From: Entomortierella parvispora E1425
Taxonomy: Eukaryota; Fungi; Mortierellomycota
NCBI GenBank assembly: GCA_020891255.1
Contig: BQFW01000007.1
Coordinates: 1,550,001 to 1,614,000, forward strand
Direction: 5' to 3'
DNA: 64,000 nt
Positions 1-64,000 of this stretch are shown here, one piece after another. A program made the position numbers and the translations under genes. Below the pieces are notes generated by a model. The model searched no databases. It had not been told where the DNA came from and was given only the letters and a program-made list of their open reading frames with translations. The stretch's first letter is position 1, and every line of letters begins with the position of its first letter.

Positions 1-104
1 GTGCTATGGGAGACTCTGACATTGACATGTCCGAGATTCGGCACGCAGATAGCACTAATGTGATGATCGAGAATCTAGAGACATGGCAACAAAAAGTGAA
101 CTGA
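1..104 (+). CDS. Possible 3' end of a gene starting upstream of the window
   Basis: Open frame ...AMGDSDIDMSEIRHADSTNVMIENLETWQQKVN* ends at TGA 102-104 and is followed by an A-rich tract; no homology recognised. Confidence 0.3.
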   Translation, partial: AMGDSDIDMSEIRHADSTNVMIENLETWQQKVN

Positions 105-973
105 AAAAAAAAAAATAGAAACATAATAAAAAAACAAATTGAATCCCAACAGGACTGACGACTCCCCACCCATGATTTTCTGCTGACTATCTGGAGCACG
201 ATGGTGTCGCTCTGCTGCTCTCTGCTGAAGAACGAGACTAATTTCACTACACCGCGTCTAATTCGAACTGTTCATTCCATCAACTGGGCGCCGCTTATTT
301 TTATTTGCTTTTCCAATGTCTCTTCACTGTGATCTTCAGATGGAAATATCCAACAACGAGGGTCTGCTCTTCCGAAAAAGAAGAGGGGCTTCTTCTCCTT
401 TTCGTCTCCAGACTCTCCAAAGGTAGCCTCACCAACTGATTTCCAACACCCGATGCCCAGAGATCTGGATCCAGCAGCAGTTTTTGTCCTGGTGCTAGGA
501 TGAGGAGACGCCGTAATTTTGGTAACGGCCATCCTCGTCCAATGTGGACCTCGGGTACATCCACCGGCTGAAAGTTGTGGAAATTCTGAAGAGGCGTATA
601 GGCGCTAAAAAGGGTCAGCGTCTCGCCAAATGCAAAGACAATGTTGTCGTCCAGTTCATCCACAAAGAGCTCTGGGGTGCAAGAGGGTTCTCAGGGACAA
701 AGCACCATTGAAGAGAAACAGGCACACGCGCGGGCCAGCCAACGCGAAACCATGACTAAAGGTTAAATTAAGCCATGTTTTTTAGTCCTACTCCATGGCG
801 TGACAGATGTGTGTGTGTGAAGGCTGAAGGGAAGGATGATGCTTCACTATTGCATCCACTCCTCCTCCCCTTCTTCCTCCCATCCGTGTTCTCTCCTCCT
901 CCCTCCTCGTTTCATTCTTCCTTGACCCTGCTTCTTTGCAATCAATCCTTCTCTCCACTCTTGTAATCTCTCC

Positions 974-3900
974 ATGGCCTTGGACGCCCCTGTGCTCCAG
1001 AGCACTCGTCCTGTGGACAGTCCATCAAAACCAAAGTCCATCGACACTGCCGCCGCTAACGCCGGCGCGGCCACCGAAGGCGAGGATGCTCCTCTCTCTC
1101 CCGCGCACAAGAAGCTGCTTCTCAATGCGGCAGAACGTTTCACCCTCGGGATGAAGAAGAAGCCCGTGTCTTCCAACGCTGTCTCATTCACGCCTCCCCA
1201 GTCGCTCTCTCGCCTCTCCCCTGCTGGAACGACCCCTTCAGGGCAACCCCTGTCGGTTCAGCCACAGCCACAGCCTCAGCCTCAGCCTCAATCACAGCCT
1301 GTGCACACGCAGGAACAGGAACAGGACCATGACCCTTCCTCCTCTGCGTCTGAACAGCCTGCAGACGCCCCTGTTCATCCTACCTCTGATAATCCATTCG
1401 ACTTTGAGTTCAAGAACCCTTTCAAATTTCACCTGGGCAGTCATCGCAAGAGCGCTGACAACCGCCGCACGTCGGTCATAGTGCCAGGAACAAGCAACAA
1501 TGCGGGGGGTTCCTCCTCTATTGCTGTTGCTTCTGGTTCTGACCCCATCTCGCCCGAGGACGATCCTGCACGCATGATGCAGCTTCGCCAAGTCTTTAGC
1601 AAGCTTTTCAAACGCAAAAAAGACAAGAAGGGCAAGAGTGCAGATCAGGTTTTTGAGATTGAGGATTACCAGCTCTGGAACAACCTGTCTCCTCTTGTGT
1701 TCCAGCCCTCTGCTGTCTTTATGGGCCTGTCCTTTATGACTGAGGATAAGGGCAGTGCTCTGACCGACAAGAACACTGTAGACTGGAACATGAATATCAT
1801 CCTGGCGCTTGTGAAGGTATATACGAGAATTACTGCGTGCTTATGTGGAGCGGAGAAGGGAGATGAAGTCAAGAGAGCCTTGGGCGTAAAGCTCAGTGGA
1901 CAACGAGCGAAATGCAGAGAATATGAACAGCCGCTCCGAAAATGGGCATGCTCTTCAAAACCAGTTGGGGAAGAGAAAGGCTGGCGACATGCGTTTTCCT
2001 TTTGTACCACCCTCTCCTTTCGTTGTTGGAGAGAGAATCGACGCTCGGAGCAGCGGCCAATTTGCTAATGTGGTTTGTTTTTCGCTATTTTTCTTTAGGT
2101 TGTAATCTTGCCCTACACGCTCACCGCCAAGGACATCAAAATCAAGAACAAGGACAAGGATGTCACAGGAGTCAAAAGCCGCCTCCCGCTCAAGGATCAG
2201 GAGGAAAAGGATGCCAAGGAGCAAAAGAGGTTTCTAATCATCCGAGTGCAATACGGAGATTTCCTGCCCAGTTGGCATATTGAGCGTAGCTTGGACGATT
2301 TTGTACGTCTGTACGAGTCGTACCATCCACCTATTCCAGAGACACCTTTGGTCTCGCGCTCACTCAAGGTCCCCAAACCCCCGGCATCTATCCGAAATCG
2401 CTTCGGATTGATGGCTGGCCATGACCACCTGCCCACTGCTGGGAATAGAGAGTCGATCATTGACATGGATGCGCTGCCAGCCTTTGATCCAAAGGCTGCG
2501 CCAACGCTCACAAGAGAGCTGCAGACTTTTCTCCAGGACATGATCCGTTATGCCATGTATGTCCCCAATGCAGAGCGGATGTGCAAATTCTTGGAGCTCT
2601 CAGCGCTCACCCTTGCAAACGTGCCCGACGGAGGTTATCAAGGCAAGGAGGGCTACCTGACTGTAGTCAGGCAAAAGACGCTCATGGACGAAGGACCTTT
2701 GGCCAACGCGATCAAAAAAGTGTACCGCAAGCCAGTATCAAAGTATTTCATCGTGCGAGACTCTTATATCATTGTCGCCTCTAGCCACAAGAATGTAAGC
2801 GCGTGGAGGACATTTTGGAACCAATGACTTTGCTTCTTCTACCTTTTACCCGTTCGAAATTTGCTAACGCGCTTTGCACCCTATAGACTGATATCCAAGA
2901 TGTCATTTTGCTGGACTCGTCTTTCAAGGCACAAAAGAACCCTCACCACATACACACGCCTCACTCGTTCGAGATTGTTAACGCTGAACTGAAGTTCCAC
3001 GTCCGCGCCAAATCAGACCATCGCCGTCGACAGTTCGTGGAGAGCATTCGAAAGATGCCTTCACTTTGGAAAGAACCAAAGCGATTCAACAGTTTCGCAC
3101 CCGTTCGAACCAACGTGAGTGCCCAGTGGTTGGTCGATGGTCGAGATTACTTTTGGAATGTAAGCAAGGCCATGGAAATGGCCAAGGAGACGATTTACAT
3201 TGAGGATTGGATGCTTTCACCCGAAATTTTGCTCCGCCGACATCAAAGAGATGGCATCGACTGGTCCTTGAAAGATATCCTAGGAAGGAAGGCCCTGGAG
3301 GGAGTCAAGATCTATATTGTGATGTATAGTGAGGTCGAGGCAGCCATGCATTTGGCCTCCCTCCGTGCCAAAAAGCTGCTAAGAGCTCTTTGCCCCGAAA
3401 ACATCCACGTGCAGCGTCATGGACCCAATCTGAAGACCGCGTGGTGGGCTCACCACGAAAAGTTGATTGTCATTGACAACATGATTGCGTTCATTGGCGG
3501 TCTCGACCTGTGCTTTGGACGATGGGATACTGGAGAACACACGTTGGTTGATCTTAAAGAGAGTCATGAGCTTGGTCCCCGCTGGCCCGGTCAGGATTAC
3601 TCGAACCCCCGCATCAAAGACTTTTGTGACTTGTCCAAGCCCGAGATGGATTCGATTGATCGGGCCGAGAACCCCAGAATGCCCTGGCACGATGTCGGCC
3701 TCCAGATCTTGGGCCAGCCTGCCAGGGATGTGGCCCGCCATTTCATACAGCGATGGAACTTTTTGTGCAGGACAAAGCCCAAGCAAAAGAAAATTCCCTT
3801 CCTGTTGCCCAAGCCGGACATTCGCCTCTCCAAGCTGGAGGAAATGGGTCTTCAGGGAACTTGCGAAGTTCAGATTCTGCGATCGGTTTCATCTTGGTCC

Positions 3901-5791
3901 ATTGGAGTCAAAGATCCGGAATGCAGTATTTTGACCGCCTACATTGCTGCCATTGAGCGTGCGGAGCACTTCATCTATATCGGTAAGGGGATACTTTTCA
4001 TTGATGAAAAAGGAGAACTCGGAGAAAACGAAAAAAAAGTCGATGGCCCGTCTTACTAATATTTGATCTTGATCTTGTCGAATCTAGAGAATCAATTTTT
4101 CATCACTTCGACCAATGTCAACAAGACCATCGTCCACAATGGCATTGGACGAGCCTTGACGGACCGAATTATCAAGGCACACAAATTAGGTCAAAAGTTC
4201 AAGTAAGTCAACATCTGATCAATGATTTTAGGATCCATATCTGCTTTTAAAGCGATTTGATTTTAACATGATTTTTTTTTTCATCAGGGTCATTGTTGTC
4301 TTGCCTTTGGTGCCTGGATTTGAGGGAGGTATCAACACGCCAGAGGCCACCTCGGTGCGTATGGTCATGCTGAGTATCTACGAGTCGGTCTGTCACGGCA
4401 AAAACTCGATCATCGGTCGTCTTGCCTCTGCAGGTGTCCACAAGCCCCAGAAGTACATTGGTTTCTATGGTCTCCGTAACTGGGCCAAGTTTGGCGAGAA
4501 ATTTATCACGGAGCAGGTTTACATTCACGCAAAAATGATGATTGTGGATGACCGTGTCGCCATTATTGGATCAGGTATTTTTTTTTGCAACTTCTTCTCG
4601 TTGGTTTGGGTATATTTCATCCCTTTTAGCGCTCTTTTTTTTTGACAATCTCTTGTTCCATTACTGGATATTACAATAGCCAACATCAACGAGCGTTCCA
4701 TGCTCGGAAACCGTGACTCTGAGATTGCAGCCGTGATTCGAGACCAGGACTATATCGACTCGACCATGAACGGCGTCCCCTATAAGGTCTCTCGATTCGC
4801 GCACACCTTGCGTCTGAGTCTGATGACTGAGCATCTGGGTCTGCTCACTGGCCATGAACACAACGGCAACGGCGTGGGTGAACGTGGAAAGTTCCGAGGA
4901 GAAGCCCCGCCGCCTTTTACAGAGCTTGACTTTGTGGATCCAGTCCACCCTGCCTTCTACGAGGATATCTGGAGACATCACGCCGAGACCAACACTCTGA
5001 TTTTCCGAGAAATGTTCAAGTGCATTCCTGACAATACTGTCAAGACTTGGAACCAGTACAACAAGTTCAATGACCAATCCAATGTTCAGGATCCTCGAGT
5101 GAACGAGGAAGAGCGCACGTTGAAGGACAAGGCGTTGGACAAGATTCTTGGCCCCTCTCTGGCAGAGCATTTCAAATCCGGTGGGGACAGCAGCAGTGAT
5201 GAGGAAGATGATGACGATCTGCCTCTCCCCTCCTCGGTCAGTCGTACGGCCAGCCGTGCGGCCAAGAAGGCCTTGGCCAAGGATGAGTCCGGTGATGAGG
5301 AGGACCCTATCCGGGATCGCAAAAAGGATCAAAAGATCATCAACCAAGACCCCTCCAGTGAGGACATGCGAAAGGATTCCCGTAATAGCAAGGAAAAGGA
5401 GAGAGATCTCCGAACGGATGAAACGGTGACCGCCAAGGACAAGATGGAAGAAAGGCGTGCCGCTCTGCAAGAGAAGTCGTCGAATGGAGAGTTCCGTCGG
5501 GAGAGAGACTCTTCCAAGGTCATCTCTGCCGCCTCTGCAGTGGCTGATCAGGTCGTGCACCAGCAACAGCAGCAGCAAGCCCCCTACAATCTCGCTGAAG
5601 CCTTGGGACGACGCGTTGTTGGTGTGCAGCGTACAGCGAGCGCGTTGGTCGAGACGGTCATGGAAGAGGATCTAAGCAAGATCCAAGGACATTTGGTAGA
5701 GTGGCCTCTGGATTTCTTGCGCAACGAAATCGAATCCTACAACTTTTGCTACCCCAAGGATCTCAACCATCCTATTGATCTCTACACGTAA
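974..5791 (+). CDS. SPO14: Phospholipase D1 (PX/PH region plus two HKD motifs), 6 exons
   Basis: HKD1 WWAHHEKLIVIDNMIAFIGGLDLCFGRWDT; HKD2 VYIHAKMMIVDDRVAIIG|SANINERSMLGNRDSEIA; PRMPWHDV and YIENQFF motifs. In-frame exons about 974-1816, 2099-2794, 2887-3982, 4088-4202, 4288-4574, 4680-5791 with GT..AG introns. Confidence 0.95.
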
Positions 5792-5991
5792 AGCGGACAT
5801 CAACTCCCCTTTACTTTCTCTCCTCTCCTTTCTGCGCGGATATACCCATCTTTATGCTCCATCCCCTTCTCTACCATAATTTAGTCATATTTTGAAGATA
5901 TTAAAAAGGCATTTCTTTCAGTTTTTTTTTTACCTATCATTATCAGCTTTATATGTTTTTCAAGTAAAAAAAAGGGGCAGGGGGGTTCTAT

Positions 5992-6885
5992 CTATGCTTG
6001 TTGGTTGCGATCGCCAGTAAAGCGTCTCAAAAAGGCTTGAAACTGACGATCACGGCTCAAGTTCAAATAATAGTTGGACTCCCGGTCATCCAGATCGACC
6101 ATCAACGTCTCGAGATTCGAAGAGGTCAAGAGCTCGCGGATCTTGGACTCGATCTCTTCTTCGTCCAACCCACATTCGTTGTTAAAGGTCACGGTCACCT
6201 TCTTTAGCTTTGACAAATCCGCGCCGGCCAGACCCTCAAACAAGACCAAATCATCCAAGGATTGCGCCAACGAAAACTCCTCGAGCTGGGGCATGTGTCT
6301 CAACAAGGCGCTCAAGATGGCCACATCCTCGGGCCCTTGCGGGGCTTCGGCGTTGTAACCCAATTTCAAGACCTTGATCGATTTGTAGAACGGCACATGG
6401 GTCTGGATCAATTCTTCTGTCATGTCCTCCACTCGCAGTCCAGTGGCAGCAAAGGCAGCCGCCTCCTTGGGCTTCTTGACCTGTTCTGTTGGGTCCTCAG
6501 ATGACAAGAGCGAGGCCGAGACGGTGGTGGAGGGGGACAACAAGATCTTGGCGAGACTGGTGCCTGCGGATTTGTAGTCCAGTGTTTCGAGATGAGCACA
6601 GGCCCGAGAACTGAGAAACAACTTTAGGCTCTCCTGAAGGTCCTTGAAAGATTCATCCAAGACCAAACGGGTCAAGGGACGAAGGGTGGTCGAGGAAGAA
6701 GAAGAAGTTGAGAGGGCCTGGTTCAAGAGTCGAGAGACTTCCATGACTTGTTCGTGGGACATGGTCGACTCCAACTGAGCGGTTTCTGAATCCAGGATCG
6801 ACTGCAGGTCCTGGACGTTGGTTTGGTGCACATCGGGCAAGTCCAAGGCACTGGCAGAGATGGTATCGGCGGCGGTAGGCGACAT
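5992..6885 (-). CDS. Hypothetical protein, about 297 aa, with an RNI/LRR-like C-terminal half
   Basis: Intronless ORF from MSPTAAD; segments such as IKVLKLGY, LRHMPQLEEFSL and LSKLKKVTV resemble degenerate leucine-rich repeats. Upstream in-frame sequence is microsatellite and is taken as UTR. Confidence 0.6.
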   Translation of the reverse strand: MSPTAADTISASALDLPDVHQTNVQDLQSILDSETAQLESTMSHEQVMEVSRLLNQALSTSSSSSTTLRPLTRLVLDESFKDLQESLKLFLSSRACAHLETLDYKSAGTSLAKILLSPSTTVSASLLSSEDPTEQVKKPKEAAAFAATGLRVEDMTEELIQTHVPFYKSIKVLKLGYNAEAPQGPEDVAILSALLRHMPQLEEFSLAQSLDDLVLFEGLAGADLSKLKKVTVTFNNECGLDEEEIESKIRELLTSSNLETLMVDLDDRESNYYLNLSRDRQFQAFLRRFTGDRNQQA

Positions 6886-6967
6886 TGTGGTTGTAGTTTG
6901 TGAATTTGTGTGAGGTGTGTGTTTGTCTGTCTGTCTGTCTGTCTGCTTGAGTGGGTGAACAGAAGGA

Positions 6968-7004
<37 letters not shown>

Positions 7005-7495
7005 AAGAGAGGGACAATCGCCTTTGCTTTTTATACAATACACAACCAAAAAGGGAGCCTTGTCATTGGCACTTCCCTGGCTCAAGAGAATGAAAAAAAC
7101 CACGATCGAGACCTGTGGAGCAGATGGACCCGCTTTTGGTGCTTGCTCCCCTTTTTTGCTTCGCTTCTTCGTGTCACGTCGCAGAGCGGAGTCGGACGAA
7201 TGGAGCAAAAAAGTGATTGAAAAAACAGATGAATGAGCTGTTGCCCATTCCACATTCCCAATCCTTCACAGTCTGCACAGCCAGCAGGACAAGGCGCGGG
7301 TCCTATGTGTTGCCAGTCTGGCTCTGGACACCACCGCTCCATCGCGTGCACTTTTAACTTTTGCATTTTGGAGGCAAAGGAGGCAAAGGATGAGTTTTTT
7401 CTCTTTTTTTTTTTTTTTTTTTTGCTCCAAACGGAGTTCTTTGTTCATAAATTTATTAGCTGTTCTCCTCATCATGACCCTGAGGAGATCAATAA

Positions 7496-9308
7496 TTAAA
7501 AAAAGCCTCGGTTCACACCCGAGGATGACAATGAGGTCAAGTTGCTCAATTGAGGATTCGACTGCGAACGCAGGGAGGAGATGCGCTGTTCTTCGTGTGC
7601 AAGCTGTGCCATCCTGTGCTGCTGAACCTTGAGCATTTGCTGGGCCGCCAAGAGTTGATCTGAATAGAGAGTTCCGGCGTTTGTCATCCTGTGCAATAAA
7701 GAGATTAAAAAAAGTCGACGGTCAAAAAAAGTCTCTGGAGCAATGGAGGCAATCATGGACATCAAAGATTGATGCAGAAGAAGAAAAAACTCCCCTTCCT
7801 CCCAACTTACGTTCCCTGAACGGCCTTTGTCAAAATCTTCATGGGTCCTGCAATGGCGCTTGGGATATGAGCTACTGGAGCAGCAGGTTCCTGATGGATA
7901 ATGGCGTTTGCTCGCATTGTGACTCTGAGGATTTTGCCTGTGAACAAAGAGATGAAAAAATTAGTCTACAAGACCAAAAGCTGTTGTTCTCCTAGAGTCC
8001 ACATTCCTCCTAGTGATCGATTACATACCGTTATCTGCCTTCTTTCCATTGAGATTCTCGATAGCAGCCAAACCAGCAGCTTTCCTGGCGTAGGTGACCT
8101 GAGAAAATCCATGCGTGCAGACACATGACTTGATTTCTCCAAACCTTGAGCAAACGTACTATAATGTAGGGAACATAGTGGTTAAGAAATGGCTCGGATA
8201 GGGCTTGAAAGTACCATCCGTATACAGGCAACGGCGGAAAATTCTCACCTTGACATCGTCTGCTGTGGTCTCTGGGTCCAAGTTCTCGATCTCAACAGTG
8301 ACAGGGCCACTCTCGCCTCTAAATGCCACGTTCGTTCCTGGAGCAGAGCCTCTGATTGCAATTGGTGTATCTCCCATGTCGACATCCATATCCTCATCCT
8401 GCACCAACACGGGTGTTTGTGCCTTTGTGGTCAATTGAATTCGGGGTGAGGACTCTCGGCGTGCATTGCGATCAGAGGGACCGTTTGCATTCCTTTGACT
8501 ATTGCTACCATGGCCGTGGTTGTTGTTGCTGCTGCTACCATGACGGTTACTCAAAGATCCATTTTGATTTCCGTGAGCTGAGCGACGATCCGCAAAAACA
8601 TCATCCTGGCGTCTATCGTTGTGTCGTCCTCCTGAATAGGACACAGGCTCAGGGTTTCGTGGGCCTGTTGGGATTCGCTCGTTGCGAGTATGAAGGGAGG
8701 TGAGCGAGGCTGGGGCCCTGGGGTCTTTCCTGACCTGTTGGGTAGTAACGAGTCGAACAGGTTTGGAGGTCAAGGGTCCAGATGCCTGTCTTTGCTGCTG
8801 CTGTTGTTGCTGCGCTCCTGCCTTCAGTCCTGCTTTATAGTTGGTGGTATACAATTTCAGGGTGCCCTTTGGCTTTGCAATGTATCCCGCCGTAAAGATC
8901 TCTTTCACAGGTGCCTTTGCTGCTTGATACGACGCTGTGAACAGGGCAGTTTCCTTCTTGGCAGTTGTGGGCTTCTAACAACAAATCAGAAAAAAAAAAA
9001 AAAAAAAAGCCGGCGGCATGAGATGTTAGGACATCCCAATAAACGAGCAAAGGAGAAGGATGCTATCTTCGAGATGGGTCGTATCGATCGCCCTTTCTTA
9101 CTGCATAAGGCGAGTTGGGTTTGGAGGTCCTGATGGCCCGTTCGGTACGAATGGCAGCTCTGGATTTGACGCCTCCAGCAACTTTTTTAGGAATGGTGTT
9201 CTTGGTGGACTTTGCAGCCGAGGCGCCCTTTGCGGAAGAGGTGGCCTTCTTCTTCTCCTGCTTTTGCATCTTGATGATGTCGTCCAGGCTCTGGTCGATG
9301 CGATTCAT
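7496..9308 (-). CDS. RRM-containing mRNA export adaptor-like protein (Yra1/ALYREF/POLDIP3-like), multi-exon
   Basis: N-terminus MNRIDQSLDDIIK resembles the UAP56/Sub2-binding motif. The RRM is split by introns: VTVEIENLDPETTADDVK|..SRFGEIKSC..GFSQVTYARKAAGLAAIENLNGKKADN|GKILRV. The last exon ends ...GVNRGFF* at 7496. Confidence 0.75.
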
Positions 9309-10543
9309 GGCAGTGGCGAGGATTATTGAGTGTTGTTTGTTGCTGTTGTTTGTTACTATTTCGGATGCAACTCTGTAGAAATAAGATCGAGAAAAGGAAC
9401 GGCGGATGAGAGGGGGAAGGATGAAAAGAAAAGAGGGGAGAGGAGAGAAGAAGGGAAAAAAAAAAAAAAAAAAAGTGAAGGGAGGGAAATCAAGAGATTT
9501 GATTCTGATTAGGAAACATTGCTCGCACAGGACCGTGAACCAACCAGCGTCGTCGCAAGGTCTATGTACCAAGAGCAATGCTCTCTTTTCAACTTACCAA
9601 CTGGGTCAATGGCAACTGTGCGACAGGGATCGAGAGTGAGAGCGGGAGGGGGGGGGCAGGGAGCAAAGGAAGGAGAGGAAGAACAAGGAGGAGGATGACC
9701 AAGAATCACCCTTGACTCCTCTTGCTCCTTCCTTCCTTCCCTCCTTCACTCACACCCCTATCCCCTCGCGTCCTTGCCGTCCCTCGTCCCTGTCTGCCAA
9801 CTTGTCTTCATTTCTCTTGGTCGTTTTGTGTGTCCTTAAGGGTGCGACATCGACAGATCACGTGGTCCTCGCATCAACTGTTCGTCTCGCTCGCACTCGC
9901 AGTTGTTTCTAGGGTTTGTGTTCACGCGTCCTTTGATGCCAATCTGCCCGCTGCTGTCCTCGTTCGCTCTCTTGCAGATGGCAACAGCGTGAACAAACAA
10001 CAACAATTGCGCGAGTCTCTGTCTGCCAAGGTATCGGTCGCTCAGTCAGCAGGAGAACAGGCAGGCACAGGCCAAGACAGACGAAAAAAAGTCAGGTGCT
10101 TCTTTCCTCTTATTGCATGCAAGCACATCACAGGCAGGCTGCCATTCATTCATTGTTCCATTGTCAACCCACCCTTGTTTCCTTTTTCTCTTCTTCTCTC
10201 TTTGTTCATTCACATTCGCCGTCCCCATCCCCTTCCTCATTCCCCCCCACTTCATCAACACAACCATACCCACCACGTAAGCACCCTTGCCTGTGTCCCT
10301 TGCTGCAGCATAGACGCGAGCTTTGCTTGGCCCTACCTTGCGAACGTGGCACGTCCTCCGGCCCATGAAAAAAGTGCGCAACCCTTTGCTTTCCACTTCT
10401 TTTGCTCCCTTGTCCTCCTTTCGAGCCCTCTGTATAATTACCTCGGACCTCGCTGCTATTTTCGTCCCTTTTTGTCCCTTTCCCGTTCCCCACAACTTTC
10501 CCACCAGACACCTCTCTGCCTTGCCTGCCTCCTTGCGACCAGA

Positions 10544-12555
10544 ATGTCCGCCAAAGGCACCCACCCCAGCACTGGTCTGCGGCCGTCTTTCAAACGATCC
10601 CAGCTGCCTGCACAGACACCACTTCCACAACAACAACAACAACAGCAGCAGCATTCACATCTCTCTCCACAACCTCCACAGCTGCATCCGCAGCCACAGC
10701 CACAGCAGCAGCAGCAACGTCAACTGAACAACCCTCGGCAACACAGTCCCTTCTCCTTTGATGCAGATGACTATCTGATCGGTCCTCTCGGTTTTGGCTT
10801 TGCCGAAAGCAAACCTGCCAGTGCGAGTGGCAGTGGAAGTAACAGCAGCAGCAACAGCAGTAGCTACCATCCAAAGTCGACAGCGAGTGTACCTTCTTCC
10901 TCCACACACCCACCCGCCAAAACAGAGAGGACGGAGAAACGCTCGAGTGGCGGCATCTCTTCAACCCCAGCCACGGGTACCACGAGGACACCCTTTGTGT
11001 ACAACAACCCCCTGGCAAATGATGACTCTCATCCGGCGCAGCCTTACCTGGTGGATTTCGGTCACTCTGCTGGCTCCTTCAGCAACGGCAACAACAGCAC
11101 CCGGACCAGCAGAAGCAGCCTTTCGAGTAGCAATAGCAGTATAGCAACCGAGCAGGTGAAAAAGACACCCGCACCAGCGCCTGTCCCCACGCCTGTGCCT
11201 GCGCCTGCACCGCTTGTACCGGTAGCCTCTGTTCGAAAGACGTCGGTGGCTGCCCCGCTACCACCGCCACCATTGCACAAAGATGCGTCATCCTTGGGTC
11301 ATTTCGACGACTTTTTTAGCCCAACCCTTGGAACATGGACGGCACCAGCTTCAAAGCCGACGGCGAGGACGGCACAGATTCCTGACAAGGCCGAACAGCG
11401 ACAGCAGCAACAGCAACAGCAACAACCACAACAGCAACAGCAGCAACAGCAGCCGCAAAAGCTGCAGCATCAGTACCAGCACCAGCAATTGCCAGCCCAT
11501 CAGCATCAGCAGCCATATCAAGTCCAACGCCAGCAGAGCATCAATGACAGCTCACTAGACTTTTTTAGCTCTCTAGACTATCATGCTCCACCGAAATCAT
11601 CTTCATCCACCTCGGCATTCAAAGCGCCTTCCCAGGTTCCTCCATCTTCTACTGCCCCACGATCCTTTACTCAGCCTCCCTCCCCCTCGACAGATTCAGT
11701 CAATGAACGACCCTCGAATGTTTCCTCGATGATGCCGTCATTCGATTTTTCATCCGGGCCTAGCAAGACATCCACCCCTTCGCAACGACGCACCTTCCCA
11801 GACCTTGTGAATGCAACTACTTTTTCGCCGACAGTGAGCACCTCCTCGTTCCCCGTGGACCCGACCAGGAGCGGTACGTCATCGACTAGTCGGACATCCC
11901 CTGAGCCATCAGCATTCACTTTGTCGTCTGGATCCGGCCAAAGACACTCCACAAGCAAGTCCTCCAGCTCAAAGTCATCGAGCGTGCGCACTTCACCTGC
12001 CTTGACGCCCAGTGTAACTCCGTCGCTTGCACCACCCGCTCGTGCTGCGCCCAAAGCACCAGCGCGGATTTTGCAGTCACATCCTCACCCACATCCGACG
12101 CCACCAATCAAATCATCATCATCATCACTGGCGTCGTCTTCGTCGTCGGTTTCTTCCTCTTCATCCCAGAGCCGCAGCGACCCGCTGGCATTGTCGCAGA
12201 GGGAAATTGCGGTCCCCCGTAAAAGCTCGTCTCAGTCAACTACGCCATCGCCGTCTCCTGTCCCACCCGTCCCTCCACAGACCGCAAGACGACAGCAAGC
12301 TGCCAGCCCACTTCCGCCACCTCCGCCTCCACCGCCTCCAACACCTCCACCTTATATGCCCTCGCCTGCTGCTTCTCATTCCAGCATCCCAACATCACCG
12401 TGGCAGGATAGTGACGATGAGGACGACATTGATGTGGACTTTTATCGGGCAGCCCTCCCTCCAATGCTATCAACTCTTCCTGCCTTAGCTCCTGTCGATA
12501 GAATCGACAAATCGTCTCTACCTACCTTAACTGCGCCTGACCTTCAGCCGAGGCC

Positions 12556-12603
<48 letters not shown>

Positions 12604-13684
12604 GCAACAACAGCAACAGCAACAACAGCAACAACAGCAACAACAACAGCAGCAGCCGCAACCGCAACCGCAACATAACCAGCAGAAGCAGAAGCAGAAG
12701 CAGCATGGCCACCAATCGAGCGAGATTAAGACACGGCCCGAACCATTGGGAAAGAAGGAGACGCTGTCTAGGGCCGTGTCACCGCCCTTGTCACCCACAG
12801 GCTCTTCTTCCGGCCAGGTGCTCATGACTGGATACCCTCCACCTCCACCATCTATTCTCTATGCTGACGGTCAAATCACAGTGAGCTCGCTTCACCTGAC
12901 CATTCACTCGTTTTACTTTCCATTGAACAAGCCCGTTACTATTCCATTGCTGTCGATTACGGAAATGGACTCTTTGCCTCTGGAAGGCACGGGAAATGGC
13001 AGCGGTCTATCGAGCTGGCTCAAGTACAAGAACTGGGGTATTGCCTCTCTGTCAGATATATGGTGGGCTCGGGATCAGCGACCTAGTGAAGGAGCGTCCC
13101 TTGGAGGACCATCACTGGCAATGAAAGGAGCTACTGGATTTGAGCCACTGCGACACGTGGTTGTCCGGGTCGAAGGTGAATGGCTTCGAAAAGGGTTTGG
13201 CGTTGAGAGAGAGGAGGGTGTACAGGTGCTGAAAGAAGCCTGGAAGAACGTCAAGGAAAGTGAGCTTGGCCTTCGCCCGCTGAGACCTGCTGCTCACGTC
13301 AACCCCATGGGAGATGATGACGACGAAGACTTGTTAAATGTCGATGACTTTGCAACAGTCGGCTCAAAGAGCAACAACGGAGGATCAGAGAAGCGACGAT
13401 GGCTCCATTATCAGAATACTTGGACATCCTACCCTTTTGCGAATGATTCTCAGTACAATTCGCAAACAGCAAATCAACAGCGTCGCGTGGGAACCCTTGG
13501 AGGTGGCGTTTCTACCTCTTTTTTCTCAGGAGTTGCGGCCTCGTCCAAAGCGCCGAGATACCCCCGAAGCACTCATCCATCATCGTTGACTGCAACTGCT
13601 GGCAGTGGTCATCTTCAGGATGAGAGTTGTGGAGACGATCCCTTATTTATAGATAATGACCTGAATGTCCACGAGACAATTTGA
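10544..13684 (+). CDS. Intronless S/P/Q-rich low-complexity protein (1046 aa) with a C-terminal PH-like globular domain
   Basis: Long ORF; likely start MSAKGTHP at 10544; several poly-Q and poly-S tracts; ordered-looking segment ILYADGQITVSSLHLTIHSFYFPLNKPVTIPLLSI...WLKYKNWGIASLSDIWWARD. Confidence 0.75.
12556..12662 (+). repeat. CAA/CAG trinucleotide repeat encoding a poly-Q tract of about 35 residues
   Basis: A pure (CAA)n run followed by mixed CAG/CAA, in frame within the 10544-13684 CDS. Confidence 0.95.
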
Positions 13685-14161
13685 GAAATCCGATAAATTT
13701 GAACATGTTAATTCTGTCCCTGTCCTGTCAAGAGGTGTGATTGCATGGACCCCATGGCCGTGATAGTAAGGTGGGGGGGGGGAGGGCTATCCTACTGGAT
13801 GCCGTTTTGTCCATCTTTTGGTCGCAATGACTGTTGTGTCCATGTCAAGGGGGGTCATGTGCTACCAGGGACAGAGGGACAGGAGCAGCATAAAAAAAAG
13901 AGAGGGGCAACGGAATTGCCGCCGTGATGTGTGCACGCCCCCTACCTAGCGCCACTGAAGAACAGTGATTTTCGTTTTGCTCCTGTTTTTTTCTTTTCTC
14001 TTTCTTTCCTTCTTTTGCTTCTTTTTTTTCCCTTGCGCACCTTCCTCACCGCCTCCTGTACTGCTACTCGCTCCCTATCGATTCCATCTCCTTCCATCTG
14101 CCCACAATACATCCCTGCACCAGCCTTTCTCCTCTATCTTCAAAGGACATCCAATCGCATC

Positions 14162-14542
14162 ATGGACACAAACTCCACAGATCCGTCGTCGAGTCCATCA
14201 GGAGTTCCAAGCGGACAACCAATGGTACGTTGCCGATCCTAATACAATGTTAACAAAATGTCCTGAGAGAACCCATGCTTCGTTTTTTTTTCTTTCCAAT
14301 GACTGATGTTTTTTTTTTCTCTCTTTTTTTAGGCCACAGTGACGGCGGCATTTGTAATTCTTGGAGTCACTGCGGGTGCCATACTTCTTCACCTGGTCCT
14401 TACTTTAATCTTCAAACGAATCGCCAAGAAGACCATTTGGCAATTCGATGACGATCTTGTGAAATATTGGTAAATACCGGGAATGGGGACCCACTGATAA
14501 AAATGATGACTTCATTCATTTAGACCGGGTATCTCTCAAACT

Positions 14543-14573
<31 letters not shown>

Positions 14574-16134
14574 CTTTCGTTCTTTTCATAGCAAAAAACC
14601 AACGTTCATCATGTTTCCGGTGGTAGCGCTATTGATCACGATTCAACTAGTGACTTTACCCTTGGGCGTTTACGGGACCTTGAACCACGCGCTCATCATC
14701 GTCTTACTGTTCACGATCTCGTACCTGTTGGTGATGCTGATCAAATGTGGGTCCTTGGCTGTGGGCAGGAACAATAGCCATCTCAAGGATTCAGCACCCA
14801 AACGCGCGCGGGAGGTCGAAACTCAGATTGTAGTGATGACCAGGATCGTCCAGGGCATGGTTTGGTTGTTGGGATTGTCGGGTATTGCAATGACTTTTCC
14901 GAATGCTTGGCAGGTGGGCGTTTCTCTTTTGGCCTCGGCCAGTGTGTCTGCGTTGTTGTTGGGGTTTGCCGCGAAGCCGTCCATTGAGGTAGGAATGAGC
15001 AGTAGCCACAAGTGAAAACAGAGAGCAAAATACGTCAGGACTAAAAAGCAACTAGGAGCTGACTCTTTTGTCGTTTCATAGAATGCATTGGCCTCGCTGA
15101 CGATTGCGTTGACACAACCATTTATTCTCGAGGACCAAGTGACAGTGAATGGTGAGGTTGGACATATTGAAGAGATCCAATCGCAATATGTCATTGTCAG
15201 GACTCTAGATGAGCGTCGACTGGTTGTTCCATTGACCTGGTTCTTGGCCAATGTAGGTCCCCTTCTGTTCTTTCGATCTCTCGTTGTCGACGGACCCATG
15301 AAGAATCTTTGTTCTAATATCCATCTCAATTCCTTTTAGATCTTTCAAAACTGGTCCAGAAACTCTTCTCAGCAAATAGGAGAGTGCAAGCTGTACGTGG
15401 ATTATACAATGCCTGTGCCCAGGATCCGACAGTATTTTCTCAAATTCGCAAGGTCGCATCCTTTGTACGATGGACGGCACTGTGCTCTCTTGGTGACGGA
15501 TTGTTCTGTGAATACGATTACGCTGACATGCCAGGTCAGCGTAGCCAACGCAATGGATGTAATGCAAGTGACCTCGGATATCAGAGAAGCCATGGTCGAA
15601 TACATCGCCAAGAAGGTGACAGCGTCGGCGACGACATCAGAGGCGAGCTCGCCACCAGACACGATCAAGAGCAATCTTCCTCCACCCGCCAAGATAACGC
15701 CAGCCACCACCCCGCCAGCAGATTCGACCAATCCCACTCTGTCATTGCTGGGACTAGACTGGAGGGAGCATAAAAAGAGACATCATCCAGAAGCATCTCA
15801 TACGCATCCAGGGGGAACCCCTCCTTCCCCTCCGTTGCCTCCGCTTAGTCAAGAGGATGAAAAGATGGGGGAAGGCAGCAGGATGTATCTGAACTGCCCC
15901 AGTATCAACGGCAAGGATGCTGCCAGCAAAAACCCTACAAACTCAGTTTGCGAAAAATCCATTGATCCTAGCGAGACTTCGACGGCTGTTTCTTCGACGG
16001 GCTCGAGGGATCATGTTAGAGTCGACGTTGATGGCAGTGGACAGGACATGACCATTTCTGGCTTGACGAGGAGAGGTGCGAGGGACACAGCTCCAGGTGA
16101 AGCTGTAGTGCCGACTATTGTCACAGAAAAGTAA
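14162..16134 (+). CDS. Small-conductance mechanosensitive channel (MscS family, bacterial-type), 5 exons, about 520 aa
   Basis: Exons 14162-14224, 14333-14469, 14592-14988, 15082-15252 and 15340-16134 join in frame. TM helices are followed by LGFAAKPSIE|NALASLTIALTQPFILEDQVTVNGEVGHIEEIQSQYVIVRTLDERRLVVPLTWFLAN|IFQNWSR. Confidence 0.9.
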
Positions 16135-16430
16135 CTTGTTCATTTATTCTTTACTATATTTTGTATATATCCACCTATAAACGCGTTGTCTCGCTTTGAA
16201 TGATGAGCCATGGTCAACCATGGAGCGATCACGTGATATTTTGTTTTCCAAGCCGCAATTTTTTTCTTTTTTTTTCAAAGCCCAACTCTGTTTGCTCCAT
16301 TGCATCAACGACTTGCTTTCGAGACCATCAAGGACATCGTTCGTTCGCCATCTTCTGTCGCGGTCGCCATTTGACAAGCAGGACACCAAACGCCTTCAAA
16401 CAAACAAATAAAAAGCCCCTCATCAACATA

Positions 16431-17859
16431 ATGAACGCGGAAGCCCAGTTGAAGATTCGCGGACTGATTCAGCTCGCCCTCGGCTACGTTGTCGAGCCTC
16501 AACCCCTCTCTGTGCCCGCCGTGCCCGAGACTTTGGACGGACTGATTGAACAATTGCAAAATGGATTGAACTTGAACGGATCTGAGCCTGTGGTGGCTCC
16601 CGTCCTCGCTCGCGAGTCTCAGGAAGAAGTCTGGGATGGTGAATCCTTTGGAAATCGCCTTGGTAAGTGCAGTTGGCATCCATGGCCTTTGCCAGAGATA
16701 GAGCTGCGGCAAACCCCTCCTCCGTCCTTTTTTTTTTTTTTTTTTTTCTCTTCCAAAAGAACTGCGGCTGCCTCTCTGACTTCTCTCCCTTCAATTTTTT
16801 TCCCCCCCACACAAATTAGCTGGATTGGGAAAGCTGGTAGCAAATGATGTGACCAAGGTCTCTTTGGCTTGCAAGCCCCCCGCGGAGTCCAAGACTGTCA
16901 TTGGTATGGTGGAAGCCCTCGGAGAGACTTGTTTCCGCCTTGCAGGATTTGTGGACTCGATCCCCGTCAAGGTTGCAGGACAGACATACAAGCGCGAGGT
17001 TCAGATTCTGTCCAACAACATCTTTGAGGCCGTCGCAGGACTTTTGAACGCGTTCTTGGAGCAACCCGACGAGAGAGTGTTGCAACTTCAAAACAAGAAT
17101 GCGGCCTTGAAGGGTGTTTCTCAAGGATTGAGCAGAAACAACCAAGGAGCGTCCTCGGAAAGCGGATCGGGAGCCAACAAGGACTTTTATTTGATCAAGA
17201 CGGGTATTGTCTGGGAGGCTTGCGAGATTTTCGAGAAGGCGAGTCGGTCCAACCGGGAGGCTGTGGCCAAGAAGTGGGGCGACATGATGTCCACGATGGA
17301 GGATGCCATTGCAGAGGTCAAGGAGATGATTGATTCCAACGATGAAAAGGATGAGCTCAAGGGGGATGACGATGACGAGGATGACAGCGGCAACGAGAGC
17401 GATGACAGCTGGAACGACGATGAAAAGATGACAGAGGAGGAGAAGCAGTTGAGCATTCAGGCCAACTCTCATTTGAAGTTGACACGGTTGTTGCTCAAGA
17501 AGTTGCAGCAAAGGTGTCTTGATACCCAGCAAGTTGCCAAGATTGTGATCCCTTCGGCAAACTCGCAACGCTCGGACGTGACACTCCAGCCTTCAGATCT
17601 GGCCAGGATGTGGGATCAGCTGTACGAGGCTGCTCAGGGCATTGTGGCGTTGGCCGATGAGATTGCTACTTCACTCTACAGTCCCCAGGATCAGGCAGTG
17701 TTGATGACGCTTTTGAGACAGTTGAGCAGGAAGAACCACGACTGCATCTTGGTGGGCCGATTGTTTGTCAAGGGTCAGGCTGATCAAGAGCAGTGGATGG
17801 ATATGTGCGAGGCCCAGTCGAAAAAGATTTTGGATGCAATTGTCCTTTTGCAGTCGTAA
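16431..17859 (+). CDS. Cyclin-D1-binding protein / GCIP-like protein, 2 exons
   Basis: Exons 16431-16662 and 16820-17859 are in frame. A helical protein with a central acidic tract (MEDAIAEVKEMIDSNDEKDE..DDSWNDDEKMTEEEK), typical of the GCIP/CCNDBP1 family. Confidence 0.7.
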
Positions 17860-18639
17860 GATCGATAGACCTTTTTTTATTTGTAGTTATTTTGTTGCAT
17901 ATCCCTCCCTCCCTCCCTCCTCCCCCATCAGAATTGTATAAAAGTTGCATGTTGTCCGAACACGAATCAGAGAAGCGCCACCAATTTTTGTGTGCAGTGG
18001 AATTACATATCACCTAGAGAAAGGGAGTGACATATGACAATCATAATGCAGTAGGGCAAAGGGGGATCAAAAGGTCCGAACGGATTAAAAAAAGACGCGA
18101 CTTTTGAGCAATTGAGGGTGCGGGTGAGAAACAACAAGGAACGAAAACAAGTCGCAAGACTCACGCCACTTGTTCGGATCTGTTGAATTGAGTTGAGGAA
18201 CAGGACAGGTACAGCAGGATGCATTTCATATAGAGTGAAGGAGCAAGGGAGAAAGAGGGAATAGACGCCACAAGGTGCCGGATGTTTCGCATGGGTGGGC
18301 ACAGATCAGAGACGATATCTCGGACGATGGACCAAAAGCAAGCGAACCGAGGGGGAGAAGGAGGGGCGGGCATCAGAACGAATGTCTTTGATCCACACAC
18401 AGACCGATTGGAGTGCAGCCCAGCGAGGCAGGGAGAGAACGAGAGCAGTGGCCTGATTTTTTTTTGTTGCCCTTCCCACCCAGAGGGGACTGCTTCTTCA
18501 TTCCGCGCACCGACGGTCTGATTTTGAGTTTGAAAATATAAGGTGATGCCTCGCCGGTGCCCTGAACGCTTCTTTGCTTGTTCCTTGTCTTTTTGCCATA
18601 GCTGATCACCTTCTTTTGTGCCCATCTCTCTTTCCTTCT

Positions 18640-18698
18640 CTCTCATTCTCTCATTCTCTCATTCTCTCATTCTCTCATTCTCTCATTCTCTCATTCAT
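18640..18698 (+). repeat. (TCTCATTC)n tandem repeat upstream of ERG1
   Basis: About 6 consecutive copies of an 8-bp unit are directly visible. Confidence 0.85.
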
Positions 18699-18763
18699 TC
18701 CCCTCATCACTCCTTCTCTGCCTCTCCTTGTCCCCTTCTCTCTCCTAAAGTTATATCCACACA

Positions 18764-20894
18764 ATGCCCGGAAACGTATGTCGCTCCTCCCTTGCCACCA
18801 AAAAAAAAGAATACCTATCTATACCTCGGACCTGAATGGCACCACAACCTTTTGGTCATCATCTCCCATCGACCTCGCAATGAATGCCCCTCCTGCCTCT
18901 CCCCCCCAGTTGTGCCCTCCCCTGAAGATGCCTCTAGGAAACTATTCTCTCCCTGTCCGTTTTACTGACATGTACCGCCTCACTCTTTACACCCGATAGG
19001 CTCTTTCACCTTCCCTGGCAACCGTTCCTGTACCAGCAGCCGGATCGTCCTTTGATATCATTGTTGTAGGCGCAGGAGTCCTTGGCTCTGCCTTTGCCTC
19101 CACTTTTGGCAAACAGGGCAAGCGCATTCTTCTCCTCGGTGAGTCTCCCTCTGTCTCTTCATCTCCAGCGCCCTGAATTTTTTACGAGGAATTATCAACA
19201 TGACGAGGAAAAAAAAATGGCCTGATCTGTGCAGCCACCCTTTTTTTTATCGTTGCACAATGCGTTTGCTCAAAGTAAAGCAGTGATGAAATCTAACCCA
19301 TGTCTACGATTCCTCTTTATAGAGAGAGACTTGAGCGAGCCCGATCGTATTGTGGGAGAGCTTTTGCAGCCTGGAGGCGTCAAGGCTTTGAAGACCCTTG
19401 GGTTGGACCACTGTCTGGATGGAATCGATGCTATCCCCACCTATGGCTATGGAGTGATTCGTGGCTCGGAACATGTTCATATCCCTTATCTGATTGACCC
19501 CGATACTGGAAAGCAATACCAGGGCAAATCTTTCCACCACGGACGATTCATTCAAAACTTGAGAGCCGCTGCTGCTGCCACACCAAAGCAAGTGCCGACG
19601 GAGAAGGACCCTGATGCTGTTCATTGTGATCTTGAGATCCTCTTATCCTAATACGTTTTCTCTTCTCATTAGTGTTACAATTGTCGAGGCGACTGTGAAC
19701 GAGGTTCTTCGCGACGAAGATGGTGTCAGAGCCCAGGGCGTTTCATGCACACCCAAGAAAGATAGCACAGACTCAGAGTCATCATCCACCACTATCAACT
19801 ACAAGGCGCCACTCGTTGTCATCGCTGACGGATGCTTCTCAAAGTTCAGGAAACAATACATCGAAAAGCCTGTCGCTACCACCTCACACTTTGTTGGGTA
19901 AGGAATCTTGCGACTGCTGGGAGACAGGATAATGGCTTAGGAACAAGCAACCATTGCTGACAATGATTCTTATTATATGCACCTAGATTCATCATGAAGG
20001 ATGTCCAGCTGCCCTTCCCCAACCACGGACACGTCCTTCTCGCCAGCCCATCACCCATTCTCATGTACCAAATCTCCACCAGGGATACCCGCATTCTCGT
20101 TGATGTTCCAGGAAAGCTGCCTTCGGCCAGCTCAGGAGCTTTGAGATCTTATCTGGAAACGATTGTTCGACCCCAATTGCCCGAGCAGGTTCAAAAGGCC
20201 TTCATGACTGCGCTGGAGACGGAACGCTTGAGATCTATGCCCAACAGCTTCTTGCCACCTTCGACGAGCTCAGAGTTGGGTGTGATTCTGTTGGGAGATG
20301 CCATGAACATGAGACATCCCTTGACTGGAGGCGGAATGACTGTGGCCTTGAACGATGTGGTCTACTTGAGCGATTTCTTGAAGGGCGATGTGACCAAGGA
20401 CCAGGAGGAGACTATGGTCCAAATGGAGCTGTTCTTCTGGAAGAGAAAGGAGCTCAGTGGAGTCATCAATGTTCTTGCCCAGGCATTGTACTCATTATTC
20501 TCAGGAGCTGGTAAGTGTCCTATTGATCTTGTCGACTTTTCGCGTATCTTTTTTCATTTTTCAAATCCTTTTCGTTATTCTAACAAATGTGTACTTTTTT
20601 TTTCTTGGTCGGCCTATAGACGATAACTTGAGAGTGTTGCGCGATGGCTGCTTCAGCTATTTCAAGATGGGAGGCGATTGCGTGGAGGGACCCGTGGGAT
20701 TGCTGTCGGGCATTACGCGTCGCCGGGCGGTTCTTGTGTATCACTTTTACGCCGTGGCTTTGCATTCGATCTGGTTGATGTTCCATCAAGCCACTTGGGC
20801 CGAGGTGCCAGCAACATTCTTCAGGGCCTTTGCCGTGATGTGGACCGCCTGTGTGGTTTTGCTCCCAGTGATGTGGAGCGAGTGCAAGGCATAA
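18764..20894 (+). CDS. ERG1: Squalene epoxidase (squalene monooxygenase)
   Basis: FAD motif DIIVVGAGVLG; ERDLSEPDRIVGELLQPGG; FHHGRFIQNLR; GDAMNMRHPLTGGGMTVALND; NVLAQALY. A micro-exon MPGN (18764-18775) precedes an intron whose acceptor is at 18999. Confidence 0.95.
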
Positions 20895-21170
20895 AGCAGG
20901 AGGACTCTCCCCCATCGCCACAAGCACCCATTATTAGCCCGCCGTAGCAGCAGCAACCAAAGCAGCTACAACAACATAACGACAAAGGGGTGAAAGTCGT
21001 TGTATTTATATCCAGTTCATAAAATTTATTTGTTCGCATTCTATTGTTTGTTCGCCCTGAAGTTGTATATTTTGAATGGACATTTGCATAAAAGAAAAGG
21101 AAAGAATGCTATCCGAGGACAGTTGAGAGAAATGAAGGAAAGGGGAATTGTTTTGCCTCGTCTGAGACTA

Positions 21171-22976
21171 GAGACCATGCCAAAAACATCCATACCTCTG
21201 ATTTGAATGTCCGGTTTCATATGGATCTCCACCCCTTAATAAAAGTTATGACTTTTCGCGCACTCAAGGGGAGAAAGGGACGCCACTCAGCTCTCTGGAG
21301 ATGCAACTCCCATCTCTCTACCATGTCGGATCCTCGATTTAAACGGAATGCAGCACGACTGACTCGTAATGAATACTGCATTCTGGCGAACGTCCAAAGC
21401 TACTTGAATGGGACTGGGGCCTTCCACGAGCACCGTGGCAAAGTCACCGCCCGCAAGCGTCTTGCCCTCATAACTGGGATCGGTTCAGATACGGCGCGGA
21501 AAGCTATTCAGTTTTATAACGGCGTGGGGGAGGTTTCGGAGAAACGCATTGGTCGACCAAAACACATCATTGAGACTGACTTGGGCGCAGCCATTCGAGA
21601 ATTTGTGTTGGCATGCAACAAAGATGGAGTGCCTGTGACAACGAATCTAGTTTTGAAGGAGCTGCGGGAAAAACACGGTATCGTTTTCGCGAAGCGAACC
21701 TTGGTCCGTCGATTAAAACGGCTAGGTCTTCATTACGGCAAAGGAAGCAGGAGGAATATCCTCCATGACTCCCAAGCGGTGATCGACTATCGTGATGTTT
21801 ACATCGAGCGTCGCCTCTCGAATCTGAACCCCAAGGGTCTTCCAATTGTTCCTGAGGTGTTCCTTGATGAGTCATATTGTCATCTAGACCATCACAGTCT
21901 TCGGACATGGTTGCCTTCTGGAGGCTCTGTCAATGAGCGAGGACGAAAGCCAATGCTTGTCATTTTCGGTGCATTCGTGGTATTCCGAGTTGACAACAAG
22001 CTCAGGGCAGAGCTCGTCAAGAAAAAGCATCCTCATCTGGCCGGTCAAGGGTCAATTGCGTGGTCGAGAGGGTGGACGTGCCGCAGACAACGAGCTATGG
22101 AAGACTGTTCCTGATTTTGTCCGAGAGGCGGGTATTGCCCCTGACTACCATGACTACCACGGTAACTTTGATGCGGATCTGTTTGAGCGATTGTTTGAGG
22201 CTCTGTGCACAACACTCCATGAAGACTATGGGCCTTGTCACATTCACATGGATGGCGCCAAGTACCATGTCCGCGAAGAGAATCCAGTACCGAAAGCAAG
22301 CTCCTGTGTGAGAGATATCCATTCGTGGTTCGAAAAGAATGGCATAGAGCTACCAACAAATGACCGGGGCAAGATCAAGTCTAGACTCGAGCTTCTTGAG
22401 CACATCAAAGGTCTCAACATCCCCAAGACCTTTGCTTCATACCGAATTGCACACGAATACGGACACACCATTTGCAAGACACCTCCGTATCATTGCGAGC
22501 TACAGCCGATTGAAATGGTCTGGGGAATGGTCAAGAACCCAATTGCAGCCAATCCTAACTTGGACGAGACTGAGCTGTCACTGCGAAACCGCCTTTTGGG
22601 ACTCTTCGCTGGCATTCAGGAGTCACAGCTTATTGCTGTTTGGAAAAAGACTGTCCAGGTTGGGAGGGACTATCGGATTCTCTACGAAAGACGACTCGAA
22701 AACAATGAAAACTACAGTGAAAGTGACGATGATGACCGCGAATTTGATAGTGACACAGACAACAGTGAAATTTCTAGTGACGAGGAGGCATAGTATTTTC
22801 TATTTTTTTTCAGTACCATTGTTCTCAGTAGACATGACCCCAGTGAGTCCAGTCCATCATGGAACATCGTTTAGAGTCAATGAAGTTTTTAAAATCAGAA
22901 GAGAATAGAAAAAAAAAAGGCAGAGGGGTGTGAGAATTTAGGTTTTGTGAGGTATGGATATTTGTGGCAAGATCTC
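21171..22976 (+). mobile_element. IS630-Tc1-mariner superfamily DNA transposon with long DD86E spacing (Sailor-like)
   Basis: 28-bp TIRs at 21171-21198 (GAGACCATGCCAAAAACATCCATACCTC) and 22949-22976 match at 24/28 positions and are flanked by TA at 21169-21170 and 22977-22978; the element encloses a transposase. Confidence 0.9.
21323..22793 (+). pseudogene. DDE transposase with one frameshift near 22020
   Basis: N-terminal HTH-like region (RIGRPK..KRTLVRRLKRLG), then VFLDESY, HMDGAKYH and TPPYHCELQPIEMVW. The ORF is split between frames at gtcaagaaaaagcatc; removing one A restores LVKKSILIW. Confidence 0.85.
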
Positions 22977-23763
22977 TATGTTCTGTTGCACCAAAGAGGG
23001 GCGCTGCGAACACAAAAAAATTACAGAGCAAACCGCGGGAAAAGAACAGGTGTTGGAATGTTGGGTCTGTCGTCTTTGAGAGGAAGGAGTTTTGTCGATC
23101 CGTTGGCCCTACGAAGGAGAAGGAAGGAAGGGATAAAAAAAAAGAGAGTTTTGGGCGGAGTCCTTTATGATTCGAGTCGAGTTGACGAAACAGTTGGAAA
23201 AGATTGAAGGATTTCACATGGCAACAAGACATGACAACGGATGGAGCTGACACAATTGTCAGTTTTCCACTTCCTCTTCAGGAAACCACCAAGGCAAAGT
23301 GCGCTACTGGGGAACACGAAAGATAGCGCTGTTTGATATGATGTCTTTGTTTACTTCTCTCTCTCCCTCTCTGTCTCTTTCCCCACTTTCGCCCTCCTTT
23401 TGAGGCAAAGGAGCAGAACGGTCTTTATTTATTTCGCCAGTGTTTATATTATATCTGTGATGTTGTTCAGATTTGTTGTGTTGTCGAGATAGCAATTGAC
23501 AAGAAAGAAAACAGCCGGATCTTGGGGACCTGGCAGAAAGTGCTGCCGCTGAGTCTGATCGACGTCTCTTCTCCGGTCTCGATTTTGGATCCAGATTTAC
23601 GCGAAGGCCGAGTTGAAGAGAAAATGACCTGTGGGCAGCCACTCAGCACTGCCAGTCTTGTCAGCCAACCCAGCCCAGCCCAGCCCAGCCCAGCTCAGCC
23701 AGTCAAGGAAGCAGCGAATCGACAGATAGCAATGCACCTGGTGCCCCGCGCCGGGCAGACAGG

Positions 23764-23766
<3 letters not shown>

Positions 23767-23828
<62 letters not shown>
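23767..23828 (+). repeat. (AG)n microsatellite, about 31 units, upstream of GUT2
   Basis: Perfect dinucleotide run, directly visible. Confidence 0.95.
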
Positions 23829-23834
<6 letters not shown>

Positions 23835-24106
23835 CGCTCCGCCGTCCTGTGCCAGGCAGCCAGGCAGAAATGAACGAAAGAACGAACGAACGAAAGCAAA
23901 CAAACCCGCCCTTTTGTCCTGATAACGAAACCGACCTTGAGCCTGCCTCCTTTTTAAGGCCCCTGTTCCCTCTTTGCCTGTCCTTTTCCTTTCCATTCAT
24001 TCATTTCTCTCTTCTCTTCTCTCTTCTGATCAATTCATTCAGACCTCAGCAACTCCCTTCCTTTTCCTCCCCTTCCCCTCTCCCCCCCTTCCTCATTCAC
24101 CTTCAC

Positions 24107-27100
24107 ATGTGGCGTCGCATCCCTTCCACCGGTGCAAGACACGCCACCTCGTCCTCATTCAGCCGGAAGGCGGCCTATGCGACCGCCGGTGCCACGACTC
24201 TGGCCCTCTCTGGCTACTACTACAACCAACAACAACTAAAGCGCCAACGCGACTTTATCGATGGCGACTTTGAGATGCCCCCCCACCCCTCGATGGCCTT
24301 TATGGAGTCGCAGCAGACGAGCAGAGACCCTACGAGACCTCACGCCTTCTGGGCTCCTCCTTCAAGAGACGACATGATCCATATGCTCCAGAACGGTCCT
24401 GGCGCCATCAAGGACCACAAGGGCAACAAGGACTCATTACCTGTCGCCGCCGCACCCTCCACTCCGGATCAGACCAGCGAAAACAAGGAGGAAGATTCAG
24501 ACGTGTTTGATCTGTTGATTATCGGTGGTGGTGCCACCGGTGCTGGTTGTGCCGTCGATGCTGCCACGCGTGGACTCAAGGTCGCCATGGTTGAGCGTGA
24601 TGACTTCTCGTCAGGTAAGCTTTTTTCTTCTTTTTTTTATTATTCTTTCTTTGCTTTGTGATCGCCTGGGAAGAGTTCAGTGGTCAGATCAAGAGCAAAC
24701 CAAGCCATTGGGACAAACAGGACAAACAAGTTCATCATGAGCAGAGTGCTGTTTTCGCACGTGTAATGGTGGTTCAACCAAACAACAAAAAAAGAGGGGG
24801 AGAGAGAGTGAAGAAAAAATGGGCATAGGGCGGGGCGACTACGATCGGCAGTTATGACTCGAAGGACCGACGACCATCTATGTATCTCGAATGCTGTATT
24901 GTTTCGGCAAGGGAGGAGTGGAGAGAATAGAGTGACTGTTCTCAAGAAGGAAAGAGGGATCCCGCTCACGGCGTCGGTTGGCTGGCCGGTAGGAGTATGG
25001 AATCGCTAATAGCGGAATCCTAAAAACAGGGCATGGAAGAGAACCCACTCCAACAATCACGGCCCTCCTCCGTCGATCTTTCATCATCCCACAGCTATCT
25101 CAAAGGGCGAAACGGACGATAAAGCGAAAGAGGGCCCACACCGGTTTGCCGTGGGAAGAAGAGACTGAGGATTTTGTTGACGGGGCGAGTTCAACTCAAA
25201 TCTCGCTCCTTGACGCAATTTGAGAATTGTTCTTGGCTTGATTTCACCAAACTATCGACGCAATCGACGCACAGCACCACACCACAACTCTCATGTGCCT
25301 GATAGCGACGACAGGATGAGCTTTTCTGTGTGTTTATCTCGAATGATACACCCTGCCCTTCCATTCATTACCCAGATCGAGCCACACGTGGGCAGTGAGA
25401 TCATTGTGACCATTGATCCGCAGAGTCTCTTTGTCCCGAGGAAAAGAAAAGAGCAGAACGAGATGAGATGGGCGACTAATCCCGCGTGTTTGTATCTAAT
25501 TGCATTGACTAATGATAGGTACTTCCTCAAGATCTACCAAGTTGGTTCACGGAGGAGTCCGTTACTTGGAGAAGGCCGTTCGTGAATTGGATATTGAGCA
25601 GTACAAACTCGTCAAGGAGGCTTTGAACGAGCGTGCAAACTTCCTCAAGATTGCCCCATATCTGAGCTACCAGCTCCCCATCATGTTGCCCGTCTACAAG
25701 TAAGAGACGGCAGAAATAATCTTGACCAGATGTCTCCATGGGCAAAAGCAGAGAAAACTTACTCAATCTCCATTTCTAGGTGGTGGCAGGTTCCTTACTA
25801 CTGGGCTGGATCCAAGGCCTATGATCTCTTGGCCGGCCATCAGGGTATGGAGAGCAGTTATTTCTTGACCAAGGGTAAGGCACTGGAGGCTTTCCCTATG
25901 CTCAAGAACGAGAAGCTCGTCGGTGCTGTTGTCTACTACGATGGTCAACACAACGACTCGCGTATGAACGTCGCTTTGGGATTGACTGCTGTCCAGTATG
26001 GTGCCGTCATTGCCAACCACGTCGAGGTCGTTGAATTGCACAAGGATGACAACAAGCGTCTTTGCGGAGCTCGCGTTCGCGATACCATGACTGGCAAGGA
26101 GTTCAACGTCAAGGCCAAGGGAATCATTAACGCCACTGGACCTTTTACAGATGGAATTCGTCAAATGGACGAGCCCTCGATCAAGAATATTGTCGCACCC
26201 TCTGCAGGAGTCCACATTATTCTTCCCAACTACTACAGTCCCGGCAACATGGGTCTTTTGGATCCCTCCACCAGTGACGGACGTGTGATTTTCTTCTTGC
26301 CCTGGCAAGGAAACACCATTGCAGGAACGACCGATTCCGCAACAGAGGTGACTCAGAACCCCATGGCCACCGAGGAGGAGATTAACTGGATCTTGGGAGA
26401 GGTCAAGAACTACTTGAACCCCGATGTCAAGGTCCGTCGTGGCGATGTTTTGGCTGCTTGGTCTGGAATCCGTCCCTTGGTTCGTGATCCCGCTGCCAAG
26501 AGCACGGAGGGATTGGTCCGCAACCACATGATCAACGTCAGCGCAAGTGGATTGTTGACTATTGCTGGTGGCAAGTGGACGACTTACCGTGCCATGGCTG
26601 CCGAGACCATTGACGAGGCTATCAAGGAGTTCCACCTTAAGCCCGCTCGTGAGTGCACGACCGAGCGTGTCAAGCTTATTGGAGCCCATGGTTACAGCAA
26701 GACCATGTTTATTCGTTTGATCCAGCAGTTCGGATTGGAGACTGAGATTGCTCAACATCTTGCCAACAGTTACGGTGATCGCGCCTGGGCTGTGGCCTCT
26801 TTGGCCCAGTCGACTGGCAAGCGCTGGCCCGTCTTTGGCAAGAGAATCTCTGGCCAATACCCATACATTGAGGCCGAGGTCCGGTACGCCGTCCGTCGCG
26901 AGTATGCTTGCACGGCCGTCGATGTCTTGGCCCGCCGTCTCCGTCTCGCTTTCTTGAACGTTCACGCTGCCTTGGATGCTTTGCCAAGAGTTGTCGAGAT
27001 CATGTCCGAGGAGCTTCACTGGGACCAGGCTCGTCAGGAGAAGGAGGTTGAGGAGGCCAAGCAGTTCTTGACGACCATGGGTCTTCCCGTGAGCCCTATT

Positions 27101-27677
27101 GCCTACCCCACCGGTGTTCCAGATGCCGTTGTTGGTCACCCTTCGTCCGAGGCTGCTGAGGGCGCAAAGCCTGAGCAGAAGGGATTCTGGGGTCTTTTGG
27201 GATCCAAGTCCAGCGCTGGCTCTGTCACAGATTCGTTCTACTCCCGCGCACAATTTAACCCCGAGGAGTTGGCCGAGTTCCACAAGGTCTTTGGAGCTTT
27301 GGACCACGACGGTGATGGTCACATCAACGGCCAGGATTTGAACGAGGTTTTGAGCCATTTGCATATGGAGGTCGATGAGACTGTCTTGAAGGGAATCATT
27401 GATGAGGTATGTAAACCCCCCCTAGAAAACTGCATTGTTGCACAACACTGGATTTCCATAAGACCGATGACTAACCCATCCTTTTTTTTCTTCACAGGTT
27501 GACCTGGATAACTCTGGAACGATCGAATTCAACGAGTTTTTGGAGGTGATGGGTGGACTCAAGGAGCACGCCAGCCGCTCTGCCTTCTCCAAGATTGTGG
27601 TCGAGGTTGAGAACCAAAGAAACATCGATTACGGTATCAAGGCCAAGACCACCGACCGCAGCGGTGGTGGAGCATAA
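24107..27677 (+). CDS. GUT2: Mitochondrial FAD-dependent glycerol-3-phosphate dehydrogenase with a C-terminal EF-hand pair
   Basis: [36 protein letters not shown]|[17 protein letters not shown]; [12 protein letters not shown]; [14 protein letters not shown]; EF loops [12 protein letters not shown] and [12 protein letters not shown]; ends ...DRSGGGA*. The first intron is long (24615-25518). Confidence 0.95.
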
Positions 27678-28040
27678 AAAGGATCAACATCAACAAGACA
27701 ATGGATCTTGTCTGTTTCCCCCAGTTTTTTTGCCCCTACTTTTTTTATTTTTCTTCACGCAACCACTTTCAAATAAACCCGCACACTCTTTGCATCAGAA
27801 AAAATAACCAGAATGTCTAATGGCTTTTTCACGCGGATACATTCGAAGCATTTCCACAGGAGGTTCAGAGAGCCAGTGGGCAAGGTGATTGATGACAGGG
27901 AGTCTTTCTTTTGGTTTTCTGCAGATGCGATTTGTATTGAGTGAAGAAGTCTATGGGTTCGGAAAGGAAAATCCTGGCACTGAAGTCAAAGATTATGGTA
28001 TCGACCAATAGAGCCATGGATTGTTTTGATCTAGTTGATT

Positions 28041-29841
28041 TTAGCGACCCTTGTAGTTGGGCTTTCTCTTCTCACGGAACGAGGCAAGACCTAAAAAAGT
28101 TGTTTTAAAAAAAAGTCAGCATCAGGTATCATTCCCAGACAACGATCAATTGAACGAGGGGATGCAAGCAATGTTCCTTTACCTTCCAGGCGATCCTCCG
28201 TAGGCATGATCTGAGCGTAACAGGCCTGCTCGTACTCCAATCCAGAATCACTAAAAGTTGTAGAAGAAAAGTCAATTAGTTTCTTCCCAAGATCACACAC
28301 ACAGGAGCGAATTGTTCAAGTTTTTCGTACATCTCAAACTGGGTGCCCTTGTCAATGGCAGACTTGGCCATACGGATGGCAACGGGTCCCATGGGCAAGA
28401 TCTCTCTGGCGACCTCAAGGGCCTTGTTGTATCCCGAATCCTCAGTAACGGCATGGTTCAAAATACCTAAACAAGAAAGAGCAATTGCTCATTTAGTCCA
28501 ATGCTACAGTGTTGTCCTATTAAAGTGCTTATCCTGCTCCTGTCTTACCCATTTCCTTGGCAGCAGCAGAGTTCAGAATCTTGGAAGAGTAGATGAGCTC
28601 CTTGGCCTTGGGGATTCCGATAAGGCGGGGCAAACGCTGGGTGCCACCAGCACTAAAAAAAATGAAAATGAATGAGAGCGAGTCGTTAGTATTCAGGTCC
28701 GCATCATCTCCTGTTCATAGTCCATGTACTGATCATATCCCTTGGCTAGATTCCTCTTACCCAGGGATGATGGCAAGCTTGGTCTCGACAAGACCAATCT
28801 TGACCTTCTTGTTTCCTCCACCAACACGCATATCGCAGCAAAGAGCCATCTCCAATCCTCCTCCAAGAGCAGCACCATCAATGACGGCAATGGTGGGGAT
28901 AGGCAAGGTCTCGAGCTCACGGAAGCTGTCTCTCAAGCTGGCCAAGAACTGCTTGACCTCGGTCGCGTTCATGGTCGAGCGCTCCTATTGAAGTAGCCAC
29001 AAGGACGGAAGGTTCAAAGTGAAAACGTTGTTAGACCCAGGGATCAATTGATCCTGCTTGTCTTGCACTGGCTCGCCATGGTGGATCGAGCGACTGCCAC
29101 CTCTATTCTTCCCATTCCTCTTGATCTCTGTTCTCTTACTCTCAAATCGGCACCAGCGCAGAAGGCTCCCTCGACCAAACTTCTGACAATGACAACACGA
29201 GCATCCCTAGAAAGTGTAAAATAACACGGTCTTTTGTCAGATATTTCACCCTTTGCATCCTAAAGTAGAAAAAAGTTCAAAAGTCCATGCAATCCTTACT
29301 GGTCATAACGAAGCTCCTGAAGGGCAGCACGGAACTCGCCAACAAACTTTCGCGACAAAGCGTTGAAAGCCTTGGGACGGTTGAAGTTGATCACGGCAAT
29401 GCCTACAAAAAAAAAACAAAAATGAACCAGGTTGATCAGATGAATGAATCAGTCAAACAACGCCCCCCTCTGATTCCTCATGTAACAATCATTTTGGCTC
29501 CAGTGTCATCGTTGCATGTGCTATCCACGTCCGGTTTCCTGCAGTTCGGCTCAATGTATTTCCATTGCCTCCCGATCAGATTTTGTAATGGCCTTGCTCT
29601 TTCTCCTTCTCCTGCCAGACATGGGACCGCCTGGCTGGCGTTGAACCCGTGGGAAAAATAGATTTGGGAGGGAAAAAATACCTTGGTCGTCTCCAGAGAG
29701 GCGCTCCAAAAAGCACTCCTTGCCCTCGGAGTGGGCAGGTGCAGGGGTGGATGTCGAGATGAAGCGGGCGGAAGCGACGGCAAGGGGACGCTGGGCGATG
29801 CGCTGGGGCATGCAGCTGCGAGCGAGGAATGTGCGGAGCAT
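28041..29841 (-). CDS. AUH: Methylglutaconyl-CoA hydratase (enoyl-CoA hydratase family), mitochondrial, multi-exon
   Basis: Transit-peptide-like N-terminus; [10 protein letters not shown]; FCAGADL; [16 protein letters not shown]; IIPG|[12 protein letters not shown]; final exon [15 protein letters not shown] with its stop at 28041-28043. Confidence 0.9.
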
Positions 29842-30156
29842 GGTGTTTCTGAATAGACGGGTGGAGTGGAGAAAGGAAGAAAAGAAGACACAAAATCGTT
29901 TTTTCAGGGGGACAGATCGTCCAGGCGGAGTTTTGTGTCGCCATCAACCCGTGGTTCTTGTTCTTGTCATCCTACAGTCGGATAGTTGGTATATTCTCAT
30001 GCTGGAACAGGTCAAGTACTTTTTACTCGGAGGTGGGCGGGAGGGGGGGGATTTTTTTTTTTTATTTTCTTGGATATAAGACGTGTTGACAATGCAGAGT
30101 GTTGTGGTTTTTTGAAGAACAAAACTGAAGGACAGTTTTTAACAGCGGCAAGCAGC

Positions 30157-31389
30157 TCAAAGCTGGGCAGCAGCACGCTCGGCGCGTTCCAAGTTCTCAA
30201 AGAGACTCTTGGCGTTCCGGACGCTCTGCACGCTCTCCTGACTGACTCCCATGCGGTCATCGTCGTTCGATCCACGGCGTCCGACTATATCACGCACCTC
30301 GTTCTCGGCCAACTCGTGGCTCATCTTTCTCCTGGGCGTGGGCCTTCTCCAGGCAGTCGACAACGAATAGGCCGCGCAAACGCCTCGGGGTTCGTTCGAC
30401 GAATGACCCCTCTCCACATGGGCAATCTGTTCGAGCGATTGATCCTCGACATCCTTGAACTTTTGGACCATGTCCTTGACATTGACTTTCTTCAGTCCTC
30501 CAGTTCTGGACGTGTTGCCGCCACCAAACATCTTGATGCGGTCCGTGATGGAATCCCTCTCTGGAAGGTCGACCGCCACCGCCTTGATGGCCAGGGCCGC
30601 GTTTTCAGCCGCTTGCTTCTTCTTCAGTTCCAACGACGCGGCGGAGAGACCGCGTGACTGGGCGAGGGTGGGCATGCCAGAGAGGACGGGGCGAGTGGAG
30701 ACACCGGTCGCCATCTTTTCCTCCTGGTTCTCAGTTGCGGCAGGGGAAGTAGTCGAGGATGGGGAAGTCGTAGCAGTCTTTTCAACCAACGCGTCCACAC
30801 ATGCCTCGTCGGTGGAGAGAGTAGAAGCGGTAGCGGCTTCAGTCTCAGTGTGGTGTTCGTGGTCTTCCTTCTTCACCTCCTCCTCCTCCTCCTTCAATTT
30901 CTCTTCCTTGTCTTCCACCTTCTCTTCCTCCTCCTTCACCTTCTCCTCCTCCTTCACCTTCTCCTCCTCCTTCACCTTCTCCTCCTCCTTCACCTTTTCC
31001 TCCTGCTCCACCACCTTCTCTTCCTCCTCCTCCACCTTCTCCTCCTCCTCCTCCTCCTCCTCCACCTTCTCCTCCTCCTCCACTTCCTCCTCCTTGTCCT
31101 CCACCTTCTCTTCCTTATCCTCCACTTTCTCCTCCTTATCCTCCACCTTTCCTTCCTTATCCTCCACCTTCTCTTCCTTGTCCTCATGCTCATCGTGATC
31201 TTCCTTTGTCTCTTTGGCCTTGGTCTCTTCCTTCGTAGAGAGGTGAATGACGGCGTCGACGAGAGAGACAGTGGATCGGTTCTCGACAACCTTCAATGGG
31301 TTAGTGCCCGAGAAGAGGCTGTCGATACCCAAGCTGCCAGAGGTGCAGGGGCTGATGGGGAGAACGTCCATGGAACCGTCGTTAGGCAT
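30157..31389 (-). CDS. Glu/Lys-rich low-complexity hypothetical protein (410 aa)
   Basis: Intronless ORF with (EEKVE/EDKE)n repeats at about 30870-31180 and a non-repetitive C-terminal part. Confidence 0.7.
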   Translation of the reverse strand: MPNDGSMDVLPISPCTSGSLGIDSLFSGTNPLKVVENRSTVSLVDAVIHLSTKEETKAKETKEDHDEHEDKEEKVEDKEGKVEDKEEKVEDKEEKVEDKEEEVEEEEKVEEEEEEEEKVEEEEEKVVEQEEKVKEEEKVKEEEKVKEEEKVKEEEEKVEDKEEKLKEEEEEVKKEDHEHHTETEAATASTLSTDEACVDALVEKTATTSPSSTTSPAATENQEEKMATGVSTRPVLSGMPTLAQSRGLSAASLELKKKQAAENAALAIKAVAVDLPERDSITDRIKMFGGGNTSRTGGLKKVNVKDMVQKFKDVEDQSLEQIAHVERGHSSNEPRGVCAAYSLSTAWRRPTPRRKMSHELAENEVRDIVGRRGSNDDDRMGVSQESVQSVRNAKSLFENLERAERAAAQL

Positions 31390-32695
31390 GTTGATGTCAG
31401 TTGTTTGTTAAGCAGGGGAAGGGTGCTGGTGCAGGCAAGAAAAATATTGGAGAGTATGAAAAGCCAGGAAGAAGCAAAAAAACAGTGCTCTTTTTATGTA
31501 GTTTTTTTCTTTCGGTTCGAAAAGGACGTTCCTGTCCCCACTGCATGGAGGCGCTTTAGGTGACCTGACAGTCTTCGGCCTGCAACGCAGTCCGAAAACA
31601 AAGGCAGCCTCGTTCCCAACGGACATTTATGATTGTTTGAACAAATAAATTCTTGGCTGTTCAAGCACTGGATCCGTTGGGGCTGGAATGTTAGGTTGTC
31701 CCACTCAGGTAATAGGCAGACAGTAGCTTTCAGGATATTTGGACCCGTTGACAATTTCAGGGTATGCAAGGATACACCGACTGACCAGGGACACGACAAG
31801 CACTGTCAAAATACTCATGGCACCTGTCTTTGCTTCAAGGAGAAATAAGAGTGACGAAGGACAGACTCCAAGGCAGGAGGCCATTGGGGATAGGACGGTG
31901 CACTTTGTAAAGGTGCAACGTGGAGGCAGGCAAGTGTCTGTATGTTGATTTTAATTTAGAGGCCTCTGTTGGCGCTCGTGGTTGTCAACTGCCTGGTATC
32001 CATGTGTTCCTGTCCAGAACGAGGGGTATGAACAAGCCCAGATGATCCATTTCAAATGTGGCTCGCTACAGCAGCGCTTCCTCTCCTGCAAGTATCCATC
32101 CGTTCCAGGAATCAGTCAGTTGAACCAATACGACATTGCCGCAAAGACTCAAACTAGCAGTAAGGACCATGAGAGTTTCTGTTTAAAGAGGACTGAGTAT
32201 CGATTGTTGACGCGTCTCCCTAACTCTCCATTTTTTTTCAAAAGTTGCGACCATGGTATGGACAAAGATGGCTGACATGCCCACCAAATACTTTGGAGCC
32301 GCCTGTGCCGCTTCAGGTGATTCATTCATTATCTGGGGGGGGGGTACAGCATCAATTCTTCGGATATGATGGCGGTGACAGCTAATTGGGATGGCCCTGC
32401 CATTCTGCCAATATTTGGGCAATGAGTTACACCCCGACTTCTAAAACCATGACTGGAGGATCCGGTAAAGGCCTTTGAGTCTCTCTAGAAAAGAGCTCGA
32501 GGATTCCTGGCATTGTGCTCGTCTATGTCAGGCATGGTCATATCCTTCCATTTAGTATGAACAAACCAAGCAAGTATCAAAAAAGGTCGTTTTTATTGAT
32601 GCACATTTGTGTATGACGAACTCCTCTATCACGACGAAAGGTTGCACCGCTTGCCATTTCTTTGTTTTTGCTCCACGCGCCACCAAATCTGGTCT

Positions 32696-32704
32696 CTGAA
32701 TCAG
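32696..32704. repeat. Left 9-bp target-site duplication CTGAATCAG
   Basis: An identical direct copy lies at 40301-40309, immediately outside the right TIR. Confidence 0.9.
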
Positions 32705-33725
32705 GAAGCTCTGAACCCAGCCCCTCTTTGCTCACTCCTTCACTTCAGAGGGGCTGGGCGCAAATCTCACCCTTTCCTATGGATGACCCAAAATAATTTT
32801 TTCGTCCAAAAAAGGAAAAAAAATTCTCTGATAAATAGTGTAATTTAAAAACTTTAAATAAATTCACTCTAATAATAATAAAATAGTGAGAGTAATGCCA
32901 GCCATGCAGCCATGCCATCGCTCGTCGCCCGGCTTGAATGGGGTTAATTTCTTCCATTTTTTCATTTTCAATGCCACCACTTTCTTTCATAAACCCCGCG
33001 TTCCGATCTTGCATTCAGCTCCTGCCACCTCTTCTTTATACCCTTCATCTGATTAAATGACAAAGATGGCAAGCAAAAGACCAATCGAGCAGAGGTGAGG
33101 AGACGCGTCTCGGGTGTCCATGATGCTCAGAGTCGCCCACGCGTCCATCTGCTCTATTTTTCTTCATCTCTTCATATTTTCTGTTGTAGTCATGATGCTC
33201 TTAGCAAATCTGATCAAGATATCCCGGGAACGCCGAGAAGATCGCGTAGCACCAAGGTGAGTAGCTTGATGTGGTGCCTGGTGGCCTCTTCCTGGTGTGG
33301 CCTCTTCTAACTCTGTGATTTACAATAGGGTGAGGGACGATTTCGTCTTGATTCCCCAGGTGCTCCTCCGCGAACCCCGCAAACAACACAAACCCCACGA
33401 GCACCACGAGCACCACGAACTCCACGAACCCCGCGCACCTCACAAACCTTACAAACGCCAAGATTCATACAGTCACCAATTGTGGCCAACCAAGTATGAA
33501 AAAAATCGTTAAAAAATATGTGCTGCTCGCGTTTTCTTTTCTAACAGATGTATCCACCTCCTCCCATTCATATCGATTAGGGAACTACCAATGGTTCTGG
33601 TGCTACCGATATGGCCCAACCTTTACCCTTTGTCATGGAGGCACAGGCTCTTTCTCCGACTTCTCAGGCTGCGTACATTGGAGGATCAACGCAATTCAAC
33701 ATTGGAAAAAATTCGACGCCACCCA
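32705..33725 (+). repeat. Left terminal inverted repeat (1021 bp)
   Basis: Reverse complement of 39280-40300. Mirrored ORFs in the track are identical and their coordinates always sum to 73005. Identity stops after ...GACGCCACCCA. Confidence 0.95.
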
Positions 33726-35973
33726 TCACTGGAGAAGAACCGCCACGACTCAATGTTGGAGAGAATTTGACGCGATCCAATGTTGGAGAAGAATCGCCGC
33801 GACCCAGCAATGCGTCGGAGGAGTTGACGTTCGATCCTTTCTGTGATAACACTGATGGAGAACCAATCATGACGTGGGGTTCTGATAACTATTATGTAAG
33901 AACCCCTTTGAGGAAAAAGTGGTCATCGATGCAGCCATCGTCATCAGCTCCTTCTTCACCCGCCAATTCTGTCGGCTCTCCGTTGCAGTCATTCTCGTCA
34001 CCATCAAATGCGGTTCTTAGCCAACCTTTACCGTTTATACAAAAAAGCGATGAACGCGAAGACGAGAGTGATGTCCAGGTAAGTCGAGTTTAATTATGAA
34101 ATGGCGATGTTCTGGACTTGCATTAACTCTCACATTAAAATGCATATATGTCTGTAATCTTCATACTGCAGGATCCATTATGTAAAGAGGCTATTCAAGC
34201 TTGCCGAAAGCGTTTTCATCACTCACCAAAGGAGGAGCAGCTTCGTGTTGTCAAACATATATACAACAAGCAGGATTGCTTACTGCTTGCGCCCTGCGGG
34301 TGGGGAAAAACACTTGTATTTTCTCTGCCAATGGTGATGTGGAAGGACAAGATTACGGTCGTCATTTCGCCGTTGATTGCCCTGATGCAGGATCAGATAA
34401 AGGTATGCCAGCATACAATATACCAGTCTAACAGGTATACTTTTTTCTAACATATCGCGCAATGCGACCCTGTGTTAATACTCTAGAAACTCAAAGAAAA
34501 GGATGTCACTTGTTTGCTACTCTCGACCTACAACGGCAATCGAGTTAACGACAGTGACATTAAATTAGTTAAGGAGGGACATTACAGAGCTGTGTTCATG
34601 TCGCCAGAAGTCATTTTCGGGAAAGGATCTACTGCATGCAAGGTTCAGGACCTTTGGAACAATAAGTATTGGAAAAGTCAACTATGCTCCATCGTCGTAG
34701 ATGAAGTCCACTGTGTAGATAAATGGAAAGATTTTCGGCCGTATTATTCGCAAATTGGATCATTGCGTGGTAAGGTACCTGGGGTGCCGATCGTAGGCCT
34801 GACTGCAACCCTCCCACCCGATTCGCTCCAGGAAATCAAGAATAGCGTCTTTCTCGCCTCGTCCACCGTTCATGTCATTCGTGTGGATGACATTCGTGAT
34901 AACATCCAGCTCGAAGTTCATACCTTTTCACTAAGGAATCGAGTCAGACAACTGGCGAAGTTGCTGGACAATACAAAGACGATTGTCTATTTTGACAGCA
35001 TCGCACTTCTCAGAGATGTACAGGACAAGTTAAGGCCATTGAGGCCTGATCTGCGAATGGACGCATTTTTCTCAACCCGCCTTAGTTCTTCCAAGGATAA
35101 AGTCCTGCTCAAGTTCATTAATAGCGAGATTGATGTCCTGTTGGCTACTGATGCCTGCGGCATGGGATGCGATATCTCAGATGTTATCACTGTGTTCCAA
35201 TATGAGTAAGTTGAAACGTAACTAAGGTTGGACAATGCGGATGAAATGAGAGACGATCTTACTTACTTCAAGATATTTTCAATGATATGAAGTCTGCCTC
35301 ACGATTTGACGAGTCTTGTGCAGAGGTTCGGTCGAGCAGCGAGGGGTCCTGGAACTAAAGGCTTTGGGATCCTCTTGGCGCCTCCAACTACCAGCAGGAA
35401 ATACAACAAGAGACCTGACATCTTAAATTTCGTTGCCCCCCAATTGACAAGGACAAGGACAAGGAAAAGGACAAGGAAAAGGACAAGGACAACAGTCGGA
35501 GGAAATGTCGGTGGCATGTGGTGGATGAATATCTAGGGAACAAAATATCCTCTCGTACCAAATGTTGTGATGTATGTCTCGGTGAGTCTTGTCGCCGCAA
35601 GACGACCGAACTTACTGGTCAAATTGGGCCCGAACTGACTATACCAAAGGGGAAGAGCGCGGACAAAGATCAGGATGTAGGGAGGAACAGGTTATTGGAG
35701 TGGAGGAAGAACGAGTGCAAAAAATGGACAGGAGAAGAAGTGTCCTTCGTGGACTTCGAGCTTTGCGTTTTGCCCGATAAAGTACTCGCAAGGTTGTGCT
35801 ACAAGCTCTTTGCGGCCACCACTACTGAAATGGTGAGGTTGATAGCTGACAGCTGTGATTTTGTGCCAGTGGATTGCGATCATTTTGAAATGATCGCTGA
35901 GGTTGTGGCGAAAGCCCTGGGCGAGATAGAAAGTACGAAAAATGATCAAAATTCCTTGGTAGTCGAAGAATAG
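33057..35973 (+). CDS. RecQ-like SF2 helicase of the AcademH element (about 800 aa if repaired; one apparent frameshift near 35430)
   Basis: APCGWGKT (I), SPLIAL (Ia), DEVH (II), TAT (III), ATDACGMGCD (V), QRFGRAAR (VI), and a Zn-binding CR..Y.G..CCDVC. Predicted exons 33057-33094, 33190-33256, 33329-33493, 33581-34078, 34172-34402, 34487-35205, 35293-35973. Confidence 0.88.
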
Positions 35974-36139
35974 CCCATCAATTGACCGAGCCAAGATGAC
36001 AAGGAGATGGAGTCACTGCTTGCATCTGATGACCCTGCACAACCAAACATTTACAGCCGGCCGGGCCATTTAACATCGCACGAGCCCAGGTCCCATTCAT
36101 TCATTCTTCTTTAGTTAGTATTATTATTGTCATAAAATA

Positions 36140-39100
36140 TCATTCAGCTACAACATGGTCGTTGGCCTCGACTTCCTCCATATCCACAGTATCGTAGCTA
36201 TCGCTTTTTCTGAGAAAACATGCTATAGCACTCTCTGCCATTTTGTGCGCGCCAACAGTTTGAAGGTCAACTACCACGGATGGAGAAGGCCGAGTGTCTT
36301 GCTTGGATGCCCAAAGGATTCCACAGAACTGGAGATTGTCTCTGACAAGCTCAACATCCTCTTTCGTGGATGGTTTTTTGTGAGCAGTGCTGTTGTACTT
36401 GGTTTCTATCTCCCGTTCGAAATTACGTGCAATGGTTTGAAATATCTCGACGTTTGTTGAGATTTGTTCGCGAAGATAGTCCCAGCTTGCGTTTGGCCCT
36501 TTCGCTGCATGAGTGGCTTTGAGGAGGAAGTTGATGATTTCTTGGTACATGTCCGTTGGCATCCATGCTTGAGGAATGCCTTTAGGGTTCACCAGCATGC
36601 TTGAAAGGACCCTGTGTTCCCATTCACGCGTCCACAGGTGGCGCATGCCGTGGAGAAATCGTAGTAGCTCAAGGGCATATTTGGAATTGCCTCCGCCGTG
36701 CATCATCAATGCCACGGTTGGTAGCACACATCTTATCCGCCCAAGATCGCCAGCCTTAATAGCAGCAGAGAGTTCGATGAAAACGATCATGTCTCGGAGG
36801 AAGAGAAGAGCATTGATATCTGCTGGAGTGCAGGGCCGGCCATTGAGCAAGGGATTGGCATGCTGCAGACTAGCTATGGCGTAAATGACAAGATCAACGA
36901 ATCTTGTCATGTCAGACTCCACTGAGGTATGAAGATCTTCCCAGAGTACCATTGACATTGCGTCGAAAACAATCTTCAGCAGTTCACTGGTTGGCTTGTA
37001 CTCCGGTTTATCCGTGTTAAAGCCTTTACTGGCCAATAGGGAAATGAATGATGCAAGTGAGCCTGGGGTATTGGCATCGGCGCCAAGATGTGTCTTGTAG
37101 ATCGTGGAGCAAAGTGTCATTTGGAGATGGAAGAGCTGAAACGTAGGATGTACCCAACCAAGACTGCCGAATGGATCCGACTCAACCATGCGGTGTACCT
37201 TGAGAGATAAAAGTCTAGAGACAGTCATCTGATCACCGGCCACTATGATGTCCCTGGTGGTCTTGCTGAACCATTCATCGCTTAAGCCGAGATCTATCTT
37301 TGTTATGTTTTCCAGCACTGCGAGATTTCCGGCAATAGTCGACTCATCGATCTTCATGGTTGGCAATGGAAAAGTTTTCGTCTTAACAACCTTCAGTACG
37401 TCAATGGCCGGCATGGGAATCACGCAAACACTGGGTGATCGAGGCAAAAACTGCGAAATGGCAGTCGACAGATGTGTGCGGCAGGCAGCCCTAGTCATGG
37501 TGCGGTCGGTGCTTGTGGGGAAAAAAATGCTGGCGCTTGGCTCTGGCCTGTCCACTCTGAAGCAAACCATTGGGGATGATCGAGGTATTTCAGCACTCCT
37601 GGAGCTCCCGAGATTTGAGCTGTCGGGAATCAGAATCACGGTAGCAGCTGTGCCGTTGTCGAACGTGTCTCTTTTTCCTACTCTCTGGTGATGGTGCCTT
37701 GTGGCAATGTTGATGTTGTCGTATACAATGTAAAAGTCGTTGTTGAGGACTGCCACCTTCACCCTCTCCTGTGCGTCTTTGGTCAAGGCCTTCAATGCCC
37801 TGTGAATCTGATCATATGACACGCAAAGTCCAAGAGCCGACAAAGTCTCTAAAACTCGTCTGGGAGCTCCCAGGCAGTGAAGATAGATGCCCATTACCAT
37901 CTGAAAAGCATTGCATTGCTGGGATCTCAAGAACATGAGCATAGCAGAGATGCAGCCACGAACAGAGCTGGGTTTTCGACCGCGCCTGCGAGCAGGTGTA
38001 GCGCTTCCCACAGTTTCTTCATCATTGTTGCCGATGTTGTCACTGCCGTTGTTGACGGTGTTATCGCCGTTGCTGTCGATGTCGTTGTCGCCGCTATTGT
38101 CGCTGTTGTCGCTGTTGCTCTCGGTGTCGTTCTCACTGTCGTTGCCGTTGTTGTTGCCTTCGTTTACTCTGGTGCTACCATCGCCACTGTTCGTACCATT
38201 TCCCTTGCTAAGCATGCCGTCCAAAAGTCGTGTCAAAAAAGAAGCTTCGCCGGCGTAAGAGTCGAGAAACCCGTTCCTGAGGATCTTATCGATATTTTCC
38301 TCCGACATTCTATTGTGCGGGAATCGGTAGGCTGGGTGTGGGCCATCGTCACCTACGACGCCGTTCTTGAGGCGATCAAGCTCCCGTTTAGTCCTTGAGA
38401 CAACGACGTCTACAGCGCTGTTCACAAATGGGGCATCCCATTCTTTGATCTTGCGTAACTTTTGGCTCCAAATTTTGATAACGCGACGAGGACCGTCTTT
38501 GTGATAGAATTGATGAGTCCAGCGCTTGATGTTTTCATCTTGAGAGTTAAACAGCTTCTCGAAGAAGGCGGGAAGTGAAAGCTGTTGTTCCCTGATGTAG
38601 TTAAGAATCATTGCAACTTTGTGGGTAGAGGAATGCTAAAAAGAAAAATAATTGTTAGACGCCTGTGGGAGTGACATATTGCTGGTTTCTTTGGACAACC
38701 GGTCTTCACATACATGCGGCTTCCTTGTTGATCCGGGCATTCGATCCTCTCCATTGGTCGCTCTGAGTGTGGGGGAATCGGGCATGCACATCTATACGTA
38801 ATTCGTAATTCACTTGAGAGGTAATTCATAAATTACGATAAGGATGTTTTCGAAACCATGTGCTGAATTTACCTGCAGTGTCGATGAGTTGAACTGCTCC
38901 TCCATGTCGGCCGTTAAAGTCCTAATCCTATCACTGAATTTCACTGCATGTTAGAAATTTGCGTAAACCTGGGGGCAACTAAAGTTGCGACAGGGTAGGC
39001 AGGTTGGGGTATCTCATGCTTACGCGAACTGAGGGGTGCTCAGATTCCTAGATCGTCGCGAGTTTTTTCTTGTGGGGGTCCTCATGTAATCGTTCCCAGA

Positions 39101-39948
39101 AACCCATATCATCGGCGTCTCTGTTCGATTACTTCCTAATCTCCGAAGCCAGAATGGGCTATCGAATGGCTCTCCATCAGTGTTGTCACAGAAAGGATCG
39201 AGCAGAGACTCCTCTGACGCATGCTTGGGTCGCGGTGATTCATCTCCAATGCTGGGTCGCGGCGACTCTTTTCCAATGTTGGGTGGCGTCGAATTTTTTC
39301 CAATGTTGAATTGCGTTGATCCTCCAATGTACGCAGCCTGAGAAGTCGGAGAAAGAGCCTGTGCCTCCATGACAAAGGGTAAAGGTTGGGCCATATCGGT
39401 AGCACCAGAACCATTGGTAGTTCCCTAATCGATATGAATGGGAGGAGGTGGATACATCTGTTAGAAAAGAAAACGCGAGCAGCACATATTTTTTAACGAT
39501 TTTTTTCATACTTGGTTGGCCACAATTGGTGACTGTATGAATCTTGGCGTTTGTAAGGTTTGTGAGGTGCGCGGGGTTCGTGGAGTTCGTGGTGCTCGTG
39601 GTGCTCGTGGGGTTTGTGTTGTTTGCGGGGTTCGCGGAGGAGCACCTGGGGAATCAAGACGAAATCGTCCCTCACCCTATTGTAAATCACAGAGTTAGAA
39701 GAGGCCACACCAGGAAGAGGCCACCAGGCACCACATCAAGCTACTCACCTTGGTGCTACGCGATCTTCTCGGCGTTCCCGGGATATCTTGATCAGATTTG
39801 CTAAGAGCATCATGACTACAACAGAAAATATGAAGAGATGAAGAAAAATAGAGCAGATGGACGCGTGGGCGACTCTGAGCATCATGGACACCCGAGACGC
39901 GTCTCCTCACCTCTGCTCGATTGGTCTTTTGCTTGCCATCTTTGTCAT
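36140..39948 (-). CDS. Academ-type (DUF6589-like) putative DDE transposase, predicted 1101 aa, 7 exons
   Basis: 823-aa core ORF with IVYDNINI, AGDQMTVSRL, LFHLQM and PTDMYQEIIN (candidate D, D, E residues). Predicted exons 39948-39911, 39815-39749, 39676-39512, 39424-39024, 38933-38873, 38791-38714 and 38635-36140 all join in frame at GT..AG sites. Confidence 0.85.
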
Positions 39949-40300
39949 TTAATCAGATGAAGGGTATAAAGAAGAGGTGGCAGGAGCTGAATGCAAGATC
40001 GGAACGCGGGGTTTATGAAAGAAAGTGGTGGCATTGAAAATGAAAAAATGGAAGAAATTAACCCCATTCAAGCCGGGCGACGAGCGATGGCATGGCTGCA
40101 TGGCTGGCATTACTCTCACTATTTTATTATTATTAGAGTGAATTTATTTAAAGTTTTTAAATTACACTATTTATCAGAGAATTTTTTTTCCTTTTTTGGA
40201 CGAAAAAATTATTTTGGGTCATCCATAGGAAAGGGTGAGATTTGCGCCCAGCCCCTCTGAAGTGAAGGAGTGAGCAAAGAGGGGCTGGGTTCAGAGCTTC
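39280..40300 (-). repeat. Right terminal inverted repeat (1021 bp)
   Basis: Reverse complement of 32705-33725; ends ...GGGTTCAGAGCTTC. Confidence 0.95.
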
Positions 40301-40309
40301 CTGAATCAG
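40301..40309. repeat. Right 9-bp target-site duplication CTGAATCAG
   Basis: Direct repeat of 32696-32704. Confidence 0.9.
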
Positions 40310-41639
40310 GGACACATGTCGAACATGGGATCAGTTCTCGAACATGCATCAGGTTCTGCCTCTTACATTCTTGCATTCTTCCATTCTTCCATTTATGCAT
40401 TCCTGATTCACTAGAAGAGACTCAATCGAATCCCATATACTACATTTGAAAACTGGCCACCTGGTCCATTCCTGATCCAGTGAAGCACGCGTGCTCCGTT
40501 CTGTGCAACTTCTCCATGCTATATCTCTTTCTGTCCTCAGGTCCTGGTCCTGCGGTAACACTCCGATCCGAATCTCCTGCTCCTGCAATCAGTGGGCGAA
40601 TCGCTCTCAGTCCAAGGTCTACGGTACAAAGACAAAAACGCGCTTTTCAGTCAAGTTGCTTCCAGTGCTTCAATGTCCAGAGAAAAAACGCGTTCCAGGG
40701 ACGCGTCTTTCGTCCACTCTCTCGCAGACGCATGCTCCCCTCCATCCTATGGTCACGTTCCTCCCTGCCAAGCCTCCTCCGAGTCCAGAGTCAAGTTTTT
40801 TTTACAGGCAAACACGTTATCCTGGATCGAGAGGCCCGCCATTGGCCGCCTCCAAGCGCAAAGGCCTTCTCCCGAGTCATTTTTTTTCCTATGTGAGTTT
40901 GAAGGTGCTGGCTTTTCAAGGGAATGCATCCAGACAGGACGTGAATGTAAATGAGCCAGATGATTCCTCGCCCCCGATTGCACTCATTCCACCATTCACC
41001 ACGCATGGCTGCGACCATTCCTCGCCGAGAATCGAAAGAGAGAAGTTGGCTTACAAAGTGCGTCATGGTCGTCATACTCGGGACTTTTTGCCTTTTTGGG
41101 AACGCCGGGGGGACCTTACAGGCCAACATGGGATTAGTGCATGCTTGTGAAGGGGGACATGGTGTAGAAGGGGTGTAGAAGGGGTGTAGGAGGCGTGTAG
41201 GAAAGGAATGGAACGGAAGGTGAAGGAAGTAGTTGAGAAAGAAGGGGAAAAGCGTTTGCATGGGATTTATACGACAGGGAAAAAAAAGGAAAATTGAACC
41301 GGGTCCGTCTCATTTCGTACAAATACAAGCCCGCGCCCCGTTTCATTTCTTGCTTCTTCATCCAACTCTTCTCTCTCTTCAGAGCACCCTTCACAAGCAA
41401 ACGCTTCCTTCACAAGCACAAAGCACCACTGCAAGGCCCTTCCTCCTCTACCTGCCTGCTGCCATGTCGGTCGTCCACTGCCAAGAACTCAAGGCTCCCT
41501 GCCTCGGTCCTCATCGCCCTCCTCGGTGATCAAGCCACTTTCAAGACCGCCCCTTGCCTTCAAGACCTCTGGTACCCTTCATCCTTGGCAACCATGAGCT
41601 ACTTGTCCCTGACCTGGCCCTCCTTCTGCGACGACGCTT

Positions 41640-42590
41640 CGTCCTGTCCGTCCGCAAGAACAGCCGCCCTCCATTCGGCTTCATTGGCTCCATTTCGCGT
41701 CTAGAACAAGACATTGGCCCGAGCCCGCCACCAAGAGTCTTTCGCGACTGCTCTTCTGCGGTCGCAAGAAAGGAACAAGGTTCTGTACTTGGTCCCTCGG
41801 GAGGGTGTTGAGCTTCTTTGCTGAAGCACTACCCTCTAGATACCATGGGAGTTCCTGGCGTGCTCAACGGCCCCTTTCGGGGTCTTGAGCGACTACCTGC
41901 GCCTCCTTTTGCCGTTGCTGACATGGTTCTGTACCTGGTTCCTCGGCGGGTATTGAGCTTCCTCGTTGAAGAACTACCTGCCTGATACCTTGATGAGTTC
42001 CTGGCGTGCTTCACCTGCGCCTTGCTTCTGCCTTTATTCTTGGTCTGGCCATCCCCATCTGCAAGAACAGCTGCCTTCCATTCAGCTCATTGGCCGGCCT
42101 CTTTGGCCCGCCTCATTCGCGACCAAGTTCAAGACATTGACCCCGAGCCCGCCACCAAGAATCTTTCGCGACTGCTCTTCTGCGGTTGCAAGAAAGGAAC
42201 AAGGTTCTGTACTTGGTCCCGCGGGAGGGTGTTGAGCTTCTTTGCTGAAGCACCACCCTCTAGATACCATGGGAGTTCCTGGCGTGCTCAACGACTCTTC
42301 CGGGAGTCTTGAGCCACTACCTGCGCCTCCTTTTGCCGTTGCTGACATGGTTCTGTACCTGGTTCCTCGGCGGGTATTGAGCTTCCTCGTTGAAGAACTA
42401 CCTGCCTGATACCTTGATGAGTTCCTGGCGTGCTTCACCTGCGCCTTGCTTCTGCCTTCATTCTTGATTTGGCTCCCTCGTCTGCAAGAACAGCTGCCTT
42501 CCATTCAGCTCATTGGCCCTGCCCTCATTCGCGGCCGAGTTCAAGACATTGACCCCGAGCCCGCCTTCAAGAAATTTCGCAACTGCTCCA
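41640..42590. repeat. Tandem repeat with a unit of about 420 bp (about 2.3 copies) and an internal sub-duplication
   Basis: CAAGACATTG recurs at 41707, 42130 and 42542; long near-identical blocks lie between 41700-42060 and 42125-42480. Confidence 0.9.
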
Positions 42591-43381
42591 CAGCGGTCTG
42601 CATGCCTTCCTTTTCTTTAGTCTAGCAGCATGTGCGGTGTGTGGGGGGCCGTTTCTGTGGGCGCCAAGGGTATAACGTCTGGTTAGGAGTCAGGGCTCAC
42701 GCTCTACAGTTACTTCCTTTGATACCTCACCTTGGGCCAAAGCGCAGAGCGGTGACTAGATAGTTGGGGTTGGGAGCTGGGATCCTCTCTCTCTTTCAAG
42801 TCTTCAAATATACTTCATCTTGCATTTTTTTGCTGATCTTCTGCGCACAGCCACACGAGCTCAAGTCAAAGGTGGCCTTCGTTTGTTCATTTGTTCATTT
42901 GCAGCATCCAAGTTCAGCAGTTTTCATTACGCAATCATCCGTTTCCATGCAGATGCACCCCGGACAACCAAGATTAACATAACGATGCTCTTGCCACACC
43001 CGAGATTCTGTTTATCAACCGGTTCCTGTCCCTTGTTGTGGCTTGGTGTCTATTGGCAGAGACTGAGGTGACCATGGATACAAAAGCCTCACCGCCGCCC
43101 GAAACTGCACTTGCTCGTGTTTAGGGCTCTGAATCGGTGCGAGACGCGCCGCCCTTTTCTTGTTCACGGTTTGGACACGAGCACGGGGCCTGAAGAGCAA
43201 GAAGGTCAGATTAAAGATGGTCAGCATTGTTTTATTGAATGCATATTACACTGTGACAAAAGTACAGCCAACGCGAAGTACAAAAGCTTTTCCTCCTGTG
43301 CGTCCTAAGTACATTTTTTTTTTTTTTTTTTTTAGCTCGAGTCGACCTCAACCTGCTGTGGATGCTGTTGTCTTTTTGTGG

Positions 43382-45729
43382 TTATTTTGTAGGAGGTGAT
43401 CGTTTCTTCATCGTGATGATATAGCTCTCTGTAGCCAGTGCTGTTGTAATGTATTGGACATAGTCTGTGCGTTGCCATTTGACATGACCAATATCGTAAG
43501 AAAGGATTAAGGTCGCCAAGATCAATCGCATCTCCATCATGGCAAAGTTTTTGCCAACACAGTTTCGCGTCCCTGCCGAGAAGGGGTAGAAAGTAAAGTC
43601 TTGGACGGGCGGGAAAGGCGACTCTTCGGTCCAGCGCTCAGGGATGAACTTGTTTGCTTGGGGAAAGTATTCATCTGAATGGTGGAGTGCGGGCAATTGG
43701 GCGATCAAGACTACACACGAGGAAAAGAAGAAACAGATGTGAGGAAAAGATGCAACAATGGCGAACAGGTAAACTGTGGTCGTCTTACTTGTGCCTTTGG
43801 GGAAGAACCATCCTTTCATCGTCACATCCTCTGTGACCTCGCGAGGAAGACCTATTCGGCGAGAAGGTCATGAGTACCGTTGATGACCGGCAATCCTTTT
43901 TAAAAATACGCAGTTGCAGTATCCATTTTTTTACCTGTAGCGGCCACAGGTCGCATTCGAAGAGACTCGTTGATACATCCAGTCAGATATGGCAAGTTGC
44001 GGACTTGGTCATAAGAAGGAATATCTCCCCACGCGTTGCTGGCCGCGGCCAGATCGAGCTCATCCCGCAGCTTGGCCAGCTTGTCAGGGTTCTCGACCAG
44101 GTACATCAACGTGAAGGTCATGGCTGTCGACGATGTCTCTGATCCCGCGATCCTGTTCAGAACACAAATAAAGATGAGGACGCGATCCCAGTCTCTTTTT
44201 TTTTTTTTTTTTTTGTCCAGCACACAGTTGTCACTTACAAAAACACACAGGCCTCCGTCTCGACCGCGCGATCGGTCAACTTTCCAGAGACCATGTCCAA
44301 ATACTCATCCCCAGTTTCTCCTTCTCCAATCGCTCGCTCATGAGCCTGAGCATCTATCAAATACTGCAACAAATCTGCTCTTCTTCCTTTCTCTCCAGCC
44401 TCCTTGCGAACCCGGACTCTTTCCGCCCCAAAGTCCACAAAGGAGTAATCCAATGGAATGAACCATTTCATCCAAGGGTTGAACGTCTGCTGCATGGACC
44501 GCTTCAGCGTGCGAGCCAACTGGCCCGGAACAGGGTGAGAGTCATCCTGGACCATGTCAAACGATTGACCAAATGCCGTCTCCCCAATGATATCCATCGA
44601 GAGTCGCATCATGAAGGAGCAGATATTGACCTGGCCTTGCGGAAGGATCTTGGTGCCCTTTTTGACAGAGGTCGGGTCCAAGAGAACCTGATCAATCTTG
44701 TCCATAAGAATGTGGATACATTCGTGCATAATGGGCTCTAGAGTTCGAAGGTATTGTAGTCCGAACGCTGGCGCAATCAAACGTCTCTTTGGAGAAGAGA
44801 GAAATGTGTGGCAAGGTTTTGAGTAATAGTTGAACTCTGAGCAGAAACCGCGTTTTGTTACAAGTTTAGGGCGGACGATCAGAGATGGGGAGTGATTCTT
44901 TTTTCTTACCCTGTTCTTATGGAATGCCTTGTTGCGCGAGGTGAAGAGGTTGTGCTGCTCATTCAGCTCCAGTCCTTGATGGATAACGCTCTTGGGGTAA
45001 TCCATTGTCACCAAGATCTGCCAGAACGCGATGGAAAGAGAAGAGTGAAAAAAAAACCCCCCCGAAATTGGACTTGTTAGAGACTGCTCACTTTCAATCT
45101 CCATAGGATATTCTGCGTGATAGCCTATTCCTTTGCCTGACCTCTTTGATCATGTCCTTGTCAGCAATCGAGACGATATCTGGAGATACACGTAAGACCT
45201 TGCCATACATCTTGTGGAGGTATGGTAAAGGGTAGTGGCTGCGACAAAGGGCAATTGTTGCAAGGCGTAATGTTAACGGCTGACAGTCCTCACGTCTAAT
45301 TTCCATTTCAAAGGACGTGAAAGAGGGATGGGGCCTTACCTTCTCCCAAAGAGAATAGAGACGCTGGCCGAAAAGTAACTAGAATTGATCAATTTCGGTC
45401 CTGGAATGTAACTCAGAGGGTGAAAATAGGCCACCTTCATGAACTGTGTCGTTGTGACGACATCCCATCCGCCAAACAAAAAAAAAACAAAAAAAAGTGT
45501 TAACAGCCTGAGCACCAAATCTGCTCTCCCCCACAAGTGCAAGGAGTTCTCTGAGCTATTCTTCTCCTACCATGAACAGCTTTTTCATAATAAAAAGAGT
45601 TGCAATCACACGAAGGAGCGAACGTGGGCTCTGGAGCTCGACAAGATTCTGGGGATAGAGAGCCAAGAATGCGCTCGCGTACTCGAGCACATTCCTCAAA
45701 GAGGACTGCAGTCGCGATTGAACTGTCAT
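43382..45729 (-). CDS. Cytochrome P450 monooxygenase, multi-exon
   Basis: I-helix AGSETSST; K-helix INESLRMRP; FIPERW; heme motif FSAGTRNCVG; N-terminal membrane anchor exon starting MTVQSRL at 45729. Confidence 0.92.
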
Positions 45730-46495
45730 GTCGCCTTGCCAGCTCAAACTATAGCAATGGAAGGACTAGAGTCAAGGGTAAATGAGGTTTTCTTTGGATA
45801 AAGTTGAAAGAGGAGGGGGGGCGTAATTTGATTTTCGTTTAAGGAAAGTATCTGTGGAGAAAAAAGAATGAGAGGAAAAAGTCCCGCTCCCTCGCTTATG
45901 AGAGCACAATGTGTGTGTGTGTGGGGTGGGAACTTGGGAAGCAAATACAGTAGCTTCGGGACACAAAGTGACAGAGCTCATACCCACCCCCACAGATCGG
46001 GAGCTTTGACCTCATTTCCAACCCCAAATCGGCTGGACATGCTCGCTTCCTCGGCTCAGGAGACATAAATGAAGCCAGTATGATCTTGGCGAAGGCGCGC
46101 CAAGATAATCATGAGGAAGGTCCTACTCGGCTCAACTTTCTCCTCGCACGAACCCTGCAGCTCTCGATTGAGCCAATCTGCAGCACGCGTCTGCACGCCT
46201 CATTGACCTGTCACCTGCCTGTCACAAACCCCTCAAGATCATTGTCCTATGCATGTTTTGAACCTTCAATTGTATTTTTTTTTTCATATAAATTATTATC
46301 CAATATTTTCATTAATTAATCTTCTGCGATGCTGGTGCTACTGGACAACCACCCACGCGCGCGTAAAGTACAACGTTGCTCCAGCTCTTGCTTCTTATTA
46401 TATCATTGCAATAGTCCTTCTCAATCTCGTTCTCTGTCTTCCTCAGGTTTTCCCCTGATAAGAGATGGAGTTTGTTAGAGCTAGACGTTATTCGC

Positions 46496-49400
46496 TTATG
46501 AGATCCAAGCCTCCTTTGGTGGTATAATGACGCAGCTGTCCTGATCCAACAATCCTTGGCCGATCAAATACTGCCGCATGTGGTCAAATAGCTCCATTTG
46601 CTCATGTCCCTTCAGGTTATGGATCGCGCTCTGCAAGACAACTCCCACAGAAATTGCGCTGGTCTTGATAAAGCTCTGATAGTACATGTATGAGAACAGT
46701 CCCATCAAGAATTGGCAATCCATGCGATCTGTGATGCCTCCGTGACCGGGAATCGACTGGCCAAAATCCTTGATCTTGAAAGCACGCTTGAATCCGGAAG
46801 CGAAGAATCCTCCAAAGGGAGCAATGAGCGAAGCGAAGCACGCCATAAAGATGGTGTGCAACTGCAGGGGTGCGATCATAACATAGTTGTTGCGCATGCC
46901 GAGGTGACGGATAAGAGCGTACATCCAGGGCTTAAGATAGTACTTGACAGGAACGAACACTGGGTCGGGTTCACAGGTCAAGCCAGAGAAGGCGGTGGCG
47001 CGGAGATCCTTGACGGGGCAGATCATGTAGGGGTATCGAAGGAACAAGGTGGCAAACTATAGAAAAGCAAAGGACTCAGCAATTAGAAGCAATTCAATCT
47101 GAATCTTCTCAAATAAGAAAAACGGGCCTCCTCGACTTTAGCAGACAACAAGTGGATGTTCTCTTACCAGCATTCCAAAGACAATAGTCATGACCCAACC
47201 GCCCACAAATCCTTCGACAGTCTTCTTAGGGGACAACTTGATCAGAGGAGTCTTACCCCAGAAGAACCCAAAGATGTAGGCCCAAATGTCGTTGGCGATC
47301 ACCAGGGAGGCAGGCAAGAAGAACCAGATCAAACCTTCAAAGATGTTGTTGATGATGAAGTGACTCTGGCAGACAACGAGCAAAAGTGTCATATGGGTCC
47401 AAGCAAACTGCGAGAACTGGAAGCGATAATGGCCCTTCTTGAGATTTGCGACAAAGAACACAAAGCCTATGTAGCCCATGGAAAAGAGTGGTTAGGTGGA
47501 ACCCTTAATAAGCGGTATAGCGTCACTTGGCATCCGGTGTGTCGTTCTTACCAATCACATAGAGCGTGAAGGAGATAAAGCGATGGTGAGTGGCAAATGG
47601 GAGCAAGAATGCATCCACAAAGACGACGTGCTGGAAGTAGTGGATCAAACTCTCTCCATAGAAGAAGTAGTTGGTGCTGAACAGGAAGTACCTATTTGAT
47701 GAAGATAAAAAAACATTTGTCAGAATCGAAGTCGGCAAACAGGACAGGGAGGATGCATTCACAGGTGCTTTCGTACCAGTTCATGGATCTGAACCAGGGC
47801 AACTTCTTCTCCTTGCTGGGCACGTTCGCGAGGTAGATGACTTCCTTGTAGACCAATCCCTGCACCATGACGACCAGCAGAATCACAAAGGCGGGTCCTG
47901 CAGCCACGCAGGCAAAGAAGCCGCCAATCATGATCAGGGTCCATAGCGTCCTCACAGACCAGTTGTGCCATTTTGCCTTTGCGGTCTCATCTGCCAGCAG
48001 AACAACACCCTACAACATCAAGGAGAAGCTGGTTAGTCTCATTTGCTCTTTGACTCTTTTTTCCCCGATCGAGAAAAAAGGTTACGTGTGTGATTATTGC
48101 AGATAGCACGTCCACCAGCGTGGAAGTCTAAAAGTCAACCCGTCATCGCTCTGAAAAGGAATCTTCCACGGGAAAAGAGGAATAAAAAATGTCCATATTC
48201 GTGCTCTCTGAACCTGTTTGCTGCTCCGAAACTCGCTGCCCAACTGCTGACGGATTGCATCCCTCCCTCTTTCCAGGGTGTGGCGATGGCAGGGTCGTCT
48301 GCCTGGCTATTTGAATTGCCGGACAGGCAATGGACCCAAGATTTGCATGCATCCCCGGACTCGAGCAAAAGGTAGCCTCAGCCCTCTTTCCCACTCTTCA
48401 TTATTTCCTCTTTGCAGCGATTAAATCACAATCGGCTGCACTCTTCCATTTCTGTCCTCCCCCTCGGAAGAAAGAGCAGGTGTGGTACCTCTTTTCCAGA
48501 TCCATTTCCAGAGGTAGTAGGGTGCAAGTGGTTGAAAGGGGCAGTAGAGGATGTTCCTTTTGGAGACGAGGGTTGCGAGGGGTAGCTTTGCTGCCGCTCC
48601 TCTCGTATTCGCTGAATGTGCTTCCGGTTTAGCGTCCTCCGCAACAGTGGCGATCCAGTCCTTTGCTGGTGTTGCTGGTGTTGCTGGTGTTGCTGGTGTT
48701 TCCGCTTTCCAGCTTTTTGTGCTGCACTAAAGCCGTCAAAAGCGCTGTTCGTCTCGTCTTCATCTTCTTCCGATTCGTCGTCCTCTTCCTCGTCTTCTTC
48801 TTCGCTCGAGTCCTCGTCTTCGCTTGCATGGCTACTATTGCTGCTCTCGCTGCTGTCTTCGTCCTCGTCCTCGTCCAAGTCGCTGTCGTTACTGCTGTTG
48901 CTACTGTCGCTTTCACGGCCGGCCTGTCGGTTGTCCAGAAGTGGGATGTGATCCTGCTGTAGACTCTCAAACAGATTGTAGCTTCGAGCAGACAGGGCCG
49001 AGGGCGACAAAATTGTCCTGACAGAGTATTTTGCTCCAGAGTCACTACCGCTCCCAGAACCTGACCCAGACCCCAGAGAAAAAGAGAAAGAGGGAGAAGA
49101 GGAAGAGGAAGAGAATGGAGAGAAACGAGCCAGCTTCCAATCTTGACCAACATCACGATCGTTGGCGTCGATCGATGCAGCAGTCGTTGTAAAGGTTTCC
49201 TGGAGCGGAACGGGTTTTTTGTACTGCACTACGAAAGTAGACTTCTCGACCCCGTTCCCAACAGAGTCATAGGCAGAACCGATTCTCTCTTTCGTATCAT
49301 TGATTGTATCAACAGCCGCGTCGTCCTTCTTTACCTCCTTGGGTGTCGATCCAGCGTCCTTGTTGTGTTTGAGCTGTCGAGGCGACGGAGGAGGACTAGC

Positions 49401-49538
49401 CCGGCTATCGTGTGTGGCCGTTGCGGCTTGCAGTGCGGCGCCTGCAGCGGCGATGCTGTGCTTGGTCTGACTGTTTGTGTTGATGGATGCACCGACGGCG
49501 AGCGGGGAAGATTTCCTTGGGGATTTTGATTTCGTCAT
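46496..49538 (-). CDS. CDS1: Phosphatidate cytidylyltransferase (CDP-diacylglycerol synthase) with a long acidic/Ser-rich N-terminus
   Basis: [12 protein letters not shown]; [35 protein letters not shown]; [38 protein letters not shown]. Confidence 0.95.
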
Positions 49539-51455
49539 TATGAAGATGATGTGATGGAGGAGAAGTGACAATGAAGAGAAGGGAAAAAGAAATGTGTAGA
49601 GAGCAGAGGGGGGAAGAAAAAAATTCAAGGAAAAAAGAAAGTAGTGAATTTTTTTTTCACGTTCTTATTTTGGGGTCGTTAGAAGGAAACAAAAGGGATG
49701 AGGGGAGCAACAACAACAACAACAACAACAACGGCAACAGCAACAGCAGCACCGACAGAGGTGTTGGAGGGAAGGGGATGAAGAGGAAGAGGTGAGAGAA
49801 GAAGAAGAGAAGAAGAAGAGAAGAAGAGACGGAGACAAAGAAGGACAAAGAAGGCCAAAGTGACAGATGGAACGAAAGATCCCGCCTCTCCAGGACCTGG
49901 TGCACGTGATGGAAACTACGCTCGCTGTCTCTCGATCGTCACTCCTCCTGGCGCCGTTCTCAAGGTTCGTCTTTGGTAAACGAACACGCACGCAACGAAC
50001 GAATGATGGCCTGCTGCTCTCGTCTTTCTCTCGCTCTCTCTCTTTCTCGTGCTCGGCAAAACCAGCATCTCCATCTGATTCAACACGAGGGTTGTACACA
50101 AAAACTCTCTTTGTGCCCTCACCTTTTGCTCGTGTCCACTTTGCTCTGTCCATGGAGCTCCAACCTTTGTTTCCACAGTCAAGACGGCAAGAGATGCAGC
50201 CACTAACCCCTCCTCTCACCCTTTCTTTCCTTCCTTCCTTCTTCAGTCCTCATGAGCGCTAAAGAACTGCATGTGATGTTTGTGTTCAAGTGTCCGTTGT
50301 GCGTGCAGGCACTGTTGTCAATGACAAGAATGTCTACAAAGCGAGGGACAGAGAACCTGGGAGTGGTGCGCAATGACGCTGTTTGTCAAGTAAAGTGACG
50401 GTGCACGCCGCGCTGGGTGCCTAGTGCCTCTGGGTAATCTGCTCCTTCACGATAAAGTTAAGACTTCAAAAAAAAAAAACTGAATCAGGACACCTGTCCG
50501 GGGATTGGGACATGAACGCCTTTGCACTGTCCTCCTCTTGGCTGCAAGCACACTCCTTGCGTGCATGCACTCATTCTCGTTGTTCAAACAAGAACGACGC
50601 CACCAATTTTTATCTGCATGACGCATATCTTTGTATAAAACATCGTGTATAATTTATCAAAGATTATTTAATTACATTGGTCACGTGCCATGCATGGAAA
50701 AGCATGCAAAGCATGCAAAGCAAGCAACCAAGCAAAGCAAAGCAAAGCAAAGCAAATCCCGCTCCCGCACGGCTACCCTTTGCCTTCCCCTCCCTCTCTC
50801 CTCCCTTTTTCCCGCCTCCTTTGTAAGACTGGATTACAATGTGCGTGTGAGAAAGGGTCTTTCTCTCCTTCTCTCCTCTCCCCTCTCATTCTACCCGTTC
50901 TCTCCATCTCATTCTTCTCGCTTCTCCCCATCTTCGCCCTGTGCAAAGGGCGACTCTAGAAAAGTACAAAAAAAAAAAAAAAAAAAAAAAAAAACAGGAC
51001 AAGAAAAAAACCATCAGACGATCAGACAGGAACGACCGTCCTCTTGTGCATTCAACAACCAGGATCTTTGTTGCATTCAGACCAAAGTCTGTTGCTCTCA
51101 TCGACTGTCGACCCTCAGCCCGCTTTCGTCGCCTTCCGCTACTTCTTTGAACGCTTTGAGCACCGCCAGGATTGAGCACTGAAGTACTCACTTCTGCAGC
51201 CTGTGAGCGTCTTGCCTTGTACGTCCATGATTGTCCTGATCATCGCTTCTTCTAGAAATGTCTGTCATATCACCCCCGCCCCAGTATTTTTCGTCTGCTC
51301 ACATTCCCAGGGGACTTTTTTCATCTTGCAGAAGAGAACCGGCAAGTTTTTAATTGTAAGCACAGGCGTTCACTTCTGGAAAGAAAAAACCAGCAGGAGC
51401 AACAAAGGCGCAGGATTAGAAAGTAACAGTGGCAGCATTAACAGGGTTCACAGCT

Positions 51456-54400
51456 ATGGATTCTCCCTCCTCATCCTCCGTCTCCTCCGCATCTTCGTCT
51501 CGACCTGTGATCAGCTCGGGCGTCACCTCCTCTGGATTGCATTTGACCGAGTTTGTCAAGAGACCCAACACTGGCAGGAACGGCCGTACGGTCCGTATCC
51601 AAGCCAACTTTTTCGAGATTACTCAACTGCCGAACATCAACGTGCAGCACTACGATGTAACGATCACCCCGGATGTGCCTCCTCTCGTGAACAGAAGGGT
51701 CTTTGAAAACCTAGTCCAAGTCTTCGGCGCCTCGGATTTCAATGCATCGCACCCAGTCTTTGATGGCCGGAAGAATATCTTTTCGCCCAAAATGTTTGGA
51801 TTTGACAGCAAGACTTTTGAGGTAAGGGTGGCATCACCCCTTCTTTTCCTTTTTTTACCTGTTTTTGCAATTGGTCACCAATGTCCGTGCCAATTCGATT
51901 ATCGACTTTCCCCCCTCATTTTTCTATCCCTGACTATTCTTTTCGCGTTTCTAGATCATCCTGCCAGAAGATCGACCCCCACCAGGAGTTACTCGTCGTC
52001 TGCCTCCTCGGTCCTTCAGAGTTAAGATTAAAAAGGCAGCGGACATCAACCTGGAAGAGCTACATCAGTTCTTGGCGGGAAAGATGACTTTGACCAACAA
52101 TTGTCGAACAGCCATCATGGCTCTGGATGTTTTGATTCGCCACAAACCCTCTATGACCTATGCCACCGTTGGACGATCGTTCTTCACGCCTGCTGGAGCG
52201 CGCCAGATCAGTGGAGGTGTTGAGGTCTGGAGTGGTTTTTACCAGTCTGCCCGTCCAACTTTGGGTAACTATTGCGGTTGAGAGGAATCAGGAGTTCTAT
52301 CTAAAGCAACCTTTCTCTAACATATATGAACAACAACACCTATAGGCAAGATGATGATCAACCTAGATGTAGCCTCCACGGCGTATTATCAACCTGGGCC
52401 GCTGATCGAGCTGGCGGTCAAAATTCTGGGCCTTTACAGCCCTGGTAAGACGAGATTATCTCCCTTTTTTTTTTTTTTTTTTTTTGTATGTGCGATTCGA
52501 CAGGTCTTGGTGCGTGTACTGAAACTATTTTGAAACTCTTTGCATCCCAAACCAAATTGTAGATGATTTGCGTAGGGCATTCAATAATGAAAGAAATCGT
52601 CGCAAACTAGAACAGGCTATTCGAGGTCTACAGGTGAAGGTCATTCATCGTGCGGAGGTTAGACGAAAGTTCAAGATCCTGAAGTTGACCCCTACGCCTG
52701 CCTCAGCGACTACATTCCTCAAGGACGACGTTAGAACGGACGTTGCTACATATTTTACCGAGACATATGGTCGTGGATTGCAGTTTCCATTTCTACCGTG
52801 TGTCGTCACTGGACGTGATATTTTCTTGCCAATGGAAATTTGCTCCGTCATTGAGGTAATTCAGTTGGAAAAACTCGAAGCAACATGGAGCGAGTCATAC
52901 AGCCCATCATTGGTCATAGGTGTGTAACGTCGCATTTTTCTCATGGTCTTAGGGACAACGACATGTCAAGAAATTAAATGAGGTCCAGACTGCAGATATG
53001 ATCAAGTTCACTTGCCAACCTCCCCAAGTACGCGCTAATAAGATCATGGGTGGTCTGCAAGTCTTGGACTTTCAACACAACGAGTTTCTTCAGGACTTCG
53101 GATTGAAGGTCTCTCATCAAATGATGGAGATCGGTGGTAATTATCCTCCTCTATATCTTTTACAGTGCTTTATATGATCATTACTACGATGCAGTGAAGA
53201 AAACCTTTTAACAATGTGCTTCTCCTCTTCTCTCCGTCTTCTTGGTTTGTGTTTTAAATAGCTCGTATTTTGCCACCCCCAATGATCTGCTACCATGAGG
53301 CTTCAAACGTGGCTAGATTTACCCCACGGAATGGCGCGTGGAACCTAAAGGACAAAAAGGTGGCCATGGGCGCAACCTTGGGCTCGTGGAGCGTGGTTGT
53401 GTTTGAACATGAACGCGCCTTCCCCAGAAGCTCTGTGCAGAAATTCATTCGTGAGCTGGTCGTGACCTGTGTTGACACTGGAATGGTATGTGTAAACCTC
53501 GGGGTGGATATGATTAGGAACTATTAATTCATATCCTAACTTTTTCTTTTTGAATCGCTCTTTTTGTATTGTTAATGATAAAGTCCATCCCAAACGCCAC
53601 TCCCCCCATCACATACGCAAATCCTCATGGTGACATCGAAAGGCAGCTCAAGGATGCATGGCTCCTTGCTGGAAACGCTGTCAAGTCGCAACCCCAGCTC
53701 TTGGTCTGTATCCTGCCCAACACTGGCGTGCCATTGTACGCCAACATCAAGCGCGTCAGTGATACTATCATTGGCATTCCGACACAATGTGTACAAAAGT
53801 CGCACACCATGAACCCCAAGAAACAGTATTGCGCCAATGTCTGTCTCAAGATCAATGTCAAACTCGGCGGCATGAACTCGTTCTTGTCGCCTCAACAGAC
53901 ACCGTTCTTAACGGATCGTCCCACGATTCTGTTTGGGGCGGATGTCAGTCATCCTTCACCCGGCGATAATACACGTCCCTCAATTGCATCCTTGGTGGGG
54001 TCTATGGATGCCAAAGCTGCGCGGTATGCAGCGACAGTCCGAGTCCAGACAGCCAGAACAGAGACGATTGCAGATCTTGGAGGCATGGTGGTTGAGCTTC
54101 TTAAGACCTTTTATCAAACAGTAAGCATTGTTCCTCAGATCTTTTCTCCTGCAAACTCTTTTTTTTTATTTTTTTATTTGAAAACTTATGTCTTTTTTGT
54201 TCTCTTATCAGTGCGGTCAAAAACCTGAAAGGATTCTGTTTTATCGCGATGGTGTCTCGGAAGGCCAGTTTGCAGAAGTACTGCGATCTGAGGTGGCCTC
54301 TGTCCGAGGTAAATCTACGATTGAAGAAACTGATTTGCTGAACATCACGGAAGGATTGAGCACCTAACGTATTTCAATTTGTACCTCTCTATTCCTTCAA

Positions 54401-55143
54401 ACCCTCTCATTGCCATCACAAAGCGGCATGCACAGCCTTGGATATCAACTACAGACCCACCATCACTTTTGTGGTGGTACAAAAGCGCCACCACGCCAGG
54501 TTCTTCCCACTGCGGCGCGAGGATGCCGACAATATTGGAAACTGCATGGCAGGTACGGTTGTCGACACGGATGTCGTTCATCCTTACGAGTTTGATTTCT
54601 GTAAGTACTGTTTGCCTCTTTTTATGTTGCTGCCTGTCGAATAGACGAGTGGATGACTTGCCCTGGAGTTGTGGCCTTACTGATTGCCTGTTCTCTTTTT
54701 TTTCCATTCAAAGACCTTCAAAGTCATGCTGGACTTCAGGGAACGTCTCGTCCAACTCACTATCACGTCCTTTATGACGAGAACCGATTTTCGGCTGACA
54801 CTCTTCAGGACTTCACCTACAAACTTTGCCATCTCTTTGCCCGATGCACTCGGACGGTTTCCATGGTCCCTCCGGCATTCTACGCCCATTTGGTTGCGGC
54901 TCGTGCGCGATTCCATGCCAGGGGTAGTTGGTCGGATCATGAGTCAGTGGAAAGCTCGTCCACCAGTGGCGGTGGCATGGACGATAGCTCTTACCTAGCT
55001 GTGAAGCAAGAACTTTTGCGGGGTAAGAAAAAGAAACATGGATCATTCTTGCAGGAATCCAATGGAATTACGAATTCAGCGACTTTTCTGACACGCACGA
55101 TTATCTATTTTTTTTTCCTGCTCTAGTGATGTACTTCATGTAA
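51456..55143 (+). CDS. AGO1: Argonaute protein (N, PAZ, MID, PIWI), multi-exon
   Basis: [11 protein letters not shown]; [11 protein letters not shown]; [16 protein letters not shown]; [12 protein letters not shown]; catalytic tetrad residues [22 protein letters not shown] and YAHLVAAR; ends VMYFM* at 55143. The start codon is uncertain. Confidence 0.95.
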
Positions 55144-55456
55144 AAGAAATTGGACAGGAGAAGCAGGGAAAAAAATGTTACGAGGAGATCAAGAGCGGAC
55201 GCACCTATACCATCATTGCCACCACACTGCCACCACCACTTGCCATCATCACCTGCCACCATTGCTTTCACCGCCAGCCCAGTCGAAATAAATAGCAATT
55301 AAATTAAGCAATCATGATACACTTCGGACCTTGGAGCTAGCAACGTGGCAACTGAGATTTCTTCCAGGCATCGATATTGAAAGTACCGGAAAAAATGAAG
55401 ATTTTAGTTTTGGCTTTGTCTATCTATCTGCTGCAAGAATGGAGTTTTTTTGCTAT

Positions 55457-58063
55457 CTACTTGGAGGACCGAATGCTGCCAGCACGGATGCTCGCACTCC
55501 TGACACTAGGAGCAGCGGTGCTGTTACCTCCTGTCAAGGTGGCCCTTGCAGTCTCAATGTCCAAAAGTCCCGAATGAACCTTCAACAAAACAAAGAGCTC
55601 CAAACTGTTTTTGCCCTTGCCTCCGACCAAAGCAGGCAGGCCCAGCATGTTGGTGTTGGAGAGACCAAGGAGGTACTTGAATCTAGCCTGAGCCTCGTCC
55701 AAACGTCCCTGATGGATCCAAATCTTGGCCTTGTAGTAGTGCGAGAAGTAATACGTGTATGTATCATCGTTCATCAAAGGCGCGTACCGGAACACAGTCT
55801 GGAATGACTCTTGGGCCAAAGCGCACATTTCTGGGTTGAAGGCCTCTTCGGGGAAGAACGCGATATGGTACGCGACCAAGCCCTGAAGGAAGAAGGCCAG
55901 ACAGTAATCGTCGTAAAAGTTCTCATAGTTGGCCACCTTGCTATCCCGGAGGAGGGCATTCTTGCTCGAGAACATGCCGCCCAACATTCCACCCGAGGAT
56001 GCCTCGATGGTCTGATCTTTGGCCGCCAACGGTTGACTCTCGCGCTCACGCATCTTTTCGGGCAAGAGGGCCTGGAGACGGCGGACCTCGGACGAGATGT
56101 TGGCCAAGTTCTTTTGGAGGATCTTGGGTGGCATCATGTCAAAGGTGTTCCAGAGCAACATGAAGTCGTAGCTTGGTAACAACAAGTGACCCTCCTTGAT
56201 GAAACGTTTTGATTTCCGGGCGCAGAAAGTCTCAAAGAACAAGTTCATACCGGCGACCTTTTGCATGCCCCCCTCGACCTTCTCCATCAGGTTGTCAATC
56301 TTCTTCTTCTCGGATTGATCGCCACGTTCGTAACCGGTGATACCGGTCAGGTAACGGAAACAGCACTTGGACCATCGGGATTCCTTGAGCAGCTGTCGAC
56401 TCTTCTCACAAGCAGTCTGATGGTCATTTTGCATCATGGCGCACATCATCTCCTCAAAGACAAAGATGTGGCCCAACTGATGCCAGCGGGGTTCCTCCAC
56501 CTGGACAGACTTGTATGTGGCCACTGCCTCGTCCAAGCGCGATGTGACCTGAAGGTGACGACCCTTCAAGAAGAGGAAGAAGGGCGATTGAGGGTAGAGC
56601 TCGACATTGTAGTTGTTGATCATCTCGGCATAGTTCAGATCGATATGGTTCATGGGGATAAATGATGACACGATCACTTGGAAGATGATCGGGACCATAT
56701 CACAGAACTGGCGACGGACACCCTCGTTGGCGGAGGAGGACAGACGCTCTGCATGTTCCTGAGGGTTCTCTGGAGGGGCCATGGGGTCCCAGTCACCGCA
56801 GGCGGCCAACATGGCCATACCCCAATCACGATCGGAGGGGAATCCGATGAACTGCAACATCTTGACAATGACCTCTGGCAAGAACGAGATGACAATGTTG
56901 TAGAGAGAATAGGACAGGGTCACACCAGAGACCAAGTGCTCGTCAATTTGATAGTGGTCAATGTTCTTGCCATGGCGAAGCTCGGATTCTACAGAATCCA
57001 TGAAGGACTTGAGACCTTGGATGATAGTGAAAGCATGACGGAGGTTGATACACTCTTCGATGACCATCCACACATCAAGATGGTAGAGGACACTGAGGAG
57101 CGAGCGCAAAATTGTTGCCTCAGCATAGATGAGTTCCTATGAGAGAGTGAAGAGAGATGGAGTAAGAAAGATGCAAGATATTCATAGATCAGTCATTGCG
57201 ATCGTGTGCCTGAAGGACAAAGGTACAATGAGCCAAAAAAAAAAAAAAAAAAAAAAAAACAAACTTACAGCGTGCTTCTGAACACGATTCATACTCTTGA
57301 AAGATCCAGCACCGATGGTTCCGACGACAAAGGATCCCACCGCCTTGACAGATCCCAGACCCAAGAGGGAGCCCTTGCGCTGTTTGTCTGCCGTCTTGAT
57401 CGCCTGCTCAAAGGCCTTCATGCCCAGTTCAATCTCCTCGGGGTCAAACGTGACCAAGGCTCTCAATCCCTGAATGATGGCCTTTCCCAGTTCGTAATAC
57501 ATGCCCGCCGACTTGTCCTTTGATTTTTTGGTCGATGACGATCCCGACGACGACGATGCATCCTTCTTGCCTTCCTTGCTCGATGGTGGTGATGATGAAT
57601 GGAGGCTCGACAAATCATCCGGCATGGCGCTCATGGCCTCCTGTTGCCTCTTTTCGTCGCCATAGGGGCTGCTGACCCCGTTCTTCTCGCCATTGGTCAT
57701 CCCCAGGGCCTCGCGCGCTCTCTTGGCCGCCTCCGCTGCAGACGAAGGCGGGGCCGAGGCATAGCGACTTCCGGCCAAGCTTCCTGTCACGGGAATGGGA
57801 CCCTCTGCCATAATGGCCTCCCCCTCCGCCATGGAATTGTTCAGGAAGAGATCCAGAGCACGACGGAGAACGACCAAATCCTGGTTCATTTGCTGTTCTT
57901 CAATTGAATCGGGGACCACGTTCTTGTTCCAGCGGACAAGGTGGCGGTAATGAGGAATGGGTTTCTTCAGCTTGGGAGGAGGCTGACGGCGACGGGAGGC
58001 ATTCGTGGCCGGGAAACCGTCTTGTTGACCATAGGCTTCATCGGTTTTGGCACTTGGAGGCAT
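55457..58063 (-). CDS. IML2: Iml2/TTC39 family tetratricopeptide-repeat protein, 2 or more exons
   Basis: ALDLFLNNSMAEGE; MLQFIGFPSDRDWG; LLKESRWSKCCFRYL; FCARKS; helical TPR-like C-terminus. Confidence 0.8.
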
Positions 58064-60121
58064 GATGGATTGGTATTGGTGATTGGTATTGGGTCGTGAA
58101 AAAAAGGAGTAGAAAGTGTGCAAGAGACAGAGAACTTTGAAGTCTACTTTCGATTACGGAAAAAAAAGGATGATTGTGAAGTGAAGGGAGAGGGCAATGG
58201 AGGATGAGGGACGTGGTCAAAGAGAAGAAAGGGGAGAAAAAAAAAGAGTACAAAAGAGAGAGCAGGCGATGAGAGATATTTATGTAGAAAGCGTATGGAT
58301 CTGTTGAACTAACTGTAATGGCAGCCGAGGGTTTCTTATTTGCACGGACAGGAAGGACGTGGAGAAAAAGATTCGAACCAAAAGAGCAAACAAGTACTGA
58401 CCCGCACAGGGGACAGATGACCCTTCCACATTTTGCATTTTTTTTTAGTTTTGGGGCAAGATACAATGAAAATGAGAGCACTTTAGAAAGGAAAAAGTCA
58501 ACGTCCACCTTGGAGAATACAGTGATGAATAAAAGCAATATCGATTGAATAAAATGGACCCATGGCTCCCTTGTAAGCATGCACGGCGGATGGGATAGAC
58601 TACCAGCCTTGACTCAAGAGTAGCGCCTGTTCGCTTTCTCTTTGTCATTAGTATTGCGGAAGAAGAACGAACAGAAGGAAGAGAAGGGGGCAGTGGACGC
58701 AGACATATGTCATCCAGACAACAGAGTGCAGTGCAGACCAGTCAACCAAACAAGGTTTATTACACCGTTGCCGCCTTTCACAAGTACGAGTCAAGTTGTA
58801 AACACCCGGTGGACCACCAGACAGCTGCTGCAGACGAACCGCACAAGGAAGGGACACAAGGGCGACAACGCTCACGGCGCACAGAGCAGACAGCCACAGA
58901 GCAAGCATCTGCAGGCCGACAAAAACAACTAATTCGTCCGAATCGTCCAACGCTTTGTCTTGCTCCACTCTTCAAGACACCACAAGAGAAGGAATATTCC
59001 TCGCAATGGTGTTATTCTCCCCTCCACTCTGACCACCACTCCTTGACTTTTAACCGCGTAAAGCGACCACGGGCCAAGTAAGGCGGAAAAGATGTGTGGG
59101 GATCCAAGGGGAATATCACTACTCCGACCTGTTGATTATTGCTCACTTGTTCCTTCTCCACAAATCCGAACCCCCCTCCACCGTCTGTGTGGCGGGGAAC
59201 GAGGTTCAAGTGCAGACAAACAGAGCGGCCCACATGTGCAAGACGCTGAGTTTTGGGCGTCAATGGGATGCAAAAAAAGGCTGGGGGTTCACCAATTACT
59301 TCAGAACTCGATACCGTTGTTGCTTTTACCAAAGTTTCTTATTCTCCACAAAGACAGCCGGAGGTGTCCAAGCGTCCCCTCACCCTCGTGTTAGCCAAGA
59401 CAGGAGCCGTTCGGGCAAGGCGATTTCCCCAAAGTTGGGAGTAAACAGCCCTGCATGCAAGCCCTTGTTGGGGCCGAATGGCTTTAAAAGTGGTTGAGAG
59501 AGAGTGACAGGTGGTGTTGATCTTCTGTCTCCTTGGTGCTTTGTCCTCCCCTCATATCGTCTTCATGTACTGCGCGCCAAAAGTCGTGTCAACGAACTGG
59601 AGCGACGAAGAGGAGCGATATTCTGACAATGGACAAAAAGTAAAACTCAATAATTTAAGCGCTCGGGGTCGTACACAATAATGGGCGAATGGCTCTCGCC
59701 TTGCAGCTTGTCGCCGTTGTCTTTTTGCCCTTGCCCATGTGAATTGCATGGAGAGAGAGAAGAACGCGGCTCGCAAACCAAGATTGTCGTCAGTGAAAAC
59801 AGGTTTTTTCAGGGCACATTTTCCCTCTCTATCTCGTGGTGATCTCGCGTGCACTTTTTTTTTTTTTTTTTTTTTTTTTTGACCCATTCAACAGAATAAA
59901 CCATGCACAATCCTCGAGTGCACGCACCGACTGACGACTAAAGAGGATCAATGGGTTGAGCAAAGAGGCATCCTTTCTAGGAAGGCAAGATGGTCCAAAC
60001 AGTTTTGAATAGGCACATTATATTTATTAGAGTTAGAGTAGAACCATGAGGAGATAGGATGATAGTATACATGTTCAAGATAAATGCGCGAAACTGGTAT
60101 GAGGGTATTTTTCTACACCTT

Positions 60122-63100
60122 TCAGGCACTAGCAACCTCACCGGCCTGCTCAGCAAGCTTATAGAACAGCGACTCCTTGCGCTGCATCAGCAATACAGGG
60201 GACTCGAACTCTTCCACACGTCCCTTTTCCAAGACCAAAATCTTGTCAGAGTCCATGACAGTCTTGATTCGATGGGCAATCGTCAAAATGGTCCTGTCCT
60301 TGAACTCCTTTCGAATCGTCTTTTGGATCAGCTCGTCCGTCTCCACATCCACCGCTGCTGTGGCCTCGTCCAGGATCAAGATCTTTGTCTTCCTCAGCAG
60401 AGCACGCGCCAGGCAGATCAAGGACCGTTGGCCGACCGAAAAATTCTCGCCGTTCTGAGTGACCTCACAAGAAAGACCTGCAGGCATGCTCGAGATGTAC
60501 TCTTTCAAATGGGCGCGCTCCAAGGCCTCCCAGATCTCTAAATCCTGGGATTGCTCAAAAGGATCCAGGTTATCACGGACAGTACCGACAAAAAGAGTAG
60601 GATCTTGAGGAATGATGGCCAGGTGCTGACGCAAATGCTCCAATCCAATCGTGGAAATGTCCACACCATCAATCTCAATCGATCCGCCATCCTCTTCGAC
60701 CTCGACCTTTTCCAACTCTGCAGGCAGAACATCCACCTTCGAGGGATCAGAGTCGTAGTCGGACCCATTATGGCTCGCCTTGGCCCAATGGCTGTTGGCC
60801 GCTTCGATGACTCGGAAAAGGGCCAGCGTCAAAGAAGACTTGCCAGCACCAGTGCGACCCACAATACCCACCTTCTCTCCAGGCAAGACCTCAAACGAGA
60901 CATTCTTGATTACAAGATCCATTCCCTGACGGTAACGAGTGGAATAGTTCTTGAACACAATGTTGCCTTGAGAAGGCCAGCTTTCAGGCAAGACCACATC
61001 TGTCTCATTCGGTGCCTCTTGGTTCTTCTCCGAGTATTCCTTTACACGCTCAACACCAACAAGCTCATTCTGGAGTTCACAGAAGCATCGGACCATCCAA
61101 GTGATGTCCTGGGTAATGTTGAGAGCATAGCTCAGTGACAAGCCGACCATACTGGCGTTCAAACTGTTTCGACTAAAGACGGAAAAGAGAGAGGCCGCGA
61201 GGACAATAATAGAGCCTAGAGCCTCTAGGCGAGCGTTCAACCAACGGTTGCCGACCGCCCATACAAAATGTGCATTTGAAGCCAAATCGGACTTGGTGGC
61301 ATTCTCGACAATGAAGCGCTCGTTGCAGCGCATGGCACGGATCGTGGATACTCCCGACAAGGTCTCGGAGAAGTGCTGGTACATCGGAGACTTTGAAATC
61401 GATTCGATGCGCTTGAAGGCTCGCGAAGAGGCAATGTAATACGACTGCACAAAGACGTACACCAGAAAGACTGGTGGCACAATCACCAAAAAGATGGGCG
61501 TCGTCACGACAATGACAATCAAACTTCCCATCACTGAAACGAAACAAAAGAACATGTCGTGGAAAGCCCAAGGAATTTGCTCGTCGATACTGAAGCAGTC
61601 GGATGAGAAGCGGTTGATGACGCGTCCAACAGGGGTTGTATCGAAGAACGACATTGGCAACCGGAGGACATTGTTGAGGAGATCATTGTGAAGCCGTTCC
61701 GAGGCACGGACGCCGGCGGATACCATAGTAGTGTAAGAGGTCCAAACAGTCAGAAGCATGAATCCCACCACTAGAACAGCATAGATTCCCATATAGTAGC
61801 CAACACTATGAGTGGTGTCGTTCACAACCTCGACCCAGTTCTGCAACCAAGTGTTGGTTCCAATCTGACAGGACTGGATGACGACAAAGAGGATCAGAAC
61901 CTGGATTGCATTACGGTACGAAGCTGCCTTTGCGTAAACCTTGTAGACGTGCCAATGGATACTTCCGACTTTCATCTCTTCTTCCTCGACCAGCTCTGCG
62001 TTTTCGTCTTGTTTCTCAACCTGGGTTTCCATAGCCTTGTCGTGAAGAGCATGAGCATGAGCAATCTCCGTCGTTTCATCCATCTCCTTGACAGTCTCGG
62101 CATCGTTCATGGACTCGGAATCAGTGTCCCTCTGCCTCTGTTTGACAGAATAGTCCTCGATCAGCTGGTAGAACGCGTTTTTGGCATCCATCAGTTCTTG
62201 GTATTGTCCAGTCTCTGTGATCACACCGTCCTTGATAACAACGATCTGATCCGCTTCGTGCAGATGATGGATTCCATGGGTGACCAAAAGACGCGTCTTT
62301 GAGTTCAACAATCCCTCGGGTCCGATCAAATGCTTCCACAAATGCTGATCCACATGCGCGTCTACTGCACTCAGAGGGTCGTCCAGCAGGTAAATATCGG
62401 CATCCTGGTAAGCCGCGCGCGCTAATGAAACACGTTGCTTTTGGCCGCCAGACAGGTTGATTCCACGCTCTCCAATCTCCGTAAGGTCGGCCGCAGGGAG
62501 CATCTCAAAATCAGGAGTCAATCCAGCAGCGAAAACGATCCGATCATAACGCTCTTGGTCAAAAGTACATCCAAATACAACGTTGTCTTTCAACGTGGCG
62601 TTGATGATCCAGGGCTGCTGGGGGGCATAGGCGATCCTGCCATTGATCTTGACAGTTCCTCGTCGCTTGTACATGTCGCCAATCATGGCATTGAACAAAC
62701 TTGTCTTTCCTTGTCCGACTCTGCCAACGACGGCCGTCAAATAACCACAGTGGACTGAAAGATTGATATCCTTGAGAGTAGGTTCGTAGTTGCGTTCGAT
62801 GGGTGTTCCGGGAGTGGGTGCGGGGAGCCCAGCTTCCAGAGCCTCCTTCGCCTCTTGCTTGGCCTTTTTCGCTTCCTTCTTTTCCCGTGCCTTGATTTGT
62901 TTCTCGGTCTCGACCTCTGGTCCTTCTTTATCCCAGGCAAAGACTCCATCCTTGACCTCAATTACTGGAAGCGAAAGATCGTTAGGCAGCTCGTCAATGT
63001 GCTCAATGCTGCCCTCCGACAATTCCTCCGCCAAGAGGTACTTCTGGATACGACGAGTCGCAACAATCAATCCCATGGTCTCTCCAGTGGTGAACGACAG

Positions 63101-64000
63101 CATGCCGATAGGTCGGTTCAGGAGTCCAAAGAGGGTGATACTGACAAAGATTGTCTGAGAGTTGATCACACCATCGCTAACGGATGCGAAGATACTGAAC
63201 GAGACCAGGGCCATCAGCAACGTCAAGGAACTAAACATGATGGTCATGAATGAGAACGCGACTCCAATCTTGCGCAAGATAGCCAGCTCTCTGTTACGGA
63301 AAACAGCTACTTTGGCACGGAAAGAAGACTCCCTATTAAAAAAAAAGGATCAAAATTAATAACAATCCTTTGATGTCATAAACAATCTTCTCAATCTTCT
63401 TTCTTTGTCTTTGTCGTGAACTGAAGAAACTTACCATCCATAGAGCTTGACGATTTTGATTCCAGAAAAGACTTCATTCAGCAAACGGATACGGTTGTCC
63501 ATGGCAGCCAACTTTTCGTCCTTGGCCCGAGCAAAGAAGGATGCGATCCAAGCTTGGACTGGGGACACCACTACAACCGTTCCTGCTCCAGCGATCGCGG
63601 CCCATCCAAGTTGTTGGTATAGCAGCCAAAGGGCGATGCAAATTTCAAAAGGAATTGAGAGCCACATGGGCAAAAGTGGCAACGCTTCAGACCAACGTTC
63701 GGCGTCAACACTCATATGATTTTGAATATCACCCGGAGACTGCTCATTCCTGGCAGCAGGACTCAAACGAAGGGCTTTCCGGTAGATCATTGAGATCAAA
63801 GCTGTCCGAGCCTCAATACCCATGTTCATAATCAACTGGTTGAATTGTCCCTCAAGGAGTGCACTGGCGATGGTCGAGAAAAACATGCCGAACGACAAGA
63901 TGATCCCAAGCACAACTGGCATGGGTGCGTCGGTGCTGTATGATCCAGTAAAACTCAGAAGTTGATTCATCAACACTGGGGCGACAAATGACAAAATCGA
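60122..64000 (-). CDS. ABCC/MRP-type ABC transporter (Ycf1-like); 5' part lies outside the window
   Basis: NBD1 VVGRVGQGKT and LSGGQKQRVSLARA; NBD2 GIVGRTGAGKSS, FSVGQRSLICLARA and ILDEATAAVD; two TMDs; intron at about 63335-63430. Confidence 0.95.

Follow-up and report, generated by a model that had tools for sequence, protein, structure and literature searches.

The window, a stretch of 64,000 nucleotides of Entomortierella parvispora E1425, contains an AcademH-type DNA transposon at 32705-40300, whose two genes, one for a RecQ-like helicase and one for a DUF6589 protein with a DDE-transposase fold, lie in convergent orientation. In the explanation that we consider likely as a whole, this is a recently active AcademH element whose terminal inverted repeats (TIRs) bear the promoter, the start codon and the first exons of both genes, and whose two enzymes share an N-terminal leader with the role proposed below. 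Each TIR combines a transposon end with a presumed promoter and a transcript start, and it encodes the first AUG, exons 1-3 and the beginning of exon 4. Because each TIR holds an upstream region, a transcript start and the first AUG, transcription proceeds inward from both ends; splicing converts the left transcript into a message for a RecQ-like helicase of 799 aa, and the right one into a message for the 1,101-aa DDE transposase. The coordinates of the features are listed in Table 1.

Table 1. Features of the AcademH-type element in the window of E. parvispora E1425
Feature	Position	Strand	Remarks
Left target site duplication	32696..32704		CTGAATCAG, 9 bp; same 9-mer at 40301-40309
Left TIR, 1,021 bp	32705..33725	+	Equals right TIR, no mismatch
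Conserved 22-nt terminus GAAGCTCTGAACCCAGCCCCTC and 12-bp palindrome (CCCAGCCCCTCT...AGAGGGGCTGGG)	32705..32760	+	
5' untranslated leader	33009..33056 (mirror of 39949-39996)	+	Minimum extent; RNA contig reaches 39996
Helicase exon 1, in TIR, ATG 33057	33057..33094	+	Mirror junction in RNA
Helicase exon 2, in TIR	33190..33256	+	Conserved H..SDQ(D/E).P.TPRR.R motif; RNA
Helicase exon 3, in TIR	33329..33493	+	Pro/Thr/Arg-rich, 9-nt repeats; RNA
Helicase exon 4	33581..34078	+	Runs from TIR into helicase-specific sequence across boundary 33725/33726
27-nt tandem repeat (9-aa units)	33730..33806	+	At TIR identity boundary
Helicase exon 5, DEAD domain start	34172..34402	+	Pfam DEAD; RNA joints 34078/34172 and 34402/34487
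Helicase exon 6, DEAH box and Helicase_C	34487..35205	+	RNA joint 35205/35293
Helicase exon 7, to stop codon	35293..35973	+	
Transposase last and main exon, DUF6589, DDE-type fold	36140..38635	-	RNA joint 38635/38714
Transposase exon 6	38714..38791	-	RNA joints; open frame; peptide matches Podila homologue P0002
Transposase exon 5	38873..38933	-	RNA
Transposase exon 4	39024..39424	-	Runs from right TIR into transposase-specific sequence across boundary 39280/39279
Right TIR, 1,021 bp	39280..40300	-	Equals left TIR, no mismatch
Transposase exon 3, in TIR	39512..39676	-	RNA joints 39424/39512 and 39676/39749
Transposase exon 2, in TIR	39749..39815	-	RNA
Transposase exon 1, in TIR, ATG 39948	39911..39948	-	RNA joint 39815/39911; contig to 39996
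Right target site duplication	40301..40309		CTGAATCAG

An inverted-repeat search returned arms at 32692-33780 and 39225-40313, and base-by-base comparison delimited the perfectly identical part to 32705-33725 against 40300-39280. Inward of this 1,021-bp stretch, the identity of the arms falls to about 75% with in-frame indels, and the 27-nt repeat at the boundary has four units on the helicase side and three on the transposase side. The left TIR contains the terminal motif, the upstream region, the transcript start and the ATG; of the exons, it holds the first three in full and the first 145 nt of the fourth. Target duplications of 9 bp were found at four independent insertions, and those at L001 (TATGAGTGC), L002 (AAGTTCTGT) and L003 (TCGAAAAGA) adjoin the same termini as that of the window element (CTGAATCAG). 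Three copies with different flanks, each with its own 9-bp duplication, differed solely by homopolymer indels. The E. parvispora element is a multi-copy, recently active, cut-and-paste transposon of the AcademH type. Joining the flanks of the window insertion restored no obvious host ORF. The 22-nt terminus is unchanged in Podila verticillata and P. humilis and differs by one base in a metagenome element; a scan of metagenomes with this terminus gave no match. The DNA of the terminus and palindrome region (32705-32760) was predicted to fold with -13.8 kcal/mol (z -3.75), and the palindrome carries a compensatory T/A swap in P. humilis.

The helicase product generated hits on DEAD and Helicase_C in Pfam, and its best solved relatives were WRN, BLM and RecQ (E ~1e-15). 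The transposase product generated a hit on DUF6589 alone; a MULE (MURA-type) domain, which would mark a Mutator/MULE element, was absent from the Pfam scan. Residues D298, D460 and E648 (ORF numbering) were invariant among 29 homologues. The best structural matches of the AlphaFold model (pLDDT 74, pTM 0.73) were all DDE transposases, namely Hermes (Z 11.4), the P element (Z 10) and Tn5 (8.3), followed by ISCth4, Transib and RAG1. The model points to an RNase H-like DDE catalytic core, as expected of an AcademH transposase, and the element also has the separate helicase gene, the TIRs and the 9-bp target duplications of AcademH, in which duplications are 9 or 10 bp (PMC10045372). Earlier reports place Academ in Mortierella genomes (PMC5751038) and AcademH in Mucoromycota (PMC10799480). 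The assignment to AcademH is one by features and domains, the transposase domain being named only DUF6589 in Pfam.

The preliminary description of this DNA, made from the sequence alone, had proposed that each TIR contains an ATG, three GT..AG introns and about 138 codons. All of these were recovered, and translation reproduced its peptide exactly. The ATG at 33057 has its mirror image at 39948, and the introns, all of them GT..AG, are mirrored likewise (33095-33189, 33257-33328 and 33494-33580 in the left TIR; 39816-39910, 39677-39748 and 39425-39511 in the right TIR). Translation of the spliced frames gave identical first 138 aa for helicase and transposase, followed in both proteins by a block of about 70 residues that is diverged but related. 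As had been predicted, the left TIR exons splice in frame into the helicase, with the 34078/34172 joint seen in RNA and a frame of 799 aa, and the right TIR exons continue through three further exons (38933-38873, 38791-38714 and 38635-36140) into the transposase in one open frame of 1,101 aa, again with joints in RNA. The chance of the required unique stretches staying open was p ~0.004 on the helicase side and ~0.001 on the transposase side. A sequence scan of the 48-nt 5' leader stretch found no other ATG. In the window copy, the C-run that ends at 35435 is one C short, and the helicase frame is broken there; as this C is present in Illumina DNA contigs, RNA contigs and copy L001, its loss is probably an assembly error. 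The public E. parvispora gene models, which were built with RNA hints (PMC8759367), start both genes at the TIR ATG.

Transcripts were examined in run X2, which consists of assembled, unstranded contigs. It was taken as RNA (catalogue label 'DNA?') solely because of its splicing, and is evidently RNA-seq of the strain; X1 is a DNA run of the same sample. Nine GT..AG joints, comprising those of the three TIR introns and six further ones, occurred in X2 contigs at exactly the predicted sites, and none of the nine occurred in X1 contigs. Together with the open-frame probabilities, this agrees with the earlier argument that such a chain of junctions is unlikely to arise by chance. A single X2 contig begins 30 nt within the left TIR, spans both genes and stops 30 nt within the right TIR. 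Its left end lies at about 33696 by record arithmetic and continues to the 34078/34172 joint, and its right part extends from 39024 to 39309. As the contig reaches exactly 30 nt (k-1) into both TIRs, RNA 31-mers cross both boundaries. A second X2 contig contains the TIR exons, with all three introns removed, and ends 48 nt upstream of the ATG. On both sides, splicing of the downstream introns follows the orientation of the respective gene. RNA crossing the boundary between TIR and unique part on both sides upholds the proposal that a duplicated start region fires both genes inward. It had been allowed that transcripts might instead begin inside the unique region; of the two ATGs named there, the one at 34148 falls within the spliced intron 34079-34171, and the mRNA has in-frame exons ahead of the one at 38611. 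Assembled contigs of this kind would reveal neither extra internal start sites nor retained introns. A search restricted to RNA-labelled runs with a 6-kb query listed none, and the element was absent from four runs labelled as this species (X3, X4, X9 and X10), which gave low-complexity matches only.

The layout recurs in P. verticillata, P. humilis, a soil metagenome contig and, in a short form, Linnemannia gamsii, which answers the suggestion that related elements be inspected for TIR-embedded exons; exon structures outside E. parvispora were predicted from sequence. Perfect or near-perfect TIRs that include the start codon measure 827 bp in P. verticillata, 900 bp in P. humilis and 666 bp in M. 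alpina (L004), in which the outer ends are decayed and the exon chain was read by eye. Both Podila species have the same four exons with phases 2/0/0 and frames open on both sides, and the public helicase model of P. humilis independently has its start at the TIR ATG. Contig L007 from the metagenome covers the helicase-side end only and matches in length and phase of exons 1 and 2. In L. gamsii, the TIR is 250 bp and the first 10 codons are shared, so that the shared length ranges from 10 aa in this element to 138 aa in E. parvispora. A different arrangement was seen in a Mycena relative (L010), with TIRs of about 160 bp and head-to-head genes. A Rhodofomes locus (L011) had neither TIRs nor helicase, and an Actinomortierella contig (L009) without inverted repeat was left out of the comparison. 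Sequence comparison indicates that the layout is conserved in related Mortierellaceae elements. The two TIRs are identical within each element and strongly diverged between species, a pattern that indicates concerted evolution of TIR pairs.

The leader is a fast-evolving, low-complexity peptide rich in Ser, Thr, Pro and Arg (Pro, Ser and Thr together ~34-36%), encoded by sequence with 9-nt and 27-nt tandem repeats and without a Pfam domain. It holds small conserved motifs, KR(Q/P), TPR(K/R), PF(W/C) and (K/R)TPx(K/R). In our explanation, the leader would most likely equip both enzymes with a single signal for nuclear import or phospho-regulation, and co-expression of the two from the duplicated promoter would not depend on the insertion site.

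Several other readings were weighed against this explanation. That the long identical repeats and shared exons are an artefact of assembly or annotation is most improbable. The assembly is nanopore-based and has homopolymer errors within the element, but the three copies at different loci bring their own duplications, an independent Illumina DNA contig has the TIR at 1.94x the depth of the unique part, and the same structure occurs in independent assemblies of other species. It is likewise improbable, if less strikingly so, that one gene alone uses the TIR start and the other relies mainly on an internal promoter, its link to the TIR being rare read-through or an assembly quirk. The TIR transcript contig cannot be assigned to the helicase or the transposase side because the two TIRs are identical, the RNA depth of the TIR is 1.42x that of the unique part (111.9 vs 78.9) and not 2x, and some public models in other species begin one gene inside the unique part. 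A start of this kind is difficult to reconcile with the RNA 31-mers that cross the boundary on both sides, the correct sense of splicing of the introns just inside each unique part, the position of ATG 34148 within an intron, the frames open on both sides in several families, and the E. parvispora models that begin both genes in the TIR.

A further reading accepts the architecture as real and regards the 138-aa N-terminus as a tolerated, disordered passenger, with selection acting on the TIR end, promoter and leader; with the first AUG in the TIR, the downstream sequence would only need to continue in frame. We hold this to be possible but doubtful. It would account for the low-complexity composition with its tandem repeats, the lack of a recognisable domain and the variable length of the shared part. 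It also agrees with the nucleotide comparison between families, in which TIR exons (49%) did not exceed introns (52%) in conservation. Comparisons with P. verticillata and with L007 gave no contrast; as these sequences are near saturation throughout, they give no support for coding selection. Against a passenger stand the recurrence across families of KRQ/KRP (exon 1) and TPRR/TPRK (exon 2), the retention of PF(W/C) and (K/R)TPx(K/R) by both proteins beyond the homogenised TIR and across species, the conserved exon number and phases, and a dN/dS of ~0.45 in the diverged block common to both proteins (two copies in one element). A more specific proposal, which we put forward as speculative and rather unlikely, is that the leader is a working module, for example a signal for nuclear import or cell-cycle gating that both enzymes use, or a handle that joins helicase and transposase, kept identical by continual TIR-onto-TIR copying through AcademH transposition or linked gene conversion. 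Coding sequence, promoter and transposon end would then undergo concerted evolution as a single unit, and the edge of the TIR could shift through the coding region, leaving 10 to 138 shared residues depending on the lineage.

The favoured explanation, with TIR-borne starts and exons for both genes, would represent a new expression layout for a two-gene transposon, in which the end repeats serve as recombination sites, as promoters and as the first 138 codons of two enzymes. Automatic gene finding and repeat masking will yield wrong annotations of such elements, and the public models for E. parvispora, P. verticillata and P. humilis all contain errors or gaps at these loci. Deletion derivatives with both TIRs would retain two inward-firing promoters and open leaders. 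Perfect TIR identity beside ~25% divergence just inside offers a clean system for the homogenisation of long TIRs. There is almost no experimental knowledge of AcademH, for which a young, expressed, multi-copy element with defined transcripts provides an entry point.

The AcademH lineage of Academ DNA transposons was reportedly set out by Kojima in 2020 (Mob DNA 11:15). AcademH elements likewise encode, between TIRs, a DDE-type transposase and, in a gene of its own, an SF2 helicase, generate 9-10 bp duplications and are found in fungi (PMC10045372, PMC10799480). In the AcademH literature searched, which lay outside the founding paper, no account was found of perfect 1-kb TIRs in which both genes have their start codon and first exons. 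The closest expression architecture is that of maize MuDR, in which mudrA and mudrB are convergent and the promoters and transcription start sites lie inside two ~215-bp TIRs (PMC3440606; PMC3310237). The present element works like MuDR in its convergent genes and its transcripts starting inside the TIRs, and is not a member of that group, as its transposase belongs to a different family (DUF6589, no MULE domain). MuDR generates 9-bp target duplications. To our knowledge, its TIRs hold promoter and leader, without spliced coding exons common to both genes, and MURA and MURB have no N-terminus in common. The preliminary description knew of no earlier account of the architecture. This stood in part: a duplicated TIR promoter firing two genes inward is already known from MuDR, and the shared coding exons are the new part, a literature search on TIR-encoded or shared exons having returned the MuDR/MULE promoter precedent only. 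In En/Spm (CACTA), TnpA and TnpD transcripts have one promoter and the same 5' exon through alternative splicing of one unit, whereas the shared 5' part is here present as two physical copies in inverted orientation, one for each of two separate genes that converge. Whole diploid genes lie in the inverted terminal repeats of poxviruses and other large DNA viruses, repeats that are kept identical by concerted evolution. Both they and the present element have coding sequence in long identical repeats, but here only the 5' part is so placed, fused to two enzymes.

Two convergent genes of the AcademH-type element, a helicase gene on the left (plus strand) and a transposase gene on the right (minus strand), yield transcripts that contain spliced exons of the terminal inverted repeat (TIR) and cross both TIR boundaries, and the two products share an N-terminal leader of exactly 138 identical residues. 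A repeat search detected inverted arms, and base-by-base comparison gave a perfectly identical TIR. The termini read GAAGCTC...GAGCTTC and are flanked by the 9-bp direct repeat CTGAATCAG; therefore, the element is 7,596 bp long. Past the TIR end, identity drops abruptly to about 75%, and indels are multiples of three. This boundary falls within a 27-nt tandem repeat whose unit encodes 9 aa and occurs four times on the helicase side and three times on the transposase side. Each terminus carries a palindrome immediately interior to a conserved 22-nt end; it is kept in the Podila and metagenome relatives, with a compensatory T/A swap in P. humilis, and may form a hairpin or paired inverted binding sites.

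Coordinates of the element and its features (joints in X2 contigs are given as last/first retained position)
Feature	Position	Strand	Remark
Element	32705-40300		
Inverted arms	32692-33780; 39225-40313		
TIR	32705-33725; 40300-39280		1,021 bp
Direct repeat	32696-32704; 40301-40309		
Palindrome	32716-32758; mirror 40247-40289		12 bp, perfect; 19-nt spacer
TIR exon 1	33057-33094	+	mirrored in right TIR
Intron 1	33095-33189	+	
TIR exon 2	33190-33256	+	mirrored in right TIR
TIR exon 3	33329-33493	+	mirrored in right TIR
9-nt repeat	33371-33429	+	in exon 3; codes for PRAPRTPRTP stretch
TIR exon 4	starts 33581	+	mirrored in right TIR
27-nt tandem repeat	33730-33806		
Helicase joints	34078/34172, 34402/34487, 35205/35293	+	5,102-nt contig
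Interval between stop codons	35974-36139		166 bp
DUF6589 ORF	36140-38611	-	
Transposase joints	38635/38714, 38791/38873, 38933/39024	-	5,102-nt contig
TIR joints	39424/39512, 39676/39749, 39815/39911	-	463-nt contig
Indel sites	35430-35435, 36656, 38771, 33075		window versus the two other copies

Translation and mirror comparison bore out the ATGs, introns and peptide of both TIRs as given in the preliminary description, and all TIR exon borders are GT..AG. According to the genome paper (PMC8759367), AUGUSTUS was given hints from stranded RNA-seq of this strain. The element is present in contigs of two sequencing runs from one sample, X1, which behaves as DNA, and X2, which is annotated 'DNA?' and behaves as RNA. 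Nine intervals are skipped in X2 contigs, and all nine are retained in X1; their ends are GT..AG, which for the minus-strand gene reads CT..AC on the plus strand. A 5,102-nt X2 contig starts at about 33696 (by record arithmetic), 30 nt inside the left TIR, spans both genes and ends at 39309, 30 nt inside the right TIR. Another, of 463 nt, covers TIR positions 39280-39996, and its joints are mirror images of the three TIR introns. Thus, the TIR introns are spliced and RNA passes the TIR boundary on both sides with open frames, as had been proposed. A start at 34148, named beforehand as the counter-case, falls inside the spliced intron 34079-34171. The observation is confirmed, and the structural part of its interpretation is supported.

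The transcript reaches at least 48 nt 5′ of the ATG, a stretch containing no other ATG. TIR depth relative to the unique part was 1.42x in RNA and 1.94x in DNA; X2 consists of unstranded assembled contigs whose TIR portion is the same on both sides and not attributable to one, and the RNA ratio is weakly compatible with a contribution from both genes. The X2 contig is also unbroken between the stop codons, indicating that the convergent transcripts abut or overlap, and double-stranded RNA could form.

Contigs BQFW01000005 and BQFW01000009 carry two more copies, which have their own 9-bp duplications and show 99.96% identity to the window copy; the three differ solely by single-base homopolymer indels. 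At two indel sites an Illumina DNA contig sides with the window, at a third with the other copies, and the indels are probably nanopore assembly errors. In the window copy, the C-run ending at 35435 is one C short, which breaks the helicase frame; the missing C is present in Illumina DNA contigs, RNA contigs and one of the other copies. DNA contig depth was 839 over unique sequence and 1,627 over the TIR, which suggests approximately eight genomic copies, taking a single-copy depth of about 100, our rough estimate from the yield in PMC8759367. The element shows recent multi-copy activity.

With the C restored, the helicase is 799 aa, the length of the public model, and contains DEAD and Helicase_C domains (Pfam); WRN, BLM and RecQ helicases are the closest to its core among solved structures. 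Joined at the RNA junctions, the transposase exons read without interruption through 1,101 aa, between the ATG at 39948 and the stop codon at 36140, and the long minus-strand ORF encodes a Pfam DUF6589 protein. In an alignment that covers 79% of the ORF, the transposase is 100% identical to EMPS_07069 of E. parvispora; errors in the other copies account for the odd internal exon of that public model and for its truncated C-terminus. A DUF6589 structure model built from 29 homologues (pLDDT 74, pTM 0.73) was most similar to DDE transposases, with Hermes (Z 11.4) and P element transposase (Z 10) ahead of Tn5, ISCth4, Transib and RAG1; D298, D460 and E648 are invariant across the 29 homologues. 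Published descriptions diagnose AcademH by 9-10 bp target duplications and a helicase (PMC10045372, PMC10799480). The TIRs, 9-bp duplications, DDE transposase and RecQ-like helicase fit this diagnosis.

Relatives were retrieved via transposase homologues. The start codon lies in the TIR in Podila verticillata (827 bp, 100% identical) and P. humilis (900 bp, 100% identical), where a public 839-aa helicase model begins at it. By homology and canonical splice sites, both Podila elements share the four-exon structure, their intron phases being 2, 0 and 0, and their frames are open on both sides. In Mortierella alpina (666 bp, 98%), the TIR contains the beginning of the public transposase model; a second helicase and DUF6589 pair (L004:17805-22152) adjoins this element, so two AcademH-like elements lie side by side. 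A soil metagenome contig, covering the helicase-side end only, has the same terminus, with exons 1 and 2 equal in length and phase. The more distant Linnemannia gamsii family has 250-bp TIRs (L005:1937-2186 and 7537-7786; a single mismatch at position 116) containing the start codon, with only the first 10 codons shared; an NPFWVP motif comes next on its helicase side, whereas P. verticillata has it on the transposase side. In Mycena olivaceomarginata, the TIRs of a DUF6589/helicase element (L010:7097-13649) measure about 160 bp and its two genes stand head-to-head, the reverse of the convergent Mortierellaceae layout. From these sequences, exons inside the TIR seem particular to Mortierellaceae and not a feature of AcademH in general.

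A promoter would lie within each TIR, so that both enzymes would be expressed from the same sequence wherever the element inserts. The leader is low-complexity and rich in Ser, Thr, Pro and Arg, and may place the same nuclear-import or phospho-regulatory signal on both enzymes. Its TPRR and TPRK agree with the minimal pattern of a CDK site. Alternatively, and this is the main rival reading, the peptide would be a tolerated passenger with no more than an in-frame requirement, which arises because the first AUG is within the TIR. A domain search detected no domain in the leader, and between families exons are 49% and introns 52% identical at the nucleotide level, which speaks against strong coding constraint. 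Recurrent motifs are found in exon 1 (KRQ or KRP) and exon 2 (H..SDQ(D/E).P.TPR(R/K).R), PF(W/C) and (K/R)TPx(K/R) occur in both proteins immediately beyond the identical TIR, and in the diverged block common to both E. parvispora proteins (68 codons) dN/dS is about 0.45. Between E. parvispora and P. verticillata, TIR conservation peaks in intron 1 (60% identity, versus 38-57% for the remaining segments internal to the terminal 60 nt), which hints at a regulatory element there. TIRs are identical within an element yet differ strongly from one species to another, so some process homogenises them.

TIR-borne spliced coding exons that give two enzymes an identical N-terminus, the feature that goes beyond the MuDR principle, had no description in the literature searched, which did not include the founding AcademH paper. 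That one duplicated promoter can drive two genes inward is a principle established in another superfamily: in maize MuDR, TIR-internal promoters and start sites drive two convergent genes (PMC3440606, PMC3310237).

What the first reader, a model, noticed from the sequence alone, without database searches (positions are those of the whole stretch)
32705..40300. Apparently recent, full-length helicase-encoding AcademH-like transposon with 1-kb TIRs
Seen: exact ends, a 9-bp TSD (CTGAATCAG), 1021-bp TIRs, and convergent RecQ-like helicase and putative DDE transposase genes. Known: the AcademH lineage is defined by a helicase plus 9-10 bp TSDs and is among the least characterised cut-and-paste superfamilies; the role of the helicase is unknown. 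Inference: the intact TSD, matching TIRs and uninterrupted transposase point to a young and possibly still mobile element in an early-diverging fungus.
Basis: partly seen in the sequence, partly recalled or inferred. Interest (0 to 1): 0.8.

Follow-up and report, generated by a model that had tools for sequence, protein, structure and literature searches.

The report
Young helicase-carrying transposon with targeted insertion
This is a real, very young 7.6-kb jumping gene of the soil fungus Entomortierella parvispora that carries a transposase and a RecQ-type helicase, fits the little-studied AcademH group, and almost always lands exactly 9 bases from the short host DNA word TTGGTGGCG.

Summary
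Window 32705-40300 is a 7596-bp element with 1021-bp TIRs that are 100% identical. It is flanked by the 9-bp duplication CTGAATCAG.

The genome (E. parvispora E1425) holds nine full-length copies at different loci. They differ only by 1-nt homopolymer indels. Eight have perfect, mutually different 9-bp TSDs, so transposition is recent.

The minus-strand gene encodes a 1101-aa protein (Pfam DUF6589). Its model is an RNase H-like DDE transposase, closest in fold to hAT Hermes. The plus-strand gene is a RecQ-family helicase.

AcademH is the best fit: DDE transposase plus helicase, 9-bp TSD, no XPG domain. I could not compare it directly with Repbase Academ sequences.

Two further points:
- 11 of 13 insertions in five Mortierellaceae species have TTGGTGGCG-like sequence exactly 9 nt beyond the TSD on one side. 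That indicates landmark-guided target choice.
- Both genes start inside the TIRs and share an identical 138-aa N-terminus.

As assembled, this copy's helicase is frameshifted at a C6 run. That may be Nanopore noise.

The scan met other copies of this family earlier on other DNA of this genome (s1-193887, s1-185073).

It is a new member of a known kind, with two properties I found no published description of.

The parts
32678..32686 (-). Target-site landmark TTGGTGGCG, read outward from the element. It lies 9 nt (32687-32695) beyond the left TSD.
   Evidence: The same word, or a variant one to three mismatches away that keeps the GGTGGC core (GGCGGC in P. verticillata), is at the same offset and orientation on one flank of 11 of 13 insertions in 5 species.
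32696..32704 (.). Left target-site duplication CTGAATCAG
32705..33725 (+). Left terminal inverted repeat, 1021 bp, 100% identical to the right one. It holds the presumed promoter, the start codon (33057) and the first exons.
32716..32758 (.). Subterminal palindrome: 12-bp stem CCCAGCCCCTCT / AGAGGGGCTGGG, starting 11 nt from the tip and mirrored at 40247-40289. It is probably a transposase-binding or hairpin-forming site.
   Evidence: (z -3.7 to -9.5; present in 5 species with different loop or inner sequence)
33057..35536 (+). RecQ-like helicase gene as assembled (P0312, 653 aa). Exons: 33057-33092, 33188-33256, 33329-33493, 33581-34078, 34172-34402, 34487-35203, 35294-35533, then the stop codon. 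Motifs GWGKT, DEVH, LTAT, GMGCD and QRFGRAAR are present.
35436..35441 (+). C6 homopolymer. Copy L001 has C7 here, which keeps the helicase in frame (799-aa model). In this copy the frame is lost.
   Evidence: The assembly is Nanopore-based (PMC8759367).
35442..35973 (+). Conserved helicase C-terminal region with a RecQ-type zinc-binding cysteine cluster (CRWH...CCDVC). In this copy it is out of frame with the helicase core.
   Evidence: (tblastn E 4e-48 to Podila, also conserved in 3 other species)
36140..39948 (-). Transposase gene (P0061, EMPS_05277, 1101 aa; Pfam DUF6589 at residues 637-1022). Exons: 39948-39913, 39817-39749, 39676-39512, 39424-39023, 38932-38873, 38791-38714, 38635-36143, then the stop codon at 36140-36142.
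36539..37720 (-). Catalytic DDE triad: D576 (37718-37720, in VYDNIN), D738 (37232-37234, in AGDQMT) and E969 (36539-36541, in YQEIINF). A long all-helical insertion lies between the second D and the E.
39280..40300 (-). Right terminal inverted repeat, 1021 bp. It holds the same start codon (39948) and the same first exons as the left one.
40301..40309 (.). Right target-site duplication CTGAATCAG

Best explanation
This is an autonomous, very recently active cut-and-paste DNA transposon of the AcademH type in Entomortierella parvispora.

Shown:
- It is 7596 bp long, with perfect 1021-bp TIRs and a 9-bp TSD.
- Nine copies in the genome show no substitutions between them.
- The 1101-aa DUF6589 protein has an RNase H-like DDE core (D576, D738, E969) and a helical insertion domain, and is structurally nearest to hAT Hermes.
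- A convergent RecQ-family helicase has all ATPase motifs and a RecQ-type zinc-binding module.
- Both genes start at the same ATG inside the TIRs, so both proteins begin with the same 138 residues.
- Insertions sit so that TTGGTGGCG lies exactly 9 nt beyond the TSD on one side.

Inferred:
- The transposase binds the conserved roughly 60-bp tips (GAAGCTCTGAAC plus a 12-bp palindrome).
- It excises the element by DDE chemistry, probably of the hAT, P or Transib kind.
- It integrates with a 9-bp stagger at a position measured from a DNA landmark.
- The landmark word is about 13-fold over-represented in host DNA and conserved across four genera. My best guess (about 50%) is that a host DNA-binding protein on that word tethers the transposition complex, as Sap1 does for Tf1 or TFIIIB for Ty3.
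- Direct reading by an element-encoded module is about 40% likely. Candidates are the conserved helical N-terminal domain of the transposase, or the helicase acting as a MuB/TnsC-like target selector.
- Each TIR acts as promoter plus 5' exons, which would co-regulate the two proteins and give them a common N-terminal module.
For: - Ends, TIRs and TSD.
- Copies: nine loci with identical boundaries, eight of them with different perfect 9-bp TSDs. All differences between copies are homopolymer indels.
- Transposase: DUF6589 at E 2e-91. D260 is invariant and D98 and E491 are at least 90% conserved in a 90-sequence alignment. The AF2 model has pLDDT 91.6. VIA-align gives Z 12.4 to Hermes, 8.9 to P element, 8.7 to Tn5, 8.3 to ISCth4 and 8.1 to RAG1.
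- Helicase: the 37 best PDB sequence matches to P0312 are all RecQ-family, with E down to 1.6e-36 for WRN. A zinc-binding cysteine cluster is present.
- Same architecture elsewhere: long, 98-100% identical TIRs, the same tips and a 9-bp TSD in Podila verticillata, P. humilis and Mortierella alpina; an older Linnemannia schmuckeri copy has degraded TIRs and a 6/9 TSD.
- Landmark motif: plus a prospective hit on L015. Background frequency is 17 exact sites in 174 kb against 1.3 expected.
- Shared N-terminus. The two arms differ by in-frame indels just inside the perfect TIR. Start codon, exon length, reading frame and splice signals are conserved between genera.
- Literature: AcademH makes 9-10-bp TSDs (PMC10045372). 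Academ profile hits were reported in Mortierellomycotina (PMC5751038).
Against: - No direct sequence comparison with curated Academ or AcademH transposases was possible, so the superfamily name rests on architecture, TSD length and elimination.
- No XPG-fused relative, which would tie DUF6589 to AcademX, was seen among the closest hits.
- Activity is inferred from copy identity, not observed. No empty-site allele was examined.
- Eight of nine copies, this one included, carry the C6 state that breaks the helicase frame. Other copies have frameshifts in the transposase. These may be Nanopore errors, but that is unproven.
- Two of 13 insertions lack the motif (L005, L007), and L007 has an irregular TSD.
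- What reads the motif is unknown. The TIRs themselves do not carry the word.
- The first 138 shared residues are low-complexity and are not detectably conserved in annotated homologues of other genera. No RNA evidence was examined here.
Confidence: 0.8

Rival explanations
1. The element belongs to another superfamily, not Academ. It could be a divergent Mutator-like element (9-bp TSD, long TIRs, two convergent genes, as in maize MuDR) or an undescribed superfamily whose transposase happens to be Pfam DUF6589.
For: Academ homology was not tested directly. The 9-bp TSD, the promoter-bearing long TIRs and the convergent two-gene layout also describe MuDR (my own knowledge). The fold search gives a generic 'DDE with insertion domain' signal, with ISCth4 (IS256 family) at Z 8.3.
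Against: No MULE, SWIM, hAT-dimerisation, Transposase_21 or KDZ Pfam hit appears even at E<=1. Hermes ranks clearly above the IS256-type match. A helicase partner together with a 9-10-bp TSD is the published signature of AcademH. Academ profile hits were already reported in Mortierella genomes.
Confidence: 0.1
2. The TTGGTGGCG landmark is read directly by an element-encoded protein, not by a host factor. The reader would be the conserved helical N-terminal domain of the transposase, or the helicase acting as a target-selecting ATPase.
For: The spacing is exact to the base pair and the orientation is fixed in 11 insertions. A roughly 135-aa N-terminal domain is conserved across Mortierellaceae transposases. 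Published comment links the helicase to the long TSD of AcademH, which would place it at the target. The two proteins share an N-terminal module.
Against: The word is absent from the TIRs where the transposase must bind. It is strongly over-represented in host DNA and unchanged across genera whose element proteins are only 45-66% identical. Both facts fit a host factor better. The model of the N-terminal domain was too poor to identify a DNA-binding fold (pLDDT 58).
Confidence: 0.4
3. The TIR-encoded 'shared exons' are an annotation artefact. On this view the TIRs carry only promoters and 5' UTRs, and the real proteins start further in. AUGUSTUS would then simply predict the same exons twice because the sequence is identical.
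For: The shared 138 residues are Pro/Thr/Arg-rich and low in complexity. They found no homologues outside this species. Gene models in other species often start inside the unique region. I examined no RNA data.
Against: Just inside the perfect TIR the two arms still align, with indels of 27 and 51 nt (both multiples of three) and a conserved DPFCDNTDGEP block. All six introns of the 1101-aa model keep the frame, and five of the six donor sites begin with GT. The short first exon (ATG, a K-R pair, then a GT donor) is conserved in E. parvispora, P. verticillata and P. humilis. A second exon of identical length and frame is conserved between E. parvispora and P. verticillata, along with GTGAGT and CTAAC signals. 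The annotation used RNA-seq hints.
Confidence: 0.2
4. The repeat structure is an assembly artefact or a segmental duplication, not a transposon.
For: The assembly is Nanopore-based, and the arms are suspiciously perfect.
Against: Nine loci on six different contigs share boundaries identical to the base. They have unrelated flanks and different 9-bp duplications. Relatives in four other species have the same tips, and all but the old Linnemannia copy a perfect 9-bp TSD.
Confidence: 0.01

Closest known systems
AcademH lineage of Academ DNA transposons (Kojima 2020, Mobile DNA 11:15; cited in PMC10045372 and PMC10799480)
   Same: It has a DDE transposase plus a separate SF2 helicase, 9-10-bp TSDs, TIRs and no XPG nuclease. 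AcademH occurs in fungi including Mucoromycota, and Academ profile hits were reported in Mortierella genomes.
   Different: Membership by sequence is untested here. I found no mention of two properties in the papers I could read: insertion at a fixed distance from a TTGGTGGCG word, and roughly 1-kb TIRs that encode a start codon and exons shared by both genes.
MuDR / Mutator of maize (my own knowledge)
   Same: It makes a 9-bp TSD. Its long TIRs carry the promoters of two convergently transcribed genes, a transposase and a helper.
   Different: No MULE or SWIM domains are present. The helper here is a RecQ helicase, not MURB. The TIRs are about five times longer and contain coding exons.
hAT transposase Hermes (PDB 4D1Q, 6DWW)
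   Same: It is the best structural match to the catalytic region: an RNase H-like DDE core with a large all-helical insertion domain before the catalytic E (Z 12.4, about 300 residues aligned).
   Different: Sequence identity is about 10%. There is no hAT dimerisation domain or BED finger by Pfam. The TSD is 9 bp, not 8 bp. TIRs are very long, and there is a second gene.
Landmark-guided integration: Tf1-Sap1, Ty3-TFIIIB, Tn7 TnsD-attTn7, Dada transposons in small-RNA genes (my own knowledge; Dada cited in PMC5751038)
   Same: The insertion point is set at a fixed distance and orientation from a short DNA landmark, not within the duplicated target itself.
   Different: The enzymes and element classes differ. 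No tRNA or Rfam RNA gene lies at the sites.
KolobokH and Helitron (other helicase-encoding eukaryotic DNA transposons; PMC10799480)
   Same: They carry a helicase.
   Different: Kolobok makes 4-bp TTAA TSDs (my own knowledge). Helitrons have no TIRs or TSDs and use a Pif1-type helicase fused to a Rep nuclease. Here the helicase is RecQ-type and separate from the transposase.

Membership tests
AcademH (Academ superfamily) | Transposase groups with curated Academ or AcademH transposases by sequence | not testable with these tools
   Repbase and Dfam proteins are not available, and Kojima 2020 is not held. The only Pfam hit is DUF6589. The name rests on elimination of other superfamilies and on literature reports of Academ in Mortierellomycotina.
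AcademH (Academ superfamily) | DDE catalytic core on an RNase H-like fold | tested here: met
   Conserved D, D and E. AF2 model pLDDT 91.6. Z 12.4 to Hermes, 8.9 to P element and 8.1 to RAG1.
AcademH (Academ superfamily) | A helicase encoded in addition to the transposase | tested here: met
   DEAD and Helicase_C. RecQ-family PDB hits with E 1.6e-36. The pairing is conserved in Podila and Linnemannia gamsii loci, and helicase-coding sequence is also present in the M. alpina locus.
AcademH (Academ superfamily) | 9- or 10-bp target-site duplications | tested here: met
   Perfect 9-bp TSDs in 8 of 9 copies in this genome and in 3 relatives. An old copy has a degenerate 6/9 TSD.
AcademH (Academ superfamily) | No XPG nuclease domain (separates it from AcademX) | tested here: met
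   No XPG hit in the element's ORFs or in 36 long relatives.
Mutator / MULE | MULE transposase domain, often with a SWIM finger | tested here: not met
   No such Pfam hit at E<=1.
Mutator / MULE | 9-11-bp TSD and long TIRs | tested here: met
   This feature is shared with AcademH, so it does not discriminate.
hAT | 8-bp TSD and C-terminal hAT dimerisation domain | tested here: not met
   The TSD is 9 bp. No PF05699 hit. Only the fold resembles Hermes.
Kolobok / KolobokH | 4-bp TTAA TSD | tested here: not met
   The TSDs are 9 bp with variable sequence.
RecQ helicase family (for the helicase gene) | SF2 motifs I-VI of RecQ type plus the RecQ C-terminal zinc-binding cysteine cluster | tested here: met
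   GWGKT, DEVH, LTAT, GMGCD and QRFGRAAR are present. The 37 best PDB hits to P0312 are all RecQ-family. A CRWH...CCDVC cluster lies in the conserved C-terminal region. In this copy the zinc module is out of frame as assembled.

The most novel reading that the evidence does not exclude
Mortierellaceae AcademH elements are landmark-guided cut-and-paste transposons. The transposition complex measures exactly 9 bp from an oriented TTGGTGGCG word before making its 9-bp staggered cut. The RecQ-like helicase would take part in this target selection and would be linked to the transposase through an N-terminal module encoded in the inverted repeats. That would give the unexplained Academ helicase a role, and it would be a rare case of distal, sequence-guided targeting by a eukaryotic DDE DNA transposon. 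The motif association itself is about 90% secure. The probability below is for it being a genuine, previously undescribed targeting mechanism of the element, whoever reads the word.
Probability: 0.5. Interest if true: 0.8.

Novelty: new member of a known kind. Interest (0 to 1): 0.62.

Why it matters
Academ is among the least studied cut-and-paste superfamilies, and the role of the AcademH helicase is unknown.

This genome offers a culturable fungus with nine essentially identical full-length copies. At least one copy has a complete transposase gene, and at least one has a complete helicase gene. Public Nanopore, Illumina and RNA-seq data are available. Mobility and the helicase requirement therefore become directly testable.

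The fixed-distance landmark (TTGGTGGCG, then 9 nt, then the 9-bp TSD) is a concrete prediction that can be falsified. If it is confirmed genome-wide, it would show sequence-guided target choice in this superfamily. It would also be of interest for directed integration.

The TIR-encoded shared exons show how a transposon can co-regulate two proteins and give them a common module using its inverted repeats.

Tried and rejected
- The AcademH primary paper (DOI and PMC7165386) and Yuan & Wessler 2011 are not held. I found no supplement or paper linking PF20231/DUF6589 to Academ.
- I searched for an XPG-fused (AcademX-like) relative. The search seeded with a basidiomycete DUF6589 protein was swamped by Agaricomycete hits. 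A Pfam scan of 36 long relatives showed only DUF6589.
- Sequence search of the transposase against PDB found nothing. Only the fold comparison worked.
- I tested tRNA and small-RNA genes as targets, as in Dada elements. No tRNA and no Rfam family lies near the insertion sites.
- The landmark word is not a subterminal transposase site inside the TIRs: there are no exact matches and only chance-level near matches.
- A metagenome scan for the conserved 20-nt tip gave 0 hits.
- The AF2 model of the transposase N-terminal domain had pLDDT 58, too poor for a fold search, so its fold is unassigned.
- P0010 could not be located on a contig. The L014 (Linnemannia gamsii) ends were not resolved beyond an internal 250-nt inverted repeat.
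- Assembly artefact and segmental duplication were rejected.
Full report
**1. Observation**

The element spans window 32705-40300 (7596 bp). Its tips are GAAGCTCTGAAC... and ...GTTCAGAGCTTC, and CTGAATCAG flanks both ends at 32696-32704 and 40301-40309. An ungapped comparison of the two arms gives no mismatch over the first 1021 positions, after which they diverge. The repeat finder reports 1089 nt at 98% for two reasons. The TSD is nearly palindromic, and the arms stay homologous further inward. The terminal 31-mer occurs only at the two ends of the window, with 0 expected by chance.

**2. Host and copies**

- The main minus-strand ORF (36140-38611, 823 aa) is Pfam DUF6589 (E 2e-91). Its best database match is a protein of Entomortierella parvispora.
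- Exact-protein look-ups located nine full-length copies in assembly GCA_020891255.1, on six contigs. L004 is this window's own locus.
- All nine align to the element from its first to its last base, with unrelated flanks.
- Eight have perfect 9-bp TSDs, all different: CTGAATCAG, GCACTCATA, ACAGAACTT, CTTTTTTTA, GGTAGTCCT, AAGTGCCAG, GGAAAGCAG and GGGGGGGGA. L007 has an irregular one.
- A multiple alignment shows that every difference among copies is a 1-nt indel in a homopolymer run. There are no substitutions in about 68 kb.
- The genome was assembled from Nanopore reads and polished with Nanopolish and Pilon (PMC8759367). These indels may therefore be residual errors in multi-copy DNA.
- Either way, the family amplified very recently.

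**3. Transposase**

- The annotated protein P0061 (EMPS_05277, 1101 aa) maps exactly onto this copy in seven in-frame exons: 39948-39913, 39817-39749, 39676-39512, 39424-39023, 38932-38873, 38791-38714 and 38635-36143. Five of the six intron donor sites begin with GT; the exon 4 boundary as mapped does not, and may be shifted by a split codon.
- At the G-run near 38770 this copy's reading matches the conserved homologue sequence (PDSP...NG...STRK), whereas copies with one more G do not. This copy's transposase gene is therefore complete.
- A search of 1.8 billion representative proteins found 2421 relatives. Those looked up are from Mortierellaceae and Agaricomycetes.
- In a 90-sequence alignment one Asp is invariant, and a second Asp and a Glu are at least 90% conserved. 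They correspond to D576 (VYDNIN), D738 (AGDQMT) and E969 (YQEIINF) of P0061.
- AlphaFold2 on that alignment gave pLDDT 91.6 and pTM 0.92. The strand and helix order is that of an RNase H-like core, with a large helical insertion before the Glu.
- Foldseek ranks Hermes and P-element transposases first.
- VIA-align gives these scores:

| Structure | Z |
|---|---|
| Hermes | 12.4 (about 300 residues aligned) |
| P element | 8.9 |
| Tn5 | 8.7 |
| ISCth4 | 8.3 |
| RAG1 | 8.1 |
| Transib | 7.3 |

- There is no sequence-level PDB relative and no other Pfam family even at E<=1.

**4. Helicase**

- The annotated protein P0312 (653 aa) maps exactly to 33057-35533 in seven exons.
- Its 37 best PDB sequence matches are all RecQ-family: WRN at 1.6e-36, then RecQ, BLM, RECQ1, RECQ5 and RECQ4 (pieces).
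- The motifs GWGKT, DEVH, LTAT, GMGCD and QRFGRAAR are present.
- Downstream, in another frame, 35422-35970 encodes a region conserved in four other species (E 4e-48 to Podila). It contains a RecQ-type zinc-binding cluster, CRWH...CCDVC.
- Copy L001 has C7 at 35436-35441 where this copy has C6, and it yields an in-frame 799-aa model.
- So, as assembled, this copy's helicase lacks its zinc module. Whether that is real cannot be decided here.

**5. Relatives**

- The same layout is found in Podila verticillata. L010 spans 9595-16743 with TIRs of about 825 bp at 100% identity and the TSD TCGAAAAGA.
- It is also found in P. humilis. L013 spans 8724-16295 with 900-bp TIRs at 100% and the TSD TTATCTCGC.
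- Mortierella alpina (L011) carries a composite bounded by the TSD AGGAAAACG.
- Linnemannia schmuckeri (L015, 9162-16034) carries an old copy with a TSD matching at 6 of 9 positions.
- The first 22 nt of the tips are identical in three species. In L. schmuckeri the first 18 nt are the same, and the M. alpina tip shares only the first 6 nt (GAAGCT) exactly.
- A palindrome starting 11-12 nt from each tip, with a 12-bp stem in three of the species, is kept in all five species while its inner sequence changes.

**6. Superfamily**

- Published statements I could read say that AcademH elements encode a helicase and make 9-10-bp TSDs, while AcademX elements make 3-4-bp TSDs (PMC10045372).
- AcademH occurs in Basidiomycota, Ascomycota and Mucoromycota (PMC10799480).
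- Academ profile hits occur in Mortierella genomes, and the Academ RNase H domain had no Pfam model in 2017 (PMC5751038).
- Every defining feature I could test is met: DDE fold, separate helicase, 9-bp TSD, TIRs and no XPG.
- The defining domains of MULE, hAT and KDZ, and the defining TSD length of Kolobok, are not met.
- Direct similarity to curated Academ proteins is untested, because Repbase is unavailable and the primary paper is not held.
- I therefore file the element as AcademH-type at about 0.85-0.9.

**7. Target landmark (not in the finding)**

- I read each flank outward from the element. One flank of each insertion carries TTGGTGGCG, or a variant one to three mismatches away that keeps the GGTGGC core (GGCGGC in P. 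verticillata), at positions 19-27. That is exactly 9 nt beyond the 9-bp TSD, and always in the same orientation.
- It is present in seven of the nine E. parvispora copies, plus P. verticillata, P. humilis and M. alpina.
- It lies on the helicase side in four E. parvispora copies and on the transposase side in three. Random sidedness is what identical TIRs would predict.
- Information content is high only at those eight positions. There is no mirror-image site on the other flank.
- I noticed the pattern on three copies. Of the ten insertions examined afterwards, six match within one mismatch at the predicted offset. In background DNA the per-site, per-strand frequency of such matches is about 2.5e-4 (87 in 174 kb on both strands). 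My estimate from that is P of about 1e-17.
- The last locus, L015, was fetched after the prediction had been written down. It shows a perfect TTGGTGGCG at the predicted position.
- In this window the word is at 32678-32686.
- The exact word is about 13-fold over-represented in the host DNA I hold: 17 occurrences against 1.3 expected in 174 kb. It is often extended to TTGGTGGCGC(A).
- No tRNA or Rfam RNA lies at the sites.
- The word is absent from the TIRs.
- L005 and L007 lack it.

**8. TIRs as genes**

- Both annotated proteins start at the same ATG, 352 nt inside each TIR (33057 on the plus strand, 39948 on the minus strand). They share their first 138 residues.
- Just inside the perfect TIR the two arms still align, with indels of 27 and 51 nt (both multiples of three) and a conserved DPFCDNTDGEP block.
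- Across genera, the short first exon (ATG, a K-R pair, then a GT donor) is kept in three species.
- A second exon of identical length and frame ending at a GT donor is kept between E. parvispora and P. verticillata. GTGAGT and CTAAC signals are also kept, while the surrounding TIR sequence diverges.
- The annotation used RNA-seq hints. I examined no reads, and the shared residues are low-complexity with no homologues outside the species.
- I rate the shared coding N-terminus at about 0.8.
Follow-ups on other copies (s1-185073, s1-193887) reached similar readings. The tests above are my own.

**9. Mechanism**

Shown:
- the anatomy of the element;
- the copy history;
- the domain identities;
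- the landmark association.

Inferred:
- DDE cut-and-paste transposition with a 9-bp staggered integration;
- recognition of the conserved tips and the palindrome by the transposase;
- TIRs acting as promoter plus 5' exons for both genes;
- target choice set by a landmark 9 bp away.

I lean slightly (about 50 to 40) to a host factor bound at the over-represented, deeply conserved word, rather than an element-encoded reader. The role of the helicase remains open. Candidates are opening or selecting the target (in line with the published link between helicase and long TSDs), acting on the terminal palindromes, or helping repair of the donor site.

**10. Verdict**

This is a real, young, probably active AcademH-type transposon. 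It is a new member of a known kind. It has two properties I could not find described, and it offers a practical system for asking what the Academ helicase does.

Noticed in passing
window 12099-50606 and loci L001-L009 outside the elements: The 9-mer TTGGTGGCG occurs 17 times in 174 kb of non-element DNA, against 1.3 expected from base composition. It is often extended to TTGGTGGCGC(A). It looks like a host cis-regulatory word, but its binding factor is unknown.
   Followed up: partly
window 41700-41770 and 42125-42195: Two near-identical segments of about 45 nt lie 424 bp apart: ...CGCAGAAGAGCAGTCGCGAAAGA(C/T)TC-TTGGTGGCG-GGCTCGGG... Both contain the landmark word. This may be a local duplication or a repeat within a gene.
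   Followed up: no
L011:9704-22907 (Mortierella alpina CDRYGW010000016.1): A 13.2-kb composite is bounded by one pair of tips and one 9-bp TSD (AGGAAAACG). It contains two DUF6589 genes and two sets of internal 0.5-0.7-kb inverted repeats, so it is a nested or rearranged pair of elements. It lies next to Crinkler-domain and Hint/homing-endonuclease-domain genes.
   Followed up: partly
L007:9640-9648 and 17242-17250: This is the one copy with an irregular duplication: GGCCCAAAA on one side and CCCAAAAGG on the other, sharing only CCCAAAA. It also lacks the landmark word. The cause could be an aberrant integration or homopolymer errors.
   Followed up: no
L015:16499-17254 (Linnemannia schmuckeri): A compact inverted-repeat structure of about 750 bp (arms of 47-80 nt at 93-98% identity) lies about 0.5 kb from the old element copy. 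It may be a MITE or a foldback element.
   Followed up: no
L005:17247-17290: In one of the two copies without the landmark at +9, a related word (CAGTGGCA) lies about 11 bp (one helical turn) further out. This is a single case and may be chance.
   Followed up: no
I did not examine it.
   Followed up: no
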